A DNA stretch of 64,000 bases from an uncultured Pseudomonadota bacterium (GTDB taxonomy: Bacteria > Bdellovibrionota_B > Oligoflexia > Oligoflexales > CAIMVM01): the NCBI GenBank assembly GCA_903844895.1, contig CAIMVM010000330.1, forward strand, positions 9,255 through 73,254, read 5' to 3'. Below, piece by piece: positions 1 to 64,000 of the stretch. The notes below the pieces were generated by a model. That model saw nothing but the letters and a program-made list of their open reading frames with translations, ran no database searches and was not told the origin of the DNA. Within the stretch, counting starts at the first letter, position 1, and the number at the start of each line of letters is the position of its first letter. A program made the translations under genes and the position numbers.

Positions 1-163
1 GGTGGTTTCGTTTTCTGGTCTCAAGTGTTCCATAGGACTTCCTTGCTCTATCGTGGAAGGGGCTTAAGCCGGGCTCATGATTAGCCTGTATCACCAGCAA
101 TACGCTAAAAAGTTTCTCAAAAAAATAGGAGAAAAGACTTCCAAATGATTTCCATCAATTTAG

Positions 164-1039
164 CTAACTCCAATACTTTCCGTATAGGGGACTAAGGTCC
201 TGTTTTACTTTATCGGGGATGATCTCTTTAGAGGTCATTATTGCGTATTTCGCTGCACTTAAGGACGGAGTGGATGATGTTGCGGGAAGCAGTTCAGCGA
301 CCTTTTTAACTATTTTTTGAACCATTTGCCCGTTTGCTTTTAAGACTTTCAAAACAGCTTCTACAGAGACGTCTTCTTCTGTGGCGTGCCAGCAGTCATA
401 GTCGGTAGCTGTAGCGAGCAGTCCGTAGGATAGTTCCGCTTCCCGAGCTAACTTAGCTTCAGGAATTGCCGTCATGCCGATAATACTAGGGGCGAGGGTG
501 TTGCGGTAAAAGTGACTTTCCGCCCGGGTTGAGAATGCCGGTCCTTCCATGGCGATATAAGTTCCGCCCTTATAAACTCTAGCTCCACAGCTGACTGCGG
601 CATCTATAGCCAAGGTTCTCATTTCTTCGCAAAAAGGATCTGCAAATCCAACGTGGCCTACCACGCCCTTTCCAAAAAAAGTCGCCGCTCTTTGCCCGTT
701 GGTTCTATCAAATATTTGATCAGGGATCACCATATCCCCAGGTCTTATGGAATCCTGCATGATACCGACAGCACTGACTGCTAGCACATGGGTAACGCCA
801 AGCATTTTGAGAGCAAATATATTCGCTCTATAAGGCACTTCAGAGGGCAGGAAACGATGGCCTAACCCATGGCGAGGGATAAAAAAGAGAGTACGGTCTT
901 GGACCCTGGCTTCTACAATGGGAGCCGAAGGCGACCCAAACGGGGTCACCAGATCGTGATGCCTTACAAATTCAGCACCTTCCATTTGATAAACACCCGA
1001 TCCGCCGATAACTCCTAAACAAACGGGAATACCCATCAC
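164..1039 (-). CDS. mtnP: S-methyl-5'-thioadenosine phosphorylase (purine nucleoside phosphorylase family 2)
   Basis: 291-aa ORF. It has a GVIGGSG N-terminal phosphate loop, PRHG..H, and a MTAIPEAKLAREAE block typical of MTAP. The start overlaps the tex stop codon at 1036-1039. Confidence 0.85.
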   Translation of the reverse strand: MMGIPVCLGVIGGSGVYQMEGAEFVRHHDLVTPFGSPSAPIVEARVQDRTLFFIPRHGLGHRFLPSEVPYRANIFALKMLGVTHVLAVSAVGIMQDSIRPGDMVIPDQIFDRTNGQRAATFFGKGVVGHVGFADPFCEEMRTLAIDAAVSCGARVYKGGTYIAMEGPAFSTRAESHFYRNTLAPSIIGMTAIPEAKLAREAELSYGLLATATDYDCWHATEEDVSVEAVLKVLKANGQMVQKIVKKVAELLPATSSTPSLSAAKYAIMTSKEIIPDKVKQDLSPLYGKYWS

Positions 1040-3453
1040 ATCCTCTGATTAAATTTTGACAGAAGGTCATTCAAAGAATGAGACTTTTCAGGCTGCTTCG
1101 GTTTATGGAACTTGGATGCCGAGGAATTCTCACCGCCCGACCTTGCAGGAGACGGACGATTCATTTTAGAACGATCTTCCCTAGGAGCCATTTCTGACTT
1201 TGGCTTGGAAGCAGCGTCAGCTTTTGTTTCCCGCTCCGTCTTACAGGTAAGGCTAATTCGTTTTTTTGCAATATCAACATCGAGTACCATGACCTGCAAA
1301 ACGTCGCCAACACTCACAACTTCGCTTGGATTTTTGACGAACGTGTCAGAAAGCTCACTGATATGCACCAAACCGTCTTGGTGAACGCCGATGTCAACAA
1401 AGGCGCCAAATGCAGCTACGTTTGTAACCGTGCCTTTTAACTTCATTCCAATCTTTAGATCATTTAAAGTCGCCACATCTTCAGAGAAAGTAAGCCGAAC
1501 GCCATCTTCACGTGGGTCGCGTCCGGGTTTAGCGAGTTCTTTGGCGATATCAAGTAGGGTAGGCATTCCGGCTTGTTGGCTGACATAACGTTCCCAAGGA
1601 ATCGCGTTAACTAATGTTTCATTCCCCACAAGCGTCCTAATATCCTGACCTAAATCTTTTACAATCTGATCGACGATGTAGTATCTCTCTGGGTGAACCC
1701 CCGAGTTGTCTAACGGGTTTTGTGCATTAGAGATTCTAAGGAATCCCGCAGCCTGTTGAAATGCTTTGGGTCCAAATCCAGAAACTTTTTCAATGTCTAA
1801 ACGATTTTTAAAAGCGCCATGTTGATTTCTATAGGTGACGATATTTTTAGCCAAGGAACCGCCAATTCCTGACACATAAGAAAGGAGCTTGTAGGAAGCC
1901 GTATTGATGTTGACGCCTACTTTGTTCACGGCCGACTCGACCGTTTCCCCAAGAGATCTGCCCAGCTTTGTAACGTTACAATCGTGCTGATACTGTCCTA
2001 CACCAATAGAGCGAGGATCGATCTTTACGAGTTCAGCTAAGGGGTCTTGAAGCCGTCTTCCAATAGAAACAGCGCTTCTTATGGTAGGATCAAGATCTGG
2101 GAATTCTTCCCTTGCAATTTCATCAGTGGAATAAACAGACGCGCCTGCTTCGTTTACAACTAAACGCTTCACATCTTTTAAGGAATTCTCTCTAAGGACA
2201 GAAATGATGAGTTGATCAATTTCTCTTGACCCCGTTCCATTTCCGATAGCGATACATTCTACGTTGTGCTTTTTGATCATGGCAGCAAGAGTTGCTTTTG
2301 CTTCCATCGATTTGGGATGATCTTCTTTTCCTGGAATAGGGTATATGGTTTCAAAGGCGAGAAGTTTGCCAGTTTGGTCTATGGCAGCAAGTTTGGATCC
2401 AGTTCTAATCCCTGGATCAACCCCCAAGACAATTTTACCAGGAATAGGTGGTAGTAATAATAGATTTTCTAAATTTTTTGCAAAGACATGAATGGCCTCA
2501 GTTTCAGCGGTGTTTTTGAGGTGCATTCTAATCTCAGTTTCTATCGAAGTAGAAAGAAGTCTCGTGTAGCTATCGTTAGAAATAGCTTCAAGCCACTGTC
2601 TCACTTCTGGTGTAGTCCGATCAGTACCTAGCACCAAGGAGAGTAGCGTGGACTTAATTCTGGGTTCGTCAATTTCAATAGTTACTCGCAGACATTTTTC
2701 TGCTTCACCGCGTCTAACAGCCATGACTCTGTGAGAGGGGGCTGTGTTTATAGATTCACGGTAGTCAAAATAAGTTTCGTATTTGCTTAAGGTTTTAGGG
2801 ATCTCCTCACCTTTAAGCTGCTCCATTTTTTTAGAGACAAGAAAGCCCGTTTGAAAACTTAAATCTCTAACTTTTGACCTAAAGTCAGCTGTTTCACTAA
2901 TTCGTTCCGCTAAAATATCTGCAGCTCCAGCTAAGGCTTCAGATGTCGAAGCTACGAGTAGCGCCTTATCCACTTCTTTTCCAGAAGGGGTTACAAACTC
3001 TTGAGCCAGGTCAGCTAGGTTAGTTAACGTAGCACGTTCAGCTAGTATCCGATCAAGGAGCCCTTCTAGACCCTTTTCTCGAGCGATTTGCGCTCTAGTG
3101 CGACGTTTAGGCTTGTAGGGCAAGTAAAGGTCTTCTAGCTGCTGCTTAGTTTCAGCTGCTAGGAATTGCGCTTTCAAGGCAGGAAACTTGCTGAGAAGCT
3201 CTGGCTTTTGTTTGCAGTATTCTTCTACCGTATGAATATACTTGGCGCGGGTCTGTTCGAGTTCAGTGAGGTAGGAGTATCTATCACGGATTGTTCTTAA
3301 ATTGACTTCATCCATCGAGCCAGTCACTTCTTTTCGATAGCGAGCTACGAAGGGAATAGTGCACTCCTCTTGAAACATGAGGCGAATCGCTCCAGCGACA
3401 TGCACATAGGATAATTTCAGTTCTTCAGAAATCTTTTTTGAAATTTCAATCAT
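1036..3453 (-). CDS. tex: Tex-like transcription accessory protein (YqgF/HhH/S1 domains)
   Basis: Contains the conserved TIPFVARYRKE N-terminal motif, a central YqgF-like GVDPGIRTG block and a C-terminal S1 domain (GTVTNVAAFGAFVDIG). The ORF track extends to 3492, but its first codons lie inside the ndk terminator hairpin. The ATG at 3453 (MIEISKK) has an AAGGA 8 nt upstream. Confidence 0.9.
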   Translation of the reverse strand: MIEISKKISEELKLSYVHVAGAIRLMFQEECTIPFVARYRKEVTGSMDEVNLRTIRDRYSYLTELEQTRAKYIHTVEEYCKQKPELLSKFPALKAQFLAAETKQQLEDLYLPYKPKRRTRAQIAREKGLEGLLDRILAERATLTNLADLAQEFVTPSGKEVDKALLVASTSEALAGAADILAERISETADFRSKVRDLSFQTGFLVSKKMEQLKGEEIPKTLSKYETYFDYRESINTAPSHRVMAVRRGEAEKCLRVTIEIDEPRIKSTLLSLVLGTDRTTPEVRQWLEAISNDSYTRLLSTSIETEIRMHLKNTAETEAIHVFAKNLENLLLLPPIPGKIVLGVDPGIRTGSKLAAIDQTGKLLAFETIYPIPGKEDHPKSMEAKATLAAMIKKHNVECIAIGNGTGSREIDQLIISVLRENSLKDVKRLVVNEAGASVYSTDEIAREEFPDLDPTIRSAVSIGRRLQDPLAELVKIDPRSIGVGQYQHDCNVTKLGRSLGETVESAVNKVGVNINTASYKLLSYVSGIGGSLAKNIVTYRNQHGAFKNRLDIEKVSGFGPKAFQQAAGFLRISNAQNPLDNSGVHPERYYIVDQIVKDLGQDIRTLVGNETLVNAIPWERYVSQQAGMPTLLDIAKELAKPGRDPREDGVRLTFSEDVATLNDLKIGMKLKGTVTNVAAFGAFVDIGVHQDGLVHISELSDTFVKNPSEVVSVGDVLQVMVLDVDIAKKRISLTCKTERETKADAASKPKSEMAPREDRSKMNRPSPARSGGENSSASKFHKPKQPEKSHSLNDLLSKFNQRM

Positions 3454-3476
3454 TGATAAATCCTTGATAGACATCC

Positions 3477-3510
3477 TAAAAAATGAGTTCATTCATACAA
3501 ATGAACTCAT
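3477..3510 (-). terminator. Rho-independent terminator downstream of ndk
   Basis: Perfect 10-bp inverted repeat ATGAGTTCAT (3483-3492) / ATGAACTCAT (3501-3510) with an 8-nt loop. On the minus strand it is followed by TTTTT and begins 11 nt after the ndk stop. Confidence 0.6.
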
Positions 3511-3521
3511 GGGATAAATTA

Positions 3522-3938
3522 TTAATAGATTCTGCTAGATGGGAAAAAATAAGCAATTTCTCGAGCTGATGCCGCTGGGGAGTCAGATCCGTGAACTGTG
3601 TTTTCACCGATGCTCAAAGAGTAAAGCTTACGAATGGTGCCTTCTGCCGCTTGCGCTGGATTGGTTGCTCCCATGATTTCACGGTTTCTTGCAATGGCGT
3701 TTTCGCCTTCAAGAGTCATCAAAACAACAGGTCCAGAAGTCATAAAATCTACAAGTTCACCAAAAAAGCCACGTTCACGATGCTCCCAGTAAAAACCTTC
3801 CGCTTCCTTACGTGACAATTGCCTTAATTCCATTCCGGCAATTTTCAATCCTGCGGATTCAAATTGGCCCACGATTTTACCGATTAGATTTCTTTTAACA
3901 CCGTCTGGTTTGATAATGGAAAGTGTGCGTTCTAACAA
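3522..3938 (-). CDS. ndk: nucleoside diphosphate kinase
   Basis: 138 aa. The [12 protein letters not shown] start and the NTVHGSDS active-site His motif are both present. Confidence 0.95.
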
Positions 3939-4218
3939 AGATGATCTCCTTAATTGAAATGAAGCCTATTTCTGCCGTCGGCAGGTGATATGGGGCCATG
4001 TGTCAGGTATACTACCCCAATTTTCAAGGGAAGCAACTCATAAGCAAACCTTAATAAATGCACTCTATTCGAGCAGCGAGGTCAGAATAAACCAGACATG
4101 TTCCGCTTCCAGTTTAAAACGTTTGCAGTTGGGCTTGGTTGATTTTTGCTCACCTTGCCTTATGCTCTCCGCTTTTAAGAAAAAAAAAGCCCACCATTTT
4201 GGCTTACATGTAGGGCTT

Positions 4219-4230
4219 GGGGGGGGGGGG
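4219..4230. repeat. G12 homopolymer tract
   Basis: Twelve consecutive G counted in the 549-bp intergenic region between the divergent ndk gene and the 4488 ORF. Confidence 0.95.
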
Positions 4231-4487
4231 CTAGAGCCTGGCAGAAAGCGAGAGAGGCCTGACAGGCCTGAAAGATCAGAGGCAAGGGGGGAGGAAGGCC
4301 TTAAGTTTCCACAACTTAAGGAGCGCATGTTCCAGGAATTACGCAGGATTTCATTATTTTTAAATAATGAATGTTTTGTATTGCAAGATTAAGGGTGATC
4401 AGTTAAATAAAAACTGGCGCTTTTAAGAATATATTATTAATTGTAAAGAAATCATTAATATGTTCCCTATCAAGAAAGGAAGTCGTT

Positions 4488-4925
4488 ATGGCCACGGTTG
4501 AGCTTCGTCCCGGCGATACTTTAAACATAGTATGGACTGCAGTCCAAGTTACGCCTTTAGGTTTAAGGGAAACGGAGTCTAAATTCGCGTTTACCTATGA
4601 AGATCTGCTTTCTAAATTGCGATCTAAAACTACCGAAGCTAAGAGCCGCAAGTCAGGAACGGAAGGCGCGAGATTTTCGCGAATTGTCGCTTTAGCAACC
4701 AATGCATTGGTTAAAGGGAAATGGTCAACGGGTGCAGACATAGATAGAACCGAAGTCTTTGAACGTCTTAAACGAAAGTTTTTAAAGCTAGATCAGACTG
4801 AATTTGTCAACATTACAGATAATGCCAAGAATTCTCTGAAAGAGATTTTCTATAGTGATTTTTTATCTACGGAACAAAAAGCAGAGTTAAAACCTATTCT
4901 CGTGAATGCGGGAATTAAACTCTAA
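4488..4925 (+). CDS. hypothetical protein
   Basis: 145-aa ORF with an AAGGAAG Shine-Dalgarno 5 nt upstream of the ATG. No recognisable motif. Confidence 0.6.
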   Translation: MATVELRPGDTLNIVWTAVQVTPLGLRETESKFAFTYEDLLSKLRSKTTEAKSRKSGTEGARFSRIVALATNALVKGKWSTGADIDRTEVFERLKRKFLKLDQTEFVNITDNAKNSLKEIFYSDFLSTEQKAELKPILVNAGIKL

Positions 4926-5029
4926 GGAATTTGACCTCCGAGGCACTGTAGCTGCTTCCTAGGTAGTAGCTGTGGTCGCTTAGGAATTTCGATTCCCAAT
5001 TGAAGAGACCCTTAATAGTTTGAGACGAT

Positions 5030-5072
5030 CAGACTCTCACCAGACTCTCACCAGACTCTCACCAGACTCTCA
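5030..5072. repeat. 11-bp tandem repeat, about 4 copies (CAGACTCTCAC)
   Basis: Copies read directly at 5030-5040, 5041-5051, 5052-5062 and 5063-5072. The last copy runs into the palindrome listed next. Confidence 0.9.
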
Positions 5073-5090
5073 ATAGAGGCTCTATTGAGA
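5068..5090. promoter_or_regulatory. perfect 10-3-10 palindrome (TCTCAATAGA ggc TCTATTGAGA), candidate operator or RNA hairpin
   Basis: Arms at 5068-5077 and 5081-5090 are exact reverse complements. The palindrome sits just upstream of the epimerase gene. Its function is inferred only. Confidence 0.45.
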
Positions 5091-5091
5091 A

Positions 5092-5559
5092 ATGGAGTCA
5101 TCTTCGGCATTTTTTGAGGTACGCATGAACGGTTTTTCTATTTTAGGTATTAATCATATTGGACTGGCTCCCAAAGACCCCGAGAAGGCAAAAGCGTTTT
5201 TTGAGGTTCTTTTGAATCTTCCTTTTGAAGGAAGCGAAACAGTTATAGAGCAGAAAACCGAAACTCTAATGCTGGCTTCAGCTCGCCAGAATGATGGCGC
5301 CTTGCCGCGACTTGAAATCCTTGTTCCAACATCCGAGGATTCGCCCATTGCTAAGTTTCTGGACCAAAAAGGTTCAGGTATTCATCATATCGCTCTGACG
5401 GTTTCCCGTTTGGAGGTGTGTTTAGCTTATTTGAAATCCCAGGGCGTACAGCTGATCGATGAGGTACCTCGCGTTGGAGCCCATCGAACTCGCATCGCTT
5501 TTGTCCACCCCAAGTCTACTGGGGGGCTTCTAGTGGAACTCGTGGAACAAAGTTCTTAG
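5092..5559 (+). CDS. mce: methylmalonyl-CoA epimerase (VOC/glyoxalase fold)
   Basis: Contains INHIGLAP, GSGIHHIAL and AFVHPKSTGGLLVELVE blocks typical of MCE. The ATG at 5125, preceded by GAGGT, is an equally plausible start and would give 144 aa. Confidence 0.85.
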   Translation: MESSSAFFEVRMNGFSILGINHIGLAPKDPEKAKAFFEVLLNLPFEGSETVIEQKTETLMLASARQNDGALPRLEILVPTSEDSPIAKFLDQKGSGIHHIALTVSRLEVCLAYLKSQGVQLIDEVPRVGAHRTRIAFVHPKSTGGLLVELVEQSS

Positions 5560-5656
5560 GAATTTTTGAGATATCTGTTTAAAATTACACTTTTTTATTT
5601 ATTCCTGAGTTAAACTATAGCAAGCTATTAGCTATACACTATCAGGAGTGAATTTG

Positions 5657-7468
5657 ATGATGGGACGGGAATGCCTTCTCGTAGTTTCGCTTGTCATGTT
5701 TATTGTTGTCGGCGGTTTTAATAGCTGGGCAGGTAAAACAAGCAAGGAACTTGCCATTTGGAGCACAAGGTATTTAGATGCCCTCCATCAATCCATGGGT
5801 TTGCTGACATCTAAAACAGCTGGCCTCATTGAAACAGACGATCTTTTAAAAGACATTGAAGGCAACCAACAAAACGCACTTAAAGGCGCCTTAGATCGAT
5901 TTCTTTCCGCAGGAGATTTGCAGGAACTTCGCATCGTTGATAAGACGTGTCGCCAGATGGTGGAATCTACCAGCGTGAGCTTCGGCTTGGAGACCTGTCG
6001 AACGGGACTTCAGTTGGGTTTTTATTGGATCAAAAGCCCAAAAGGTTCGGTTTTAGTTTACGAAAACCCGATTAATGACACCTACAAAGTGACTTCGGCT
6101 GTGCTGGTCGACCGTCACTGGTTGCTTAATAATTTAGGTGCTGGAGCCGGATTGGCTGGATTTGAACTGTCTGAAAATCCGGGGCATGGCATTGCTGTCA
6201 ATCGAAGTTTAGGGATAGAACCTTACTTCGTTTGGAACCATTGGTCGAGTTTGCTCACCCATTGGTTCATGGGAATTGATGGAAGTCGCGTTCCTTTATT
6301 TCCCTTTGGAGCTCTGGTTGTCATTCTCACCCTTTTTTTGACTGCCGAATACCGCCGCACTTTGCTCAAGCAAAGTTTAATGACAAGACAACTCCAAGAG
6401 CAAACACAACGTTTCTTAACTCATTGGCAAATGGATTCAGGTGCTCGAGATTGGCCGGAAGAGGTTGCGAAACGGATAGCCCAAGAGACCCATAACCTGA
6501 AAGAAGAAATTACGGAAAAAAAAGAAGCGCTCATGGTCATGGGTGCCATGAAGGATGAAATTGAACAAGAGCTTTTGGATTTGAGGCAAAGTGAAACGAT
6601 ATTAGATCAGATTCAAAGAACCATACCGACTATGGTGGAACACATATCAACTTGGGAAGCTAAACTCAGGAATTTGCATCAAGATGTTTCGACTGTTCTT
6701 GTGAAAGGAAGTCTGAATATTGCCAAGCTAGCCTCGGAATGGCAGGGCGATATCGACGCCAGAGGCGCTCGAAAATTTCTGCGTTCTCGGCTGGAAACAG
6801 AAATTCCAGGTCCCGATGGGAACCAACTCAGTTCCGAATTAAATTTTATCATCGCTACTGCGAAGGGGTTTGAGAGGACGGGGGGTACTCTTCAAGCAAG
6901 CTTGGCAGATATTAAAAAGAACCAAGCGTCTATAGTACGAATAGCTGGTTTCTGGAAATCTATCTTAAATGGTGGATCTCGGGATCAGCTGTACTGGAAG
7001 ATTTCAGATGCTATTGAAGATAGCTTTATGCAAGTAAAAATGGCTTTAAAAGACTGCCAAATTGTTATTGATAAACCAAATTGGATTGAGCCTATTTTAA
7101 ATATTGACGCGCCTTACCCGACGATTACATGTATCATTCACCAAGTCTTTGCCGCTTTTGCAAAAATTGACTCCAATGCGAAAATCTCGGTCCAATTCCG
7201 TTCTGGGGCAGTCCACGATCAGCTTGTTTTTACGCAGGTAAATGGGCTCGTGGAATTTAATGATTCCTTGAAAGCGACACTTACAAGGCACATAAATACT
7301 GCTAATTCATTTGGAAAACCCTACGGAACACTTTTAAGGCAGCTTCCTGCTTTGGGGAATCACTTGGTTTTGGCGGTAGCTTGGAAGTGTAGCTCTAATG
7401 TGCATCCGTCTTCTGGGAGTCCGCTTGTGAGGCCCGCCCATTCCCTTGAAGGTGAAGTGGTCCCTTAG
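5657..7468 (+). CDS. membrane protein with extracytoplasmic loop, coiled coil and degenerate kinase-like C-terminus; function unknown
   Basis: The ORF track starts at GTG 5648, but the ATG at 5657 lies 8 nt after an AGGAG. The protein has two hydrophobic spans and a long heptad-rich segment. No intact H-box or G-box is present. Confidence 0.7.
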   Translation: MMGRECLLVVSLVMFIVVGGFNSWAGKTSKELAIWSTRYLDALHQSMGLLTSKTAGLIETDDLLKDIEGNQQNALKGALDRFLSAGDLQELRIVDKTCRQMVESTSVSFGLETCRTGLQLGFYWIKSPKGSVLVYENPINDTYKVTSAVLVDRHWLLNNLGAGAGLAGFELSENPGHGIAVNRSLGIEPYFVWNHWSSLLTHWFMGIDGSRVPLFPFGALVVILTLFLTAEYRRTLLKQSLMTRQLQEQTQRFLTHWQMDSGARDWPEEVAKRIAQETHNLKEEITEKKEALMVMGAMKDEIEQELLDLRQSETILDQIQRTIPTMVEHISTWEAKLRNLHQDVSTVLVKGSLNIAKLASEWQGDIDARGARKFLRSRLETEIPGPDGNQLSSELNFIIATAKGFERTGGTLQASLADIKKNQASIVRIAGFWKSILNGGSRDQLYWKISDAIEDSFMQVKMALKDCQIVIDKPNWIEPILNIDAPYPTITCIIHQVFAAFAKIDSNAKISVQFRSGAVHDQLVFTQVNGLVEFNDSLKATLTRHINTANSFGKPYGTLLRQLPALGNHLVLAVAWKCSSNVHPSSGSPLVRPAHSLEGEVVP

Positions 7469-7589
7469 AATGATCTGCAGCTACATTCAACAATTACTCA
7501 GTTTTCAGTGCGCTTCAATTTTGCTGGCAACCTCCCCAAAGTCTTTTAATTAGATTAAAATAAAAGAACAATCCATTTTGGGGGCAGCT

Positions 7590-9188
7590 ATGTGGGACAG
7601 GTTTCGTAGCCTAGTTTTTATGAGTTTAGTCGCAACGGCAGCAAAGGCATCTTTTTTTCCTCCCAATAGTCTACATTTAGAGCAAACGTATGGCTCGAGC
7701 TCAATCACGGAAGCGAGATTTAAGGAAATTATTGATGAAGTGGTTTTAGTTTACCGACCGATTGTGGAATCACACGGTGCAACCTTAAAAGTTAACTATT
7801 TATGGTCTGATACGACTGTAAATGCATCTGCCGAGCAAGATGGAACTACTTGGATTGTAAATATGTACGGCGGCCTTGCCAGACGCCCCGAGATTACGGA
7901 TGATGGATTCTCTGCAGTTGTTTGTCACGAGTTGGGCCATCATTTGGGAGGATTCTTCTATTATGGTGACAATGATTGGGCGTCTTCTGAAGGTCAAGCA
8001 GACTATTTTGCAACTCATTCTTGCTTAAGAGAAGTTTGGAAAAATTCCGACTCTATAAATTCAGGCTACAAAACTAGACTCAGTGCTTTGGGGGTTGCCG
8101 GGTGCGACCGAGCTTGGCAAGGCCAGGCTGATCGCAATCTATGCTATCGAATTGCAGCATCGGGAGAGTCACTAGCCAAATTGCTTGCTGCCCTTGGCCG
8201 AGGCAAGGTGCCTCGTATCGAAACACCTGATAGAACTGAAGTTACTCAGTCCAGTGCATCGCATCCTCAAGCTCAATGTCGATTAGATACCTATTTTTCA
8301 GGTAGTATTTGCCCCGTTAATTTTGATCCGATGATCATACCCGGAAGATATAGCACGAAAGGTCAGAATAGTGTTGCTACAGAAAAAGAGACAATTGGAT
8401 CCTACTGTCATTCTGCATTAGGTTTTCTAGAAGGCAATCGTCCCCGTTGCTGGTTCAAGCCTAATGTTAATTTTCTTTTGATAACAAAAGCCAACAATAA
8501 AGCTATGGAAGCTTCAGGTAATGGAAATGGAATTATCGAGCCAGGTGAAAGCATTTCAGTAGTACCAACTTTCAAGAATGAGACAGTAGATAAAACGGTT
8601 TCTTCTATGAAAGCCACCTTAAAATCAACGAACCCAGCATTGATCTTGAAAACTGACAGCATCATGCTTCCAGGCATGGACCCAGGTGCCTCCTCCACAG
8701 CCACTCAAGGATTTGCGGCTAAAATTGCAGAGGGCACTACATGTGGAAGCACTATTGACTATCAAATCTCAGTAGAAAGCCCAGAAGGTAATACATCTAT
8801 TTCTGACAGTCTATTTGTAGGCAAGATAGAAGCTCTAGAGGGTGGTTTGATGACTTCAGGTGAAGCAATTCCAGATGCAAATCCAACAGGCATCTCCTCT
8901 ACAATCTCTCTTGATTCTGACATGCTAGTTTCTACGGCCAAGGTGAAGTTAGATGTAACTCATAACTACAGTGCGGATATATCAATTGATCTCGTAAGTC
9001 CCTCTGGTAAAACCACTCGATTGTACAATCGTAGGCCAGGTAGAGATATTCGCCTAGAAGTTACATTGCCTGTAGAAGGTTCTATAAAAGGAGATTGGAA
9101 GCTCGTGGTTGTTGATAACGCCAAGCGTGACCAAGGAATTCTAAACTCTTGGGGAATAGAATTTGAGCATTACAAGTGCGAAATGTAA
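7590..9188 (+). CDS. secreted zinc metalloprotease with C-terminal proprotein-convertase P-domain
   Basis: Has a signal-like N-terminus and an HEXXH site (VVCHELGHHLGG). The C-terminal block DISIDLVSPSGKTTRLYNRR...GDWKLVVVDNAKRDQGILNSWGIEF matches the P-domain pattern. The ORF track start at 7578 is a TTG. Confidence 0.8.
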   Translation: MWDRFRSLVFMSLVATAAKASFFPPNSLHLEQTYGSSSITEARFKEIIDEVVLVYRPIVESHGATLKVNYLWSDTTVNASAEQDGTTWIVNMYGGLARRPEITDDGFSAVVCHELGHHLGGFFYYGDNDWASSEGQADYFATHSCLREVWKNSDSINSGYKTRLSALGVAGCDRAWQGQADRNLCYRIAASGESLAKLLAALGRGKVPRIETPDRTEVTQSSASHPQAQCRLDTYFSGSICPVNFDPMIIPGRYSTKGQNSVATEKETIGSYCHSALGFLEGNRPRCWFKPNVNFLLITKANNKAMEASGNGNGIIEPGESISVVPTFKNETVDKTVSSMKATLKSTNPALILKTDSIMLPGMDPGASSTATQGFAAKIAEGTTCGSTIDYQISVESPEGNTSISDSLFVGKIEALEGGLMTSGEAIPDANPTGISSTISLDSDMLVSTAKVKLDVTHNYSADISIDLVSPSGKTTRLYNRRPGRDIRLEVTLPVEGSIKGDWKLVVVDNAKRDQGILNSWGIEFEHYKCEM

Positions 9189-9310
9189 ATTGTCGTAGCC
9201 AAATTTAACTTGCCAAAAATATGTTCTCTCTTTTGCCTTTGACTTCACACTTGCGGAGTCAAAGGCTTTTTCATTTCCTTAAGAACGCTAAAATATCCTT
9301 CTGCTCGCTT

Positions 9311-9394
9311 CCAACAATCTTCTTCCAACAATCTTCTTCCAACAATCTTCTTCCAACAATCTTCTTCCAACAATCTTCTTCCAACAATCCTCTG
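9311..9394. repeat. 14-bp tandem repeat, 5 perfect copies plus 1 degenerate (CCAACAATCTTCTT)
   Basis: Read directly: units start at 9311, 9325, 9339, 9353 and 9367, with a degenerate unit at 9381. The array is intergenic, downstream of the metalloprotease. Confidence 0.9.
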
Positions 9395-9965
9395 CCAAAA
9401 AGGTTAAGGTCCACTTCGCTAAATATCTTGTATGGAAAGACTTCTATCTATCGCCGAGACTTTTTTTCATGAAGGTGGACTTAACTGATAGACTTTAAAG
9501 AAATACAAATGACAAAATCAGAGAAAATCTCTTCGCAATTTATAACTTCTGGAGATTTTTAAAAGATAGAGGAAATTCAGCAGTTGCGAGTCAAAAAATG
9601 AAGCTTAACTAGATTTTCCATGCGGCTTTTGCTTTTTTTATGCCCTTAATAGCTGAAATTGCATGCAGGTCTGAACTTAGGGTCTACGAATGCCTTGGAA
9701 ATATAACTAAAGCCACAAACTAGAAGCGAGAGTGCGAGATTCGTAACTAACTAAAAACAATAAAGTTTTGCGCATAAATTGCTTTTTTAAAAAACGACAG
9801 TGCTATCAATCCGTAATGGCGCGGTTAGCGATTGGTGAATTCTATATAAGATCCGGCTGTTCTCGGCTTGCAACCCAAAGGGAGGCTTTTACCTATAGTA
9901 TAGGTTAAAGATTTTCCTGGGGGTACCGATTCACCTATAGATAAACAACTGAAGAGGTTTTCACT

Positions 9966-10169
9966 ATGACTAAGATAGTACTATTTTTCGGCTTTTTTCT
10001 AGCATCAATGATTTCATGCGCAGGCGGAGATGTTAGTGTGGGCAATGATGGGGGCTCGCTGCCTTTAAATCAAGTAGAGGCACTTCAGTATAAGCAAGCA
10101 TTGCATCGCTGCTTTAAAACTGGTGGCACGCGCATTGTTAAGATTAATGGCTATCTTCAGTGCTACTAG
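9966..10169 (+). CDS. small Cys-rich putative lipoprotein
   Basis: 67 aa with a hydrophobic leader ending in a lipobox-like SMISC. The mature part contains further Cys residues. Confidence 0.5.
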   Translation: MTKIVLFFGFFLASMISCAGGDVSVGNDGGSLPLNQVEALQYKQALHRCFKTGGTRIVKINGYLQCY

Positions 10170-10573
10170 GGAAATAGCTCAATAATTTTTATTTTTCTCA
10201 GATGCTATAGTGTCTGGCTTCGATGTGCGCAAATTTTAAGAGAGCCTCATGTTGAGAATTTCGTTTTGGCAACTAGAAGTTCTACTTTGTCTCTGGATGG
10301 GAAATGAATTTTAGAAAACGGAATAAGGAATGCTTTTGCCATTGTGAAGCTCTAAAGGTTCGGGAATGAATCAGCTCTAGTTGAGTTTTCGTCAAAAATC
10401 ATAAAGTGACTTTCAAAGCAACTTCGCCTCTACAAAGTCAATCTTCTCATTATAAATCCGGCAGTGCACCTGCAAAAAGAAACACCAGAATTCCTATCCT
10501 ATCCTGACTATCTACCTCTGGTGTTCTCCAGTATCTCTAGCAATCTCTTTGAAAAAAAGCTTGGCGCAAATTC

Positions 10574-11503
10574 TCAAACGTGCAAAACACTTCCAGCAAT
10601 TTCTTCTGAACGTTCCCAAAGTTTTTTTGCTAAATCTAGATTTTTAGCGAGCTTGCTCGGAGTCGCTACGTTGCTGTCGGCGAAGTATTGACCATTCATT
10701 CCTGTGCATGATGGATGAGCAGCCACAAAGCACTGGGTAGCGGCACCCTCTGCTATAGTCTTAAGGAATACTGGATCAGCCATCTTGAGTAGAACATTGA
10801 TTAGAAACGGGTTCATGCTTCGTCCTAAGTTGGTTCGAATGACTCCCGGGTGAATGGCATTTGCAGTCTTATTTGTACCCTCAAACCTTCTGGCCAATTC
10901 CTTGGCGAATAGAAGATTGGCGAGTTTAGATTGCCCGTAGGCCCTCCAAGGGGAGTAACTAAGATTCCCATCTAAGTTGTCAAACTCGATGCCATCTTTA
11001 GGTGCGGCTTGATGTGCCTCACTGCTGAGAATCACAACTCGACCGTGATCCGTTAATTGATCCAGCAGGCCAGTTACTAGGATAAAATGTCCGATGTGAT
11101 TTGTGAAAAATTGAAGTTCATAGCCATGCTTTTTTTGTAAATTTGGAAGTGCCATGATGCCGGCATTGGCAATAATAGTATCAACATTAGTCCCATTTGC
11201 TTTAATTTGAGCGATACATTCTCGAATTGAGCTGGGCTCTGAAAGTTCGCAGGCAAGTGCGGTCGTCTCCCCCTCTACAGATCTAGTGGCAGCATTGGCT
11301 TTTTCTAAAGTTCGTGCAGTCCCAATTACGTGTGCTCCTCGCTTACAAAGAACTTTCATGGTCTCCAGCCCTAAGCCAGAGTTGCATCCTGTAACCAATA
11401 TAGTTTTACCGGTCAGTGACAGACCTTCAGTAACATCTTCCGCTGTTGACCTATACCCAAAACCGGATATTCCATTTCTTCTAAGCATTCCATATAACGA
11501 CAT
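10574..11503 (-). CDS. short-chain dehydrogenase/reductase (retinol-dehydrogenase-like SDR)
   Basis: Has the TGCNSGLGLET NAD(P)-binding motif and a YGQSK catalytic YxxxK. Confidence 0.85.
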   Translation of the reverse strand: MSLYGMLRRNGISGFGYRSTAEDVTEGLSLTGKTILVTGCNSGLGLETMKVLCKRGAHVIGTARTLEKANAATRSVEGETTALACELSEPSSIRECIAQIKANGTNVDTIIANAGIMALPNLQKKHGYELQFFTNHIGHFILVTGLLDQLTDHGRVVILSSEAHQAAPKDGIEFDNLDGNLSYSPWRAYGQSKLANLLFAKELARRFEGTNKTANAIHPGVIRTNLGRSMNPFLINVLLKMADPVFLKTIAEGAATQCFVAAHPSCTGMNGQYFADSNVATPSKLAKNLDLAKKLWERSEEIAGSVLHV

Positions 11504-11801
11504 CGTGCATTCTTTCCTTCAAGACGTAGTTCTTTAATTTACTCAATTGACCGTAAGTGCCCAAAAATGCTGATTTCACGCATCTAAATCAAATTCCTTC
11601 AAATAATTTGGTTTAGAGGTCCTATGATCATACTAGAGAATGATGAACAGGGCTATACTTGAACCTCGGGTCTAACTTCATTCTGATCTATAGAAGTGTG
11701 TAGGAACCAGCTCCCTGCGCTATTATCAGCCTACATCGCAACCAGTCGATTCTGCTAATTGGTGGCGGGAAGGCGAAGATGCTGAGTTCAAGGAGGAAAT
11801 A

Positions 11802-11954
11802 GTGGTCGCAAAAACGGTTAGAATTTTAGACCTGATCGGTTTTGGGGTTCAGTTAGATCTAGGCTCTGCATGTACACAACACAAAGTGCCCAGCTTTCTT
11901 CGACCTAAAATTGCTGCTAACCCACATTTAAGAAAAACTAATGAAAATAAATAG
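11802..11954 (+). CDS. possible small protein (50 aa), below the ORF-track cut-off
   Basis: A GTG at 11802 lies 5 nt after a textbook AAGGAGG (11790-11796). The frame is open from 11694 to the TAG at 11952. No similarity recognised. Confidence 0.3.
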   Translation: MVAKTVRILDLIGFGVQLDLGSACTQHKVPSFLRPKIAANPHLRKTNENK

Positions 11955-12076
11955 ATAAGGATAAGGTGCCAGTATTATAAAAATGAGCTTGATTTAATTG
12001 CCTTCGATTTGCCTAATTTCCATGTGGCGCTTCACAACACATTCAATGTGTCTTATGAGCCTAATATCGAAGTCTG

Positions 12077-12121
12077 AAAAAAAATTCAAACGGGAGCTTT
12101 AAACCTCCGTTTTGAATTTTT
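12077..12121 (-). terminator. Rho-independent (bidirectional-looking) terminator after the 12137 gene
   Basis: A TTCAAACGGGAG / CTCCGTTTTGAA hairpin is flanked by A8 on the plus strand (T8 on the minus strand) and by T5. It starts 16 nt beyond the stop codon. Confidence 0.6.
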
Positions 12122-12136
12122 AAGTTGAAGATTCAG

Positions 12137-12856
12137 TTATCTGGATCTGTAGGCTGATACAGTAACTTCAAACTCAGCGCGGCAGCCCCTCGTGACATAG
12201 ATTTCATCGCGATTGAAAAAATAAGATACTCCTTGAATACAGGCTGAACTAGATAAGGTTCTAAGCAATCTTGCGGTTCTTAATCCCGGCACATAACAAT
12301 TATCTGGCAGGAAGTTATGAGACTCACAAATTACCCGATAGACTTGTGTCGAGTCCGCTGGGTAGCCCGGATCGGGATATGCGGTCCGTCCTAGCTTAAC
12401 TCGGATAGCGTCTAAGCGCGCTTCCCCTTGCAGAAGAACTTGTAGCCGGCCCACAGTCGGACCCATAAGTTGAAATTGAACCTGATCATTCCTATTGCGG
12501 CTATCATATCCCCGATTTGTCAGATATTGTATAGAGCTACGAAATGAGTCCGCTTCTAGCCAAACCGCGGTTGGACTCATGTTTAGCGATCTACCGATGA
12601 CAGTGACCGACTGAATATTGTCCAATTTGGACGCCCTTATCTGGCAAGCATCCACCAACAATCTTTTTAACGGAAGCCTTTCAGGGCCTGATCTAGATAA
12701 AATAGTCTCACCATGAAACTTTAGCGTATAAGAATCATTTTGACGCTCGATACAAACGGGGTTCAAAGGCTGGGAAAAGCTCATTGTCGCCCCAAAGAAA
12801 ATTCCCATCATCATGCAAGTGCTTGTCATCCTAAAAGCATTTTTCAAAGTCTTCAT
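12137..12856 (-). CDS. secreted protein with DUF3011-like C-terminal domain
   Basis: Has a signal peptide and a GGAGGA SD. The C-terminal pattern CESHNFLPDNCYV...LSSSACIQGVSYFFNRDEIYVTRGCRAEFEV resembles the DUF3011 Cys pattern as I recall it. Confidence 0.65.
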   Translation of the reverse strand: MKTLKNAFRMTSTCMMMGIFFGATMSFSQPLNPVCIERQNDSYTLKFHGETILSRSGPERLPLKRLLVDACQIRASKLDNIQSVTVIGRSLNMSPTAVWLEADSFRSSIQYLTNRGYDSRNRNDQVQFQLMGPTVGRLQVLLQGEARLDAIRVKLGRTAYPDPGYPADSTQVYRVICESHNFLPDNCYVPGLRTARLLRTLSSSACIQGVSYFFNRDEIYVTRGCRAEFEVTVSAYRSR

Positions 12857-14003
12857 AATACATCCTCCATCAATGATTTGATTTCACTCTACTGCATTTT
12901 TACCGTGTTTATGGTCTCGCCGACGTGACTTAAACAATACTAATGAGCCTGAAGCAAATCGAGTGCCAATATCGCTCTCTGTTGGTGGCTCGCTCCCGTT
13001 CCTTTTGAAACTTAGCTGCAGTTTTTTGCTTCTTGAGGTGGATTGAAACTGGATAGACAACGGCGAATTGATAAATTGTGCCGTTCCTATAAAGGTAATT
13101 CAGCAAAAGTATTCCATTAAAATTTTTATTTTTAGGATCGATGCAAAAGAACTCCGCAACTCAAACCAAGCTAGCTTTTAAAACAGTGGCTAGCTTTTTG
13201 GAGATTGCCTTCTATTATTAGACCCCAGAGACAGAAGAAATCTTTGCTTTCGTGATAGGTTAAAGTCGTATATCAAGCTAAGTGCCTCCCAATTGTAGGA
13301 AATCCCGCTGTTCCTAGAGGGGGCATCAGCCTCTCATTGGAACGAGTGTTTTTGAGGTTCTAGATTTTCTCTTCTATCTTTAGAACAATATTATTGCGAT
13401 AGGGAGAGTTGGAGGTAAAGACGCCGCACCATTTCCCTAATTGGGAACATGGAGGAGGCGAGGTGGCGCTTAGTTTCTTAATAGATCTCACTGTTGTAAT
13501 GAGTGCAGGGATGTATGTTTTGATAAACTGCTTTATGTGGTAGTTTACTTGACTTGGCTCTGTGATCTCAAGGAGCTCACAGGACGGGGGCCTTGGGAGA
13601 TTTATTCCGCAGTATTTCAGGTGGAGTAGAGCCAGGGTGTCAATTGTGGAGTTGGCCTGAAGACAAAAACACCGTTGGTCTTCCTCCGGCGGATTTTCTG
13701 TATCGTAGCCTCATTTTGAGTCGATTCTAGACACTGTCTCGCCCACAGAGGGCGAAGAGGTGGCCAGGTCCCTCAATATAAGGGTTATGACGTTCAATTT
13801 TGATTGCCCAATAATTTGGGGAATCTCAAATTGAGTTCCCCTCTTTCATGGGCTGTCGGTATTATGCCTTTTGGTTACCAAAAACTATTAGTTTTTCCTT
13901 TTAAATGCACTCGCACAACACCTTTTGGATTTGTGGTATTCGCAGCAAATATGAATTGAATAAATTCAAGAGACGTCTATAATAGCTAAAATTCAAAAAG
14001 GAT

Positions 14004-14423
14004 ATGTATAGAATTATGAAATTATACTTTCCCTTGATAGTTGTTGGTTTTTCCATATTTCCTGGATGTATCCAGCTTCACAGTGTTCAAGTTGGAGATA
14101 TTGTTGGTTCAGGTAAAAAGCTGACAGTTGAAGTTTCCGATGTGGGAATCGATATGGATAAATCTTTAAAGTTGGCCGGAAGGCTGACAAACAAAAATGA
14201 GGGAGCTGAGAAGCTGAGCTCCATTGTTTCACTTTTTCAATATGGTCCTCGAACTGGAAATTTAGTTTATCGCCCACAACTTTGGACGAATATTTCACCC
14301 GATTTGCTTGCACAGTGCCCGAATGGAACGGTTAACGGACTTGTTTCCACGAGAGAGTTTAGAAATTTTAATTTTGTTTCGACAGAAACGGCGAGAGTCA
14401 CAGGATATTGCACAGGAGAATAG
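14004..14423 (+). CDS. small lipoprotein, paralog 1 of 3
   Basis: Lipobox FPGC. The C-terminal CPNGTVNGL...VTGYC pattern is shared with the next two ORFs. Confidence 0.65.
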   Translation: MYRIMKLYFPLIVVGFSIFPGCIQLHSVQVGDIVGSGKKLTVEVSDVGIDMDKSLKLAGRLTNKNEGAEKLSSIVSLFQYGPRTGNLVYRPQLWTNISPDLLAQCPNGTVNGLVSTREFRNFNFVSTETARVTGYCTGE

Positions 14424-14425
14424 AA

Positions 14426-14770
14426 ATGCGGATGCTCCCATTTAGTTTTTTATTATTAGTCGGCTGTGCTTCACTTAAAAGTGTATCGCTAACCTCGATT
14501 CCTAAAAAAAGAAAGACTAAGGTAACGGCGAGCGTGTCAAAATGGGTGCTCTTGGGCATTAATTTTGACAACGACTACGTTGAGGGATTGACTTCCAAAT
14601 TGCGATCTGATTGCAGTGGAAAAGTCACGGGTATTTTAACAACCTATCAAGCGACTAGTTATCTGTTTGTTTCAAAGCATGAAATTACTGCTGCTGGTTT
14701 TTGTGTTAATCAGGAGAACGGATCTTCCGCACGTGCTGGAGTAGACTCTTCAGAGGATATTAAACTATGA
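14426..14770 (+). CDS. small lipoprotein, paralog 2 of 3 (Bor/Iss-like pattern)
   Basis: The ATG at 14426 follows an AGGAGA (14414-14419) and lies 2 nt after the previous stop; the ORF track start at 14408 is a TTG. Has lipobox LLVGC and a DNDYVE...CSGKVTGI...AAGFC pattern. Confidence 0.7.
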   Translation: MRMLPFSFLLLVGCASLKSVSLTSIPKKRKTKVTASVSKWVLLGINFDNDYVEGLTSKLRSDCSGKVTGILTTYQATSYLFVSKHEITAAGFCVNQENGSSARAGVDSSEDIKL

Positions 14771-15075
14771 AATCGCTCCTTTTTCTTCTTTTTCTACTAA
14801 ATTTTACGGGATGCGCCTATAGCGTTCACCAATATGCAGCCATTGATTTTTCCGGTTTAACTGGGAAAAATGCCACAAAGATTTCGGCTACCGGCGAGAA
14901 AAAATATATAATCATGAAAACTGACAATGACTTTGTAGAGCTAGCCTATAGAAATTTGATGGATAAGTGTAATGGCGGCACGATATCTGGCATTACCACT
15001 AAATATTACACAGCTCTTGGCTTTTTTTCCTTTGATGAAAAATTAGAATTAGAAGGTTATTGCATAAAAAACTAG
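14767..15075 (+). CDS. small lipoprotein, paralog 3 of 3 (Bor/Iss-like pattern)
   Basis: Overlaps the previous stop in an ATGA junction. Has lipobox FTGC and a DNDFVE...CNGGTISGI...EGYC pattern. Confidence 0.7.
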   Translation: MKSLLFLLFLLNFTGCAYSVHQYAAIDFSGLTGKNATKISATGEKKYIIMKTDNDFVELAYRNLMDKCNGGTISGITTKYYTALGFFSFDEKLELEGYCIKN

Positions 15076-15431
15076 CTAAAGGTTTTGGTTGGGTACAGCG
15101 CAATTTTCATGTTTCCTGACGGTCCTTTTATGAAGCCAAAGGGCGAGGGAGGAATACCTACCTTGGAAAACGGACTTCCGGGCAATAGAAATTAAAACTT
15201 ATTGACGCAATTTATGTTCACTAGAAGGCTTTCCTGGATGTTTCCCGTTACAACTGTCTTGAACATGCGGGTGATGGAGCTGTTTTTGAAATACTGAAGG
15301 CTGTCCATTTTAATGGGAGTCATTAAAAGATAGGCTAGGATTTCTAAACCCTCACCGCGAGATGTATGTTAAATGACGTGTTTAGGGAACTAGAGCGTCG
15401 CGCTAATTCCTATATGGAATCTTCTTCACCT

Positions 15432-15881
15432 TCATAAAAGCAGCTTTGCTTGAATAAATAGGGCGAGTGCGCCTGCAATAACACCGGCAATCATATCATC
15501 TCCAATGGTTCCTAAAGGGCCATGGATTTTTTTGTCGAACCAGCCTATCGGGCCAGGTTTTAAAATGTCAAAGAATCGGAAAAGACAAAATGCGATGGCT
15601 AGGGTTAAGAGTTTGGGTTCAATCCACAAAACTGCGATCGCTTGGCCGATTACTTCATCAATCACAATTTCTGAGGGATCGTGTGAGTCGAGTTGGCGTT
15701 CCACTTTCTCAATAGCAATATAGGCAGCTATCGTGATCACGGCCAGGATGGCGACACTGGTCAAAAGCGAAAATCGACTCAAAGCCACGCCTAGAAAAAG
15801 GCCAGGAATGGACCCAAATGTTCCCGGAGCCTTTCTTATAAATCCAATTCCAAAACAAGATGTGTAGAGTCTATATATCAT
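15432..15881 (-). CDS. pgpA: phosphatidylglycerophosphatase A
   Basis: Has the GFIRKAPGTFGS motif and the membrane profile typical of PgpA. It overlaps the BCCP stop by 4 nt. Confidence 0.85.
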   Translation of the reverse strand: MIYRLYTSCFGIGFIRKAPGTFGSIPGLFLGVALSRFSLLTSVAILAVITIAAYIAIEKVERQLDSHDPSEIVIDEVIGQAIAVLWIEPKLLTLAIAFCLFRFFDILKPGPIGWFDKKIHGPLGTIGDDMIAGVIAGALALFIQAKLLL

Positions 15882-16429
15882 TTGAGTGACATCAACTCAT
15901 TGCCCGCCATGACGCTTTGGCCTTCGTTTACTTTAATTTGACTTATGATTCCAGCTGACGGTGCAAATATTTTATTTTCCATTTTCATAGCTTCTACGAT
16001 GAATAGAATCGTGCCTTTTTCGGCATGGTCTCCCTCCTTTACGAGGATCTTCAAAACTTTGCCGGTGATGGGGGAGCGAATTGTGGAACTTTTCCCTACT
16101 TTTGAGAGCTCGCGATTTTCTTGGCCTGGTGCATAACGTTGGGCACTTGTTTGGATAAGGTGGCCATGGATACCCGCTATTTCAAGTTCAAATTTCGTTT
16201 CGAGTTCTCCCGGAAAACTTGTGCTCCTGATACTTCGTAGAGAAATAGGACGTTCTACTGCAAAGCCTTGTGAGTTACTTTCAAGGATAAAAAGGGTTTT
16301 TCCTTCTCGGTCCCACCGTAACGTTTTTGATTTTCCGTCTATTTGAGCTTCAAAAACACGGCCAGCTACAATTTGTGACGGAAGATCAACAATATGTGTC
16401 TTCGTCTTTGCTTTAATCTGCCACTTCAT
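15878..16429 (-). CDS. biotin carboxyl carrier protein subunit of an acyl-CoA carboxylase
   Basis: The C-terminal biotinyl domain carries the EAMKMEN biotinylation motif. There is a 4-nt overlap with the biotin carboxylase gene. Confidence 0.85.
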   Translation of the reverse strand: MKWQIKAKTKTHIVDLPSQIVAGRVFEAQIDGKSKTLRWDREGKTLFILESNSQGFAVERPISLRSIRSTSFPGELETKFELEIAGIHGHLIQTSAQRYAPGQENRELSKVGKSSTIRSPITGKVLKILVKEGDHAEKGTILFIVEAMKMENKIFAPSAGIISQIKVNEGQSVMAGNELMSLK

Positions 16430-17949
16430 AATGATTTCCTTCCTACGTTTTCAAGGCGTGATGTTATAGCCCAAGGGGTATCATCTTTGACTAGGAGGTG
16501 ACTTTCCGATTGAAACTTAGACGCTGCCAATACAGCCGTCAGTATAGCTAGATCTTTATCAGAGGTCTTGCCTTCCCCTTTTTCATAAGCTTCAGCAAAC
16601 CAAGATTCTGTTTCCTCAATAAATCTAGTGGTGACATCACTTTTTATAAATCTTGGATGTTGAAGGAGGGCTTCATGAAACTTAATCGTTGTAGGTATGC
16701 CTTCAATTTCAAAATCGTTAAGTGCTCTTCGAAGTCTTTGCAGGGCTTCTTCTCGAGTCTCTCCCCAAACAATGAGTTTGGCTACCATAGAGTCGTAAAA
16801 AGGAGGGATTTCATAACCTTGATAGAGGTGCGTATCCACTCGGACAAAAGGGCCAGAGGGGAATCGAATGTTTTTAACTATCCCTGGCGCTGGCAAAAAG
16901 CCATGTTGAGGGTCTTCAGCATTGATGCGCGCTTCGATAGCATGTCCGTGAATTCTGAGTTCGGACTGTGATTTCGGAAGGCTTTCTCCCTGAGCTACTT
17001 TAATCATGAGCTTGATCAGGTCGATTCCCGTAATCCATTCGGTTACCGGATGTTCGACTTGAATTCTCGTATTCATTTCCATGAAATAGCATTTGTCTGG
17101 AGATTCACATATAAATTCAATGGTCCCTGCACCGGAATATCCTGCAGCTAACCCCGCTTGTATTCCGATTTCACATAACCGATTTCGCTGTGCATCGGAC
17201 AAATAAATGCTAGGAGCTTCCTCAATTAGTTTTTGATGCCGTCTTTGAATCGTACAATCTCTTTCAAATAAGGCAATGCCATGTCCGTTGTTATCGAACA
17301 TGACTTGGATTTCAATATGACGAGGATGTTCAATATAGCGTTCGCAGAAAACGGCTGGATTGCCAAAGTAGGCAATGGCCTCTCTTGTGCAAGCTTCAAA
17401 GGCTTCCTTTAATTCCTCATCTTTTCGGACGATTCGCATGCCGCGACCACCGCCACCTGCTGCTGCCTTTAAGATAAGGGGGTAGTCTAATTCGTGGGCG
17501 ACATGTTTCAAATCGTTGACACTTTCTAGGGGGCGCGCGAGTCCTGGTACCATAGGTACGCCATTTTTAGTCATCAGCTCGCGCGCTTTTATCTTGTCTC
17601 CTAGTTTTTTCATGGCAGAGGAAGAGGGTCCAATAAAGGTGACGCCTTCCATTGCCTCAACAGCGTCTACAAACAAAGAGTTTTCAGACAGAAAACCATA
17701 TCCAGGATGGACTGCATCGGCCCCTGTGGCTTTAATAGCGGCGATAATTTTTTCTATGTTTAAATAGCTTTCAGCGGCCGTGGAACCTGAAATCCCAATC
17801 GCATAATCGGCCATTTTTACATGTAAACTTGAGCGATCTGGCTCTGAGTAGATGGCAATCGACTCTATTTCCATTTCTCGAAGCGCTCTGATAATGCGAA
17901 CCGCGATTTCACCTCGATTCGCAATTAAGACTTTTTTGAATTTTTTCAA
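16426..17949 (-). CDS. biotin carboxylase subunit (ATP-grasp)
   Basis: Has KVLIANRGEIAVRI, GYGFLSEN and the full BC/ATP-grasp layout. The ORF track extends to 18030, which overlaps the upstream gene. The TTG at 17949 (LKKFKKVLIANRGE) has a GAGG 9 nt upstream and avoids that overlap. Confidence 0.9.
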   Translation of the reverse strand: MKKFKKVLIANRGEIAVRIIRALREMEIESIAIYSEPDRSSLHVKMADYAIGISGSTAAESYLNIEKIIAAIKATGADAVHPGYGFLSENSLFVDAVEAMEGVTFIGPSSSAMKKLGDKIKARELMTKNGVPMVPGLARPLESVNDLKHVAHELDYPLILKAAAGGGGRGMRIVRKDEELKEAFEACTREAIAYFGNPAVFCERYIEHPRHIEIQVMFDNNGHGIALFERDCTIQRRHQKLIEEAPSIYLSDAQRNRLCEIGIQAGLAAGYSGAGTIEFICESPDKCYFMEMNTRIQVEHPVTEWITGIDLIKLMIKVAQGESLPKSQSELRIHGHAIEARINAEDPQHGFLPAPGIVKNIRFPSGPFVRVDTHLYQGYEIPPFYDSMVAKLIVWGETREEALQRLRRALNDFEIEGIPTTIKFHEALLQHPRFIKSDVTTRFIEETESWFAEAYEKGEGKTSDKDLAILTAVLAASKFQSESHLLVKDDTPWAITSRLENVGRKSL

Positions 17950-17959
17950 AAGAAGAACC

Positions 17960-19525
17960 TCATAGTGGAATGTTACCGTGTTTACGTTTAGGTGCGTTGA
18001 CTCGCTTTCCTTTGCAGGATTTGAGACCATTAATTAAGAAGGACCTGGTTTCTTCAGGGAAAATGACCGCATCAATATACCCTCTTTCAGCAGCTGCATA
18101 AGGAGTGGCAAACTTAGCAGAGTACTCGTCTACGATTCGCTTTCGTTCAAGTAACGGATCTTTGGCAGCAGCGATTTCTTTTTTGAAAATGATATTACAA
18201 GCGCCCTCGGCACCCATTACGGCGATCTCTGCCCGTGGCCATGCCAAGTTGAGATCAGCTCCGATATGCTTTGAGGCCATAACGTCATAAGCACCGCCAT
18301 AGGCTTTTCGGGTAATCACTGTCAGTAAAGGGACGGTAGCTTCACAATAGGCATAAAGAAGTTTAGCGCCATGTAAAATGATTCCGCCTTTTTCTTGGTC
18401 TGTCCCTGGCAAGAAACCTGGAACATCCACAAAGGTCACGATAGGAATGTTAAAAGAATCACAAAACCTCACAAAGCGAGAGGCTTTGAGCGAGGCTTTA
18501 ATATCTAAAACACCTGCCATATGATCGGGATTATTTGCCACAAGTCCAATGGGAGAACCGCCTAAGCGTGCAAAGCCAGTCACGATATTCGGGGCAAAAT
18601 GTTCTTTCATTTCCCAAAAAGACTCAGGATCTACCACGCACTCAATCACTTCTTTGATATTGTAGGGTTGATTGGAGTTGCTTGGTACAATCGTCTGAAT
18701 TTTCTTCTGCGCCTGTTCTAGAGTGCCTTTAAAGCTGGGCTCGAGCTCAGGATTTGCTGCCGAAGGTGGTGCATCAAGATTATTGGAAGGGATATAAGAC
18801 AAAAAGGTTTTAGCTGCTTGTAAAATTTCAGCCTCTGATGGAAATCTTTTGTCTACAACGCCACTTTGGCTGCAGTGGGTCTGGGCACCGCCGAGTTCGT
18901 CAAAGGTGACCTCTTCACCCGTAACGGCTTTAATGACATCTGGGCCCGTAATGAACATGTGGCTTGTGTCGTCTACCATAAAAATAAAATCAGTCATGGC
19001 TGGCGAGTATACAGCCCCTCCTGCGCAGGGACCTAAAATCAAAGATAGCTGAGGGATGACACCACTGGCCTGGACATTTTGATAAAAAATGTCAGCGTAG
19101 CCGCCTAAGCTTGCGACGCCTTCATGAATTCTCGCTCCACCAGAGTCATTGAGACCAATGAAAGGAGCCCCATTTTGGAGTGCCAGTTTCATGACTTTAA
19201 CAATTTTTTTGGCATAAGAGGCGGAAAGGCTTCCGCCGTGGACTGTGAAATCTTGACTAAATAAGTATATGAGGCGGCCATCAATGGTTCCCCAACCGGT
19301 AACCACGCCGTCACCTAAAAATTTCTCTTTTTCCATATTAAAGTCATGGCAGTCATGAACCACAAACGCATCAAGCTCGACAAAAGAACCGGGATCCAAC
19401 AGCAGATCAATGCGCTCGCGGGCAGTCATTTTTGATCTTTTATGCTGGGCCGCAACTCGTTTTTCTCCCCCGCCTAGCATGGACTCTTTGCGGAGTTGCG
19501 TCAATTTTTCATCAGGATTCAACAT
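17960..19525 (-). CDS. acyl-CoA carboxylase carboxyltransferase subunit (propionyl-CoA carboxylase beta / methylmalonyl-CoA carboxyltransferase family)
   Basis: 521 aa with typical carboxyl-transferase blocks: [32 protein letters not shown] and AYGGAYDVM. Confidence 0.9.
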
Positions 19526-19533
19526 CTTTCACC

Positions 19534-20274
19534 TCAATCTCTATATATTTGATATCCGGGAAAATCTTTCCAAAGCGAATCTATAAAAACCTGTTCATAG
19601 ACTAAAGACCAGTCGGGCCACTTAAATTCAGCTGGACTGCTAAAAACCGAAGAGGTTTGACCCACTCTGGTGGAATACCACTGAATGGAGTCGTTATAGG
19701 TACGAATCAGGAGGAGTGAAATCTTGGTGGAGCGTAGAGCTCGATCTAAGCCCCGATCCTGATCTTTCACTTCTCTATGATCAAAAACGACAGGAAGTAA
19801 TAAAGCGTCGGACTGTGGAGATGCTTTTTTGAAGTCGATCATCCATTTTTGGAATCCCTTATTTTGAAATAAAGTTGTTCGAAAATAGGAGAGTGGTCCC
19901 TGACAGTCGTCACAAAGAGCGCTCCCTTCAATCAAACGTGGCAACTGGGCGATGAGATCGGGTTTGCCTGCCGTATCTAATGCTTTTTGAATGAGTCGAG
20001 GCGTCTTACCTTTCATAAATGGTTGGCCATTAAAAGAGCTTAGAATAAACGTATCATAAAGTTTACAAGCTTTTTCCATTTGGCTGTAGTCATACACTAA
20101 GGGGGCTGAATGGGAGAAAGCTTGTTTTTCGGGCCAGCTTATGCAAGGAAGAACCGCTATATTTGCTGGCGCCAGAAGATCCTCAGCAGACGCAGCATGG
20201 AAGGATTCCGAATAGAGACTGGAACATGACGCTAAGAAAAGAGGGAAGGCTAGGCCTAGAATCTTTATTTTCAT
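19534..20274 (-). CDS. lipoprotein, function unknown
   Basis: Has lipobox LFLASC. It lies 8 nt downstream of the carboxyltransferase stop. No known motif. Confidence 0.65.
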   Translation of the reverse strand: MKIKILGLAFPLFLASCSSLYSESFHAASAEDLLAPANIAVLPCISWPEKQAFSHSAPLVYDYSQMEKACKLYDTFILSSFNGQPFMKGKTPRLIQKALDTAGKPDLIAQLPRLIEGSALCDDCQGPLSYFRTTLFQNKGFQKWMIDFKKASPQSDALLLPVVFDHREVKDQDRGLDRALRSTKISLLLIRTYNDSIQWYSTRVGQTSSVFSSPAEFKWPDWSLVYEQVFIDSLWKDFPGYQIYRD

Positions 20275-20336
20275 TATGAATCAGGTCTCCTTGGTCGGGA
20301 CAACGTAGTAAAAGGGGCGCAACGTTCCTGTATAAA

Positions 20337-21110
20337 TCATAGTTCCACAATTCCGAGCGCGGAAGAGACGGGCCGTTCCCCCGGTTCATTCAAGGGTCTC
20401 TGATTGATCAATGTACCATGAATCACGAGTCCTGAGCTGCCGCCTCCGTCCAAATTTAGTGCATTGGCAGCACCCAAGAGTTTCATTTCTTGTCCTAATG
20501 ACGCTAGCGAAATTCCCACCGAGTCTTGTCTCCTTCCCTCTACTACGACAAAATAGAGAGTTTGATTATCTGCCGAAAGCCCCACTGCGGTGCGCGGGTT
20601 TTTTGACTGGCAAAAGCTAGGGCACTTTACGTCTTCAGTTGGTAAGCGTGGGACTCCGTTTCGAACTAAGGAGTGCATACCGCTCACCACCGTATGCCAA
20701 GAAGGCTGAATCACATTGGAATAAGTATGCTTGATGATACAGATGCTGTCCGCTGTGCAAGCAAGGAGTCCCGTGACTTCCTTTCTGCTGTAAATAGCTT
20801 TCCATTCTTTACCCTGTGAAACCGTAACTCCTAGTGATGAATACTGGGAGTTAAAGTAGCTCGCATTTATGAGAGCGATGGCGTTCATTTGATTCGCAAA
20901 TACGGTAGGTAGAGAACCGCGATTTTGTTCTCTAGACAACTCTACCCGAAAATGGGGCTGCCTTAAATCCAATCGTGTGGCGTGAAAAATGAGAGGCGGA
21001 TTGCTATAGGACCAAGTGGCATAAGAAAGCCCTGGTTTTACGGAATCCCAATCTGCACCCCTAGAAAGGGTTGCGTAAAAACAGATCAGAATTGTTAAAA
21101 AATAGGACAT
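20337..21110 (-). CDS. phosphodiester glycosidase family protein (DUF2233-like)
   Basis: Has the NASYF and LNLDGGGSS motifs. The ATG at 21110 (MSYFLTIL signal peptide), preceded by AAGGTGG, avoids the overlap with dapA that the ORF-track start at 21137 creates. Confidence 0.7.
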   Translation of the reverse strand: MSYFLTILICFYATLSRGADWDSVKPGLSYATWSYSNPPLIFHATRLDLRQPHFRVELSREQNRGSLPTVFANQMNAIALINASYFNSQYSSLGVTVSQGKEWKAIYSRKEVTGLLACTADSICIIKHTYSNVIQPSWHTVVSGMHSLVRNGVPRLPTEDVKCPSFCQSKNPRTAVGLSADNQTLYFVVVEGRRQDSVGISLASLGQEMKLLGAANALNLDGGGSSGLVIHGTLINQRPLNEPGERPVSSALGIVEL

Positions 21111-21120
21111 AGACCACCTT

Positions 21121-21996
21121 TTAGACTTTAAGGCCAAAATCGCGAAGAATATTCTTTAAAGAAATGAGGTTTTCGGACTCTAATTCTGTAAGAGGAGACC
21201 TGATTTCAGGTTGAATCCACCCGAGAAGCGCCATGGCAGCTTTTACAGGAATGGGATTTGTTTCCATAAACATGGCCTTCATGACCGGAAACATTTTTCT
21301 GTGAATTTTAAGAGCAGCTTCGGTGTCGCGAGCTTGATAGGCCGCAATCAACTCTTTGGTCTCTTTAGGTAAAATATTAGCTACAACGGAGATTACCCCG
21401 CGGGCGCCAATGGAAAGGCCTGGAAGAAGCAGCATATCGTCACCGGAAAGAATCGAGAACTCTTTATCCATTAGGGCGGCGATCTCACTCATCTGTACCA
21501 AATCACCAGAAGCTTCTTTGACAGCACAAACATTCTTGTTTCTAGAAATCTCAAAAAGCGTCTTGGGCATAATATTTACGCCTGTGCGGCCCGGAACGTT
21601 GTAGGCAATGATAGGGATAGAAACAGATTCCGCGACCTCTTTAAAATACTTAATAAGGCCTTTCTGGGTAGGTTTATTGTAATACGGAGTGACTACAAGA
21701 CAGGCATCTGCCCCATCTTTTTCGGCAGCTTTTGACAGAAAAATAGCCTCGGCAGTGCTATTTGATCCCGTTCCCGCAATCACCTTCATTCTTTTGCGGG
21801 TATACTTAACGGCAAGCTGTATGAGGTGTTGATGTTCATCAAAGCTGAGGGTAGCAGATTCTCCCGTTGTGCCGCATGGGATAATGCCGTCCGTTCCAGC
21901 AGCTACATGCATTTCAATAAGAGCCGCAAAGGCTTTCTCGTCTATTTTAGAGTCGCGAAAAGGCGTAACTAAAGCCACAAAAGAACCCGTAAACAT
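21121..21996 (-). CDS. dapA: 4-hydroxy-tetrahydrodipicolinate synthase
   Basis: Has GSFVALVTPF, GTTGES, YNVPGRTG and the Schiff-base Lys context VCAVKEASG. Confidence 0.92.
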   Translation of the reverse strand: MFTGSFVALVTPFRDSKIDEKAFAALIEMHVAAGTDGIIPCGTTGESATLSFDEHQHLIQLAVKYTRKRMKVIAGTGSNSTAEAIFLSKAAEKDGADACLVVTPYYNKPTQKGLIKYFKEVAESVSIPIIAYNVPGRTGVNIMPKTLFEISRNKNVCAVKEASGDLVQMSEIAALMDKEFSILSGDDMLLLPGLSIGARGVISVVANILPKETKELIAAYQARDTEAALKIHRKMFPVMKAMFMETNPIPVKAAMALLGWIQPEIRSPLTELESENLISLKNILRDFGLKV

Positions 21997-22184
21997 ATTT
22001 GTTCCTTAAAATATCGTGGAAGGGTGAACGACACACCCTACCTTTTTTTTCTACCTTTGTTGAGGCCTATTTTTTCTGGAAGCGACCTAAACTGTGCCAA
22101 AAAAACGAGCCGAAGTCAAAAGAGCCTCCCCCTAAAACGAAGGCATGACGATGATTTAAGAATAAGCTACAATGGGAATTCAGA

Positions 22185-24299
22185 ATGAACGAGAGATCCC
22201 ACATGAATTTAAATGAAATTATGACTCCCAGTGCCTTAGACCCTATGATCATGGCAGGAGATTTTTCTCCCGACAGTCGATTTTTTACCTATTTAAAGGG
22301 CTCCTCCGGTGATCCCAACAAAATGGATTTATGGGCCTACGATTTAGACGCGAAAACGGCTAGGGTGCTCGTTGCGACAAACCAGCTAACGGTGAGCGAT
22401 GAACAACTTTCGGACGAGGAAAAGGCCCGCAGAGAAAGACTGAGACTTTTTGTTTCAGGTATCTCTTCGTATGAGTGGTCGTCTGTTAATCAGCAGGTGC
22501 TTTTGTTTCTTGCGGGGGCAATCTTTTTACGCCAAACGGATGGCGGGATATTGCCTGTTGTGGAATCGGGGGCAATGGATGCCAAGTTTTCGCCAAAAGG
22601 CCATTATATTTCTTGGATTTCTGAGCGAAACCTTCACTTGTGGAATGTCGGTTCAAGGGTGAGCACTCCGCTGACGAAGCATGGCGGTGGCACCATAAGC
22701 GTAGGAGCCGCGGAGTTTGTAGCTGAAGAAGAACTCCAAAGATTTGAAGGATATTGGTGGTCGGATGACGAAGCCTATATAGCCTTTGAAGAGTTTGATG
22801 AGTCGCAGGTAGAAATCAAAAAACGCCATGAGATCTACGCAGATCGCGTTGATATAGTGGAACAAAGGTATCCTGCAGCAGGTAAGACCAACGTATCCTG
22901 GAAGCTTGGCGTCTTGGATATAAACTCCCGCGAGACCATTTGGATTCCCACTGCCACAGAGGACACGTATTTGGCTCGGGCGGCATGGTGTCAAGGCGCG
23001 TTCTTTTTTATGATTTTAAATCGACTTCAGACCGAGGCTCAGATCTTTCGATATGATGTGAAGGCGAGAGTTTTAAAGAAGATTTTAACCGAGACCGCAT
23101 TGCCATGGTTTAATTTGGTAGATAAGCTCCGTTTTACTCCCGGTGGCGATTTAGTTTTAGTAAGCGAAAGAACTGGATTTGCGAGTATTTTTATATACAG
23201 CGCCGATGGCGAAGCCAAACGCTCTCTGTGCTTTAAGGACGAATCGGTTCTTAAAATTGTAAATATTCATGACGACGCCATAGACCTTATTTGTGCCACG
23301 AAGGATGGTATGGGACATGTAGCAAAACGCTGCAGTCTAAAGGAACCTGGTAAAGAGCAGATTTTATCTGATATCAAAGGTGTGGCTGGGTGCGTTTCAA
23401 GTAAAGATAAAAGGTGGGCGGCGATCGTCCAAACATCGACCCATCTTCCGCAAAGAGTCGACATCAAAGATCTTGAAACTTCTGTGACCCAGGTGGTTCA
23501 TGAAGCCAAGATGAAACCCCATATTTTAGAGAAACTTTCTGAACCTGAATTTGGTAGTTTAGAGTTCGCGGACTATTCCCTTTTTTATCGGATGATTCGG
23601 CCCCAAGATTTTGATCCGAAGAAAAAGTATCCTGCCATAATCTACGTCTATGGTGGTCCCCATGCGCAAAAGGTAAACCATGGTTGGCAGGGGATGTATT
23701 ATCTCTATGCTCACTACCTAGCGAGTCAAGGGTTTGTGGTTTTTACACTTGATAATCGTGGTTCAGCAAACCGCGGTAAATCTTTTGAATCTCCCATTTC
23801 TAAAGCATTTGGCTCCATTGATTTAGAGGATCAAATTTCAGGAGCTAGATATTTACAGTCTCTGCCTTATATCGAGAGCAGCCGTATAGGGATTTATGGG
23901 TGGAGCTACGGTGGTTATTTGACATTGATGGCGATGTGCAAAGCCCCTGATATATTTAAAGTAGGCTCTAGTGGCGCTCCAGTAACAGACTGGTTCCTTT
24001 ATGACACGGCCTATACAGAAAGGTATTTAGGCCTCCCTAAAGAAGATCCTGAGTCCTATTCGCAAGCAAGTGTGTTTTCTTGGACGAAGGGATTGCAAGG
24101 AAGGCTGCAACTCATTCATGGGATGGCAGATGATAACGTGCTCTATGTCAATTCCACGATGCTGTATTCAGAGTTGCAAAAATTAGGTAAACCTTTTGAG
24201 ATTCAAGCTTATCCAGGCGAGAAGCATGCCCTGTCTTCTATTCCCATGCGCGTTCATTGTTATGCGAGTATAACTCGATTTTTTAAGGATAATTTATGA
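22185..24299 (+). CDS. S9B dipeptidyl-peptidase IV family serine peptidase
   Basis: Has a beta-propeller N-terminal half. The catalytic triad contexts GWSYGGY, HGMADDNV and GEKHAL are all present. Confidence 0.88.
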   Translation: MNERSHMNLNEIMTPSALDPMIMAGDFSPDSRFFTYLKGSSGDPNKMDLWAYDLDAKTARVLVATNQLTVSDEQLSDEEKARRERLRLFVSGISSYEWSSVNQQVLLFLAGAIFLRQTDGGILPVVESGAMDAKFSPKGHYISWISERNLHLWNVGSRVSTPLTKHGGGTISVGAAEFVAEEELQRFEGYWWSDDEAYIAFEEFDESQVEIKKRHEIYADRVDIVEQRYPAAGKTNVSWKLGVLDINSRETIWIPTATEDTYLARAAWCQGAFFFMILNRLQTEAQIFRYDVKARVLKKILTETALPWFNLVDKLRFTPGGDLVLVSERTGFASIFIYSADGEAKRSLCFKDESVLKIVNIHDDAIDLICATKDGMGHVAKRCSLKEPGKEQILSDIKGVAGCVSSKDKRWAAIVQTSTHLPQRVDIKDLETSVTQVVHEAKMKPHILEKLSEPEFGSLEFADYSLFYRMIRPQDFDPKKKYPAIIYVYGGPHAQKVNHGWQGMYYLYAHYLASQGFVVFTLDNRGSANRGKSFESPISKAFGSIDLEDQISGARYLQSLPYIESSRIGIYGWSYGGYLTLMAMCKAPDIFKVGSSGAPVTDWFLYDTAYTERYLGLPKEDPESYSQASVFSWTKGLQGRLQLIHGMADDNVLYVNSTMLYSELQKLGKPFEIQAYPGEKHALSSIPMRVHCYASITRFFKDNL

Positions 24300-25648
24300 T
24301 CATTAAGTCTGATAAAGATTTGTTTTCTGAACATTTAAACCATCTCCAAGCAAGGCTTTGGAAAAATATCTCGGAACAGGGATATGACAGTCTGGTCATT
24401 ACGTCGGGGCGAAAAGAATATTATTTTGCAGATGATCAAAGTTTCCCATTTGAACGGACGCCCCATTTTATACATTGGTGTCCGGCTCAGGGCGAAGCCC
24501 ACCTACTAGAGCTGAGGCCTGGAAAGAAACCAAAGCTAGTTTTTCTAGCAGCAGATGACTATTGGCATGAGCCTGCAAACGTCGAAGGATTTTGGAACGA
24601 GTTCTTTGATATTGTCGTCGTTAAAGATGTGAACCATCGCTTCGATCAAATCAATCAAAAAGGAAAGATTGGTTTTATTGGATTAGATCGCAATCTGCCA
24701 CAAGGCTTCGAAGTGAATCCAGATCCTCTTACGAAAGCTATGGATTGGCTTCGCTCTTACAAGACGCCTTGGGAAGTGGAATTGTTAAGGCGCGCAAGCC
24801 GCATTGCAGCGCGCGGTCATAAAGCAGCTGAAGCCTGTTTTTTGTCGGGAGGATCAGAATTTGATATTCATGCAAGTTATATCTATACCGTGAAACAGAC
24901 TGATGATGAACTTCCGTATGGAACCATTGTCGGCTTGAATGAACACGCAGGATTTTTGCATTATGAATCGAAAGAACAAGGCTCTAGTGGTTCTGTTCTG
25001 CTTATTGATGCTGGCGCCCGCGTCGAAGGCTACGGGTCTGACATCACGCGGACCTATGTCGGCGATAGCGGAAGGAAAACCAGAAGGGGGCGAGTCGTGT
25101 CTCGTGAGGGATTGAATTGCTTTGGTGCCATTTTAAAGGAGATGGATTTACTGCAATTGAGGATTTGCTCTGAAATCAAGACGGGAATGGCTTTTGCTGC
25201 GTTACATAAACAAACCTGCCTATGGATTACAGATTTGCTAGAAAATATAGGGTTAGTCTCTCATGTGGGTACAGATGAGAGAACTCGCCTGGCGATTTCA
25301 AGGGCTTTTCTTCCGCATGGTTTAGGGCATATGCTTGGGATTCAGGTTCACGATGTGGGAGGCCATCAGTTCAATCTGAGTGGCAAGATGTTTGAACTCA
25401 ATCAGGAATTTCCTACATTAAGAAATTACAGGACTATAGAAGAGGGTCATGTTTTTACAATAGAACCTGGACTCTATTTCATCCCGATGCTTTTAAATGA
25501 ACTTAGAGCCAAGTTTCCGTCTCTAGTTGTGGACTGGAGACTCATTGATGAGCTGATTCCCTGTGGAGGAATTAGAATTGAAGACAATTTGTTTGTTTCT
25601 GGAGCTGGTGTAGAGAACTTGACAAGGCCGGCTTTTAGCAATGTGTAA
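24296..25648 (+). CDS. pepQ: Xaa-Pro dipeptidase (M24B)
   Basis: Has an ATGA overlap with the upstream gene. The metal-ligand blocks LIDAGA, DITRT, HGLGHMLGIQVHD, IEPG and IRIEDN are present. Confidence 0.85.
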   Translation: MIIKSDKDLFSEHLNHLQARLWKNISEQGYDSLVITSGRKEYYFADDQSFPFERTPHFIHWCPAQGEAHLLELRPGKKPKLVFLAADDYWHEPANVEGFWNEFFDIVVVKDVNHRFDQINQKGKIGFIGLDRNLPQGFEVNPDPLTKAMDWLRSYKTPWEVELLRRASRIAARGHKAAEACFLSGGSEFDIHASYIYTVKQTDDELPYGTIVGLNEHAGFLHYESKEQGSSGSVLLIDAGARVEGYGSDITRTYVGDSGRKTRRGRVVSREGLNCFGAILKEMDLLQLRICSEIKTGMAFAALHKQTCLWITDLLENIGLVSHVGTDERTRLAISRAFLPHGLGHMLGIQVHDVGGHQFNLSGKMFELNQEFPTLRNYRTIEEGHVFTIEPGLYFIPMLLNELRAKFPSLVVDWRLIDELIPCGGIRIEDNLFVSGAGVENLTRPAFSNV

Positions 25649-26684
25649 CTTTTTAGGAATGAGGACTCCCATGTCGTTTCTTCGACCTTTCTTTTTCATT
25701 TGCGCTGCATTTGGGGCTACATTTTGGACTGGTGTTGGACTTTCTGGCAATGAAGACCGCTATGCAGAGTATCAAGCTGCAGAAATACAGCCTTTTTATA
25801 GTTCTGGTTATTTTGATCGATTGAAACTTCGAGATGGTAAGTCTTTGGCTTATGCGGTTTTTGAGAACAAATCAAGCGATCGCGCCATTGTTCTTATGCA
25901 AGGCCGTACGGAATCTATGTTTAAATATGCCGAGTGGATTTATGATTTGCATCGTTTGGGATATACAGTTTTCGCTTTTGATTTTAGAGGTCAGGGGAAT
26001 TCTGATCATTTAGTGCCTAATAAGCCCAGTTATGGACATATAGACGATTTTGATACCTACGTAGAAGATTTAAGAGAGTTTTTGGAGAAAGTGGTAGCAC
26101 CTAGACAGAAAGGAAAGCTTTTCTTGTACGCCCATTCTATGGGCGGAGCCGTAGCCGTAATGCATGAGTTGAAATATCCCCATCGTTTTTTGGGAACGGT
26201 TCTCCAGGCTCCTATGTTAGACATTAAAACGAGTCCCATCCCGCAATTTATTGCAAAAGCAATGGTTCGACTGATGGTTTTTTTCGGTTATGGAGAGAGC
26301 TTGCCCCCTATGCAAAAAGAAGCGGTCGTTCATGAAAAAAATACGGTAACGACTTCGACGATAAGGCGCGAGTACACTTTAGCTATGAGAATGAAGAATA
26401 AAGCTGCTTATATCGGCCCTCCCACCAATCTTTGGGTAGAACGAGCTTTTGCAGCCACCGAAGACTTTAGCTCAGCGGCAAAAAAACTTACTAATTCCAT
26501 TCTTATGTTTCAGGCCGGTGACGATCATTATGTTGTAAATGAAACCCTGGATGACTTTTGCCGCAGTACGAAAGATTGCAAGAGTATTATGATGGCGGAA
26601 GGGATGCATGAACTCTACATGGAGCGGGATCAAGTTCGAGATGAAGTACTTAAAAAAACATCTGAGTACTTCCATCGATTTTAG
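25641..26684 (+). CDS. alpha/beta hydrolase, lysophospholipase L2 (PldB)-like
   Basis: Has GRTESMFKYAE, FDFRGQGNSD and the nucleophile elbow HSMGG. The start may instead be the ATG at 25671, which follows a GAGGA. Confidence 0.75.
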   Translation: MCNFLGMRTPMSFLRPFFFICAAFGATFWTGVGLSGNEDRYAEYQAAEIQPFYSSGYFDRLKLRDGKSLAYAVFENKSSDRAIVLMQGRTESMFKYAEWIYDLHRLGYTVFAFDFRGQGNSDHLVPNKPSYGHIDDFDTYVEDLREFLEKVVAPRQKGKLFLYAHSMGGAVAVMHELKYPHRFLGTVLQAPMLDIKTSPIPQFIAKAMVRLMVFFGYGESLPPMQKEAVVHEKNTVTTSTIRREYTLAMRMKNKAAYIGPPTNLWVERAFAATEDFSSAAKKLTNSILMFQAGDDHYVVNETLDDFCRSTKDCKSIMMAEGMHELYMERDQVRDEVLKKTSEYFHRF

Positions 26685-26739
26685 AGAGTAGCGACGAGTC
26701 TGGACAAGATTAAGGTGACCATCTTGGTAGAAGGGCACC

Positions 26740-27402
26740 TTATTTTTTTTTGAGGCTCTCATAAGTTAGGTCTGGGGCTGTTAAAGTTTTTCTCGCCCAA
26801 ATACCCAGCAGTTTTTTCTGAACGGAGCTGTTGATGAATTGGCTTGGGTGATTGCTGATTTTAAGCTTATAAATTAGGTGATGCATCGTAATAGCCGCGC
26901 AAACACTGATATTCATAGACTCTACGAGCCCCATCATGGGGATGGTGAAATAGACATCCACAAATCGACTCCAGTCTTCGCTCACGCCGGCATGTTCATT
27001 CCCAAACAAAATCGCTAGGGGTTTTTCTAGAGGCAGATCGTGCAGGGAAACACTATCCGGCGCTGGCATGCCTGCTGCTATCAAATAGCCTTGAGCCTTG
27101 ATTGCCAGGGCGCACTCTTCAATAGATTTCCATTTGCTAATGGTTAGCCAATCCGCTACTCCGCGGGCTGAAGTAGATGCTCGAAATGGTTCATTAAGAG
27201 TAACGATATCTATGTTTTGGATTCCAAAAGCTTCGGCAGATCTCAGGCAGGCGGAAATATTATGGGGGTTGTGAACATCTTGAAGAATGAGACGGACGTG
27301 ATGAGTTCGTTTTTGGACGGCCGTTTTAAGTCTGTCGCGGCGATGGGGGGTAAGGATCTCTGAGAGAACATCCCAACTATCTTCGGGTATTTCTTTGGTC
27401 AT
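26740..27402 (-). CDS. trmH: tRNA (guanosine(18)-2'-O)-methyltransferase, SpoU/TrmH family
   Basis: Has VHNPHNISACLRSAEAFG, FGNEHAGVS and the SMNISVCAA SPOUT motifs. Confidence 0.85.
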   Translation of the reverse strand: MTKEIPEDSWDVLSEILTPHRRDRLKTAVQKRTHHVRLILQDVHNPHNISACLRSAEAFGIQNIDIVTLNEPFRASTSARGVADWLTISKWKSIEECALAIKAQGYLIAAGMPAPDSVSLHDLPLEKPLAILFGNEHAGVSEDWSRFVDVYFTIPMMGLVESMNISVCAAITMHHLIYKLKISNHPSQFINSSVQKKLLGIWARKTLTAPDLTYESLKKK

Positions 27403-27418
27403 GTGGGGTACTTTCTTT

Positions 27419-28426
27419 TTAGAGCGTGTTTAGGGAAGGCTCATTCCCCCCTTCATACAGCAACTCGCTCAGTACATTCAAGTCGTCAATTTCGTCATGA
27501 TTAGCCTGAAACATATCGTTCATAATTAGAGACTTGTTGATGCTTTGCAGTGCTGTAGCTACCAGGGGGCCAATTTCAAAGGACGAATAGTTTTTGCCGT
27601 AGTTGCGCAAAATATGTTCAGAGAGGTAGCGAAGTGCAACTTCCCAGTTTTCATTGCGTTCCTCAAGCATCATTTTTTTACCCTGAAGGGTCTTAACCAT
27701 GAGGTTGAGTTGTTTGACCCTAAGTGACTCATCCCCATGGGATAGCTCTTTAGAACTTATTGTGTTTTGACTTGCGGGGAGTAAGGTTTTTGTAAGCCTT
27801 GGCGTGGCATCTGGGAAGGGAGTAGAAAATTTGGTGTTATGGCGTTCGCGCCCCTTATCTGGTCGAAGATACCATTCAGGAGTTTCATGGGAGTTGGCAG
27901 GAGCAGGCGCTTTTGAAGAGTGCAATGGTTTTGAAAATCTTGCACGTGGGAATGAAGAGTCAGGTGCGGTAGGTCTCGCATGTAAACTTACAATCTGATC
28001 TTCTAAGGACTTTATTTTTTCAGAAAGAGAATGAACCTCTTCGTCTTTTGCAAAAAGCTTTGATTCCAAATGGGTTCTATCTTGAAACCAAGAATTTTCT
28101 TTAAAAGAGCCAGCTTTTTTTTGGTTCTCCAAGGCAAGATTCAGTTGCGCTATCTCCTCAGAGTTTGCTTCTAGCTTCGCTTGAAGGTTTCCCCGGAGCT
28201 CCTCTGACACTCTAATGTGGGAATGAAGTGTTTCCATTTCACTTTGCAGGTTTATAAGCTCTTTGGAGGGAGCACCCCTATCAGCAGCGTGGCATTCCAA
28301 CTGATTTGGATCGGGTTCTGAGCGCCTTAAAATGTAGATCAAAGCACCAAACGCACAGGCTGCAAGCCCAAAGGCTGAAGCGGCAAGAAGGTCTTGAATC
28401 ATCCTAGTCGTCTCCATTAGATTCAT
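27419..28426 (-). CDS. membrane-anchored coiled-coil protein, function unknown
   Basis: Has one N-terminal hydrophobic span followed by long heptad-like segments. Confidence 0.6.
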   Translation of the reverse strand: MNLMETTRMIQDLLAASAFGLAACAFGALIYILRRSEPDPNQLECHAADRGAPSKELINLQSEMETLHSHIRVSEELRGNLQAKLEANSEEIAQLNLALENQKKAGSFKENSWFQDRTHLESKLFAKDEEVHSLSEKIKSLEDQIVSLHARPTAPDSSFPRARFSKPLHSSKAPAPANSHETPEWYLRPDKGRERHNTKFSTPFPDATPRLTKTLLPASQNTISSKELSHGDESLRVKQLNLMVKTLQGKKMMLEERNENWEVALRYLSEHILRNYGKNYSSFEIGPLVATALQSINKSLIMNDMFQANHDEIDDLNVLSELLYEGGNEPSLNTL

Positions 28427-28534
28427 GATCTATCTATTTTATCAGCAGCTTGGCAACCCCAGGTGTGTTGTTTTTGCTTAGATGCTAGTCATTAGTGGTC
28501 TAAGGAGTGGGATTGAACTTGTCGGAAGCTGGCG

Positions 28535-29308
28535 TTAATAGTGATAATGTTTGATTTTTTCGCCCTTTGCGCCAATTTCCATCATAGCCTCAATGCCGAT
28601 ATCGAGATGTAGGTCTACAAAATTAGTAGTTACGACTTTATCGCTTTCCTCGGTCTTAACTCCATCGGGCACCATGGGCACATCACTCACTAAAAGGAGC
28701 GCGCCACGAGAAATCTCATTTGAAATTCCCACACTAAACAACGTTGCCGTTTCCATGTCGATAGCAATAGCTTTATATGTTTTCAGTCGTTCCTTAAAAG
28801 AGTCGTCATGTTCCCAAACTCTGCGGTTCGTGGTGTAAACAATGCCAGTTCGATAGTCCAAGCCTTTGCTTAATATTTTCTCAGAAACAAACTTATGAAG
28901 TTTAAAACTTGGCAGTGCTGGAACTTCTGGGGGAAGGTAATCATTAGATGTACCTTCTCCGCGAATCGCCCCTAAGGGTAAAACCAAGTGACCAATCTCA
29001 GACGAGCGCTTAAGGCCGCCGCATTTTCCTAAAAAAAGAACTCCTTTAGGGTGGATCGCGGTTAAAAGATCCATCACTATAGCTGCATTGGCTGATCCCA
29101 TGCCAAAATTAATAATGCTGAGCCCTGAAGAGTTGGTAGCAGTTTGCATGGGGCGGTCCATCCCATAAACCTTACAAGAAAATCGCTCTGCAAATTTGTG
29201 GACATAGTTTTGAAAATTTGTGAGAAGGATAAACTCCCCAAATTGATCCAAAGGACAGCCGGTATATCTAGGCAACCAATTTTTTACTATTTCATCTTTT
29301 GTCTTCAT
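28535..29308 (-). CDS. amn: AMP nucleosidase, short form (PNP_UDP_1 fold)
   Basis: WLPRYTG, ILLTNFQNYV, GMGSANAA and DMETA resemble the catalytic domain of AMP nucleosidase. Confidence 0.75.
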   Translation of the reverse strand: MKTKDEIVKNWLPRYTGCPLDQFGEFILLTNFQNYVHKFAERFSCKVYGMDRPMQTATNSSGLSIINFGMGSANAAIVMDLLTAIHPKGVLFLGKCGGLKRSSEIGHLVLPLGAIRGEGTSNDYLPPEVPALPSFKLHKFVSEKILSKGLDYRTGIVYTTNRRVWEHDDSFKERLKTYKAIAIDMETATLFSVGISNEISRGALLLVSDVPMVPDGVKTEESDKVVTTNFVDLHLDIGIEAMMEIGAKGEKIKHYHY

Positions 29309-29381
29309 TCGCTAAAGTCTCCATGCTCTGGGGCCTAAATCATCCGCCCACCTTCGTGGTGAGATCTCAATAGGAGTTTAC

Positions 29382-30488
29382 TTGCCTAATTATAACACAA
29401 CTGTAGCTTCGATACTAATGTATCTGTTTTTTTCCCTTGAGGCAAAATCTGCAGAAATTGCTGATGTATCGGGACCTTCAGCCGTAGTTTTTGGTGACAG
29501 TATTGCCAGTGGTGCCGCCACTCATCCAGCTATGGAGTTTGATGGCGATGTTCTTTGGGAGATATTGAGTGGGCAAAAGTCCGTTTCTCCCCAAAAGGCA
29601 GATGTACCTTTTCTGGGTGATTTGGAATTAGATCCTCCCAGTGTCGTTCTTCCTACTCCATCTGAGGTTATGAATCATCCTCTGATTGCTTCGTCTGAAA
29701 TACTAATGCAGACCATAGGTAGTGTTTTTCTAAATACGGAGGAATATTCTTGGGGCTATCAAGTAGCTAGGAAACAAGGCGTTCCAGGGAAGAAGATTTT
29801 CTTTGCCTCCAGTAATGGGGCCCGTAGCGGGAACTTTTCCGTTCAAGTGCAGAGGTTTTTAAGTCTCTCTGGTGGAAAACTGCCAAAGTTTGTTTTTGTC
29901 ATGCTTACGGGAAATGACCTGTGCTCACCGTATGGCAATGGTGTTACTAGCCCTGAACTTTTTCATTCTAATATCGAAGCAGCAATTAAATTACTTGGGA
30001 GTGCTGTTCCCCATCCAGAGGGAACGCGGCTTATATTAGCCGGCATACTTCCCATCACCCAACTTTATCAGTCTGCTTCCATATTAGATAAAAAAGTAAA
30101 AGCCCATGGTAAAGAAGTGAGTTGTCGAGACTTGCGGGAATCAAGCTTTGCTCGACCAGAGGGGACTGCGGCTAAATATCTTATTCCTGCGCAATTCTCG
30201 CAAGTCTTTCCGCCAAATCCCAGTTTGATGTGTCCGAATCTCTTTGCGCCAGAAAAGCTAATGAAAGATCAGATTTCCGAAGTGGCTACGACGGCTAGTT
30301 TATATAGAGATAAGCTTGCAAGTATTGCTTTGGCCTCTTCAGGCAAGACGAAAGGGCTCAGCGTTGAGTATGTTGGAGAGCTCTCAAAGATTACCCTAGA
30401 CGCTGCAGATATCGCACAGGACTGTTTTCATCTCAGTGCTGTGGGGCATTCCAAAATAGCATCAAAAGTTATCGAAAGCATGCCTTAG
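29382..30488 (+). CDS. secreted SGNH/GDSL hydrolase (lipase/esterase)
   Basis: A TTG start lies 5 nt after an AGGAG and is followed by a signal peptide. Block I is FGDSIASG and block V is DCFHLS. Confidence 0.75.
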   Translation: MPNYNTTVASILMYLFFSLEAKSAEIADVSGPSAVVFGDSIASGAATHPAMEFDGDVLWEILSGQKSVSPQKADVPFLGDLELDPPSVVLPTPSEVMNHPLIASSEILMQTIGSVFLNTEEYSWGYQVARKQGVPGKKIFFASSNGARSGNFSVQVQRFLSLSGGKLPKFVFVMLTGNDLCSPYGNGVTSPELFHSNIEAAIKLLGSAVPHPEGTRLILAGILPITQLYQSASILDKKVKAHGKEVSCRDLRESSFARPEGTAAKYLIPAQFSQVFPPNPSLMCPNLFAPEKLMKDQISEVATTASLYRDKLASIALASSGKTKGLSVEYVGELSKITLDAADIAQDCFHLSAVGHSKIASKVIESMP

Positions 30489-30504
30489 CCTTTATCGGCT
30501 TTTT

Positions 30505-30564
30505 TTTGCTGCGTTTTTCTTTGCTGCGTCTATCTTTGCTACGTTTTTCTTTGCTGGCAGCATC
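30505..30564. repeat. 15-bp imperfect tandem repeat, 4 copies (TTTGCTGCGTTTTTC)
   Basis: Units at 30505, 30520, 30535 and 30550 were read directly. The array lies between convergent genes. Confidence 0.75.
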
Positions 30565-30694
30565 ATAAAGTTACAATTCCCTTAGATGTCGCTTGGATCA
30601 AGCTTAAAGACCAAAGTTTTCCGGATTTTGGTCCTTTGATTTGTCTTAAATGCAGATCTATCAAAAATACTATAACTGCATAAAATCGAAGAAG

Positions 30695-31186
30695 CTACTT
30701 GGGGAGTTCATACGCGTAATGCTTTACACCTTTAAACTGCCAAGCGGCTGTGCCAAATTGATTTTGACTGTTTTCGAGGGTAATAAATCCTTCAAGCCAA
30801 ATAGGACCTTGAAGTTCCTTGTTCTTGACGGGGTCTCTTGATTTCACTTCGACCATTAAATTCGCTGGCGGGGGAGGAACATGGACACAATAGGCCTGAT
30901 TGGGGACAAAGAGAAAGTGCGTAGACTCTTCTACATTGGCCTCAAGAGGTACAATAAAACCAGGTAACTTTACTGGTCCTGTCAGTTTTTTAGCGATGTC
31001 ATCTGGAAGTTTCCCTGTCTTTAGGTCAAGCTTTTGGAGGTCCATCCAGGTAAGTTCTACAATGGAGCCTTCACTATGACTGGAAGGAGATTTCTCTAGA
31101 TTCTGAGACTTCATAAAAGTCGGTATAAATGCCCCTAAAAAAATGAGGCTAACTCCACCGATCCCGATCCATATTTTCTTTTTCAA
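30695..31186 (-). CDS. DUF3299-domain protein (ZrgD-like)
   Basis: The VKLPGFIVPLE...HFLFVPNQAYCVHVPPPPAN block is the hallmark of DUF3299. Confidence 0.75.
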   Translation of the reverse strand: MKKKIWIGIGGVSLIFLGAFIPTFMKSQNLEKSPSSHSEGSIVELTWMDLQKLDLKTGKLPDDIAKKLTGPVKLPGFIVPLEANVEESTHFLFVPNQAYCVHVPPPPANLMVEVKSRDPVKNKELQGPIWLEGFITLENSQNQFGTAAWQFKGVKHYAYELPK

Positions 31187-31189
31187 GGT

Positions 31190-32446
31190 TTAGGTCCTTA
31201 TAGTTAGTCCGTCCGCAAGGGAATTTCTGTAGGCATTTAGAGCTGGAATCATTCCTGCCAACATACCCGAGAGAATAACAAAAACAAGAATCTTTACATC
31301 ATCTAGATTCATCTCAGTCAGATTTAAGTGGATCCCAAACTCTGAGGCAAGCCACGGCGACAAAAAAGACATAGCAAGGAGCAAAAAAAGGCTAGACAGC
31401 AGCGCTGCAAAGCTGACAAGTGCTGCTGTCTCTACTAGAAGGAGGAGCAATATGTCCCGAGGGCGAGCACCTAGAGCGCGCAGTATAGCCATCTCTCGCC
31501 GCCTCTCCGCAAGGGAGGAGAGTAAAGCTGTAACCATGCTAATCAGTCCGGAAAGTAGCACTAAATATGATACGGCTACAAAAGCGGTTTCTACGACGCC
31601 GACAATATTCCAAAGCTGCATAAAAGCAACTCCAGGCATCACGCCTTGTAGAGGCTCTTCAGAATATTCGTTAATGTACCTGAGAACCTTAAAAACCGCG
31701 GTTTTCTGTTTAAGGCCAATCATAGCCGAGGTGATTTGGTTGATGGCATAGGTTTCAGAAGTACTTGCCGCTTGAGCTTCGAGAGGCGGAGCGCCGCTTT
31801 CCCAGCCCCTATGAATAGCCTCAATCGCTTCCAGGCTCGTGTGAACGGTCCTATCCACAGGAGTGCCAGTCGGCTGTAAAATGCCTGTTACGACAAATTG
31901 CAACTCTTTATGTTCCTGAAAGCTAGCTTCACTTACACCATGGGAAAGGTAAATAGTTTTGCCCACCGGGTAGCTAAGTTTTTTTGCTACCTCAGAACCC
32001 AAGACAACTTCGTTAATTTGAGAAAATTTCTTACCAGCACTAAACTGAAGTGCTTGGCCTTTGCCGAACTTAAAATGTTCAAAATACGATAGGTTTGTAC
32101 CTAAAACACGAAAGCCTTTGTGGCTGTCTCCCAGTTGGAACGGAATGATCCAGTCTACTTCTGGTTGCGATGCTATATCTTGGTAACTTTGCCACGTAAT
32201 GTTATTGGTGGCATTTCCTATTCGAAAAACAGAGTAGAGCATAAGATTTATATCGCTTGATCTTGCGCCCAAGATAAGATCAACATCAGATATCGTAGAT
32301 TCAAAGCTGCTGCGAGCGGCATCTTTCATTTTTCTAACGGTTAATAGAATCGCAATAGAACAGGCGACGCTAAAAATAGTTAATGCCGAGGTGACTTTAC
32401 GGTTGAGCATGGATTTTAGGGTCAATCTAAAAATATTATTGAGCAT
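31190..32446 (-). CDS. ABC transporter permease, FtsX/MacB-type (ZrgC-like)
   Basis: 418 aa with an N-terminal TM span, a large periplasmic loop and a C-terminal FtsX-like 3-TM bundle (RRREMAILRALGA). Confidence 0.85.
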   Translation of the reverse strand: MLNNIFRLTLKSMLNRKVTSALTIFSVACSIAILLTVRKMKDAARSSFESTISDVDLILGARSSDINLMLYSVFRIGNATNNITWQSYQDIASQPEVDWIIPFQLGDSHKGFRVLGTNLSYFEHFKFGKGQALQFSAGKKFSQINEVVLGSEVAKKLSYPVGKTIYLSHGVSEASFQEHKELQFVVTGILQPTGTPVDRTVHTSLEAIEAIHRGWESGAPPLEAQAASTSETYAINQITSAMIGLKQKTAVFKVLRYINEYSEEPLQGVMPGVAFMQLWNIVGVVETAFVAVSYLVLLSGLISMVTALLSSLAERRREMAILRALGARPRDILLLLLVETAALVSFAALLSSLFLLLAMSFLSPWLASEFGIHLNLTEMNLDDVKILVFVILSGMLAGMIPALNAYRNSLADGLTIRT

Positions 32447-32449
32447 CGT

Positions 32450-33136
32450 TCACCGTCCTTTTTGATTAAGTGCGGGAAGATCGATTTTGCGATCAAACAA
32501 CTTGCTTAAACTATGGTCGTGGCTGACAAAGACTAGGGTCGAACCGCAGCTAGAGGCAAGCTCCTCCAAAACATCGATGAATTTGTCTCTCATATCTGCA
32601 TCTAAGGCAGAAGTCGGTTCATCTGCGATGACGATTTCAGGTGAGCCTATCATAGCCCGTGCAGCAGCCACCCGCTGCTGTTGACCAACGCTTAGCTCAT
32701 ATACTTTCTTTTTAAAGTGGCCTTCAGGAATGTCTAATCGGGACAGAAACATACGCGCCTCATCAGTGCTATTTGCAAGAGAACGCTGTTTGGAATTAGA
32801 AAATTTAAGCGGGAGCAAAACATTTTCTAGCACATTGAGATAAGGAATAAGGTTAAATTGTTGGAAAATAAAACCAATATGATCGGCGCGAAACTGATCG
32901 CGCGCCCCACTGCTTAGTTTTTTCATGTCTTGGCCAAGAATCACCAGAGAGCCAGAATCAGGAGAAATAACTCCGCCGAAGAGTCCTAACAAGGTTGTCT
33001 TCCCTGATCCGCTAGGTCCGTAAATAAAGACTTTTTCTCCCTTATGGATGGTAAGTTCATTAATGTCTATAACCAAAGGGAGGTCGGGTTTCCAACGAAA
33101 CTTAAGCTCTGAAAGCCTAATCAACGGCTCAGTCAT
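32450..33136 (-). CDS. ABC transporter ATP-binding protein (ZrgB-like)
   Basis: Has Walker A GPSGSGKTT, the signature LSVGQQQRV and Walker B IVIADEPT. Confidence 0.9.
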   Translation of the reverse strand: MTEPLIRLSELKFRWKPDLPLVIDINELTIHKGEKVFIYGPSGSGKTTLLGLFGGVISPDSGSLVILGQDMKKLSSGARDQFRADHIGFIFQQFNLIPYLNVLENVLLPLKFSNSKQRSLANSTDEARMFLSRLDIPEGHFKKKVYELSVGQQQRVAAARAMIGSPEIVIADEPTSALDADMRDKFIDVLEELASSCGSTLVFVSHDHSLSKLFDRKIDLPALNQKGR

Positions 33137-33194
33137 TTTTTTGCCTTCCTCATATTGTGGAGACCAAGACTGCGGAAATTAAATGCGACCTAGT

Positions 33195-33743
33195 CTACTT
33201 TTTTGACAAGGAAACTGTGGTTTTCTGTTCCGAGCGCTTGAGCGAAAGTGAGGTTTGTTTCCCTTGGTCTAATACTAGAAACTTTAAGGCGTTAATGTTT
33301 TTAAAGTTATTAAACCCCTCAACTTTAAGATTCTTCACAGGACTCTGGCAGCTCCATGATAGGTCAATATCTACTTCATAGTGGGTAATGGTTTTATCAA
33401 AAGTAGGATCCACAAAAACCTTTGGGTCCGCAATTTTACAGTCGGCATTTTCGGGGGCTACTAACTTTCCATCCTTAATGAGATCAAAGGCGCTTTTAAG
33501 TGCGGCACTCTCAGTCTCGTTATGGGGCGCTCTTTCAAAGCCCGCTATGTCATCCATGGGCAGGGAGCCGGTTATGGAAAACTTATTTCCAGATGCGACA
33601 ATGTTTAGCTCAGAACTGCCGTGAACGTGCGCCGCGGCTTTTCTTAGAGTCTTTTTCTTTTTGGAGTCTGTTTTTTCGGCTGCAACGGATAGGTGGGAGC
33701 AGGCTAGTATTAGGATTGCGAAATAAAAAGTTAGTGAATTCAT
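33195..33743 (-). CDS. DUF2796-domain periplasmic metal-binding protein (ZrgA-like)
   Basis: Has a signal peptide. The AAHVHGSSELNIV, GFERAPHNETE, ADCKI and HYEVDIDLSWSC pattern matches DUF2796 as I recall it. Confidence 0.7.
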   Translation of the reverse strand: MNSLTFYFAILILACSHLSVAAEKTDSKKKKTLRKAAAHVHGSSELNIVASGNKFSITGSLPMDDIAGFERAPHNETESAALKSAFDLIKDGKLVAPENADCKIADPKVFVDPTFDKTITHYEVDIDLSWSCQSPVKNLKVEGFNNFKNINALKFLVLDQGKQTSLSLKRSEQKTTVSLSKK

Positions 33744-33756
33744 GTCAATTTTCCCT

Positions 33757-33794
33757 CAAATTATAAACATTTGGGGTAATGGGAACATAATTTG
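33757..33794 (-). promoter_or_regulatory. candidate promoter/operator of the zrg-like operon
   Basis: On the minus strand there is a perfect TATAAT (plus-strand 33760-33765) about 20 nt upstream of a GAGGGA SD. An 8-bp inverted repeat, CAAATTAT (33757-33764) / ATAATTTG (33787-33794), brackets it. A Zur-type role is inference only. Confidence 0.3.
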
Positions 33795-33874
33795 CGAATA
33801 AGATCAATTTTAAAAAGGCAGCAAAGAACGTGTAGACATTTGGGCGAAGACATTATAGTATCCCTGTCTCTCAA

Positions 33875-33961
33875 GCCGAGATGGCGGAATGGTAGACGCA
33901 GTGGATTCAAAATCCACCGTTGCTTGGCAATGTGCGAGTTCGAGTCTCGCTCTCGGCACCA
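33875..33961 (+). tRNA. tRNA-Leu (anticodon CAA), CCA encoded
   Basis: The cloverleaf was read by hand. The acceptor stem is GCCGAGA/TCTCGGC, the anticodon stem GTGGA/TCCAC carries a TTCAAAA loop, there is a long variable arm, the T-arm is GCGAGTTCGAGTCTCGC, and the 3' end is ACCA. Confidence 0.95.
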
Positions 33962-34075
33962 GTATTTGAAGCCCTATTTAATTTTCAAATAGGTCATGAT
34001 TTGATCGATTCCTTTAACCCGTTTATGACGAGCCTCTATGACGGCGCTACGAGCGGTCAAGCATAAAACGTTAAG

Positions 34076-34681
34076 ATGCGAGAGGTGGAGTTGGAATATC
34101 ATACTGATCGCCAATTGGTATTGGGTTGGCTTAGAAATTTTAAAGGTCTCACCTCAGTTTTAGTCCTTGTCATGATTCTTCTGAATTTTTTAACAGAAAA
34201 TCGTGGGCTTTTTGCGGCACAGCTTGCCGATCCATTTATAGAAATTATGGCTTTTGATATTCGAGCCCCTTTCCGCTACTTTGGCTTAAACTTTTTCACC
34301 TCGGCTTTTGTTCATTCTAGTACTTTACACATGGTCTCTAATCTTTTTTGGCTACTAGGTTTTGGACTGTACTTGGAGCATGCAAGAAGCAAGGCTAAGA
34401 TGCTTCAAATCTTTTGTATGGGACATGTCCTCGGAATTCTTTTAGTCTTTTTTTCCAAAACAAATCCCGATATACATTTTATTTTGGGGTCTAGTTCCGC
34501 CACACTAGCAATACTTGGTTATGGCATCATTGCCATTCGAAAGGCCTTTTTTTACTTTGTCGGAATGCTTGTTTATTTCGCTTTTATCTTTTATGGAGAT
34601 ACGAGCCATGCCCATTTGCTTCCCTTTTTTGTCGGCATGCTCATGAGTGGTATAGATAATCGCAAAATTGGTAAAGCTTGA
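34076..34681 (+). CDS. rhomboid family intramembrane serine protease
   Basis: Polytopic membrane protein with FTSAFVHSSTLHMVSNLFWLLGFG..E and a GSSSATLAILG block (GxSx catalytic Ser context), plus a later His-containing helix. Confidence 0.7.
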   Translation: MREVELEYHTDRQLVLGWLRNFKGLTSVLVLVMILLNFLTENRGLFAAQLADPFIEIMAFDIRAPFRYFGLNFFTSAFVHSSTLHMVSNLFWLLGFGLYLEHARSKAKMLQIFCMGHVLGILLVFFSKTNPDIHFILGSSSATLAILGYGIIAIRKAFFYFVGMLVYFAFIFYGDTSHAHLLPFFVGMLMSGIDNRKIGKA

Positions 34682-34726
34682 TGTCGACTCCCTAAACTTC
34701 GGTGGGAAGGCTATTCAGGCCGGTCT

Positions 34727-34743
34727 CCCCCCCCCAAAAAAAA
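34727..34743. repeat. C9 followed by A8 homopolymer tracts
   Basis: Counted directly: C at 34727-34735 and A at 34736-34743. The tracts lie between the convergent rhomboid and propeller genes. Confidence 0.95.
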
Positions 34744-34870
34744 CAATTACAGTGTAGGTAGAAATTGGCAAGATTTTCTGCCCTACTGACTTTTTGTGGA
34801 TATAGAGGGACAAGTCAGAATGCGACGCAGCATATTGTAGAAAAGTCTTTTTGATACTTACTTTAACGAG

Positions 34871-36316
34871 TTAATTTACTTTGAACAGTGACGTATGACC
34901 ATCAATGTCGCCGACGGCAATAGCATTTCCTTTGACAGCTGAGGCGCCATAAATGGTTTTCCATTCAGGTTTGGTGAAGTTTGTGATTTTTGTGCCCGTT
35001 TTAAAATCGATGAGCCATAATCCGCGATCCTTAGAGCTGTAGGCTAGAGCATTAACCATGGGCAAGTATGTGGGAGAGCTGAAACTTTTGCCTTTGGTTT
35101 CTACATCAAAACACCACGAGACTACGCGGCTGGTTAAATCGAGACTGCAGACCCTTCCATTACTTCCCGTTGAGATTAGGGAGTTGCCTATAATAATGGG
35201 AATGCCAGTTTGTGGTTCATTCAAATTAAATGCATGAGTTGGCGAGCCATCCTTTTGGTTATAACAATATACCCCTCCAATACCAGAGGTAAAATATACT
35301 TCACCGAAAACAAAGCAAACGGAGTCATTCCATGCAACTGGGCTCATCCAGCTAGAAGCTGGTAGTTCGTTTTGCCAAAGCTTTTTTCCGGTAGAGAAGT
35401 CATAGGCCGTCGCGAAGCTTTTAAATTTTTCGCTGTTTCCTTTATCTCGACCAGTTCCTGCAAACACCTTGTCATTTAGGGGGAGAACCGACGCATCGAT
35501 GTGGCCGTCGTTCGCTTGCCACTTTACTGTCATGGCGTTGGGATCTACGGCATGGATTCCGTCGGATCCAGAAACAACAAACAATGTCTTTTCGCTGCCC
35601 CATTTGCCAATAACAGGTTGACCTTCCGTATGACCCTTTGTTCCGTAATATCCTCGCAGCATACCTGTCTTAAGGTCAAATGCATAGACCCGAGCATGAT
35701 GGGTGTTGTGGGTGCCTTCGCCGACATATAGCGTGGAATCATCGATAGTCAGTTCGGGTGTTATGTAGGTTCCGACAAAAAACTTCCGCAGGATTTCACC
35801 TGTAGCCTCTGAAAGCTCAAAAACGTGCCCATCGTCAGTGCCATAGAAAATACTACCACCGCTAAATACGGGAGATCTAAAGTTTCCCTTAGGAAGCTTC
35901 GCTGACCAAATCTCCTTTAAGTCCTTAAAGGCTTCAGGACTGCTTGCTTGGATAAAATTTAACGGAACTTGATTCCGATCTCCGTATATTTGAGAGGATG
36001 GTTTAGCCAACTTCTTTTGTGCACCTTCTATCGTCCATATAAATCTTGGTAGATTCTTATAGTAGTCATATCCTTTGACTCCGCCTAGAATAAGCAAATT
36101 AAGAGCAAGTCCAGTAAGAAGTACTTTAGGTTTTAAAAGGACTTCTAATAATCTTTTGGGTCCCTCTGTACTGAGAGAAATTCCAAAGAGGCCAGCGATA
36201 AAAGAAGCAGCAATGCTTAAAAGAACGCTTACCGCGGTGAGAGGGATCATCACCGTAGGAATAATAAGATTATAAAACTCGTTAGGATTCAATTGAAATT
36301 CTACCATTATTTCCAT
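34871..36316 (-). CDS. membrane-anchored PQQ-like (BamB/YfgL-type) beta-propeller repeat protein
   Basis: Has about three N-terminal hydrophobic spans, then repeated G..Y.G..DG.V.A.D..TG..W-type blades. The start (36316, or 36307) overlaps the end of the upstream gene by 26-35 nt. Confidence 0.75.
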   Translation of the reverse strand: MEIMVEFQLNPNEFYNLIIPTVMIPLTAVSVLLSIAASFIAGLFGISLSTEGPKRLLEVLLKPKVLLTGLALNLLILGGVKGYDYYKNLPRFIWTIEGAQKKLAKPSSQIYGDRNQVPLNFIQASSPEAFKDLKEIWSAKLPKGNFRSPVFSGGSIFYGTDDGHVFELSEATGEILRKFFVGTYITPELTIDDSTLYVGEGTHNTHHARVYAFDLKTGMLRGYYGTKGHTEGQPVIGKWGSEKTLFVVSGSDGIHAVDPNAMTVKWQANDGHIDASVLPLNDKVFAGTGRDKGNSEKFKSFATAYDFSTGKKLWQNELPASSWMSPVAWNDSVCFVFGEVYFTSGIGGVYCYNQKDGSPTHAFNLNEPQTGIPIIIGNSLISTGSNGRVCSLDLTSRVVSWCFDVETKGKSFSSPTYLPMVNALAYSSKDRGLWLIDFKTGTKITNFTKPEWKTIYGASAVKGNAIAVGDIDGHTSLFKVN

Positions 36317-38621
36317 CCACCCAGACGCGATCGCCCGTTTTTAAAGTTCTGTGACATTGTCTAATTCTGCTAACTGCTGGGATATTCATTTCCCTAGCTA
36401 CTATGGCGCAATGGGATAAGACGCCGCCCTTGTCTACTATAATGCCCTTCGCTCGAGCAAATAAGGGCGTCCAACCGGGGTCGGTGGCTTCCGCTACTAA
36501 AACGGCATTTTCAGGCCAACTAGAAGGATCAGCAGCCGTCGGATTTTCAACGACTACCACGCTACCAAAGACCAAACCAGGGCTTAAAGCTTCTCCGTCG
36601 AAATACTTTCGATCTTCTGTGTTTTCACCTTTAATCAAGCCTTCAATTTCAGAGACAGAAACAAACTCAGGAAGTGAGAAATGTTTAAAGACTTCAAATC
36701 GCATTTTTCGACCGTCTATTTTTGCCGTCATTTCAGGGTCAATATTGCCTTTTCCAGTGAGAGGCAGGGATTCGATTTCACTCAATCTGAGCCAATGTAT
36801 ATCGGCTCCAAGTTTGGTTCTAACTCCGAGTTCGGAAGCCATATAACGAATCTGGGCATAAGGCTTTAAGAGTTCCATTTTCCATTTTTCTCGAAGTTCT
36901 AACATGGTCTTAAGTAGCCGCCACTCTTGCATAATGATGTCGCGTTTAAAGGACTTTAGCCTACTGATTTCATCAGAAACAGGATCTAGATTTTCGGATT
37001 TTTCCGCCAAGCTTTTACTTGTGAGATTGTAAAAGGCAGATTCGGAAAGCTCAATCCATCTTGGGTTTGCAAGATCCAGCTCACCTGGGCCACGGTGCCC
37101 AAACTTAGACATAAAAAATGGTCTTTTTAGTGGATCCATACACGCTTCTTGAAACGTGCGATTCATTTCAGAAGTTATAGTTTGTAAGCCCTGTCCCATC
37201 CATCTGCGAATCATTTTTTGAGCTTCCTTTTCTCCGACAATAGATTTTAAAATCGAAGAAATGGTTTGCATGGTAGATTCGGTCAAAATTATAAGTACAA
37301 GGGGCCAATGAAGGTCTTCTTTGGAAAAACGCGAACATTCTTTAGAGAAGGTGTCTTGAAGAAGGCTGTCATTCCATGCGGAATATATATCTGGAGAAGG
37401 ACTTGCTGCTCTCTGAGAACTGAACTGCACGAGCTCCGTTGCGCAGGTTTTAAGCCACTCACTTCGTTTGGAGGAAAGGCTAAAGCCTACCTTTATCATA
37501 TTAAACATGCTTACTGGGGTAAACAGAACGGTCTGTAGATTCAGTTTTTTAAAATCAAATTTTAAATGGGGTCTAGGCTTCGTCACGATGCTGAAGGGAA
37601 TAGGCCCAAAGTAGAGTTCACTCATTTTTTCTAAATTGACATAGGCGCGGCCAAAAACTCGCTCGAGAAGGGAATCTTTGGGGGAATAGGTTTTTTTGTT
37701 TGTAAAACTGCGGTAACCCAAAGTCTTTAAGGAGTTTCCAAAAGCATTGTGTGGCGAAAATGCATTTCTCCATAAACTGAAGGTCAGGTAGCTAGGGAAT
37801 CCGGTCCATTCCGCGAAAGTCTGACCATCCCATGTCGGATTGTCGGGATAATCTTCTTTCAATCTTTGGAGTTCTGCTTCTACCACTTTTACCTGATTCG
37901 ATAAACTTCTTAAAGCGGTAACGGGCCTCGCTTGAAGGAGTTTTACTTCTAAGTTTTGATCGAGGGCCCACTCCATATCGACTTCATAATTTAAAACGTT
38001 CTTTACCCGTTCACCCAGATGTAAAACCTTTTCAAAATTGAAAGTGTCTAGGCCCGGAACCGTTACCCCTGCGCGATTTTCAGAGGTGATGAAGTAAGGT
38101 GTTTTGCGGCCTGAAACAAGGTCCTCACCTAGTCCTTCAATAAGTTCAATAATCCAAGTGCTTGAGTTTGCACGTGGGTCCCTTGAAAAAAAGACGCCTG
38201 AAAATTTAGGCTTCACCATAAGTTGGATGACAACATTCATTTGTGCGCCACCGCTAGGTTTTTGGTCAAAAAAATGTCTATAGGTTTTAGAAGCCTCTCC
38301 GTGGATGGATTCAAAACAACGTTCTACAGATTCTTTAAGATCGGCCTCACTTTGAATATTCAGAAAGGATTGATTCTGACCAGCATAGCTATGCTCATCA
38401 CTATCTTCTCCAATTGCCGAGCTGCGCACAGCCAAGGGCTCTTGGCGACACCTCGTCCACCAAGCCAAGAGCTCAGTCCACTCCGTAGGGCTTGGCTTTG
38501 ACGTCAAAATACCGCCTTGGGGAACAGGGAAGCCTTTTTTTGTTAATAGCCCTAAAATATATCCTTTGCCGCCAAGAGATTCTTGGGCGTCAGGCACCTG
38601 GTCAAACAAGATAAATGGCAT
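36282..38621 (-). CDS. PEP/pyruvate-binding (PPDK_N ATP-grasp) plus PEP-utilising mobile His-domain enzyme; PEP synthase / rifampicin-phosphotransferase-like architecture
   Basis: The N-terminus has GGKGYILGLL...GFPVPQG, typical of the PPDK_N nucleotide-binding domain. The C-terminus has the swivel motif GGVLSHCAIVAREMNIPAV. No C-terminal PEP/pyruvate TIM-barrel is present. Confidence 0.8.
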   Translation of the reverse strand: MPFILFDQVPDAQESLGGKGYILGLLTKKGFPVPQGGILTSKPSPTEWTELLAWWTRCRQEPLAVRSSAIGEDSDEHSYAGQNQSFLNIQSEADLKESVERCFESIHGEASKTYRHFFDQKPSGGAQMNVVIQLMVKPKFSGVFFSRDPRANSSTWIIELIEGLGEDLVSGRKTPYFITSENRAGVTVPGLDTFNFEKVLHLGERVKNVLNYEVDMEWALDQNLEVKLLQARPVTALRSLSNQVKVVEAELQRLKEDYPDNPTWDGQTFAEWTGFPSYLTFSLWRNAFSPHNAFGNSLKTLGYRSFTNKKTYSPKDSLLERVFGRAYVNLEKMSELYFGPIPFSIVTKPRPHLKFDFKKLNLQTVLFTPVSMFNMIKVGFSLSSKRSEWLKTCATELVQFSSQRAASPSPDIYSAWNDSLLQDTFSKECSRFSKEDLHWPLVLIILTESTMQTISSILKSIVGEKEAQKMIRRWMGQGLQTITSEMNRTFQEACMDPLKRPFFMSKFGHRGPGELDLANPRWIELSESAFYNLTSKSLAEKSENLDPVSDEISRLKSFKRDIIMQEWRLLKTMLELREKWKMELLKPYAQIRYMASELGVRTKLGADIHWLRLSEIESLPLTGKGNIDPEMTAKIDGRKMRFEVFKHFSLPEFVSVSEIEGLIKGENTEDRKYFDGEALSPGLVFGSVVVVENPTAADPSSWPENAVLVAEATDPGWTPLFARAKGIIVDKGGVLSHCAIVAREMNIPAVSRIRQCHRTLKTGDRVWVDGNNGRISIES

Positions 38622-39077
38622 GTCATTTCCGCCTTATGTATTTCATTTATGTAATGTTTTATGCATGAATTTGCCAGAGATTTAAAGTCATCCGCAATTT
38701 TGGCAGGGAAGCAGGGGGATACTACCCATAGCTCATAAAATATAGGGTTCCAAGGCGCGTCTATTGCCGCTTTTAGCGAAAGGTTGCTGCTCGTTTTCAA
38801 ACAATTTTGAGAGTTTGTTGATCAATATATCTACACCGCCGGGATAGCGATGGGTGGATGGGCGCGGGCCTTCGCGCTAACTAGGGGGAGTACCGTTTAG
38901 CATGGTTGCGTTCGGCGCCGTCAAACGTGCATGGAAACTCGTAAAGGGTTCCTATCGCTGGCTCGAGAAGAAGTGGGGGCAATAGGGGCTCCTCAGTAGT
39001 CGGATTCTGCCAATTCTGCGCAGTCAATGGAGCCAGAATAAAATTCTGTAACCAACGATCCTCTGTAAGGAGATGCT

Positions 39078-41072
39078 ATGACAAATAGCGAGGGGCATTA
39101 TGGGCTTAGAAACTTCTATGATAAAATCTTAGGCAACTACTCGAGGAGCAATTTGCATATGAAGTTTTTCTATTTTCCTTTTTTAGTTCTGTGCCTAGCT
39201 TTGAGTTCTTGTAAGCTTAAAAATCCAAGGATGGAGGAAGGATCTTCAACAGTGAAGCTCATTCCTGGAGCTGAGTCTTTACCGCTTTTTGATGCAAATG
39301 ATGTATCAATTATGATTCCTATGGACATGATTCTTAACACTCCCGAACTTCAATTGAAGAACTTTGTATCTCCTTCTGACTTCCTTGCGGTCATCGAAGC
39401 GGGAGAGGGAAATCCTGCCAATGCGCCGCAGACTTTTAGAGGAGGTCCAGACTCCTTAGACAATTGGAAAGTAGTAGCCTTGCGATACGATCCTTGCGCT
39501 CCTGGCGCACATGCTGCCTCAGCGATTGCAGAAGAGCTTAAAGCTACTCGCGCAAATCCCCCAACCAAAGATATGATATGTCAAGCGCAGTTGCGACTCA
39601 TTGCCCAGCCATTTGCCCAGGGCAGAGACTTAGATATGACATTTCATGTTCTATTTCGATTAGCAAAAGATCCTAGTAGCATGTTGGAGCAGTTTACTGG
39701 ACTTTCCAAAATTAAGAGTTTTTCCCAGACAAATGGCATACCGTTGACGGTGCATCCTGGACTTAAGGCCGGCAATCCAAATGCAAAGGCTGCATTACTC
39801 AGCTTTTTGTCGGTCCAAGCTCGGCCTGATCGAGTTTTATCCATAGCGACTATGGGCCTCAATGACGGCGTAGAACCTTGGGTTTTCTATGCAAATATAC
39901 GGGGGCCTGATGGTAAAATGATCATAACTCCTATTCCCACTGTCGATGATGATTCAGGCGTACCTTTAAAGTTTCAAGCGCTTTCTTTTAGAGGAAATGG
40001 GCACGTCATCGGAAATCCTTCTAATAGACAAACCTTCAGCTTTCCTGGCCTACCGGGTATTGCTAGAGACTCAATACTAAAACGGTCCACAAAAACGATT
40101 CTTGATGAAAATATCTTTTCAGACACAAATATTTCTCCTCTAGGAGATGAGAAACTTTCTCTTCTTCATTCGATTGACAACCCTGAACAAAATCATTTTT
40201 TTACAATGGATTGTGTTTCATGCCATACCTCAAGTAATTTGCTATTCCGTAGGCTTGCAGTTTCAACAGCACCAAGTGATGAAAAAGCTAGAATCAAGGG
40301 AAAAAATGCATTGCGATTTTCAGTCCCTAAAGGGGTTACTGCATTTGTTAACTTTAAAGATGCCCCAACTCAGGAGGCTTTTCAGCGTCCATGGTCCGTT
40401 AGAAACTTTGGCTATTTCAATGGCCGACCGACGATAGCAATGCGAACAGCAACGGAAACAGCAGAAGTGGTGCTTGAAATGAATCAAGTTCACATGGGTA
40501 GGAAAGAAGCGGGACCCAATAGAGCCCTTTCTTTAAGCGATGCGGAATATCAGGATGTTGAGCCTAAATTATGGAGTTGCCTTCAATTTAGTGATTTAGG
40601 TTTTGATACCTGCCTAGACAACTCACGAAAGTCATTGGTTACTAATGATTGTAAGTCGCCCATAGACTTGAAATTAGATAGATCCTTAAACATTCCTAAC
40701 GAAGTGTTTATCATGTCGCATGGAGCAAGATCTACAACTAGTTTCCAAGCTAACCTTCAGAATTTAAGTGACAAAAGCGGCGTGAGCCCACTTCCCCACC
40801 TAGGGCTAGGAAGTTCCCCACTTGATTTCAAATTCTTTGTTCGCCATAGCGATACGGATGTCTCAAATATTCAAATGAAGTTTGATCAAAGCTTCGAGAA
40901 TGCAGTTGGTTTTAGATATAATATGAGCTTTAGAGCGCTGGAACAGGCAGGGATTTCTTTAAAGTGGGATTGTTCTATTCGCAAATGGAAAGGAAAGATT
41001 TCCTATGGGAAGCCTGGGCAGACCCCCGTTGAGGAACTCGCAACGCTTGAACCAAGGGCTTTCTTGAATTAG
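39078..41072 (+). CDS. large lipoprotein with a single CxxCH motif, function unknown
   Basis: The lipobox LALSSC follows the internal ATG at 39159, which has a GAGGAG 9 nt upstream; the ATG at 39078 also has an AAGGAG. A DCVSCH motif occurs mid-protein. Confidence 0.7.
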   Translation: MTNSEGHYGLRNFYDKILGNYSRSNLHMKFFYFPFLVLCLALSSCKLKNPRMEEGSSTVKLIPGAESLPLFDANDVSIMIPMDMILNTPELQLKNFVSPSDFLAVIEAGEGNPANAPQTFRGGPDSLDNWKVVALRYDPCAPGAHAASAIAEELKATRANPPTKDMICQAQLRLIAQPFAQGRDLDMTFHVLFRLAKDPSSMLEQFTGLSKIKSFSQTNGIPLTVHPGLKAGNPNAKAALLSFLSVQARPDRVLSIATMGLNDGVEPWVFYANIRGPDGKMIITPIPTVDDDSGVPLKFQALSFRGNGHVIGNPSNRQTFSFPGLPGIARDSILKRSTKTILDENIFSDTNISPLGDEKLSLLHSIDNPEQNHFFTMDCVSCHTSSNLLFRRLAVSTAPSDEKARIKGKNALRFSVPKGVTAFVNFKDAPTQEAFQRPWSVRNFGYFNGRPTIAMRTATETAEVVLEMNQVHMGRKEAGPNRALSLSDAEYQDVEPKLWSCLQFSDLGFDTCLDNSRKSLVTNDCKSPIDLKLDRSLNIPNEVFIMSHGARSTTSFQANLQNLSDKSGVSPLPHLGLGSSPLDFKFFVRHSDTDVSNIQMKFDQSFENAVGFRYNMSFRALEQAGISLKWDCSIRKWKGKISYGKPGQTPVEELATLEPRAFLN

Positions 41073-41127
41073 CATTTCGAGGGCAATCCCGCAATTAGTG
41101 TGAGTTCTTTTCTTGATGGTATTTTCG

Positions 41128-41162
41128 GCTCGGCGCATCTGTGCGTCGGGCTTAAATTTTTT
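41128..41162 (+). terminator. Rho-independent terminator
   Basis: A GCTCGGCGCA tctg TGCGTCGGGC hairpin (10 bp including 2 G-U pairs) is followed by TTAAATTTTTT, 56 nt after the stop. Confidence 0.65.
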
Positions 41163-41450
41163 GCTTCTGGCAGCATAGTTCTTGAGAGCTATACTTCTGA
41201 TGTCTAGGTCGCTACTAGCGATAAAGTTCTGGATATCAGATATTTATATAGAAAATTTTTCTTCTTGATTCAAAGTGATAGTTCAAAAAAATTAGACAGT
41301 AGATGTTGTTTTGTTCCATGTTGCTGAACTCTATTGAGTCATTTGCAGCTTAAGTTCAACAATTCAATTTTAAATTTTCAAATCTCTAAGGTAGGCGGAT
41401 TAGTCTTGGTATCGATCGTTAGACGAACGCCTCTCAGTGAACATCGGTCT

Positions 41451-42377
41451 TTATTTCGCAGCTTTAACTTTTGCTGCAATTCCTGAGGGAAAGCCACATT
41501 GTCCTGCATATGCTGCGCTATTTAAGCGAGGCAAGGTCACGTCGTTGGGAGATTTGAAGCTAGAAGCGACTCTTTCTTTATTCAATACCGCTAACCTGAA
41601 TTTACCATCAAGGGAAACGCTATTGTGCAATATGGCCACTCTACAGCCCGTATTTTTGGCGCCACTTATCAACTTGTCTTTGAAAATTTCCTTCAATTTA
41701 CTAATGTCACTTAACACATCGGTGGAAACAAAACATGAGTTAGATTCTGCGACAACAGCAGTGGATCTAGAAAGAGATCCTAGGCCAGAAGCGATGAGGA
41801 AGTCATTTTTTAAGGCGCCATTTGCATCGCAGAAAATTTCATCGATCTCATTTAGTTTGCTGCCGTAAGTTGTAAGTAACTCCTGGATTTGCTCGGCACT
41901 AACGGGATCTGTTATAGCAGACCAATTAAATTTTGATTTATCAATAACTTTGTAGTTGAGATCGGCCGTCTTGTCGGGGGAAAGAAGGTCGTTGTAACTT
42001 TTTATGGTTTCAGCAGGAAATTGATATTTCACAGTGTAGATGGAATCATCGGGTTGAGCTTCTTTGATAAAATCCTTAATGACCGCCATTGCAGAATCTA
42101 GGAAACTGATTTCTCTAGGTGATTTCTTTCCGCTTTCATCATTGGTTCGACAATAGACAGAGTCTTTTTCGTTGGCAACGGCATTTCCTAGAGACTCTAT
42201 ATCGCATTTGACTAGCCAAGCTCCGCTTATTTCTGAAGGAGTCGATTCTGATGTGACGCCAGAATAGGGATTGACAGTTGTGCCGTCTGTACGCTTTTCG
42301 GTATCAGTTATTTCTGAACATGAAAAAGTGATAAAGAATGCTGGTAAAAATAGAGCTAAACTGCGCAATGTAATCAT
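41451..42377 (-). CDS. lipoprotein, function unknown
   Basis: The ATG at 42377 (MITLRSLALFLPAFFITFSC lipobox) lies 9 nt after a GGGAGGA. The ORF-track start at 42395 is a GTG. Confidence 0.65.
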   Translation of the reverse strand: MITLRSLALFLPAFFITFSCSEITDTEKRTDGTTVNPYSGVTSESTPSEISGAWLVKCDIESLGNAVANEKDSVYCRTNDESGKKSPREISFLDSAMAVIKDFIKEAQPDDSIYTVKYQFPAETIKSYNDLLSPDKTADLNYKVIDKSKFNWSAITDPVSAEQIQELLTTYGSKLNEIDEIFCDANGALKNDFLIASGLGSLSRSTAVVAESNSCFVSTDVLSDISKLKEIFKDKLISGAKNTGCRVAILHNSVSLDGKFRLAVLNKERVASSFKSPNDVTLPRLNSAAYAGQCGFPSGIAAKVKAAK

Positions 42378-42925
42378 AAGTTCACATCCTCCCACCTGTA
42401 GATTCGGCGAATCAGTCGGGGGCTGAAGAGAATGTTTTTTGCGTCTTTAACACCAAATAAAACGTATTGTTAGATCTACTCGCCAGGAGTTTTAGCGGGC
42501 GTATCTATGGAATCCTCCAGAGTAAAAAAGGATTTGAGCTATTCTGAAGTCTTTCGCAATGGTGAAGTGCCTAAGGTGGTCGCGCTTGGACGGTTGACAG
42601 ACCGGATTCGGCTGGAAATCGTCAGTAACTTTGCTCAATTGCTGAAGTTAAAGTGGGGCTGAAGCAGGCCTTGCCTCAAGGCTGTGTTGCTACATTGCGG
42701 CCCTCTCCTGGGCCAAAGGAAGAAGAAGATTGTCGAAGTCGTTGGCAGATTGTTGAGAAATGATTCAGGGGTTTCCCAAAACTTTAAGTTCAGTTTCAAG
42801 AGGGTCAATGAATATTGGGTGTTAGGACTCTCGCTTCCTGTCTGGAGATTGGCACATTTTCTGCTCTGAGGATTACCGCGCCCCGTGGGGATCGATATCT
42901 TAAATTGTTATATTGGGAGGTTTTC

Positions 42926-44062
42926 ATGCTAGGTAGATCCATTCTTGCTCTTTTTTCTTTAAGTTTGGCTTCTTGTAGTGTGGATCAGCCTCTCTCAAAC
43001 GAGACTCAAGCTTCCCTGACCTTTGCACAGTGGTGTACTGCGAAAAAACTTCAGGCTTGTAATTCTACGGGAACTTCTACTGATGCGAAATTCTGGAACG
43101 GATCTTTGGATATTTTTCAAGAGCTGTCGAAGTCGGGTGGCGGACTCGATTTTTCTAGGGCGCAATACGAGGCGCCAACCGTTAAGAATTTTATAAAGAA
43201 TTTCGGCGGTGCAGCTATATTTGGAGTTCTAGAAAAGCTTCCATGGGAGCAAGTAACCTATGGAGCGGGTATTTTTAGTTTGATCAATCGCTCGAACAAA
43301 ACGTTTGATATCAATGGACTCAGTTTCATGGGAAGCGCGATTAAAGCGACGGTAGGCTCAAGACGTATCAATCTTACTGGCGCGACTCTTAAGTATCCTA
43401 GCGGTCAGACAGAGGCTTTAACGGGTATAAATTTTTCTACTCCCGGATTTTTAGGATTCGAGACGACTTCAGGTGTAGTATCCCATGTTCCTTTCTCCTT
43501 TATCGCCGCTAATCCCAATCAAGGTGCTGGTGCATTAAGTCCAGGAATGATGATTAAAGACATGTCTGATATTGTTAATGACTCAAAGGTGAACTGGCAG
43601 AAAAGCATATCTCTGGTTGTTACCAATAGTCAGGTGCGAGCAGTCATGAAAATTATAAAGAGTTTGGCGCAAAATAGCATACTCGATCTAGCTGCAGACT
43701 CACTCGCTCCTTCAATTACGGCAATAAAGCTTGGTGGCATCGGTGCAAGCCCAGTTACTATTGTTTTAAATGCTCCCAAAACCTGCAAAGTAAATCTATC
43801 TAACGTACCTTTACTGGGAACGATAAATACAAACCTCAACATTGCAGGAACATCTGGTGTAGGTAGTGCAAGCTTAGCAGGAGCTACTACAAAGGTGAAA
43901 CTGTTTGGATTCAGAACAGACTTAGGTGCGCTTGATGAGATGACTTTTGCTGGTGATAAAGGCACCATTAAGCTTGGCCTTGTTGCCATTCCTATCGACC
44001 TTTCAGGCAAGGTGGTTTCTCCTGCCTCTGCGGTTAAAGTCAACAGTGTCATATGCAAATAG
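42926..44062 (+). CDS. lipoprotein, function unknown
   Basis: The ATG at 42926 lies 5 nt after a GGGAGG and opens onto lipobox SLASC. The ORF-track start at 42815 adds a non-signal extension. Confidence 0.65.
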   Translation: MLGRSILALFSLSLASCSVDQPLSNETQASLTFAQWCTAKKLQACNSTGTSTDAKFWNGSLDIFQELSKSGGGLDFSRAQYEAPTVKNFIKNFGGAAIFGVLEKLPWEQVTYGAGIFSLINRSNKTFDINGLSFMGSAIKATVGSRRINLTGATLKYPSGQTEALTGINFSTPGFLGFETTSGVVSHVPFSFIAANPNQGAGALSPGMMIKDMSDIVNDSKVNWQKSISLVVTNSQVRAVMKIIKSLAQNSILDLAADSLAPSITAIKLGGIGASPVTIVLNAPKTCKVNLSNVPLLGTINTNLNIAGTSGVGSASLAGATTKVKLFGFRTDLGALDEMTFAGDKGTIKLGLVAIPIDLSGKVVSPASAVKVNSVICK

Positions 44063-44084
44063 CCATATAGAAGTACGATGAGCC

Positions 44085-44112
44085 ATCCCCTGCCACGGCA
44101 GGGGATTTTTTT
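44085..44112 (+). terminator. Rho-independent terminator
   Basis: A 9-bp GC-rich hairpin, ATCCCCTGC cacg GCAGGGGAT, is followed by T7, 23 nt after the stop. Confidence 0.8.
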
Positions 44113-44174
44113 ATTTAAAACGGCCCGAAGTGCTGCTAAGCAAAAGAATCTAGGCATTAAATGTGTACAGAATT

Positions 44175-44207
44175 CTTATTGACAATCATTCTCAACTAAA
44201 ATATTTA
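44175..44207 (+). promoter_or_regulatory. sigma70-type promoter overlapped by a Fur-box-like site upstream of feoA
   Basis: The promoter reads TTGACA (44179-44184), N17, TATTTA (44202-44207). The 19-mer CTTATTGACAATCATTCTC (44175-44193) matches the GATAATGATAATCATTATC consensus at 14 of 19 positions. Confidence 0.5.
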
Positions 44208-44237
44208 GAAAAGGTTGGCATATTGAGGAGCTAAAAC

Positions 44238-44456
44238 ATGTTAAGTCACGCCAAAAAGGGCGATAGAGGACAGATTTCTAAGTTTCAACCCAAGTCACCT
44301 GAAGAAGTTCGGCTGGTGGAACTAGGCTTTAAAGTAGGTGCCCATTATGAAATTGTGGAACAGGCGCCGTTTTCTAAAGATCCGCTGGTTATTGAGATTA
44401 ATGGCGTTCGCATTGCTGTGCGTCGCTTTCTACTGAATCATATTGAGGTAATTTAG
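44238..44456 (+). CDS. feoA: ferrous iron transport protein A
   Basis: 72-aa SH3-like FeoA pattern (G....I.......LGF.VG..........DP..I...G..IA.RR). It lies directly upstream of feoB. Confidence 0.85.
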   Translation: MLSHAKKGDRGQISKFQPKSPEEVRLVELGFKVGAHYEIVEQAPFSKDPLVIEINGVRIAVRRFLLNHIEVI

Positions 44457-44457
44457 G

Positions 44458-46299
44458 ATGACCGACTCATTAGTTGCCTTAGTAGGGAACCCCAATTGTG
44501 GCAAGACAGCTCTTTTTAATACCTTAACTGGACTTCGGAATAAGGTTGCTAACTATCCAGGAGTCACTGTAGAAGTGGTCAAATCTGAACTATCCAAATC
44601 CTATGGCGGAAATTGTGTCCTTATTGACTTGCCAGGGACCTATTCCTTAAGTCCAGTTTCTGACGATGAAGCGATTACTAGTGATTTTTTAAGTGGTGCG
44701 CCTGGACAGCTAAAGCCACAGCTTATCATAAATGTTTTAGACGCCACACAATTGGAACTTGGGCTTGGATTGACTTTGGATCTGTTAAGGCTTGAGACAC
44801 CTGTTTTGGTTGCTTTGAACATGATGGATCTTGCAGAATCTAGCGGGGCTGTCATTAACGTAGATACGCTTGCTAGGGAGCTTGGTGTTCCCGTTGTGCC
44901 CATTAGTGCTACTAAAAAGTGGGGTTTAAATAAACTTTCCAATGCGATAGAGAGTTGCATTTCGACTCCCCAAACTTCAAAAGTTCTTGATTGGAATGAT
45001 CTTAGTTCCAAAGGTGATCTGGTTCATAAAATCGCTTTAAGCTGCACCGAAACCAAAGGCCGACGCTCCGAACTTACCGCGCGAGTTGACAAATACGTGC
45101 TTCACCCAGTGTTTGGCCCATTGATTCTTTTGGCAGCATTGGCTCTTATTTTTCAGGCCGTCTTTGCTTGGGCTGCTTTCCCCATGGATCTTATAGAAAG
45201 TTTTATTGGTAAGATAGCGGAGCTCTTGTCAACTGCGATGCCACAAGGCCTTTTAAGAGATTTGCTAGTTGACGGAATTATTGGGGGCGTTGGCAGTGTT
45301 ATTGTGTTCTTGCCCCAAATCGTAATTTTGTTTTCTTTCATTCTATTTTTAGAAGATTTTGGCTATATGGCTCGAGCATCTTATCTCATGGACCGTATTA
45401 TGGGGACCGTTGGGCTTTCTGGAAAAGCAGTCATTCCCTTAGTGTCAGGTTTAGCATGTGCCGTGCCCTCGATATTGGCTACCAGATCCATTCCTTCTAA
45501 AAGGGATCGTTTGCTCACTATGATGTTGGCCCCTTTGATGACCTGTTCAGCAAGGCTTCCAGTCTATGCGCTTTTAATTGCTGCTTTTATTCCAGCTAAT
45601 CAGTTTCTTGGAATGAATCGGCAAGGTGTCGTGATGTTGCTGCTCTATGTGGGCGGAGTTTTAGCGGTGCTAGGGGTAGGATTTGTTTTAAAGGCGACTG
45701 TATTGCCTGGAGAAGCACAACCTTTATTAATAGAGCTTCCTCGCTATAAATGGCCTTCGCTAAAACTACTAGGCATAGCGATCTTAGATAGGGCTCGTAT
45801 GTTCTTAAAGAGAGCAGGAACATTTATTCTTGCCGTTTCTATAGTGATGTGGGCTGTAACGACGTTTCCTAGAAAGCCAGAAGATAGGGCTGGAACTGAC
45901 ATTGAATATTCGATTGCTGGCAGGCTTGGAACTGTAATTGAACCCATACTGAAGCCTGTCGGGTTCAACTATGAAATTTCCGTTGCACTTATTCCTGGCT
46001 TTGCTGCACGGGAGGTCATGGTAAGTGCTTTGGGAACCGTCTATGCCATTGGGGGAGAGTCCGAAGAAAGTAAAGGGGCGAACTTGACTACTTTTGTTCA
46101 GGAAACGTGGGCCCCTTCGACGGCTTATGCACTTTTGGCCTGGTATATTTTTTCACCTCAATGCCTCGCCACTTTTGCTGTACTCGGGCGAGAGTCCAGG
46201 TCTTTGCGTAAAACTTCTGGCATTTTTGTCTTCTATCTTGCCCTTGCATGGTTGGCGGCATTTGCTGTGTTCACCATTTCTAGCTGGATTTTAAGTTGA
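44458..46299 (+). CDS. feoB: ferrous iron transporter B
   Basis: The N-terminal G-domain has GNPNCGKT and DLPGTYS and is followed by polytopic gate/permease regions. Confidence 0.95.
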   Translation: MTDSLVALVGNPNCGKTALFNTLTGLRNKVANYPGVTVEVVKSELSKSYGGNCVLIDLPGTYSLSPVSDDEAITSDFLSGAPGQLKPQLIINVLDATQLELGLGLTLDLLRLETPVLVALNMMDLAESSGAVINVDTLARELGVPVVPISATKKWGLNKLSNAIESCISTPQTSKVLDWNDLSSKGDLVHKIALSCTETKGRRSELTARVDKYVLHPVFGPLILLAALALIFQAVFAWAAFPMDLIESFIGKIAELLSTAMPQGLLRDLLVDGIIGGVGSVIVFLPQIVILFSFILFLEDFGYMARASYLMDRIMGTVGLSGKAVIPLVSGLACAVPSILATRSIPSKRDRLLTMMLAPLMTCSARLPVYALLIAAFIPANQFLGMNRQGVVMLLLYVGGVLAVLGVGFVLKATVLPGEAQPLLIELPRYKWPSLKLLGIAILDRARMFLKRAGTFILAVSIVMWAVTTFPRKPEDRAGTDIEYSIAGRLGTVIEPILKPVGFNYEISVALIPGFAAREVMVSALGTVYAIGGESEESKGANLTTFVQETWAPSTAYALLAWYIFSPQCLATFAVLGRESRSLRKTSGIFVFYLALAWLAAFAVFTISSWILS

Positions 46300-46475
46300 T
46301 GCAGATTTTTCTTACATGCCTCTTAGTGCTAGGGGCGCTGTCCTACCTAGTCTTGCAGAAGATGCCTTCCAGCTGGAATGTCAAGCTAGGGAACTACTTA
46401 AGGAAGTCGAAGAGGAACTGGATTTCTAGATTTGGTCTTAAAATGCTAAGCCGTGGTTGCAAAAATTGTAAATAG
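46299..46475 (+). CDS. FeoB-associated small Cys-rich membrane protein (58 aa, missed by the 60-aa ORF cut-off)
   Basis: The ATG overlaps the feoB TGA (TGATG at 46297-46301). It has one N-terminal hydrophobic helix (IFLTCLLVLGALSYLVL), a basic linker and a C-terminal GCKNCK. Confidence 0.5.
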   Translation: MQIFLTCLLVLGALSYLVLQKMPSSWNVKLGNYLRKSKRNWISRFGLKMLSRGCKNCK

Positions 46476-47531
46476 CTATGATTTTTTTATGAGATTAAGC
46501 AAGGTGTCTGCAGCGCTCCAGGCCAAGCTCCAAGCACTTTTATGAAAACCGGTAGCAATAAGAGGCCCCAGCCCTTCTTTGCTAGAATATCTGCCCACAA
46601 AAGGGGAACGCCCTGGTCCATTAAGGCGAACACCAACTAAGGGTACCGGGTCAGTAAAATTGAGGGAAAGATCTTTAAGGTCCATTGCTAGTTCCTTAAA
46701 GCCGGCCTCAATTTCTTGCCGATATGTGTCTTCAAAGTCTTCTTTGCGAAGAAAATTTGATATTTTGAAGTCTCTAGCCCCAAACTTCAATTGGTTACCG
46801 TTGGCATTTAGACTTGTTTGTCCTCGCTTCACTGAGGTCGTCAAGGTGCTATTGGCCTGCAAAGCAACTCCTGCCTTATAGGTAAAACCTTCTAAATTCA
46901 TTCCCGACGCTTTAAGAAGAAAAGGTGTGGATGCCCCGGCAGCAATGATTACCTCATGAAACGAATATTGGCTGCCACATGCAGTGTGCAGAACAATAGA
47001 GTCCTGTCTGATTTCCACTGAGGAAACTTGTCGCAAAACGTGTTGTCCCCCTTTCTCCAGATACACTTGAAGTAAAGCATCAAGTGTTTTCTCAGTGTCG
47101 AATGAAAAATCATCCGGATAACAGAGTGCCCCTTGAAAATCAGAGTGGAACCCTGACAAAGATTCTTGACGGGGAAGGATTTGGGTTCCAAAGAGCCCCC
47201 AAAACCGACCATGATATACACGCTCCGCGAGTTTAGCTAATTCAGTTTGGGATTTAAAAGGCTCTAGGATAGATTTTCTTAAATCTAGGCATGACTTAGA
47301 TGATTCTTCTAACTCGGTAAGCTCTTTCCATAATTGGTGATGGCCAGAAATCTTCAACTTAAATAGAGGAGAGTTTCCTTTAAAGAGACCTTTGATGGAA
47401 TTGACGCCAGGGGCTACCGAAGACGCGCCCTTACCGCAGGTAAAAAGGGTAGTTCGGTAGCCAGCATAGGCCAGTTTTCTTGCGGCAGCAAGGCCTACGA
47501 CTCCACCACCAATGATTCCAACCGTCTTCAA
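46476..47531 (-). CDS. FAD-dependent oxidoreductase (DAO / glycine-oxidase-like)
   Basis: Has the N-terminal dinucleotide fold VGIIGGGVVGLAAA. Its length and C-terminal GFHKS region fit the DAO family. Confidence 0.8.
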   Translation of the reverse strand: MKTVGIIGGGVVGLAAARKLAYAGYRTTLFTCGKGASSVAPGVNSIKGLFKGNSPLFKLKISGHHQLWKELTELEESSKSCLDLRKSILEPFKSQTELAKLAERVYHGRFWGLFGTQILPRQESLSGFHSDFQGALCYPDDFSFDTEKTLDALLQVYLEKGGQHVLRQVSSVEIRQDSIVLHTACGSQYSFHEVIIAAGASTPFLLKASGMNLEGFTYKAGVALQANSTLTTSVKRGQTSLNANGNQLKFGARDFKISNFLRKEDFEDTYRQEIEAGFKELAMDLKDLSLNFTDPVPLVGVRLNGPGRSPFVGRYSSKEGLGPLIATGFHKSAWSLAWSAADTLLNLIKKS

Positions 47532-47761
47532 ACGACTTCTTCCCCTTTTGTGTTGTTTATATTGAGGAGCTATAGCAGATCCCTAGGGCTGCCTCCGACG
47601 TCCTCAATAGGCGTCAGATTTATGCCACTTTGAAAAACAAACAGCCAGACTAAATATTGTATATAGCTGTATTTATAGTCTTTTGTCGATGGCGCTAGAA
47701 TTGCTTAACAGCTACCTGTGGGCAAGCTTGTAGCTATGCTCCAACAAAGGAGATTTAAATC

Positions 47762-48856
47762 ATGAAATGGCAAATTAAAGCAAGTTTATCCCTACTGATT
47801 TGTGCATGCTCTGTACCTGATTCCAAGTCTTCAGAAAACGGAAAGTTAGGGAGTGCTAAAGATCGTTCCCTGGTCTATGCCTCTTTGACGAGTCCATTTG
47901 CGATACGAATTAACCTAACAACCAATCGTCTCAGCTACCTCAATGATGGAGTGGTAGTTGCTCAGTGGAATGTCGCCACGGGAGATGTCACTGGAAAACT
48001 GCATGATGGTCGCCCTCAATTTACACCACCTGGCGTTTATTCTGTGGAAGACTTTGTACATTGTCCTCAGTGGATGCCTAGAAATCCTGTAGATCCAAAG
48101 ACAGGTAAGCCTGTAGAAGACGATGCAAGCCGCATGAGAATTTTTGAAGAGAACCCTAGTATATATGGTGGATGCGGAGCTAACAACCCGTTGGGAAAAT
48201 ACGTGCTTTGGTTTAGTGGCCCCTATGGTTTGCATGGGAATAGCAATGAGTCCGTGTTAAAGCGAGCCACGGCCGACGCAAGACGAGTGAGCGGTGGTTG
48301 TGTGAGAAATCCAAATGAAAAAATAAGTTGGTTATTTCATGACATATTGAATAAGTCAAAAGTTTACAGTGGCTTTAGTAAGAAAGTAAAAACACTTGAG
48401 GCAGAAGGAAATAAAAACACTCTTTCTGGCAACGTAGGAAAATTGGGCATTCGAGTGGTTGTAGACTTTTTTGAAAAAGATATGAACGTTGGTGAATCGA
48501 TGCAGATCGCAAAGAGTATAACAAAAATTGCCAAAGTTTCCACCGTCACAGCACCTGATGACCTAGTACGTGTTCAGGTAAAGACTCCGATTCCTAAAGT
48601 GCCTGAAAACTTTCTTCCAAGTGATGGTCAAGGTGACATTAAAGTCTGCAAAGTAGTCTACGTTGAACGTGACGGTTCTGCAAAAGTATATGCAAAACTA
48701 ACAGACCGCAAATCCGATGTCTTGCGTGAACTTAAAATAGACGAAACCGAAAAGGTATATGGGAATGCTGGCGACTGGTACAAACTCATCGACGGCTATG
48801 TACTCAAATCTCGACTTGGCTGCAATAACGTCACTCAAAATCCAAGGGGAGCCTAA
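47762..48856 (+). CDS. L,D-transpeptidase (YkuD domain) lipoprotein with SH3-like C-terminus
   Basis: Has lipobox LICAC, the YkuD catalytic motif GLHGNSNE...SGGCVRN, and a C-terminal GDWYKL segment. Confidence 0.85.
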   Translation: MKWQIKASLSLLICACSVPDSKSSENGKLGSAKDRSLVYASLTSPFAIRINLTTNRLSYLNDGVVVAQWNVATGDVTGKLHDGRPQFTPPGVYSVEDFVHCPQWMPRNPVDPKTGKPVEDDASRMRIFEENPSIYGGCGANNPLGKYVLWFSGPYGLHGNSNESVLKRATADARRVSGGCVRNPNEKISWLFHDILNKSKVYSGFSKKVKTLEAEGNKNTLSGNVGKLGIRVVVDFFEKDMNVGESMQIAKSITKIAKVSTVTAPDDLVRVQVKTPIPKVPENFLPSDGQGDIKVCKVVYVERDGSAKVYAKLTDRKSDVLRELKIDETEKVYGNAGDWYKLIDGYVLKSRLGCNNVTQNPRGA

Positions 48857-48860
48857 AAAA

Positions 48861-49703
48861 ATGATTGATAAGTTTCTATTGCCATTAAACCAATTGGGAT
48901 CAGCAATACGAAAGAATACTTCAAATGAAAGCATTATTGCACTTTGCGAGTCCGCGTCTACGCTGCCTTTTCGCACAGCAGCGTGGATTCGCGGCACTAC
49001 AGAAGTAGCCCGAGGCAGAGCTAACTATATTACAGATGTACGTCCATTTTTTTTAGATCCTATGGCTTCCATTTTTATGGGCAAAGACGCTTGTATTGAA
49101 CTCGCCCCCTGGGATCATGATTTCCTAGCGAAGGGGCAGTCAAAAGAACATGGGCTGCCAGTTATTCGTGGATTTCCAAATGCATCGGGTATTGGAATTG
49201 ACCCGCATTGGGATTACGTAAGTCCCAGTGTCACCCATCGAACCCGAATTTTTTTGCGAAGGGGGTCCAAGCTTCGAATAGGTCCAAATTCTCTCATATA
49301 CCGTGGTTGCTACCTCAGGCTGTGGGCTGGGACTAGTCTCGATATTGGCTGCAACGTCGTTGTCGCAAACGATACCATTATCAATTCCCGGAGCGGACTT
49401 ACAATTGGGCATGGTTCGATGATCGGTCAAAGAGTATTAATTATGGACTATGACGGTCACCCGGTCTTCAAGAAGGACGGAACGCTACTGGTGGAGCGTT
49501 ATGGCGGCGATGTACAAAAAATTTCCATCGGCAAGGGCGTTTGGATTGGAACTGGAGCCATGATTCTTAAAGGCGCATCCATAGGGGATGGAGCAATTGT
49601 CGGAGCTGGCAGCGTGGTTACCGGACACGTTCCGCCAAATTCCATAGTCGCGGGAAACCCTGCAAAGGTTGTAAGGGAGGACATTACATGGACCAAATAT
49701 TGA
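48861..49703 (+). CDS. hexapeptide-repeat (LbH) acetyltransferase
   Basis: The ATG at 48861 lies 4 nt after the transpeptidase stop. Left-handed beta-helix repeats are present: IGHGSMIGQRVLI, IGKGVWIGTGAMIL, IGDGAIVGAGSVV and AGNPAKV. Confidence 0.8.
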   Translation: MIDKFLLPLNQLGSAIRKNTSNESIIALCESASTLPFRTAAWIRGTTEVARGRANYITDVRPFFLDPMASIFMGKDACIELAPWDHDFLAKGQSKEHGLPVIRGFPNASGIGIDPHWDYVSPSVTHRTRIFLRRGSKLRIGPNSLIYRGCYLRLWAGTSLDIGCNVVVANDTIINSRSGLTIGHGSMIGQRVLIMDYDGHPVFKKDGTLLVERYGGDVQKISIGKGVWIGTGAMILKGASIGDGAIVGAGSVVTGHVPPNSIVAGNPAKVVREDITWTKY

Positions 49704-49892
49704 GAATCGCACTATTTTCGGCTATGTTATTTGCCATCGATATAAATCGCATCGAAGCCGCTGAGTCCAAAAATTGACTACGCATTCCTTTAGCATCCAC
49801 GCATATATCGCTTGATCCCAGTGGATTGCAGCGTCAATCGTGAAGTTTTTTTCCAAGAAGATTAACTTTAGGTTATAGAGCGAGATTATTGC

Positions 49893-51659
49893 ATGAATTC
49901 TAAGATACAATTTGTTCTGTCCTATTTCGTATTTTCGTGTGCCGCTCAGCTAATCTCAATCGGAAGCATCGTGGCAGCAGCTCTAGGCTACGATGGCGTA
50001 ATCAAGACGGCCATCATTGTTGGGGTTCAAGCTGTCGCTAACCTCGTCGCGCTCACTCTAGTGAATTCACGGGCGGCAACATCGACTCTTGTTCCAAGTC
50101 TCGGCTTTCCCTTTGTCGCAATATTCATTGCAATAGCGGCAGTTAATTCCTTTCTCTCTCTCGCGTGGTTCGCGTGTTGGTTTGCAAGTTTGGTGGTTGC
50201 GGCATTGCTAACAGCCAGTCTGACGGCGCATGTCCGCGGATTTTTTGCTGAAGAGTGGCAGTCACTCAATCGTTTCGTCCAAATGGCGCATGTAGCGTCT
50301 GCACTGGTTGCGTTTGCGGCAAGCCCGATCATGTATACGTATCTAGGTCTTTCATCTATATTCTATACGTCCGCTGGTATGATTGTCCTGTCATTCGTTA
50401 CCTTTCAGATTTCTTGTCGTACCTATCAAGAAAAGAAATCGATTTATGCTCCTTCCAATACTTCAAAGATTGGGGAAAGATCTGAATTTGATAGATCTAA
50501 TTATGGCTTTGCCATGAATTTGTTTTATTGGTGCACTCTCGGCTTGTTCACTGTGGTTGAGGTCAATATCCTCAAACATCGTTTTGATGCATCAGCATCT
50601 ACGATTTCGTCAATATTCGTGGTGGCTATTCTGACCTCCCTTTTGACATTGCGCGTCCTGCCACTTGACCGACTTATCAAGAATCCAGCCTATTTTATAT
50701 TTGTAGCCGCCGCAATGGCATGCGGTTTTAGCGTGCTATATTTCAATACAAAAAGTATATACATTGTCTATCTCTCAATCGTAGGAATGGGAATTGCAGA
50801 TGGCTGTTTTAAACTCTCAATCTCAATGATCTTGCAGCAAATTACTTCTGAAACAATTCGCCTCAAGGCATTTGTTAAGCAGCGCCTCGCACAATACTTA
50901 GGCACTTTGGTGGCCGTAATGCTTCTCGCTTTTTTCGATCAAGGAAATAGTCCCATGTTGCTGACTAGCATCGCAGTGGGGACCGCATTGATGATGATGG
51001 TAGTATCATCGCGGTACCGTGGGAGATTGACTCCTGCAATCATCATAGCCCCTATCGCATTTGTGCTTATGCCTGCAGTTGGTAAAGCTGACGTCTTTAT
51101 GGTTGGCCTACCTTCCACTCCGTCTCAGCTTGATCCGAGCAGAGTCACGGACGTATCAACTGCTGCGATCACCGGGCAGGTTTTTGATTCCCTTTATGAG
51201 TATACGGTGACTAATGACTTGGTTCCTCGCCTGGCAAAGAAGCATATCCTTTCGCCTGATGGGCTTCAAATTCGCATTACCTTAGATCAAACTCAGCGTT
51301 TTTCCGATGGTGCGAATTTGCGAGCGACTGACGTCGAAAAGTCGCTAATACGGACAATCTCGATTTTAAAAGAAGAGTCTCGATGGGCTTTTGGTAATAT
51401 CAAAGGTTTTGATGCCTTTATTACTGGCTCAACAAAATCTTGCGAAGGAATCCGAGCCTTGTCTGAGGACACTATAGAATTCAAGTTTGATCGCCCATTT
51501 CCGCTATTCTTAAAGATTCTAGCTACACCATATTTCGCGATTTCCAAGTCAAGTTCGACTAATCAACAGATTGGTACAGGCGAATTTATGATTAAATCTC
51601 GAGATTCGGGCGTGGTGATCTTGGCCCGGAAAAATAATCTTGAACCGAAAAAAAATTGA
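49893..51659 (+). CDS. MFS-like polytopic membrane domain fused to the N-terminal part of a family-5 solute-binding domain; reading frame ends inside an A8 tract
   Basis: There are about 12-13 hydrophobic spans in the first ~395 aa. These are followed by SBP_bac_5-type sequence (LDPSRVTDVSTAAITGQVFDSLYEY, RFSDGANLRATDV). The stop TGA at 51657 comes immediately after A8. Confidence 0.7.
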   Translation: MNSKIQFVLSYFVFSCAAQLISIGSIVAAALGYDGVIKTAIIVGVQAVANLVALTLVNSRAATSTLVPSLGFPFVAIFIAIAAVNSFLSLAWFACWFASLVVAALLTASLTAHVRGFFAEEWQSLNRFVQMAHVASALVAFAASPIMYTYLGLSSIFYTSAGMIVLSFVTFQISCRTYQEKKSIYAPSNTSKIGERSEFDRSNYGFAMNLFYWCTLGLFTVVEVNILKHRFDASASTISSIFVVAILTSLLTLRVLPLDRLIKNPAYFIFVAAAMACGFSVLYFNTKSIYIVYLSIVGMGIADGCFKLSISMILQQITSETIRLKAFVKQRLAQYLGTLVAVMLLAFFDQGNSPMLLTSIAVGTALMMMVVSSRYRGRLTPAIIIAPIAFVLMPAVGKADVFMVGLPSTPSQLDPSRVTDVSTAAITGQVFDSLYEYTVTNDLVPRLAKKHILSPDGLQIRITLDQTQRFSDGANLRATDVEKSLIRTISILKEESRWAFGNIKGFDAFITGSTKSCEGIRALSEDTIEFKFDRPFPLFLKILATPYFAISKSSSTNQQIGTGEFMIKSRDSGVVILARKNNLEPKKN

Positions 51660-52461
51660 ATTTCGATCGTATAATGACGCATCGAACCTCGTGGCATTTG
51701 ATTTTAGGATTATCGCGTCAGATGCAGAAATGGTGCTTTTCCCTCCTGAAAAATATGAGAGTCGAGAATTTAATCTCCTTCAAACGATTATTCTTCAGCT
51801 GAACGCTGGACGGAAAGAATTCGCGACTGGCGACGAGAGATGTCGTTTTAGCGCTGCCTTTGCTGAGGAGTCAGCTAAGCAATATAAATGGTCTAAGTTA
51901 TCAGAAGGCCTCCCGTTTTGGACCGACTTTTATGGAAAGACGAAGTTGCCAATAGCTTCGTCGAAAAAAGGTACCAAAGTCACCATCTTGTATGCGAATT
52001 CGGTGGGTCACTTCTCGACTGCGAACAATGATAAAATAAGGGACAAGCTTCTTGCTTCCGGCTATAATATTGAGTTTAAACGACTTGATAGCGCAGACCT
52101 GATCGCCCGCATGCGAGCGAAAAATTATACGGCCACCTTATGGGGTTTTTTGCCGGACTATATCGATCCAGATGCGCTCCTATCTCCTCTCGTGCGGTCA
52201 GGTCAACAGTACAACTGGTCGTCATTCAACAATAAGGCTGTTGACACCTTGTTGGAGCTTGGCGGTAGTGGACTTGATGGTATTGTTCGAAAGCAGATTT
52301 ATGACAAAGTTTTTGATGCCATGGGTAAAGATTGCAGAATATCATTTCTTGGGAGTGAACATGGTCGATATGTCGTCAGTCGTAAATGGGACTTTTCTGG
52401 GCTTAGTGGACTCGGCATGCTAACTGCAAGATTTCGTGATGTAAAAAGGAGAGCTCCTTGA
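51640..52461 (+). CDS. C-terminal part of the same family-5 solute-binding domain (+1 frame relative to the previous ORF)
   Basis: The sequence continues the SBP5 fold (TLWGFLPDYIDPDALLSPLV, SFNNKAVDTLL). It has no signal peptide of its own and no credible SD. Confidence 0.65.
   Translation: MNRKKIEFRSYNDASNLVAFDFRIIASDAEMVLFPPEKYESREFNLLQTIILQLNAGRKEFATGDERCRFSAAFAEESAKQYKWSKLSEGLPFWTDFYGKTKLPIASSKKGTKVTILYANSVGHFSTANNDKIRDKLLASGYNIEFKRLDSADLIARMRAKNYTATLWGFLPDYIDPDALLSPLVRSGQQYNWSSFNNKAVDTLLELGGSGLDGIVRKQIYDKVFDAMGKDCRISFLGSEHGRYVVSRKWDFSGLSGLGMLTARFRDVKRRAP
51648..51655. repeat. A8 homopolymer at the frameshift junction
   Basis: Eight A counted. Removing one A joins the two frames as ...NNLEPKKIEFRSYND... 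Confidence 0.95.
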
Positions 52462-53816
52462 AACCAGGATACGCAGCTATATTTGAGCAGCTCACAAGGT
52501 CTATGGAACATGAGACCAGTTTGATCGACCTTTTTTTGACCATGGTTCCGTCTGGATCGATTGCAGAAATCGGTGCGGGACATGGTCGCCTAGTGCCTTT
52601 TTTTTCTGATCGCGAAGTCTTCTATATTGAAAATGATGAAGATATGGTCGCCCGTTTGGCAGAAAGATTTCCGAATATTGTGAACACGATTGTGAAACGA
52701 AGCGCCTGGAATACAAAAATTCCGACTGGTAGTGTTGCTGCCGCTCATTTTTCTCCGAATGCAATTTGCGAAATGCAGCCAGTGTACTTTTGTTTAAGTG
52801 AGGCGAGTCGCATAGTGTCGGATGATGGTGTTATTTTGTTTACTGCGACAAACCCATTGACGAATATGCCGCATGCTTACACCAAATTCCGAGAAGTAGC
52901 TTGCGACGATTATGTAGAAACATCCCATGTGATTACCTATCCGACGCCAACTCATGGGCCAAACTGGTTCGAGACTAAGATTACTTTGAGAAATATGGAG
53001 GGGGAAACTACTGTTATTGTCAGCCAGGTTTTACCAAAACCAGAGTATTGGATTAAGATAATGTCTAACATGGGTTTCATTCTTGAACTTGCAACTGAAA
53101 ACCGTTCCCATCAGGCCGCTGATCTATCATCAAGCAAACTTATTTCCTATTTCTTCCGCAAGAAAGCAGATTCAGAAGCTTCGCAGGGACCTGTACAAAG
53201 AGTCTATGATCTAATCGCTCCCACCTACAATGAGTTTTCTAGAAATGCCAAGGAACAGTCTACTAATTGGTTTAAACAAAGCTTAAAAAGCGAGTCGCCT
53301 CCTAAATTTTCTCGCTTTCTTGATTTGGCTTGCGGTACAGGCAAAATTGGGGCCGTAATTCGTGAATACGACTCGGCCGCTAAAGTTTTTGGTCTCGACT
53401 TTAGCGCGAAGATGGTGACGATTGCTACTAACACGGGGAACTTTGCAGCAGTCGCCTGCGCTGACTTAAATGACGGGATCCCACTTGTGGAAGATGGATT
53501 TTTCGATTACATATCTGGCATTAGCTTCATGGAGTTCATCGCCGATCCAGTCAAAATTCTTAAGGATATTCGTCGACTCCTAGCACATCATGGAAAAGCG
53601 TGGATCACTTTTGAATTGCGAACTGAGACATCTCCGACTCCCGGGTTGCCAAATCCAAAAACTGGGCTCTCTTTCTATAGTTATACTACGGATGATGTTC
53701 GAGGGATGATTGCGCAGGCAGGGCTGAAGCTCAATGATTTGACTACGGGATTTGGGTATGAGGCGCAACTTGATAGTCGCCATGTAGAATATATATATTG
53801 TGAGGTAGCGAAGTAA
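52458..53816 (+). CDS. tandem double class-I SAM-dependent methyltransferase
   Basis: Two separate motif-I glycine loops are present: IAEIGAGHGRL near residue 35 and FLDLACGTGKIG near residue 290. Each is followed by an acidic beta-2 end (YIENDEDM and FGLDFSAKM). The TTG start overlaps the upstream TGA and lies behind an AGGAG. Confidence 0.8.
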   Translation: MKPGYAAIFEQLTRSMEHETSLIDLFLTMVPSGSIAEIGAGHGRLVPFFSDREVFYIENDEDMVARLAERFPNIVNTIVKRSAWNTKIPTGSVAAAHFSPNAICEMQPVYFCLSEASRIVSDDGVILFTATNPLTNMPHAYTKFREVACDDYVETSHVITYPTPTHGPNWFETKITLRNMEGETTVIVSQVLPKPEYWIKIMSNMGFILELATENRSHQAADLSSSKLISYFFRKKADSEASQGPVQRVYDLIAPTYNEFSRNAKEQSTNWFKQSLKSESPPKFSRFLDLACGTGKIGAVIREYDSAAKVFGLDFSAKMVTIATNTGNFAAVACADLNDGIPLVEDGFFDYISGISFMEFIADPVKILKDIRRLLAHHGKAWITFELRTETSPTPGLPNPKTGLSFYSYTTDDVRGMIAQAGLKLNDLTTGFGYEAQLDSRHVEYIYCEVAK

Positions 53817-53819
53817 AAT

Positions 53820-55760
53820 ATGCGTATTTCGAAACTGTTAATTCGACGTGTTGCCGCAATGTCAGGCCTCTATGTCTTTATGATTGGTCTAATGTTAGTT
53901 GTTTACGTAAATTCTTTATTTGCTAGAGAAATTAAAGAGGTTTCCGAAGCTGAAGTTAGGACAATTGAACACATAGTTGAGCAATACTATGGTGTGGGTG
54001 ACCTTGTTAATTTGCGAATTGGACTCAATGCATTTGCCAAGCGTGAGTCGATTGTTGAGGCGGAATTAACTAATGTCGATGGTCAAGTTATTTGGTCTGT
54101 ACATTCACAAGTATCTAGCGTCTCGCAAAACGTCGATTGGGATCTTTTTAGATATTTTTTTCTGGCAAATGGTGATTCTAATAAGTTAGTCCTACAGCGT
54201 TCGGTGATCAAGAACTGGAAAGATGAGGATATTTGTACTGTTGCCTGGAAACGGTCTCTGAATCATGAGTGGGCCGAACATCGACGACAGCTGGGTGTGT
54301 TTGCATTGGCGATTCTTGCATCATGGCTGCTCTATTTGGCGATCTTGCGACACGTAGCTACTAGGACATTGAGTCCAATGCATCAAATGAGTGAACGTGT
54401 TCGAGGGATTGGGAATTCAATTTCACTGACTCTTTTAGATGATCGTGGTGAGGACGAAATTCAGATGACTACAAGGTGGTTCCGGGAACTCGCAGAGGCC
54501 TGGGGGGAAGAGTCAAAAAGGGCTATTGAGGCGCAAAAGGCGGAAGCGATCGCCCGCACCACCCAAATGCTGGCCCATGACGTTCGCAAGCCTTTTTCTA
54601 TGCTTCGTGTGGGTCTGGCTATGCTAGGTAAAGCCAAGGACCCGGAAAGTGTCAAGAGGGTGATGTCTCGCGTCGTTCCGGAGATTGACCGGGCTATGAT
54701 TAGCGTCGACGGAATGCTTGCTGATGTGATGGAAGTGGGTTCTACATCAGGTATGTTGATTCAAGAACCAGTAAGTCCTGAGTCTCTGCTTGAATCGACA
54801 CTTGGAGATGTTGTTCGGATGTATCCTGAGGCGGATATTTCCCTGTCGTATGACCTTAATCATACACACATGGCTAATGTCCACATTCAGAAAATAAGCA
54901 GGGTATTCTCCAACATCGTTGGCAACTCTTTCCAAGCAATGAGATATAGGGGTTCCATGTGGTTTAGTACTTTTGAGTCAGATGGCATGATTAGGTTCTG
55001 CATAGGTAATGATGGCTCATGGATTCCCGAAGAAAATCTACCCAATCTCTTTGACGCTTTTTTTACTAGTGGCAAAAAAGGCGGCACCGGTTTGGGTCTT
55101 GCTATTGCACAAAAAGTGGTAACTGCTCACGGCGGCAAGATTTGGTGTGAATCAAGTAAGACTCCAGAGCGCCCTGAGGGCAAGGTGGAATTCTTCTTTA
55201 CAATGCCTGTTTCTAACCAAGTTAATTCAGCGACTGCAAATCTTCCGAAACACAGCTCTGACATCGCAAAACAATTGACCTTGTTAACTGAAACTAATTC
55301 CTCCTTAACAAGCATGGACAGGGGAGAGTTATCACTTGAAGAAGACATTGTGGCAGCGCATTTGTCTATGGGGTGCGCTTTGCGGGTTTTGATTGTGGAT
55401 GACGAATCTATCTACAGGAGTGCTTTGGTGTCACATATGACAAGAACCCCGGAGTTAAGTAAAGCGTTAGTACTTACGCAGGCTGATAGCTCTACTGGCG
55501 CACTGCAGGCAGTTGGAGACCAAGAATACGACCTCATTATTACAGATGTCGACATGGGCAAAATGTCGCTAAATGGCTTTGAACTCGTGACCGAATTGAG
55601 AGGCCGTGGGTCCAAAGCGCTAATTTGTGTTCACTCTAACCGCATCATTGCCGCAGACAATAAGACTGCGATCGAGGCTGGAGCTGACAGTTTTATACCA
55701 AAACCCATGGCTCACGCGCAGCTTCTGAGGCTACTTCTGCAAGCCGCTTCCGCGAGATAG
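53820..55760 (+). CDS. hybrid sensor histidine kinase / response regulator
   Basis: Two TM spans flank an extracytoplasmic domain of about 130 aa. It has H-box MLAHDVRKPF, N-box NIVGNSFQA, G-box GGTGLGLAIAQ and a C-terminal receiver (VLIVDDES, DLIITDVDMG, PKP). Confidence 0.9.
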   Translation: MRISKLLIRRVAAMSGLYVFMIGLMLVVYVNSLFAREIKEVSEAEVRTIEHIVEQYYGVGDLVNLRIGLNAFAKRESIVEAELTNVDGQVIWSVHSQVSSVSQNVDWDLFRYFFLANGDSNKLVLQRSVIKNWKDEDICTVAWKRSLNHEWAEHRRQLGVFALAILASWLLYLAILRHVATRTLSPMHQMSERVRGIGNSISLTLLDDRGEDEIQMTTRWFRELAEAWGEESKRAIEAQKAEAIARTTQMLAHDVRKPFSMLRVGLAMLGKAKDPESVKRVMSRVVPEIDRAMISVDGMLADVMEVGSTSGMLIQEPVSPESLLESTLGDVVRMYPEADISLSYDLNHTHMANVHIQKISRVFSNIVGNSFQAMRYRGSMWFSTFESDGMIRFCIGNDGSWIPEENLPNLFDAFFTSGKKGGTGLGLAIAQKVVTAHGGKIWCESSKTPERPEGKVEFFFTMPVSNQVNSATANLPKHSSDIAKQLTLLTETNSSLTSMDRGELSLEEDIVAAHLSMGCALRVLIVDDESIYRSALVSHMTRTPELSKALVLTQADSSTGALQAVGDQEYDLIITDVDMGKMSLNGFELVTELRGRGSKALICVHSNRIIAADNKTAIEAGADSFIPKPMAHAQLLRLLLQAASAR

Positions 55761-55824
55761 CTGCGGGCCCAGAATTTAGCGCAAAAGGCAAATGGTGAAG
55801 GGAAATAAAAAGGTTGAACTTTGA

Positions 55825-55852
55825 TTGACAGATTCTGAAGTGTAGTTACTAT
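55825..55852 (+). promoter_or_regulatory. candidate sigma70 promoter of the TA locus
   Basis: Reads TTGACA (55825-55830), N16, TACTAT (55847-55852), immediately upstream of the 13-bp repeat array. Confidence 0.35.
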
Positions 55853-55916
55853 GTAGCTCAGCTGTGTAGCTCAGCTGTGTAGCTCAGCTGTGTAGCTCAG
55901 CTGTGCAGCTTAGAGG
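55841..55916. repeat. 13-bp tandem repeat (TGTAGCTCAGCTG), 4 perfect copies flanked by degenerate copies
   Basis: Perfect units lie at 55852, 55865, 55878 and 55891, with degenerate units at 55841 and 55904. Each unit contains the CAGCTG palindrome. Confidence 0.9.
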
Positions 55917-55922
55917 TTAGTT

Positions 55923-56210
55923 ATGCAAATTTATGGTGCGGAATCGATACTTCATAAAATCGAAACAACTCACGGGGTGACCTTGATCGAGATTTAAGAA
56001 GCTTTTTTCCTTCACAAAGGGCATAGGCTTATCGACGATCGTGGACGAAATAAGACTACTCCGCCAACGGTATGGTTTATCGGTGAGACTTCCAGTGGTA
56101 GCCTGCTTAAAATTGTTATTATCCCGTATCTCGATAAGGGTATTTGTGTCTTACGCACGGCATACGAACCAGATTTAACAGAGGTGAGGCTTTATGAGCA
56201 AAATAACTAA
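55923..56210 (+). pseudogene. BrnT-like (DUF497-type) toxin gene interrupted by an in-frame TAA
   Basis: The frame from ATG 55923 reads MQIYGAESILHKIETTHGVTLIEI, then TAA (55995-55997), then continues in the same frame as EAFF...WFIGETSSGSLLKIVIIPY...LRTAYEPDLTEVRLYEQ up to the TAA at 56208. No start codon follows the internal stop. The 3' end overlaps the antitoxin ATG. Confidence 0.55.
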
Positions 56211-56478
56211 AAAAGAAATGGAAAAAATCTCTAAGGAAGCCTTGAATGATGGCGACCAAGAGAGGTGGGAGAATAAAGAACTAGGCAATTCCGTTGAATT
56301 TGCGAGGCGAGTTAACCCAACAGCAATGGATAAGTTAGAGCCTACCTCAATTCGATTGCCCCATTCGCTGATTATTGACCTTCGGGCTCTTGCGGAGGCG
56401 GAGGGATTTAGTAGTTACCAGACTTACCTTAAAGTAGTATTGACTCAACATGTGAAGGAGAAAAAAAAGGCCGGTTGA
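56194..56478 (+). CDS. BrnA-like / CopG-type ribbon-helix-helix antitoxin
   Basis: The C-terminal TSIRLPHSLIIDLRALAEAEGFSSYQTYLKVVLTQHV resembles the BrnA pattern (RL....l...K..A...G.gYQt.i...L). Confidence 0.7.
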   Translation: MSKITKKEMEKISKEALNDGDQERWENKELGNSVEFARRVNPTAMDKLEPTSIRLPHSLIIDLRALAEAEGFSSYQTYLKVVLTQHVKEKKKAG

Positions 56479-56994
56479 GTTTAAAAGGTCTTCCTTATGG
56501 TAGAGAAATCAACATGCGGTTTGTCGGCTGTGTCGAATTGTAGCTTCTATTAGGTTCATCTGTGCTCTCTTTAAAATATTTGTCGCACAGGGGGACCAAT
56601 ATATAACCTGCAATATGACCAGCTCTCCACGAAGTTCTGAGTTTTTTCTCGTGGCATGCAACTGAAGTGGAGTGAAAGTTTTTCTCTAATACTATTTTTC
56701 TCTTTTTTATTTGGCAATAATTTCGACGAACTATTTTGTTTGCCTTATGAAGTGATAAATCATTATTCTGCGAGTTTATAGAAATCTTTAGAAGTCTCTA
56801 TTCTTTTTACGTGCGCTAAATATGAAGATCATATTCAATCTCTATCTTGATTGCTAACAAGAAGAATTTTTTGATTGCTTGTAATTTCTTTGATGTCTGA
56901 AGTAAGTCCTTCTCAAGTTGGGGATTTGAGAAGGCGGAGTCAAGTCCTGATGATATTAGGTCGGAGTGGCCCTTCCCAAGTGGGGGTGCTGCGA

Positions 56995-58176
56995 CTACAA
57001 TGCCACTGGTTCAGACAAATGTAGTTGATTTTTCAACTCGTCAAAAAGGCTTGAATCATTTGCTTCTTTATTGGCAGCAAGGATTACTTTTCTAATTTCA
57101 GACTCTCGAGTTTCAATGGCCTCGGTGAGCTTAAATTGTATGATGGCTCGTTCGAGATTGTGGTTAATGTGTTTTACTTTAAAGTAGGTGTTGTTTTCTA
57201 AGTAATCAGTAAAGAAGCGCATTCCCAGTTCAAAGGAAATCAGTCGTGCCGAGTCATAGAGGTATTCATAATCCTCTTCTGTAAAGAAAGAAGAGGCAAT
57301 CGAAAGATACCCTTTTAAGATTTGCTTGGACATAGTGACATCGAAATCAATAGAACTAAGATCTGTGCACTCCTCGCCCGCGGTATTGCAGGATGATCTC
57401 AGGCAATCCCCAATGTCATATTGAACGAGGCCGGGCTTAACAGTATCAAGATCAATTAAAGCTACTGCTTGCGCGGTGTCATTGTCTAACATAATATTGG
57501 CGGTTTTAGGGTCTCCATGAATGGGTCTGACTTTTAATGTCTTTTTTGCTGCGGCATCCTCCAAAACGGAACACCAAGAGGCTCTTTGGTCAATAAACTT
57601 GAAGCAGTAGTTTTCATCAAGTGTCGTGGTTGGCGACGATCTATTGAGTGCAGCATCCTGGAATTTTTGTAGGTATTTTGGGGTAATATGAAAGCCAGGC
57701 AAAGTATCATGCAGTTCTGTCGGTTTTAGGTTAGAGATCAATGACTGAAAGAGTCCAAGACCAAACCCAACTTCGAAACCATGGAGTGGATTTTTAATCT
57801 TTTGGTGTGCTGTAGCATTTTCTACATAGGTGATAGCCCGCCAAAAGCCAAGATCTTCATCGATCCAAAAGGCGTTCGGGTCTGAAGAGTCAGTTGGTTG
57901 AGTATACAGGACGCTGGGGACGACCCAACGTCTGGATTGGGGAAGAGGGGTTTTTTCTAATACTCTCTGGGTGTGATCTGCGATGCTGCACATATTTGCT
58001 ATGACTAGCTTTGGGTTTTTAAAGACTTTAGTATTGAGCCTTTGTAAAATAAATCGACCTTTATCCTTTGTCGAAACGACAAAGGTGTCATTTACATTTC
58101 CACCTGGATGCTCTTCAATGTTGATAACATTGTGCCATCCTGCAAACTTTTTAGCAGCTTCAATAGCGCGATTCAA
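56995..58176 (-). CDS. APH/choline-kinase-fold phosphotransferase (putative sugar or small-molecule kinase)
   Basis: Has catalytic loop IHGDPKTANIM and metal-binding LIDLDT. The size (393 aa) and N-terminal GGNVNDTF nucleotide loop are reminiscent of methylthioribose-kinase/hexosamine-kinase relatives. Confidence 0.75.
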   Translation of the reverse strand: MNRAIEAAKKFAGWHNVINIEEHPGGNVNDTFVVSTKDKGRFILQRLNTKVFKNPKLVIANMCSIADHTQRVLEKTPLPQSRRWVVPSVLYTQPTDSSDPNAFWIDEDLGFWRAITYVENATAHQKIKNPLHGFEVGFGLGLFQSLISNLKPTELHDTLPGFHITPKYLQKFQDAALNRSSPTTTLDENYCFKFIDQRASWCSVLEDAAAKKTLKVRPIHGDPKTANIMLDNDTAQAVALIDLDTVKPGLVQYDIGDCLRSSCNTAGEECTDLSSIDFDVTMSKQILKGYLSIASSFFTEEDYEYLYDSARLISFELGMRFFTDYLENNTYFKVKHINHNLERAIIQFKLTEAIETRESEIRKVILAANKEANDSSLFDELKNQLHLSEPVAL

Positions 58177-58188
58177 ATGAGACTCCTG

Positions 58189-58932
58189 TTACAATTTGAG
58201 GCGGTCAAATAGAAAACTAGGGATATGCCTAATGATAAACATCACAGTCCGCCAATAAAATGGCGTATAGATGACTTTTCGATGGCGACTCATGCCCTTG
58301 GCAATTTCTTGTCCCACAACTTCTGGCTTTGCCAACAAGGGACTCTGGATATTAAGGGATTGGGTCATAGGAGTCGCCACCATGCCAGGCTTGATGAGTG
58401 TTAGGGATACCCCCTGATGGTAGAGATAGTTTCGCAGTCCTTCACAAAACACAGAAAGTCCGCCTTTAGCGCTTCCATATACAAAATTACTCATGCGCCC
58501 GCGGTCGCCGGCTACGGAGGAGATGACGCCAATATTTCCCTCTTTTTGCGTTACAAATACTCGCGAAAAAAGAATTAGAAGAGAGACTTGAGAGAGATAG
58601 TTAGCATGTATCTCTGACATAGCCATTTCGACGTTTCCTGCTACTTGGCTTTGGTCAAGTAGAGTGCCGTGGGCTACTAAGAGATGGTCAACTTTATCGA
58701 AGCATTTGGAGGCTTCCTCAATAATTCTGGGGTGTGCACTTTGATCGAGGAGGTCTTGTTTGTGAAGTACGACGCGAGTGGCTCCAAATGAAATCAAATC
58801 TTCTTTAACTCGAGACAGCTTCAAGTCGTCTCTAGCGACTAAAAAAAAGTTGGCATTTTCTTTAGCCCAATAGCGGCAAGCGTGTAGGGCTATGGCTGAC
58901 GTGGCTCCGATGACGATTATATTTTTAGCCAT
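58189..58932 (-). CDS. SDR, DprE2-like (decaprenylphospho-2-keto-ribose reductase family)
   Basis: Has a VIGATSAIA Rossmann motif and a YGSAK catalytic YxxxK. It overlaps the DprE1-like gene by 8 nt. Confidence 0.75.
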   Translation of the reverse strand: MAKNIIVIGATSAIALHACRYWAKENANFFLVARDDLKLSRVKEDLISFGATRVVLHKQDLLDQSAHPRIIEEASKCFDKVDHLLVAHGTLLDQSQVAGNVEMAMSEIHANYLSQVSLLILFSRVFVTQKEGNIGVISSVAGDRGRMSNFVYGSAKGGLSVFCEGLRNYLYHQGVSLTLIKPGMVATPMTQSLNIQSPLLAKPEVVGQEIAKGMSRHRKVIYTPFYWRTVMFIIRHIPSFLFDRLKL

Positions 58933-60235
58933 TCTTTACGACTCTCCTGATAAAACTAGATGAAATATTAGGATCCATCCATTGTTTGAAATCTTCAAAT
59001 TCTGGGTAATAGTTTTTAAACTGACGAGGGTCCATTTTGCTATCTTTAGCGGGATAAAGTTTTCCACCAGCGTCGTCGACAATTCGGTCTAATATCTGAA
59101 ATAACTTATCAGTCTTTGGACCCATATTTGCAAAATCAAGCGCCAAAGTATAGCCAGGTTCAGGAAAGGACAGGATTCCAGGGGAGGGAACATCCCCAAA
59201 CTTCTTTAGAACTGCTAGAAATGAACTCATTCCGGAGCGAGCGATGCGGCTGAAGATCTCTCTAAGGGCATTTTTCTCGCTGGAGGGTATGACAAATTGA
59301 TATTGGAAAAAACCACGTTTTCCGTAGATTTTATTCCAATCGTGAACCTTGTCCAACGGGTAGAAAAAGGGGTCATAATGCACTGTGCTCACCATCGATT
59401 TGGAAATCTGTTTGTGATAGAAAAGTTGATTGAATACTTGAATCGTTGGCTTGGAAAGCGCAGCCTCAGGGAAGTTAAATGGGACCATGAGTTTAGGCTT
59501 CACAGACTTATGAGGAAGCGATGGATCCTTAGAATGGTTGCCTCTCATAAAGATGCCACGGCCTAAATTTTTTCCTGTAGAAACGCAGTCTACCCAAGCG
59601 ACGGTATACTCATGAGATAAGTCGGATTCATCAGAGATTTGAAAAAATTCATCAAGACCACCGAACTTTATATTTTCTGTATCAAACCAAGGCATTTCCT
59701 TAATGAGCTTTAGTTCAATCTCCAGCATGACTCCTGTTAGACCCAAGCCAGCAACGGTTGCCTTAAATAAAGGCATTTCTGGTGTTAAATCATGAATGGT
59801 GCCATCGGTTCTTAAAAGCTTAATTGCGGTAATGTGATTTCCAATAGTTCCTCTGACATGATGATTCTTGCCATGCACATCATTGGCTACGGCGCCCCCC
59901 AAAGTTACATACTTTGTGCCAGGGGAAACTGGCAGAAACCAGCCGTGCGGAATGGCAAGATCCAAGATATCTCCCAGAGTCACGCCCGCTTCACATCTCA
60001 TGTGGCCGGTTTCACGGTTAAAGGACACGAATCGGTTCAAACTTTTCATGTCCATCAAGGTTTGATCTTGGTTTAAGCAAGAATCGCCGTAGCTTCGCCC
60101 TAGTCCATAGGGCAAAAGGATTTGATTTCTATTATTTTTTAACGATTCTACCACATCTTGTATCCAAGCTGGTTGGATGACGGAATGTGAGTAATGAAAG
60201 AAACGGCCCCATGATTGATAAGTATTAGTTTTCAT
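58925..60235 (-). CDS. FAD-dependent oxidase, DprE1-like (decaprenylphosphoryl-beta-D-ribose 2'-oxidase family)
   Basis: GLGRSYGD, PGTKYVTLGGAVANDVHGKNHH..GTIGNH and ATVAGLGLTG closely parallel the M. tuberculosis DprE1 blocks as I recall them. Confidence 0.85.
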   Translation of the reverse strand: MKTNTYQSWGRFFHYSHSVIQPAWIQDVVESLKNNRNQILLPYGLGRSYGDSCLNQDQTLMDMKSLNRFVSFNRETGHMRCEAGVTLGDILDLAIPHGWFLPVSPGTKYVTLGGAVANDVHGKNHHVRGTIGNHITAIKLLRTDGTIHDLTPEMPLFKATVAGLGLTGVMLEIELKLIKEMPWFDTENIKFGGLDEFFQISDESDLSHEYTVAWVDCVSTGKNLGRGIFMRGNHSKDPSLPHKSVKPKLMVPFNFPEAALSKPTIQVFNQLFYHKQISKSMVSTVHYDPFFYPLDKVHDWNKIYGKRGFFQYQFVIPSSEKNALREIFSRIARSGMSSFLAVLKKFGDVPSPGILSFPEPGYTLALDFANMGPKTDKLFQILDRIVDDAGGKLYPAKDSKMDPRQFKNYYPEFEDFKQWMDPNISSSFIRRVVKNG

Positions 60236-60242
60236 CCATGCC

Positions 60243-61673
60243 TTAAAGTAGTTTAGAAGCTAATAGAGAAAGGGCAATAACGAATAAGAGAAAATAGCTC
60301 GATTTGTCTTTGACGGCAAAAAGGATAGGATCTGAATTCATTTGCCCTCGGTCTGTGAGTAGCCAAACTCTTGATATCCAGTAAAGCAAAACAATAGCTA
60401 TGGCTAAAAGATATCGTGGTGATTGGTAAAGTTGGACAATCACAGGTTGATTTACATACATGGCAAAAATAACTACCGAAGCCATTCCTGATCCCACTCC
60501 CAAGGCGTTAACCATGGCGAGATCGTCCGTAAAGTAACCTCTACCACCCGCTTTCTTCTTATTTAAGGAAAGCATAAGTTTGAGTTCCGTCGAGCGTTTT
60601 GCAAATGCCAAACTCAAAAAGAAGAACATGGAAAAAGCCATGAGCCAGAAAGTGAGGCGTGTTTCTGTTACAACACCCCCAGAAAGAATCCTCCAACTAT
60701 ATAGCCCTGCTAAAGTAAAGGCATCTAGTATGGGAATTTTTTTCAACTTAAACGAATAGATGGTCGTTAGAATATAGTAACCGAGGAGCGCTAACAACAA
60801 ACGCTCATTAGCCCAAGCAGCGATGCCCATTCCTAATACAAATAGAAGGCCCGCCATGACAAGCCCTTGAGGAAGAGAAACACTCCCTCTGGCAAGCGGT
60901 CGGTTTCTTTTTTCGGGATGCTGACGATCAGAATCTAGATCCACGATATCATTTAGAAGATAAACACTGGAGGCGATTACCGAAAATGCAATAAATCCTA
61001 AAAAGGCGTTCCGCCACAATGCGGCTTCGTCCAGTCGATGGGCGAGTATCAGGGGAAGAAAGATCAAAAGATTTTTTGCCCATTGATGGATGCGAAGAGC
61101 TTTGTTCCAAGCGGTCCATCGCGATTGCTCAGGCTCAATCCATTTTACAACCGGCACAATTTTCTCGGCTTGTTTTCGCAGGGAGTTAGGTCCAACAACA
61201 ATGGCACCTGCGGATTCGCGCCAGACGTCAAGATCAACACTAGCATTTCCTGCGTAGAAGAACGGCCGGCAGTCGGCAGGAATAGCTTGTGATTTTGCCT
61301 TTCCAGCTAAATTCAAGGATTCTTCATTTGTGCTTAATACCCGTTCAAAGAAGCCGAGATGTTCTGAAATGCTCAAAGCAATAGACTTATGAGCTGCAGT
61401 AGCTAAGATCAGTTTTCGCCCTTTAGCCCGTTCGCGACGCAAATAATGTAACAATTCATTGTTATAAGGTAGCTGAGCAGGGTCTAGAGAGATATGCTTC
61501 GCAACTTCTATTTTAAAGCCAGCCTTTCCTTTAAACAGCCAAAAAGGAATTTGAAAGATGAGAGAAGGCTGGCTTTTTATGAGTTTAAAAAGACTTTCAA
61601 TGAGAGTGTCTGTGCTAACTAGAGTACCGTCAAGATCGACTACTATATAGGAAACATTTTCATTCAGAGTCAC
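60243..61673 (-). CDS. HAD phosphatase domain fused to UbiA-family polyprenyl-phosphate phosphoribosyltransferase (Rv3806c-like)
   Basis: The N-terminus has the HAD motif I VVDLDGTLV. The C-terminal polytopic domain has NDIVDLDSDRQHPEKRNRPLARG, the NDxxDxxxD motif in the DPPR-synthase context. Confidence 0.85.
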   Translation of the reverse strand: MTLNENVSYIVVDLDGTLVSTDTLIESLFKLIKSQPSLIFQIPFWLFKGKAGFKIEVAKHISLDPAQLPYNNELLHYLRRERAKGRKLILATAAHKSIALSISEHLGFFERVLSTNEESLNLAGKAKSQAIPADCRPFFYAGNASVDLDVWRESAGAIVVGPNSLRKQAEKIVPVVKWIEPEQSRWTAWNKALRIHQWAKNLLIFLPLILAHRLDEAALWRNAFLGFIAFSVIASSVYLLNDIVDLDSDRQHPEKRNRPLARGSVSLPQGLVMAGLLFVLGMGIAAWANERLLLALLGYYILTTIYSFKLKKIPILDAFTLAGLYSWRILSGGVVTETRLTFWLMAFSMFFFLSLAFAKRSTELKLMLSLNKKKAGGRGYFTDDLAMVNALGVGSGMASVVIFAMYVNQPVIVQLYQSPRYLLAIAIVLLYWISRVWLLTDRGQMNSDPILFAVKDKSSYFLLFVIALSLLASKLL

Positions 61674-61752
61674 TACACTAAAATCCTTTGAGTGGTTGAT
61701 CCCCTGAATGGTAACCTAGAGTATAGCTTGCCTCAAGGATAAAAGACTCTGT

Positions 61753-62637
61753 TTAGTGACTCGAAGAAGGCATATTTACGGAAACGACATCAAGATAGGT
61801 TTGCCAGCCGTCGTCTCTTGTAATGAAGGGACTTACAAATTTGAGTGTAGGGACCCAACTTTTGCCCAATTTTAGTCCTATGGCAAACTCATGACGAAAT
61901 GCCCGAAGACCGTAACTCTCGTAGAGTTCGCTGGTGAATTGCCTGATTTGCCTAAAATCGAAAGTAACTCCCTTGTTTCTTCCAAAGGGAATCTTTAATG
62001 AAGTTTGCGCATAGCCTTCTTTCATAAAGGGGTTGCTGTGTGCACCGAGAATTAGCTGGTATTCTGAGCCCCATAGGTTCCCCAGGCGCCCTGTTTGAAA
62101 ACCAGACGACAAGGTATTACCTTCCACCGGTGAGTCATAATAAAGGTTGGAAGAAATGTTGTTCATGGCGCGGTGAAACGAGCTCTGAATGGATTTGGCA
62201 CCATGATTCCCAATATTGCCAAAACCAGCCTCGAGCTGGCCAAAGAAGATTCCAAAGTCTGTATCAAAAGATTTTCTATAGGCCGAGTCGATGGAAATCC
62301 AGTCAGAAAACACCCCGTCTCTACTCGCGGTATCTGTCTTCTCAAAATTAGTTCTAGTATCGGGGGTAATAAATCGCCAGTTTCCGGTAATTTCAAGGCT
62401 GTCCCTAGAATCTATTTCCCAAAGCCCTCCTAAATAGAACATATTCGTAAGATGTCGATCTGTGCCGCCAAAGAAGTCATTGTAAAAGGGATGAAAAAAG
62501 TAACCTTCATCTGTTTGATGAAGAGTTCCCGTTTCTCCTATGTGGCCATGCTTTGCGGCTCTTTCAAAGGTGTTTCCTCGTGAAAGAGAGCTCACTACAA
62601 GTTGGCTACTAAGGTAAAATAACATCAAGCGGCGCAT
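61753..62637 (-). CDS. LpxR-family (DUF2219) lipid A 3'-O-deacylase-like outer membrane protein
   Basis: Has a signal peptide and a beta-rich sequence. YNDFFGGTDRHLTNMF resembles the LpxR ENDxFxGxDRxYTNG motif. The family call is from memory only. Confidence 0.55.
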   Translation of the reverse strand: MRRLMLFYLSSQLVVSSLSRGNTFERAAKHGHIGETGTLHQTDEGYFFHPFYNDFFGGTDRHLTNMFYLGGLWEIDSRDSLEITGNWRFITPDTRTNFEKTDTASRDGVFSDWISIDSAYRKSFDTDFGIFFGQLEAGFGNIGNHGAKSIQSSFHRAMNNISSNLYYDSPVEGNTLSSGFQTGRLGNLWGSEYQLILGAHSNPFMKEGYAQTSLKIPFGRNKGVTFDFRQIRQFTSELYESYGLRAFRHEFAIGLKLGKSWVPTLKFVSPFITRDDGWQTYLDVVSVNMPSSSH

Positions 62638-62850
62638 TTTGAGTCTCCACGTCTAGCGCTCCTCATCGGGGGTTTTGTGACTTCCTTAAGGGAATTGTGG
62701 ATATTTATAAGATGAGGCTTTTTTTAGCGTGTAATCAGGCGGTTACAATATGCTCGTAAGGGAGCGTATAATTTAAGAGGCTGTCCTTTGGCTGAAGCTG
62801 TCCCTACCAAGCTGGGGGTTAGTTTCGGGAAATATGTTGGAAGGAGACAA

Positions 62851-63942
62851 ATGAAAGAGCCCCTAGTGGAAGAGATTTGGTTTGAACGAAAAAATTTAGG
62901 ATTAAAGATGGCTTTTGCTATTTCCAAGGGAACCATGGAAAGCTCCGACAATGTCTTTTTCTTTGTAAAAGATTCGGCCGGTAATTTTGGGATGGGGGAA
63001 GCGGCTCCCTTTCCCGTCCTAACCTTAGATACTGCAGAAATAGTCTGTCAAATTGCAAAAGAATTGGTTTCTAGTTTCATAGGAAAGTCTATTGATGAGT
63101 CGCTACGGGATATTTTAGGGCCTTTAAGGAAAAAATATTGGTTTCAGTCTCCTACCGTGCTAACCGGCCTCGAAATGGCTTTTTGGGATATCAGGGCAAA
63201 GCAGATGGGTATGTCTCTAAGCCGAGCATTTGGATTCGCAAATCTAGAGTCCCTGCGCACTGATATCACTTTGCCTATAATGAGTGTCGATAGAGTGTCT
63301 AAGTTTTGGGGAGTTTTTTCCAAACATGAGTTTTCGGAAATAAAGGTAAAGGTAGGCGGAAATGCAGTTTCTGTAGACGCAGACAGGGTCGAAGAAATTG
63401 CGCGATGTGCCCCCCCCGGAACAAAAATTAGCTTGGATGGCAATCAAGGCTGTACGGTGGACTCTTCGTTACAATTGCTGGATTCTCTCCTAAAGAGAGG
63501 AATCACTCCAACCCTATTTGAACAGCCTCTTCCGGAAAAAGAATTTGAGGGCATGGCGGAGCTCACCCAAAAAACAACTATTCCCATTTGTGCAGACGAA
63601 CTCGTCAAAACGAAAGAGGACGCCATAAAAGCCGTAGTTGGAAAATGCTGTAGGATGATTAACTTGAAGTTTATGAAATCAGGAATTCATGAAGCTGTTA
63701 TGATCGCTAATGTTGCTAAAAGTGCGGGATTAGATCTTATGATAGGAGGCATGGTCGAATCTGAAATTGCCATGACCGCTTCCCTTCATTTTGCTTGTGG
63801 TGGCGGTCTTATCAATTGGCTAGACTTAGACACACCCTTCTTTTTTCAAGATACCTTAACTGAAGAAAGTCCTTGGCATCCAGGCAAAGCAAAGTTAATT
63901 TGTCCCACTGGCGAGGGTATGGGACTAATTTGGAAAAAGTGA
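62851..63942 (+). CDS. dipeptide epimerase (L-Ala-D/L-Glu epimerase type, enolase superfamily MLE subgroup)
   Basis: The ATG at 62851 lies 3 nt after an AAGGAGA. It has the KVKVG KxK motif, metal ligands LDGNQG, FEQP and CADE, a second catalytic Lys in NLKFMKSG, and GGMVES. Confidence 0.85.
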   Translation: MKEPLVEEIWFERKNLGLKMAFAISKGTMESSDNVFFFVKDSAGNFGMGEAAPFPVLTLDTAEIVCQIAKELVSSFIGKSIDESLRDILGPLRKKYWFQSPTVLTGLEMAFWDIRAKQMGMSLSRAFGFANLESLRTDITLPIMSVDRVSKFWGVFSKHEFSEIKVKVGGNAVSVDADRVEEIARCAPPGTKISLDGNQGCTVDSSLQLLDSLLKRGITPTLFEQPLPEKEFEGMAELTQKTTIPICADELVKTKEDAIKAVVGKCCRMINLKFMKSGIHEAVMIANVAKSAGLDLMIGGMVESEIAMTASLHFACGGGLINWLDLDTPFFFQDTLTEESPWHPGKAKLICPTGEGMGLIWKK

Positions 63943-63949
63943 GAGATAC

Positions 63950-64000
63950 ATGAATCATTTACATGGGCCGACATGTGGTTGCAAAAATGAAAAAGGGGAA
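63950..64000 (+). CDS. 5' end of an unidentified CDS running off the window
   Basis: The ATG at 63950 follows a GAGAG, 7 nt after the epimerase stop. Only 17 codons are visible (MNHLHGPTCGCKNEKGE). Confidence 0.3.
   Translation, partial: MNHLHGPTCGCKNEKGE

Follow-up and report, generated by a model that had tools for sequence, protein, structure and literature searches.

Several families of secondary transporters operate with a solute-binding protein (SBP). The TRAP (DctPQM, SiaPQM) and TTT (TctABC) systems, as well as the proposed TAXI-GltS system, couple a binding protein, sometimes by fusion, to a secondary transporter that is not of the ABC type. TAXI-GltS was put forward as a new SBP-dependent secondary transporter on the basis of co-localisation, translational coupling and fused homologues, and the SBP-using secondary transporters known so far are all elevator-type, not rocker-switch (PMC12344293). 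An extracytoplasmic accessory domain may also be tethered to its translocator, which results in a fixed stoichiometry, as in the ABC importers GlnPQ and OpuA with their covalently fused substrate-binding domains, and in MFS or SSS carriers fused to periplasmic enzymes (NanZ-NanM, SiaF-NanM; PMC8461474). Family-5 SBPs are components of the Opp/Dpp/Mpp/Nik ABC importers, which pair them with two BPD_transp_1 permeases and ABC ATPases.

The conserved cassette presented here, from uncultured freshwater bacteria, has as far as could be found not been described in the literature. Unlike the TRAP, TTT and TAXI-GltS systems, it uses an SBP of family 5/cluster C (Opp/Dpp type) instead of a DctP, TAXI or TctC protein, its membrane partner has the MFS (rocker-switch) fold instead of an elevator-type fold, and a methyltransferase is always, and a kinase usually, linked. 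Its binding domain shares fold and family with those of the Opp/Dpp/Mpp/Nik importers (SBP_bac_5, TMt up to 0.79), but its partner, by fusion or adjacency, is an MFS protein, and the absence of ABC permease and ATPase genes noticed in the first-pass annotation of this locus held beside the SBP in every locus examined. In contrast to GlnPQ, OpuA, NanZ-NanM and SiaF-NanM, the cassette tethers an SBP to an MFS carrier, and a signal-peptidase-like site suggests that this tether could be cut.

The two remaining components have counterparts in signalling and in metabolism. Binding-protein-to-kinase relays include LuxP-LuxQ, TorT-TorS, ChvE-VirA and the SBP5-type chitin-binding protein with the hybrid kinase ChiS, while UhpC-UhpB is an example of a transporter serving as co-sensor. 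As in the cassette, the genes for a binding protein and/or a transporter-like membrane protein are accompanied by one for a membrane kinase with a periplasmic domain, and a kinase with its own receiver is common to the cassette, ChiS, TorS and LuxQ. Tandem methyltransferase domains that carry out successive methylations on one substrate are an established precedent, and the plant and nematode phosphoethanolamine N-methyltransferases (PEAMT; PDB 5wp4, 4krh) likewise hold two class I SAM domains in a polypeptide of ~450-490 aa. In Ralstonia, the methyltransferase PhcB makes a methyl-ester signal that is sensed by the kinase PhcS, both encoded in the phcBSRQ operon (PMC6989110, PMC8578825).

Gene set, frameshift and conservation

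The window, a 64-kb stretch of DNA, carries at 49893-55760 a densely packed set of genes for an MFS-like membrane domain with an SBP5 domain, a tandem SAM methyltransferase and a hybrid histidine kinase. The open reading frames were confirmed at the positions given in the first-pass annotation: 49893-51659 (588 aa), 51640-52461 (273 aa), 52458-53816 (452 aa, beginning with TTG) and 53820-55760 (646 aa). Stop and start codons between the cassette genes overlap or almost touch: behind an AGGAG at 52447-52451, the methyltransferase TTG at 52458 overlaps the TGA of the fusion gene at 52459-52461, and the kinase ATG lies 3 nt past the methyltransferase TAA.

The first two frames are one MFS-SBP5 fusion gene (49893..52461, + strand) split by a +1 frameshift that originates in an A8 homopolymer (51648..51655, +). 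Dropping one A from this run restores a protein of 855 aa with 99% identity to MEI8026325.1 (P0003), an intact version whose source, MAG ELA155, has A7 at the site. The domains and positions originally assigned to this gene are thus borne out, but the window copy is broken, which had only been implied by the expression 'frame-corrected'. Since the frameshift falls in the SBP part, the system would be inactive in the sequenced strain or dependent on slippage at the A run.

An exhaustive phmmer search gave 34 cluster representatives at E<1e-30, all metagenome-derived, and ~30 of them have the same full-length architecture, with the fused relatives coming from independent samples at 21-40% identity. 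In each of the other nine distinct loci (L002, L003, L005, L007, L008, L010, L013, L025 and L026), a methyltransferase gene adjoins those for the MFS and SBP5 parts, and therefore the chance adjacency that a lack of co-occurrence in other genomes had beforehand been said to indicate does not account for the arrangement. The kinase comes next in six of the seven loci of sufficient extent, the exception being L013. The full order of fusion, tandem methyltransferase and kinase recurs in L002, L003, L005, L007 and L026 at 22-46% identity, with the four parts of the cassette diverging in step, while in L008 and L025 the fusion and methyltransferase are followed by the contig end. Two loci carry split forms: L010 encodes an MFS protein of 369 aa and an SBP of 498 aa with a tandem methyltransferase and kinase, and L013 an MFS protein of 390 aa and an SBP of 513 aa with a single methyltransferase and no kinase. 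The flanks of the cassette are unrelated.

An assembly or annotation artefact, or a pseudogene decaying beside unrelated genes, would be compatible with the frameshifted window gene and with the metagenomic origin of all relatives. This reading is contradicted by the conservation data, namely the intact allele, the full-length relatives, the linkage of the methyltransferase and the gene order kept in five loci. A pN/pS of 0.13-0.19 across the fusion gene, the stretch downstream of the frameshift included (small counts), and a high-confidence AlphaFold model argue against it as well, and we consider it barely credible. The cassette is self-contained and co-inherited, and its core consists of an MFS membrane protein, a family-5 SBP and a SAM methyltransferase, to which a dedicated hybrid histidine kinase is usually attached; the gene set and its fused, split and 11-helix variants are established.

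Membrane domain, helix 13 and binding domain

The MFS-type membrane domain (residues 1-378; 49893..51026, +) has 12 transmembrane helices, and its identity and fold are established by Pfam, AlphaFold and Foldseek together. The MFS_1 match of the first frame (26 bits, E 5e-6, residues 10-322) falls below the gathering score of 33.4 bits, but the transporter fold proposed for the N-terminal region is upheld by MFS_1 matches in 22 of 29 relatives (best E 2.4e-16) and by Foldseek matches to giant-virus MFS transporters (TMt 0.60-0.64, E about 3e-6). The AlphaFold model of the frame-corrected fusion (pLDDT 90.9 with a 57-sequence alignment) combines an MFS fold with an OppA/MppA-type SBP and shows the 12 membrane-domain helices with high confidence. 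Hydropathy and the model agree on these 12 helices plus a 13th ahead of the SBP domain, in line with the 12-13 hydrophobic spans first counted.

The domain is nonetheless highly divergent. The classical loop 2-3 motif A is absent from the family alignment, and neither AmpG nor any other NCBIfam model, nor any PDB sequence, matches. It does keep invariant polar or charged residues within the membrane, among them Glu223 in helix 7 and R323. Helix 5 has a conserved G/S-P, with P145 invariant, that is reminiscent of 'motif C', the antiporter motif in MFS exporters, and would fit export or exchange and not simple uptake. While 24 fused members have 12+1 helices, five have lost helix 12 and have 11, an uncommon number among functional MFS carriers that could point to a role other than transport.

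Helix 13 (residues 379-399; 51027..51089, +) resembles an internal signal peptide, with RYRGR, a hydrophobic core and AVGKA|DV, and is modelled as a helix at 381-391 followed by a low-confidence linker. It is predicted to carry the SBP domain across the membrane. Of 24 members, 23 retain a small-x-small site at its end, and the [AVS]xA form of this site occurs in 16 of 24, compared with 24 of 141 other outward-running helices, so the fusion protein may be a cleaved precursor in which the tether is possibly cut. The number of helices is odd in both the 12+1 and the 11-helix architectures, which places the SBP outside in both. Together with the positive-inside charge pattern read from the sequence and the Sec signal peptides of free SBP homologues, this predicts a periplasmic location and not the cytoplasmic one that would have counted against the initial reading; the logic of the topology is established.

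The SBP domain (residues 400-855; 51090..52461, +, broken by the frameshift) belongs to family 5 (cluster C, Opp/Dpp/Mpp type). SBP_bac_5 matches the first frame at residues 443-581 (E 1e-16), the second frame holds its C-terminal end, and the intact protein scores 82.7 bits. PDB sequence matches cover residues 401-817, and in Foldseek the SBP part matches the PDB structures of OppA, MppA, AgaA, AapF and NikA (TMt 0.75-0.79). Asp755, within WGFLPDYIDPD, is invariant among the fused family, and across the wider set of 57 sequences only this Asp and the initiator Met are conserved in 90% or more. Its position in the W..DY.DP motif presumably corresponds to OppA Asp419 and DppA Asp408, the residues that bind the ligand's alpha-amino group. 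From this we infer that the ligand would have a free amino group and be peptide-like or amino-acid-derived.

Such a ligand is also what the muropeptide recycling idea of the first-pass annotation would call for, in which an AmpG-like permease and an MppA-like domain handle peptidoglycan peptides in connection with an upstream L,D-transpeptidase (YkuD)/hexapeptide acetyltransferase pair. MppA is indeed among the top structural matches, but it is no better a match than OppA, AgaA, NikA, AapF or glutathione binders. The pair lies directly upstream in this species only (the window, L001 and L016) and is absent beside the cassette in all nine other distinct loci, thus lending the idea no contextual support; the membrane domain is matched by no AmpG model, and methylation is not among the known needs of recycling. 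This lead is not supported, and we regard it as very improbable.

Methyltransferase and hybrid kinase

Both halves of the methyltransferase match class I SAM profiles in Pfam, NCBIfam or the PDB, as its initial description as a two-domain enzyme had it. The N-terminal domain (residues 1-235; 52458..53162, +; motif I EIGAGHGR) has NCBIfam matches on residues 5-90 and a PDB 3d2l profile match over 5-235, with G39, A40, G41, G43 and E58 invariant. The C-terminal domain (residues 245-452; 53190..53816, +; motif I LDLACGTG) matches Methyltransf_11/25/12 (Methyltransf_11, E 1e-17), with D289, L290, C292, G293, G295 and D314 invariant, and its best PDB profile matches are juvenile-hormone-acid O-methyltransferase, UbiE-like proteins and PEAMT. 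Although the C-terminal domains of the cassette enzyme and PEAMT align, this similarity is low and generic, and it is the N-terminal domain that the single-domain variant of L013 retains.

The hybrid histidine kinase (53820..55760, +) also has the layout first read from it, now recovered with Pfam and NCBIfam: TM1, a ~125-aa periplasmic domain, TM2, a linker, an H-box (H253), HATPase_c (358-464) and a receiver (Response_reg, 523-637). Orthologues in five other loci align across the sensor domain, the H-box and the Asp/Ser/Lys positions of the receiver. The sensor domain (residues about 36-160; 53925..54299, +) is family-specific, with Y57, G60, L62, L69 and W92 conserved, and has no match in Pfam or the PDB. 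The cassette has no linked response regulator or HPt protein, and phmmer detected no other receiver or kinase domain in the 64-kb window. It differs from the binding-protein relays in these respects, and contact between SBP and kinase is a proposal here.

It is conceivable that the cassette is purely sensory, with the MFS domain as a non-transporting partner or co-sensor (as UhpC for UhpB), the SBP as ligand module, the kinase as transmitter and the methyltransferase in a tuning role such as modification of protein or ligand. The 11-helix members, the lack of motif A and a kinase sensor domain that co-evolves with the other parts are consistent with this, and distant SBP5 relatives fused to Ser/Thr kinases or chemoreceptor signalling domains indicate that SBP5 domains do serve as sensors. 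However, L013 combines MFS protein, SBP and methyltransferase with no kinase, the methyltransferases resemble small-molecule enzymes and not CheR-type protein methyltransferases, and the invariant E223 and R323 are as expected of a carrier; a purely sensory role thus appears improbable.

A different possibility is a circuit for a self-made signal, in which the methyltransferase would make a methylated molecule that the MFS domain exports and the SBP recaptures and presents to the hybrid kinase, resembling a Ralstonia PhcB/PhcS synthase and sensor combined with a LuxP/LuxQ or chitin-binding protein/ChiS relay. The PhcB/PhcS precedent favours it (PMC6989110, PMC8578825), as does the adjacency and translational coupling of methyltransferase and kinase in every long-enough locus except L013. 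The motif C-like helix 5 and the carboxyl O-methyltransferases making volatile or hormone-like esters, to which the C-terminal methyltransferase domain is structurally closest, point the same way, and self-contained cassettes with unrelated flanks are seen in many signalling modules. The likeness to phcBSRQ is one of gene arrangement, as in both cases a SAM methyltransferase gene directly precedes that of a sensor kinase within a single operon; Phc has no MFS protein or SBP, and the cassette no PhcR/PhcQ-type regulators. An exporter coupled 1:1 to a receptor for its own product would moreover be odd, SBPs are otherwise tied to import or sensing of external compounds, and the L013 core suggests that sensing is not the indispensable part. 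We therefore consider such a circuit doubtful.

A putative SBP-dependent MFS importer

The reading that we tentatively favour, at a probability of roughly 0.45, is an SBP-dependent MFS importer whose peptide-like ligand bears an amine; import would be coupled to methylation in the cytoplasm, with the kinase as monitor. The combination of transport, phosphorelay and a modifying methyltransferase suggested in the first-pass annotation is thereby kept as a reasonable putative mechanism. The MFS and SBP parts would be translated as a single chain or, in the split forms, from two coupled genes. Helix 13 would act as an internal signal peptide that places the SBP in the periplasm, probably with a signal peptidase cut. 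The SBP would capture its ligand and hand it to the MFS domain for uptake driven by the proton-motive force, and the tandem methyltransferase would methylate the imported compound in the cytoplasm. The periplasmic domain of the kinase may respond to the ligand itself or to the SBP in its loaded state, and the kinase's receiver would relay to a partner encoded elsewhere.

The divergence of the MFS domain, the missing motif A, the helix-5 G/S-P, the 11-helix members and the elevator-only precedents all count against this importer, as do the kinase-free L013, the lack of a linked response regulator or HPt protein and the window frameshift. It is supported by the conservation of the gene set, the split forms, the codon overlaps, fold and topology, Asp755 and Glu223, and the lack of ABC genes. 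Co-localisation, translational coupling and fusions are also the kind of argument from which TAXI-GltS was proposed (PMC12344293). As a union of a peptide-type periplasmic SBP with an MFS transporter, the cassette may represent a new kind of binding-protein-dependent transporter.

Gene arrangement and the A8 allele of the fusion gene

The cassette consists of four co-directional reading frames, namely ORF 1 (49893-51659, 588 aa), ORF 2 (51640-52461, 273 aa), a methyltransferase gene with a TTG start (52458-53816, 452 aa) and a kinase gene (53820-55760, 646 aa). The tight packing of frames that had been described for this stretch was located as claimed: an AGGAG sits at 52447-52451, the methyltransferase start TTG (52458) overlaps the preceding TGA (52459-52461), and the kinase ATG lies three bases 3' of the methyltransferase TAA. 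A search of the window and of seven related loci for Rfam families and riboswitches found none.

ORFs 1 and 2 are a single gene that is interrupted by one surplus A in a homopolymer (A8, 51648-51655). Removal of one A yields an 855-aa protein that is 99% identical to the intact MEI8026325.1 from the MAG 'Pseudomonadota bacterium ELA155', whose contig carries A7 at the run (11750-11772 in L001/L014) and has the same neighbor genes as the window. The intact A7 form was seen in ELA155 only. Five further contigs (L016/17, L018, L019, L020, and L021), drawn from different samples and assemblies of lake metagenomes, have the A8 allele, and several of them begin merely 100-250 nt upstream of the run. 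As encoded in the window strain, the solute-binding protein (SBP) domain would be truncated after ~190 residues, and the shift required to restore it is +1, equal to an mRNA with one A less. Between the A7 and A8 alleles, pN/pS is 0.13-0.19 over the whole fusion gene, including the post-frameshift part, where the value rests on five substitutions only. Judged from these alleles, the A8 break is either recent, or a true population polymorphism, or tolerated via slippage on the A run; the tract could be polymorphic or phase-variable, or transcriptional or +1 slippage could rescue the gene at this site. That the cassette is an artefact or a dead locus is considered very unlikely. A reverse case is seen in feoB, which forms a single ORF of 613 aa in the window (44458-46299) and is called as two genes of 429 and 221 aa in ELA155 (L001, 4549-6388); frameshifts, real or assembly-derived, are present in both assemblies (feoB in ELA155, the fusion in the window).

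The fused membrane and solute-binding domains

The MFS fold comprises 12 transmembrane helices arranged as two six-helix bundles. With the 57-sequence family alignment as input, AlphaFold modeled the fusion at a pLDDT of 90.9 (the single sequence gave only 36), with 12 confident helices (residues 2-376) followed by a short 13th one (381-391), a linker of low confidence and an alpha/beta domain of two lobes, in keeping with the MFS-SBP architecture first put forward. Among the Foldseek matches listed from the PDB there were SBPs alone, and the BFVD viral structure library, which is poor in SBPs, was therefore used for the membrane part; its best matches are giant-virus MFS transporters (TMt 0.60-0.64, probability 1.00, E of 3e-6 to 1e-4). 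Pfam MFS_1 scores 25-26 bits over residues 10-322 of the window fusion, for a gathering score of 33.4, and matches 22 of 29 family members at E<1e-3 (best E 2.4e-16). The membrane-domain profile found no match in NCBIfam or PDB sequences, and hhalign of its N-terminal half against its C-terminal half detected no internal repeat. The classical MFS motif A (G-x-L-a-D-r-x-G-r-k), which joins helices 2 and 3, is absent from the fusion, in which loop 2-3 reads VNSRAATSTL and is unconserved in the family alignment (A6). From the AlphaFold model and the Foldseek matches, the N-terminal region can be assigned a transporter fold, as had been proposed, and by its sequence the domain is a very divergent MFS member.

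When the sequence is compared with the modeled helices, basic residues are found at the N-terminus, in loops 2-3, 4-5, 6-7, 8-9, and 10-11, and in RYRGR after helix 12. Since the basic residues sit in these positions, the membrane core is predicted to be N-in with 12 helices and a cytoplasmic C-terminus, and helix 13 (residues 379-399) would carry the chain outward. This 12+1 arrangement occurs in 24 of the 29 fused members. The other five (P0025, P0031, P0042, P0046, and P0048 (locus L025)) have 11 helices, having lost both helix 12 and helix 13, and run straight into an SBP domain that is again outside. The first-pass annotation had made its reading depend on a periplasmic SBP domain, and this location is indeed predicted from the odd helix count in both architectures, from K/R-rich loops on the predicted cytoplasmic side and from the free SBP homologs, which bear ordinary Sec signal peptides. 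The existence of two separate topological solutions argues that selection keeps the SBP in the periplasm. Eleven helices are unusual in an MFS carrier, and the 11-helix subgroup makes it plausible that the membrane domain is a non-transporting co-sensor, a reading that we regard as unlikely.

Helix 13 itself resembles a signal peptide, with a basic n-region, a hydrophobic core and, in 23 of 24 members, a small-x-small site at its end. The stricter [AVS]xA form is present at 16/24 helix 13 ends, compared with 24/141 ends of the other outward-running helices. The helix has the look of a signal peptide that was retained, and the fusion may be a precursor from which signal peptidase releases the SBP, leaving a membrane protein of 13 helices. 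Such a cut would make the fused and split forms of the cassette equivalent, and the fusion would be a candidate for a membrane polyprotein in bacteria that is processed at a signal peptide within the chain. A small ORF also lies between the acetyltransferase gene and the fusion (window 49688-49777, 29 aa; L001 9797-9952, 51 aa). It reads as a signal peptide followed by 'LRIPLAATQISFDPSGV', which resembles the start of the fusion's SBP family, and it is shortened by a stop in the window. Its best alignments to the SBP family fall at the right position, but the scores are not above those of shuffled controls, and the idea that it is a remnant of the signal peptide and first strand of an SBP was rejected.

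SBP_bac_5 scores 82.7 bits on the intact fusion, above the gathering score, and matches 29/29 relatives; PDB sequence matches span residues 401-817 and include peptide, murein-peptide, dipeptide and related binders. In Foldseek searches of the PDB, MppA, OppA, AgaA, AapF, NikA and glutathione binders were matched about equally (TMt 0.75-0.79). By its Pfam score and its modeled bilobed fold, the C-terminal part of the fusion is a family-5/cluster C (Opp/Dpp/Mpp/Nik) binding domain. Asp755, in the context WGFLPDYIDPD, is invariant among the fusions; in the wider set of 57 sequences, it and the start Met alone are conserved at 90% or more. Its position presumably corresponds to Asp419 of OppA (CADYNEP) and Asp408 of DppA (GDNGDP), which bind the free amino group of the ligand. 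In the MFS domain, Glu223 is invariant and belongs to a conserved EVPxLxxRF stretch where helix 7 ends on the periplasmic side; Arg323 is near-invariant. Taken together, Asp755, Glu223 and Arg323 suggest an amine-bearing ligand that is peptide-like or amino-acid-derived; they do not single out a compound.

Peptidoglycan-derived peptides had been put forward as a ligand class by analogy with AmpG and MppA, and this lead was dropped. NCBIfam returns no AmpG match, or any other, for the membrane domain, and the upstream L,D-transpeptidase (YkuD)/acetyltransferase pair lies beside the cassette in this species only and at none of the other loci. Because MppA is matched no better than many other SBP5 proteins, a muropeptide is one possible ligand, without support from a conserved context. 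More distant SBP5 relatives (P0052, P0058, P0072 and similar) are proteins of 1500-1950 aa with two SBP5 domains each, whose fusion partner is AAA_16, with or without a Ser/Thr protein kinase, or else a chemoreceptor (MCPsignal) domain. At the level of domain architecture, these proteins show SBP5 domains serving as sensor modules.

Methyltransferase, kinase and conservation of the cassette

The methyltransferase was correctly described as a tandem enzyme. It has two Rossmann-type class I SAM domains, in each of which motif I and the following acidic residue are conserved, with invariant residues G39, A40, G41, and G43/E58 in one and D289, L290, C292, G293, and G295/D314 in the other. In the C-terminal half, Pfam Methyltransf_11/25/12 clear their cut-offs by a wide margin, and PDB profiles match both halves. 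The C-terminal half is nearest to small-molecule methyltransferases, including juvenile-hormone-acid O-methyltransferase, UbiE-like proteins, ToxA and PEAMT, and the N-terminal half matches uncharacterized SAM methyltransferases (3d2l), with a further, weak match to a model for a daptide RiPP methyltransferase.

The kinase has the hybrid layout reported for it, comprising a transmembrane segment, a periplasmic domain of ~125 aa, a second transmembrane segment, an H-box (AHDVRKP, His253), HATPase_c and a receiver. The profile searches bore this out for HATPase_c (68.7 bits) and Response_reg (61.9 bits), and Pfam HisKA gave nothing at E<0.01 in the window kinase. H253-D-V-R-K-P is invariant, the orthologs retain Asp, Ser and Lys at the respective receiver positions, and orthology of the kinases from the different loci extends over the sensor domain, the H-box and the receiver. 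No HPt domain was found for the hybrid kinase, and no other kinase or receiver domain was detectable in the 64-kb window. The periplasmic domain has no Pfam or PDB match and would be a new sensor domain, which is one further point of interest. Between the window (53820-55760) and L001 (13927-15867), the kinase gene has a pS of 0.117 and 94.6% protein identity, compared with a pS of only 0.02-0.03 for the fusion and methyltransferase genes of the same two near-identical strains, which suggests recombination in the kinase gene or a history different from that of its neighbors.

An exhaustive HMMER search of 1.84 billion representatives returned 34 family members at E<1e-30, among them ~30 full-length fusions (790-906 aa, 21-40% identity) as well as stand-alone membrane proteins of 350-407 aa and stand-alone SBPs of ~500 aa. 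Other searches reached less far. Word-indexed homolog searches with the fusion, the methyltransferase and the methyltransferase alignment returned essentially the same species alone; a genome scan gave the ELA155 MAG and one unrelated SBP5 only; a metagenome scan gave three generic SBP5 loci lacking MFS, methyltransferase and kinase; and tblastn against plasmids found generic methyltransferases and no fused homolog.

Contigs were looked up for nine family members. Five loci (L002, L003, L005, L007, and L026) carry a fusion, a tandem methyltransferase (449-463 aa) and a kinase as overlapping or abutting genes, and two (L008 and L025) carry a fusion and a methyltransferase at which the contig ends. 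The remaining two are split: L010 encodes an MFS protein of 369 aa, an SBP of 498 aa, a tandem methyltransferase and a kinase, and L013 encodes an MFS protein of 390 aa, an SBP of 513 aa and one methyltransferase matching the N-terminal domain, the kinase being absent. The methyltransferase is therefore linked in 9/9 further distinct loci and the kinase in 6/7 of those of sufficient length (7/8 with this species counted). The identities of the four parts fall in step from locus to locus (35, 44, 46, and 40% in L002; 26, 33, 25, and 23% in L005), which is the pattern expected of co-inheritance as a unit. The flanks of the cassette are unrelated from one locus to another. On this comparison the grouping is more than chance adjacency, and the conserved linkage of fused or split MFS-SBP, methyltransferase and kinase supports the functional unit that the first-pass annotation had read from a single stretch. 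Its observation that ABC components are missing extends to all other loci, with no Opp/Dpp-type permease (BPD_transp_1) or ABC ATPase beside the cassette there or in the window. ABC genes were otherwise seen only as an unrelated FtsX/MacB-type pair (window 31190-33136) and a distant divergent set in L026.

Some of these loci have further features. Very short ORFs of 7-10 codons with a strong Shine-Dalgarno sequence in front lie in the operon leaders, 71-87 nt upstream of the fusion start in L003, L005, L007, and L008 (MAKLVILEA, MSSSPFTDF, MSIGSSQGGR, and MSDIFTGG), and such ORFs also occur in L002 and L010, giving 6/8 loci against 1.9 +/- 1.2 in shuffles. They may encode leader peptides or attenuators; in L005, the ORF is followed by a hairpin and T-run, and none of this kind is present in the window. 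In the P0033 branch (L026, 1-7971; L027, 95-976), a TPMT-type methyltransferase and a 46-aa ORF precede the cassette, which adjoins a divergently transcribed PUFA-synthase-like polyketide set (KS-AT-KR, FabA, NMO). Elsewhere in the window (56995-62637, minus strand), genes for an APH-type kinase, a short-chain dehydrogenase, a FAD_binding_4 oxidase and a HAD-UbiA fusion resemble the lipid-linked arabinose set of DprE2, DprE1 and decaprenyl-phosphate phosphoribosyltransferase, although the genome appears to be Gram-negative.

Proposed mechanism and relation to known transport systems

The explanation that we consider best, at a little below even odds (roughly 0.45), is SBP-dependent uptake followed by methylation of the imported compound. 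The MFS carrier would take up the ligand in dependence on the SBP, and the tandem enzyme would methylate it; PEAMT is a precedent for two SAM domains carrying out successive methylations. The hybrid kinase would sense the ligand or the loaded SBP with its own periplasmic domain and pass its output to a partner encoded elsewhere. L013, which lacks the kinase, suggests that transport and methylation form the core and that the kinase is a regulatory addition. An alternative possibility, and the main rival, is that the flow is reversed: the methyltransferase would make a methylated product, the MFS protein would export it, and the SBP and kinase would sense it. This would be analogous to PhcB/PhcS of Phc methyl-ester quorum sensing, where the likeness is in gene arrangement only. 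Reversed flow, or precursor/product exchange, is also compatible with the conserved G/S-P of helix 5, which resembles motif C of MFS exporters. We regard this rival as somewhat unlikely. The mechanism is inferential.

Each domain of the cassette belongs to a well-known superfamily, but the combination was not found described, and literature searches returned no MFS-SBP5 association. The intact fusion is named 'ABC transporter substrate-binding protein' at NCBI, where the membrane domain has no curated NCBIfam model. In Opp/Dpp ABC importers, the SBP works with two BPD_transp_1 permeases and ATPases, all of which the cassette lacks. Before the TAXI-GltS proposal, TRAP and TTT were the only secondary transporters known to use soluble SBPs (PMC12344293, 2025). 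The cassette shares with TRAP, TTT and TAXI-GltS an SBP gene that is coupled or fused to a secondary transporter (~30 fused representatives; adjacent genes in L010 and L013), and it shows the same genomic features that were used for TAXI-GltS, namely co-localization, translational coupling and fusions (PMC12344293). It differs in its parts, with MFS in place of DctQM, TctAB or GltS and SBP_bac_5 in place of DctP, TAXI or TctC. Because by its parts it belongs to neither the Opp/Dpp ABC nor the TRAP/TTT systems, the cassette would represent binding-protein-dependent secondary transport outside the existing families.

More specifically, and as a tentative proposal, the cassette would be the first case of an MFS (rocker-switch) carrier that depends on a binding protein. 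An SBP5 produced within the MFS protein or beside it would be freed into the periplasm by internal signal-peptide cleavage and would feed the carrier, and a dedicated methyltransferase and kinase would bring the cassette to four functions. The secondary transporters that use SBPs all appear to be elevator-type, and new classes have been wanted to test whether that mechanism is required (PMC12344293). The SBP5-MFS pair, which recurs in fused, split and translationally coupled forms, is a rocker-switch candidate that makes this question testable. If the proposal is true, dependence on an SBP is not confined to elevator-type secondary transporters. Of further interest is what would be an obligate partnership of transporter and methyltransferase in uncultured freshwater bacteria.

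Follow-up and report, generated by a model that had tools for sequence, protein, structure and literature searches.

The locus described here raises the question of whether an uncultured freshwater Gram-negative bacterium makes a lipid-linked D-arabinofuranose (D-Araf) donor, and whether the outer-membrane barrel and sugar kinase genes that flank the candidate donor genes take part in the same process. The window, by which we mean the whole 64-kb stretch of DNA that was analyzed, contains five co-directional ORFs within positions 56995 to 62637, all on the minus strand, with a sixth gene beyond them on the plus strand:

56995..58176, minus strand: predicted NahK-family (APH-fold) anomeric sugar 1-kinase gene, 393 aa, APH domain
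58189..58932, minus strand: DprE2-like SDR gene, predicted 2'-keto-pentofuranose reductase, 247 aa, adh_short domain
58925..60235, minus strand: DprE1-like gene, predicted FAD-dependent polyprenyl-phospho-ribose 2'-oxidase, 436 aa, FAD_binding_4 domain
60243..61673, minus strand: HAD-UbiA fusion gene, predicted PRP plus PPPRS, 476 aa, Pfam HAD and UbiA domains
61753..62637, minus strand: outer-membrane barrel gene, remote LpxR-superfamily member by fold and remote homology, 294 aa
62788..63942, plus strand: enolase-superfamily gene (L-Ala-D/L-Glu epimerase-like), MR_MLE_N and MR_MLE_C domains

The first-pass annotation had described the five minus-strand genes, their motifs, and an 8-nt overlap between two of them, and the ORF translations bear out this description, with NDIVDLDSDRQHPEKRNRP, GLGRSYGD, and HGKNHH all present. 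The overlap (58925-58932) places the start of the SDR gene over the stop of the oxidase gene, an arrangement that recurs identically in two relatives (L001 and L003). Gaps of 7 nt and 12 nt separate the HAD-UbiA gene from the oxidase gene and the SDR gene from the kinase gene, respectively. Between the barrel gene and the HAD-UbiA gene lies a 79-nt spacer, the coding strand of which carries neither a consensus terminator nor a sigma-70-like promoter. The enolase-superfamily gene, which is transcribed divergently from the block, scores 188 bits against the Ala-Glu epimerase model, below that model's cut-off. It adjoins the barrel gene in four relatives as well (L001, L003, L013, and L106) and is a syntenic neighbor, probably outside the pathway; beyond it, past the window edge, comes a gene for an M20 peptidase. 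Several genes in the vicinity are of a cell-wall-turnover type, encoding an L,D-transpeptidase (YkuD), a DAO oxidase, the Ala-Glu-epimerase-like protein, the M20 peptidase, and an MFS-SBP_bac_5 protein.

The HAD-UbiA fusion belongs to the NCBIfam family PRK08238, which it matches with 592 bits (cut-off 351). Its N-terminal HAD domain contains the DLDGT motif at residues 13 to 17, and its C-terminal UbiA domain, with ≈7 transmembrane helices, contains the motif NDIVDLDSDRQHPEKRNRP. Among PDB sequences it best matches Rv3806c (8j8j; 2.3e-23), in an alignment that pairs the Asp-rich motifs of the two, and the UbiA-type pattern NDxxDxxxD(R)xHPxKRxRP is common to both proteins. Across 33 homologues, residues D13, D15, G16, and T17 of the HAD domain motif, as well as N241, D242, D245, and D249, are invariant. 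The HAD domain is thus predicted to be a phosphoribose 5-phosphatase (PRP) and the UbiA domain a polyprenyl-phosphate 5-phosphoribosyltransferase (PPPRS). A HAD-PPPRS fusion has been characterized biochemically in Citrobacter youngae, the ORF15 of which makes polyprenyl-phospho-ribofuranose from PRPP (PMC11127046), and the architecture of that protein matches the fusion found here.

The two genes that follow encode an oxidase and a reductase whose closest solved relatives are the mycobacterial enzymes DprE1 and DprE2. The oxidase, a FAD_binding_4 (PF01565) protein, finds DprE1 as its best PDB match (4aut; 1.4e-76), far ahead of other vanillyl-alcohol-oxidase-type flavoenzymes, the next family being at 7.5e-9. 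It keeps the catalytic lysine of the AKDS motif, and the cysteine of DprE1 that is the benzothiazinone target is replaced by alanine. Against the NCBIfam equivalog model for DprE1 (NF053785), it scores 386 bits (2.4e-115), below the cut-off of 500, which makes it, as judged by these models, a homologue outside the actinobacterial equivalog. The SDR best matches DprE2 (21gq_C; 3.4e-32), with the next SDR at 3e-12, and its gene adjoins that of the DprE1 homologue, an arrangement of adjoining and overlapping genes that fits the known DprE1-DprE2 complex. Its scores of 174 bits against the DprE2 equivalog model (NF053786) and 261 bits against PRK07102 fall below the respective cut-offs of 250 and 267. 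Since neither the oxidase nor the SDR reaches the curated cut-off of its equivalog model, it is from homology that we infer substrates and products identical to those of the mycobacterial enzymes.

By these comparisons, the HAD-UbiA protein, the oxidase, and the SDR are specific homologues of Rv3806c, DprE1, and DprE2, in agreement with the labels given to them at first pass, and this specificity makes a lipid-linked D-Araf donor, as had been suggested, the best reading of the locus. The core trio probably carries out the cytoplasmic donor synthesis for polyprenyl-phosphate-linked pentofuranose glycosylation, with the barrel and kinase genes as flanks and any functional coupling of the barrel to the trio conjectural. 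From homology, the fused HAD domain would remove the 5-phosphate, the DprE1-like flavoenzyme would oxidize C2', and the translationally coupled DprE2-like reductase would convert the keto intermediate to polyprenyl-phospho-β-D-arabinofuranose. Transfer of Araf to an envelope glycan or protein would fall to a flippase and a GT-C transferase whose genes would lie in another part of the genome. Upstream of the trio is the gene for a predicted outer-membrane hydrolase remotely related to LpxR, and downstream that for a NahK-type kinase.

We next consider how widely this gene set occurs. Across 80 other HAD-UbiA loci from Pseudomonadota, Acidobacteriota, Nitrospirota, Myxococcota, and other phyla, the oxidase gene is present in 51 and the SDR gene in 41, in the same order as in the window. 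The fusion with its DprE1/E2 helpers has been published as a widespread strategy of pentofuranose glycosylation in Gram-negative organisms (Kelly et al. PNAS 2024, PMC11127046), so the earlier statement that such sets are sporadic in Gram-negatives was too strong. The barrel and kinase genes, on the other hand, are absent from all 80 of these loci; as flanks of the module, they occur only in one narrow clade, comprising three sub-lineages, within which the five-gene block is intact, the barrel protein is 55-91% identical, and what lies downstream of the kinase gene varies. Two HAD-UbiA relatives at 50-53% identity (L005 and L006) lie inside an O-antigen or polysaccharide locus, unlike the cluster in the window. 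What we describe is an already known, widespread three-gene module with an unexplained, lineage-specific association to a barrel and a kinase. The core module adds one more lineage to those with this recognized surface-glycan arabinofuranose strategy, and alone it changes nothing.

The annotation's remark that no GT-C transferase is visible holds: hydropathy scans and Pfam searches found none in the 64-kb window, nor is there one within 10 kb beyond it. Flippases of the MATE, SMR, or GtrA type are likewise absent from the window, the 10 kb beyond, and the flanks of three relatives (L001, L003, and L106). Among the proteins of the window, at least seven transmembrane helices occur only in FeoB, the HAD-UbiA fusion, and the MFS-SBP5 protein. 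With neither a flippase nor a GT-C nearby, the glycosylation system is incomplete as seen. In Pseudomonas aeruginosa, homologues of these proteins are needed for D-Araf glycosylation of pilin, and the donor genes are unlinked to the transferase gene (bioRxiv 10.1101/2020.04.19.049825). Given this precedent, the missing GT-C is unremarkable, and the corresponding gene may be unlinked here by analogy.

The kinase, first described simply as having an APH fold, can now be placed more narrowly. Residues 10-366 align with residues 14-352 of the N-acetylhexosamine 1-kinase (NahK) of Bifidobacterium longum, a full-length match (2.8e-47). The catalytic motif HGDPKTANI (HGDxKxxN) corresponds to HNDTKLNNI in NahK, with HxDxKxxN common to both, and the Mg-binding IDLDT motif is the same in the two proteins. 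We conclude that the kinase is, by prediction, an anomeric sugar kinase of the NahK family. To our knowledge, no Araf pathway requires such an enzyme, and we take seriously, without favoring it, the possibility that the kinase, perhaps along with the barrel, serves cell-wall or amino-sugar salvage unrelated to Araf, phosphorylating GlcNAc, GalNAc, or a similar sugar at C1 to feed UDP-HexNAc pools from within an operon of convenience. The full-length likeness to NahK speaks for this, as do kinase homologues of ≈50% identity that adjoin SIS, BadF, or GntR genes or a GlcNAc 2-epimerase gene, and the cell-wall-turnover-type genes around the block. Against it, the kinase lacks an adjoining nucleotidyltransferase partner, and the gap of 11-12 nt between the SDR and kinase genes is kept in all three sub-lineages, which favors co-expression with the Araf genes and makes co-transcription with them probable. 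None of the other Araf loci examined couples an anomeric sugar kinase so tightly to a DprE2-like gene. If the kinase belonged to the pathway, this would imply a step not yet recognized, for instance in salvage or in preparing the acceptor.

The label LpxR-like, given to the barrel at first pass, stands as regards remote homology, fold, and catalytic residues and fails against standard HMMs: the protein has no Pfam match even at E = 10 (PF09982 included) and no NCBIfam match. It begins with a signal-peptide-like segment and belongs to a small family, with 7 close homologues and 94 representatives at 50% clustering among 1.84 billion proteins. Four of 63 family members match PF09982 weakly (best 9.6e-5). 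An AF2 model built from the 63-sequence alignment (pLDDT 87.8) has 12 strands and a helix at residues 147-157 that lies between strands 5 and 6 and carries the invariant His155. A Foldseek search with this model places LpxR (3fid) on top (E 2.3e-9; TM 0.63), four orders of magnitude ahead of other structures, the next being at 5e-5. Searched against PDB sequences, the family profile also finds 3fid first, with H155 aligned to the catalytic H122 of LpxR, and the same pairing recurs in an hhalign comparison with three proteins annotated as LpxR (E 8e-5; probability 61%). With E values of 0.037 and, in the hhalign comparison, 8e-5, the sequences give weak evidence for the relationship, and the homology rests mainly on the predicted structure.

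The catalytic and Ca2+-binding residues of LpxR are N9, D10, T34, and H122 (PMC6260217). In the barrel, the corresponding motif reads Y52-N53-D54-FFGG-T59-D60-RHL-T64. Across the alignment, D54 and H155 are invariant and N53 is kept in at least 90% of sequences; N53-D54 lies at the end of strand 1, and T64 (Thr or Ser) lies within a TDxxLT motif, a region that resembles the NDxF..G.D..Y[TS]NG of annotated LpxR proteins. These N-terminal residues were matched by motif and strand position rather than by a scored alignment. Mainly on the strength of the model, we assign the barrel as a remote member of the LpxR superfamily in which the Asn-Asp/Thr/His catalytic set appears to be kept, and as a putative Ca2+-dependent lipid ester hydrolase. 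Its family has the look of a far-diverged offshoot of the LpxR lipid A deacylases in which the catalytic residues are intact; it widens the known sequence range of the fold and merits a family model of its own.

Adjacency to this barrel had been taken as a hint that lipid A or LPS is the target of the sugar. In its full form, all five genes would be one lipid A/LPS remodeling operon in which the barrel deacylates lipid A, Araf decorates lipid A or core in parallel to Ara4N addition by ArnT, and the kinase plays a supporting part. We consider this unlikely. All five genes run in one direction, the spacer of 79 nt is free of the terminator and promoter signals sought, the LpxR catalytic residues are kept, and the block is intact in the three sub-lineages while the sequence downstream varies, all of which would suit such an operon. 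However, barrel and kinase occur in 0 of 80 triad loci elsewhere, and the loci of distant barrel relatives have no adjoining HAD-UbiA/oxidase/SDR triad. Within the clade, conservation of the barrel adjacency is no greater than that of the divergent genes for the MR_MLE and M20 proteins, so that plain synteny explains the adjacency. In addition, there is no ArnT-type GT-C nearby, and in the literature searched, we found no description of Araf-modified lipid A. Adjacency to the LpxR-like barrel is real within the three sub-lineages and absent from the 80 loci in other taxa and from the loci of distant barrel relatives, and confined as it is to a narrow clade that is syntenic in other respects too, it is weak evidence for a lipid A target, which remains unsupported speculation. 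It is improbable, too, that the Araf module was recruited into an outer-membrane lipid remodeling operon in which the barrel, the kinase, and polyprenyl-phospho-Araf together yield lipid A, or another outer-membrane glycolipid, that is under-acylated and decorated with pentofuranose, a product of which we found no description in the literature searched.

That the oxidase/reductase pair instead makes a non-Araf product (the 2'-keto intermediate, another epimer, or a different modified polyprenyl-phospho-sugar) would accord with the sub-cut-off equivalog scores and with auxiliary epimerases that yield other pentofuranoses such as Xylf (Kelly et al., PMC11127046), but is very improbable given the highly specific matches to DprE1 and DprE2, the retained catalytic lysine, the association in surveyed Gram-negative systems of DprE1/E2 homologues with Araf-containing glycans and of a single SDR with Xylf (PMC11127046), and the D-Araf made by similarly divergent P. 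aeruginosa homologues (bioRxiv 10.1101/2020.04.19.049825).

Donor synthesis by the core trio thus remains our preferred reading, and each part of the locus can be set beside a known system. The barrel shares with the lipid A 3'-O-deacylase LpxR (Salmonella; 3FID, PF09982) a predicted 12-strand barrel, the Asn-Asp pair where strand 1 ends, a TDxx[LY][TS]N motif ahead of strand 2, and an invariant loop 3 helix histidine aligned to His122, whereas it is only ≈13% identical and falls in a separate, very small family. The kinase resembles B. longum NahK (PDB 4WH1, 4OCJ) in its full-length APH-fold homology and catalytic motifs, but it sits in a probable Araf-donor operon outside any GNB/LNB catabolic cluster and without an adjoining GalT/GalE or nucleotidyltransferase partner.

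With the mycobacterial decaprenyl-phospho-arabinose pathway (Rv3806c, Rv3807c, DprE1 Rv3790, and DprE2 Rv3791), the core trio shares a homologous transferase, oxidase, and reductase with catalytic motifs kept. It differs in having a fused HAD phosphatase in place of an Rv3807c-type (PAP2) enzyme, a lipid that is presumably C55 rather than C50, an alanine in place of the benzothiazinone-reactive cysteine of the oxidase, and no linked Emb or Aft transferases. The P. aeruginosa Pa5196/PA7 system (PsPA7_6245-6249 plus TfpW) likewise has Gram-negative DPPR-synthase, DprE1, and DprE2 homologues and an unlinked GT-C, whereas its cluster encodes the phosphatase as a protein of its own, includes a GtrA-like protein, and lacks a kinase and an outer-membrane barrel. 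Finally, the three-component system of C. youngae O1/O2 (ORF15 PPPRS-PRP, a MATE flippase, and a GT136 GT-C; PMC11127046) differs from the window, which has LpxR-fold barrel and NahK-like kinase genes instead of a flippase and GT-C, and resembles it in the fusion of an N-terminal HAD to a C-terminal UbiA domain and, across systems of this type, in the auxiliary epimerizing enzymes encoded beside the synthase, those of the DprE1/E2 type going with Araf.

Five co-directional open reading frames lie on the minus strand of the window exactly as the first-pass annotation described them, and the motifs it quoted were all found in the translations.

56995-58176, minus strand: kinase (Pfam APH)
58189-58932, minus strand: SDR (Pfam adh_short)
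58925-60235, minus strand: FAD oxidase (Pfam FAD_binding_4)
60243-61673, minus strand: HAD-UbiA fusion (Pfam HAD and UbiA)
61753-62637, minus strand: barrel protein of 294 aa with a signal-peptide-like start (no Pfam or NCBIfam family)

The observation is confirmed, and its interpretation is partly supported. The 8-nt overlap between the oxidase and SDR genes is real and recurs in two related loci with the same five-gene block (L001 and L003); the remaining intergenic gaps measure 7, 12, and 79 nt. Against NCBIfam, the HAD-UbiA fusion scores 592 bits with PRK08238 (cut-off 351), the oxidase 386 bits with the DprE1 model (cut-off 500), and the SDR 174 bits with the DprE2 model (cut-off 250) as well as 261 bits with PRK07102 (cut-off 267). 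When the 79-nt spacer between the barrel and HAD-UbiA genes (61674-61752, minus strand) is folded together with 10 flanking nt at either end, it adopts a long hairpin (-31.4 kcal/mol, z -3.1). The spacer shows no sequence conservation in L001 or L003 and contains neither a consensus terminator nor a promoter on the coding strand.

Compared with all solved structures, the oxidase matches DprE1 best (1.4e-76; next family 7.5e-9) and the SDR matches DprE2 best (3.4e-32; next SDR 3e-12). The best solved-structure match of the UbiA domain is Rv3806c (2.3e-23), with the motif NDxxDxxxDRxHPxKRxRP aligned. The lysine of the DprE1 AKDS motif is kept in the oxidase in the structure-sequence alignment, and across 33 homologues neither the HAD motif DLDGT nor the aspartates of UbiA vary. 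The mycobacterial-type arabinose donor pathway proposed from the sequence alone thus finds its counterparts as the best structural matches of all three core proteins, by wide margins, and the oxidase and reductase do not cluster with unrelated FAD or SDR families. From what is established for the mycobacterial and Pseudomonas enzymes, the chemistry would run in four steps: PRPP and polyprenyl phosphate would give polyprenyl-phospho-ribose-5-phosphate, the HAD domain would take off the 5-phosphate, the oxidase would make a 2'-keto intermediate, and the reductase would yield polyprenyl-phospho-Araf.

Mycobacterial DprE1 carries a cysteine that is the covalent binding residue for benzothiazinones. 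In the DprE1-like protein of the window (58925-60235, minus strand), an alanine occupies this position, around PGYTLALDF (M. smegmatis PGWNVCVDF). Because alanine replaces the drug-binding cysteine, the protein would be predicted to be insensitive to benzothiazinones.

The kinase is a full-length match to Bifidobacterium NahK (2.8e-47), retaining the catalytic loop and the Mg-binding aspartate, and no kinase family other than NahK was found at E up to 1. An MtnK-type (methylthioribose) kinase was considered and rejected, as only NahK chains matched up to that value. Cyanobacteria, Nitrospirota, and other groups commonly encode homologues of ≈50% identity, and the two contexts inspected hold SIS, BadF, and GntR genes and a GlcNAc 2-epimerase gene, respectively. 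Because of its likeness to NahK and these homologue contexts, we take the kinase to be an anomeric sugar kinase whose substrate is probably a HexNAc-type sugar. It is probably co-transcribed with the HAD-UbiA, DprE1-like, and DprE2-like genes (hereafter the triad). To our knowledge, no known Araf pathway requires an anomeric sugar kinase, and this unexplained operonic NahK-like kinase is a modestly new element.

The barrel protein matched no family in Pfam (to E=10) or NCBIfam, and single-sequence or 8-sequence profiles found nothing among families or in the PDB. A word-indexed search returned only 7 homologues, and searching 1.84 billion representatives exhaustively with a profile gave 94; only a 63-sequence profile and a deeper AF2 model proved informative. 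A first AF2 model built from 8 sequences (pLDDT 64.5), which placed LpxR barely ahead of FapF and autotransporter barrels, was superseded by a second AlphaFold model from the 63-sequence alignment (pLDDT 87.8) with 12 strands. With this second model, the top Foldseek match is LpxR (3FID; E 2.3e-9, TM 0.63), followed by the next barrel at 5e-5. LpxR 3FID is also the best match of the family profile against PDB sequences, at an E of only 0.037, and the alignment places the invariant histidine opposite LpxR A121-H122. Comparison of the family with three annotated plasmid LpxR proteins by hhalign (E 8e-5, probability 61%) recovers the same region and the same histidine match.

The reported active site of LpxR comprises N9, D10, D11, T34, K67, and H122, the last on the loop-3 helix (PMC6260217). 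Across the 63-sequence alignment, D54, D60, H155, and Q279 are invariant and N53, G57, T59, and a few others nearly so. In the modeled barrel, strand 1 would end in N53-D54, and a helix between strands 5 and 6 (residues 147-157) would bear H155. The segment NDFFGGTDRHLT64N fits a motif seen in annotated LpxR proteins, NDxF..G.D..Y[TS]NG. The earlier label "LpxR-like" therefore holds in the sense of remote membership in the LpxR superfamily, on four independent lines, but does not extend to Pfam LpxR: the window barrel is not a member of that family, which is weakly matched by four of the 63 barrel-family sequences (best 9.6e-5). We conclude that the protein is a remote enzyme of the LpxR superfamily whose hydrolase site is plausibly intact, and this small, unannotated, very divergent LpxR-like family is modestly new. 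At its C terminus (61753-61770, minus strand), the protein ends ...NMPSSSH in this lineage, and close relatives have a short polar extension beyond the last strand; in more distant members of the family the last residues are IPF, IEW, or IPL, a classic aromatic beta-signal.

The first-pass annotation took the adjacency of barrel and triad as a hint that lipid A could be the target. Several observations speak for a meaningful association. Barrel, triad, and kinase stay together as a block in three sub-lineages with identical spacing in all of them (identity is 55-91% for the barrel protein and about 64% for the kinase), and the block is intact although what follows the kinase gene varies: in the window a CopG-like ORF and a histidine kinase gene, in the related locus L106 a transposase, and in L001 directly a YkuD gene. 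Against it, the divergent MR_MLE gene (L-Ala-D/L-Glu-epimerase-like) and the M20 gene are just as conserved as the block, and HAD-UbiA relatives sharing 50-53% identity are found in polysaccharide clusters of the ordinary kind. Conservation of the adjacency is confined to the three sub-lineages: neither barrel nor kinase occurs at any of the 80 listed HAD-UbiA loci from other phyla, and no triad lies near barrel relatives of 25-36% identity. A metagenome scan with a 13-sequence barrel alignment gave only seven loci, with the triad in none. Because MR_MLE and M20 are equally conserved and the association is absent from the other loci examined, the adjacency is lineage-specific and explicable by synteny alone, and so it lends little support to lipid A as the acceptor. 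We consider a dedicated outer-membrane lipid remodeling operon using Araf quite improbable.

L106 comes from a sister strain, its MR_MLE protein being identical to that of the window. Directly downstream of its kinase gene, L106 has (at 274-2947) fragments of an ISAZ013-type transposase along with an AAA_14 gene; the same position in the window (53820-56994) holds the CopG-like ORF (56194-56478), ≈500 nt of non-coding sequence, and a hybrid histidine kinase gene. Because the two differ here, the five-gene block ends at a variable junction.

Genes of peptidoglycan-turnover type surround the cluster (46476-48856 and 62788-63942) and are syntenic in relatives. They include an L,D-transpeptidase (YkuD), a DAO-family oxidase, and the L-Ala-D/L-Glu-epimerase-like enolase-superfamily gene, with an M20 peptidase gene of this type just outside the window. 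On the plus strand, a 12-TM MFS-like protein (49893-51659) breaks off within the first third of an SBP_bac_5 domain, and the next ORF (51640-52461), overlapping it by 20 nt, supplies the final part of that domain; the region 49893-52461 is either a single, unusual fusion of MFS and solute-binding protein that a frameshift or an assembly error has split, or a pseudogene. By Pfam, the stretches 7578-9188 and 20337-30488 are rich in hydrolases (a proprotein-convertase P-domain protein, a NAGPA phosphodiester glycosidase, an S9 dipeptidyl peptidase, an M24 Xaa-Pro dipeptidase, an S33 hydrolase, and a GDSL lipase), a content that would suit a lifestyle of proteolysis or predation.

Hydropathy and Pfam scans of the 64 kb bear out the earlier statement that no GT-C transferase is visible in the window, and they detected no small flippase encoded there. 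Neither was found in the 10 kb past its right edge or in the flanks of L001 and L003. Past that edge, L106 (10973-20965) encodes the M20 peptidase and has an ORF of 225 aa as well as a gene of 2,914 aa, in which the domains Glycoamylase, GH94_b-supersand, and Glyco_hydro_94 were recognized; this large gene was rejected as a GT-C, being GH94/cyclic-glucan-synthase-like, and by its domains it resembles a cyclic beta-1,2-glucan synthase. The absence of a GT-C gene is not exceptional, because the donor genes of P. aeruginosa, whose products are needed for D-Araf pilin glycosylation, are also unlinked to the transferase gene (bioRxiv 10.1101/2020.04.19.049825).

Among the candidates scored, over 5,000 are homologous to the HAD-UbiA fusion at E<=1e-10; the nearest named relatives of the fusion are Oligoflexales proteins (47% identity). 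Scanning a single genome for each species gave at least 80 loci in Pseudomonadota, Acidobacteriota, Nitrospirota, Myxococcota, Bacteroidota, and others. Recurrent neighbors of the triad at the 80 loci listed, assigned by eye from the sequences without HMMs, include NAD-dependent epimerase-like and FAD amine-oxidase-like proteins (10 loci each), an 8-TM protein just upstream (seven), and a GtrA-like small membrane protein and a sugar-1-phosphate nucleotidyltransferase (five each); an evident GT-C-sized membrane protein sits beside the triad at only two. Of these 80 loci, 51 have a DprE1-like gene and 41 a DprE2-like gene beside HAD-UbiA, with an order that hardly ever differs, so the triad, which had been called sporadic in Gram-negatives, is not unusual across many phyla. 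The same fusion architecture has been biochemically characterized in C. youngae ORF15 by Kelly et al. (PNAS 2024, PMC11127046), who describe three-component systems of PPPRS, flippase, and GT-C, associate DprE1/E2 homologues with Araf-containing glycans, and term the strategy widespread. The Araf-donor module described here is a further case of this known, widespread module.
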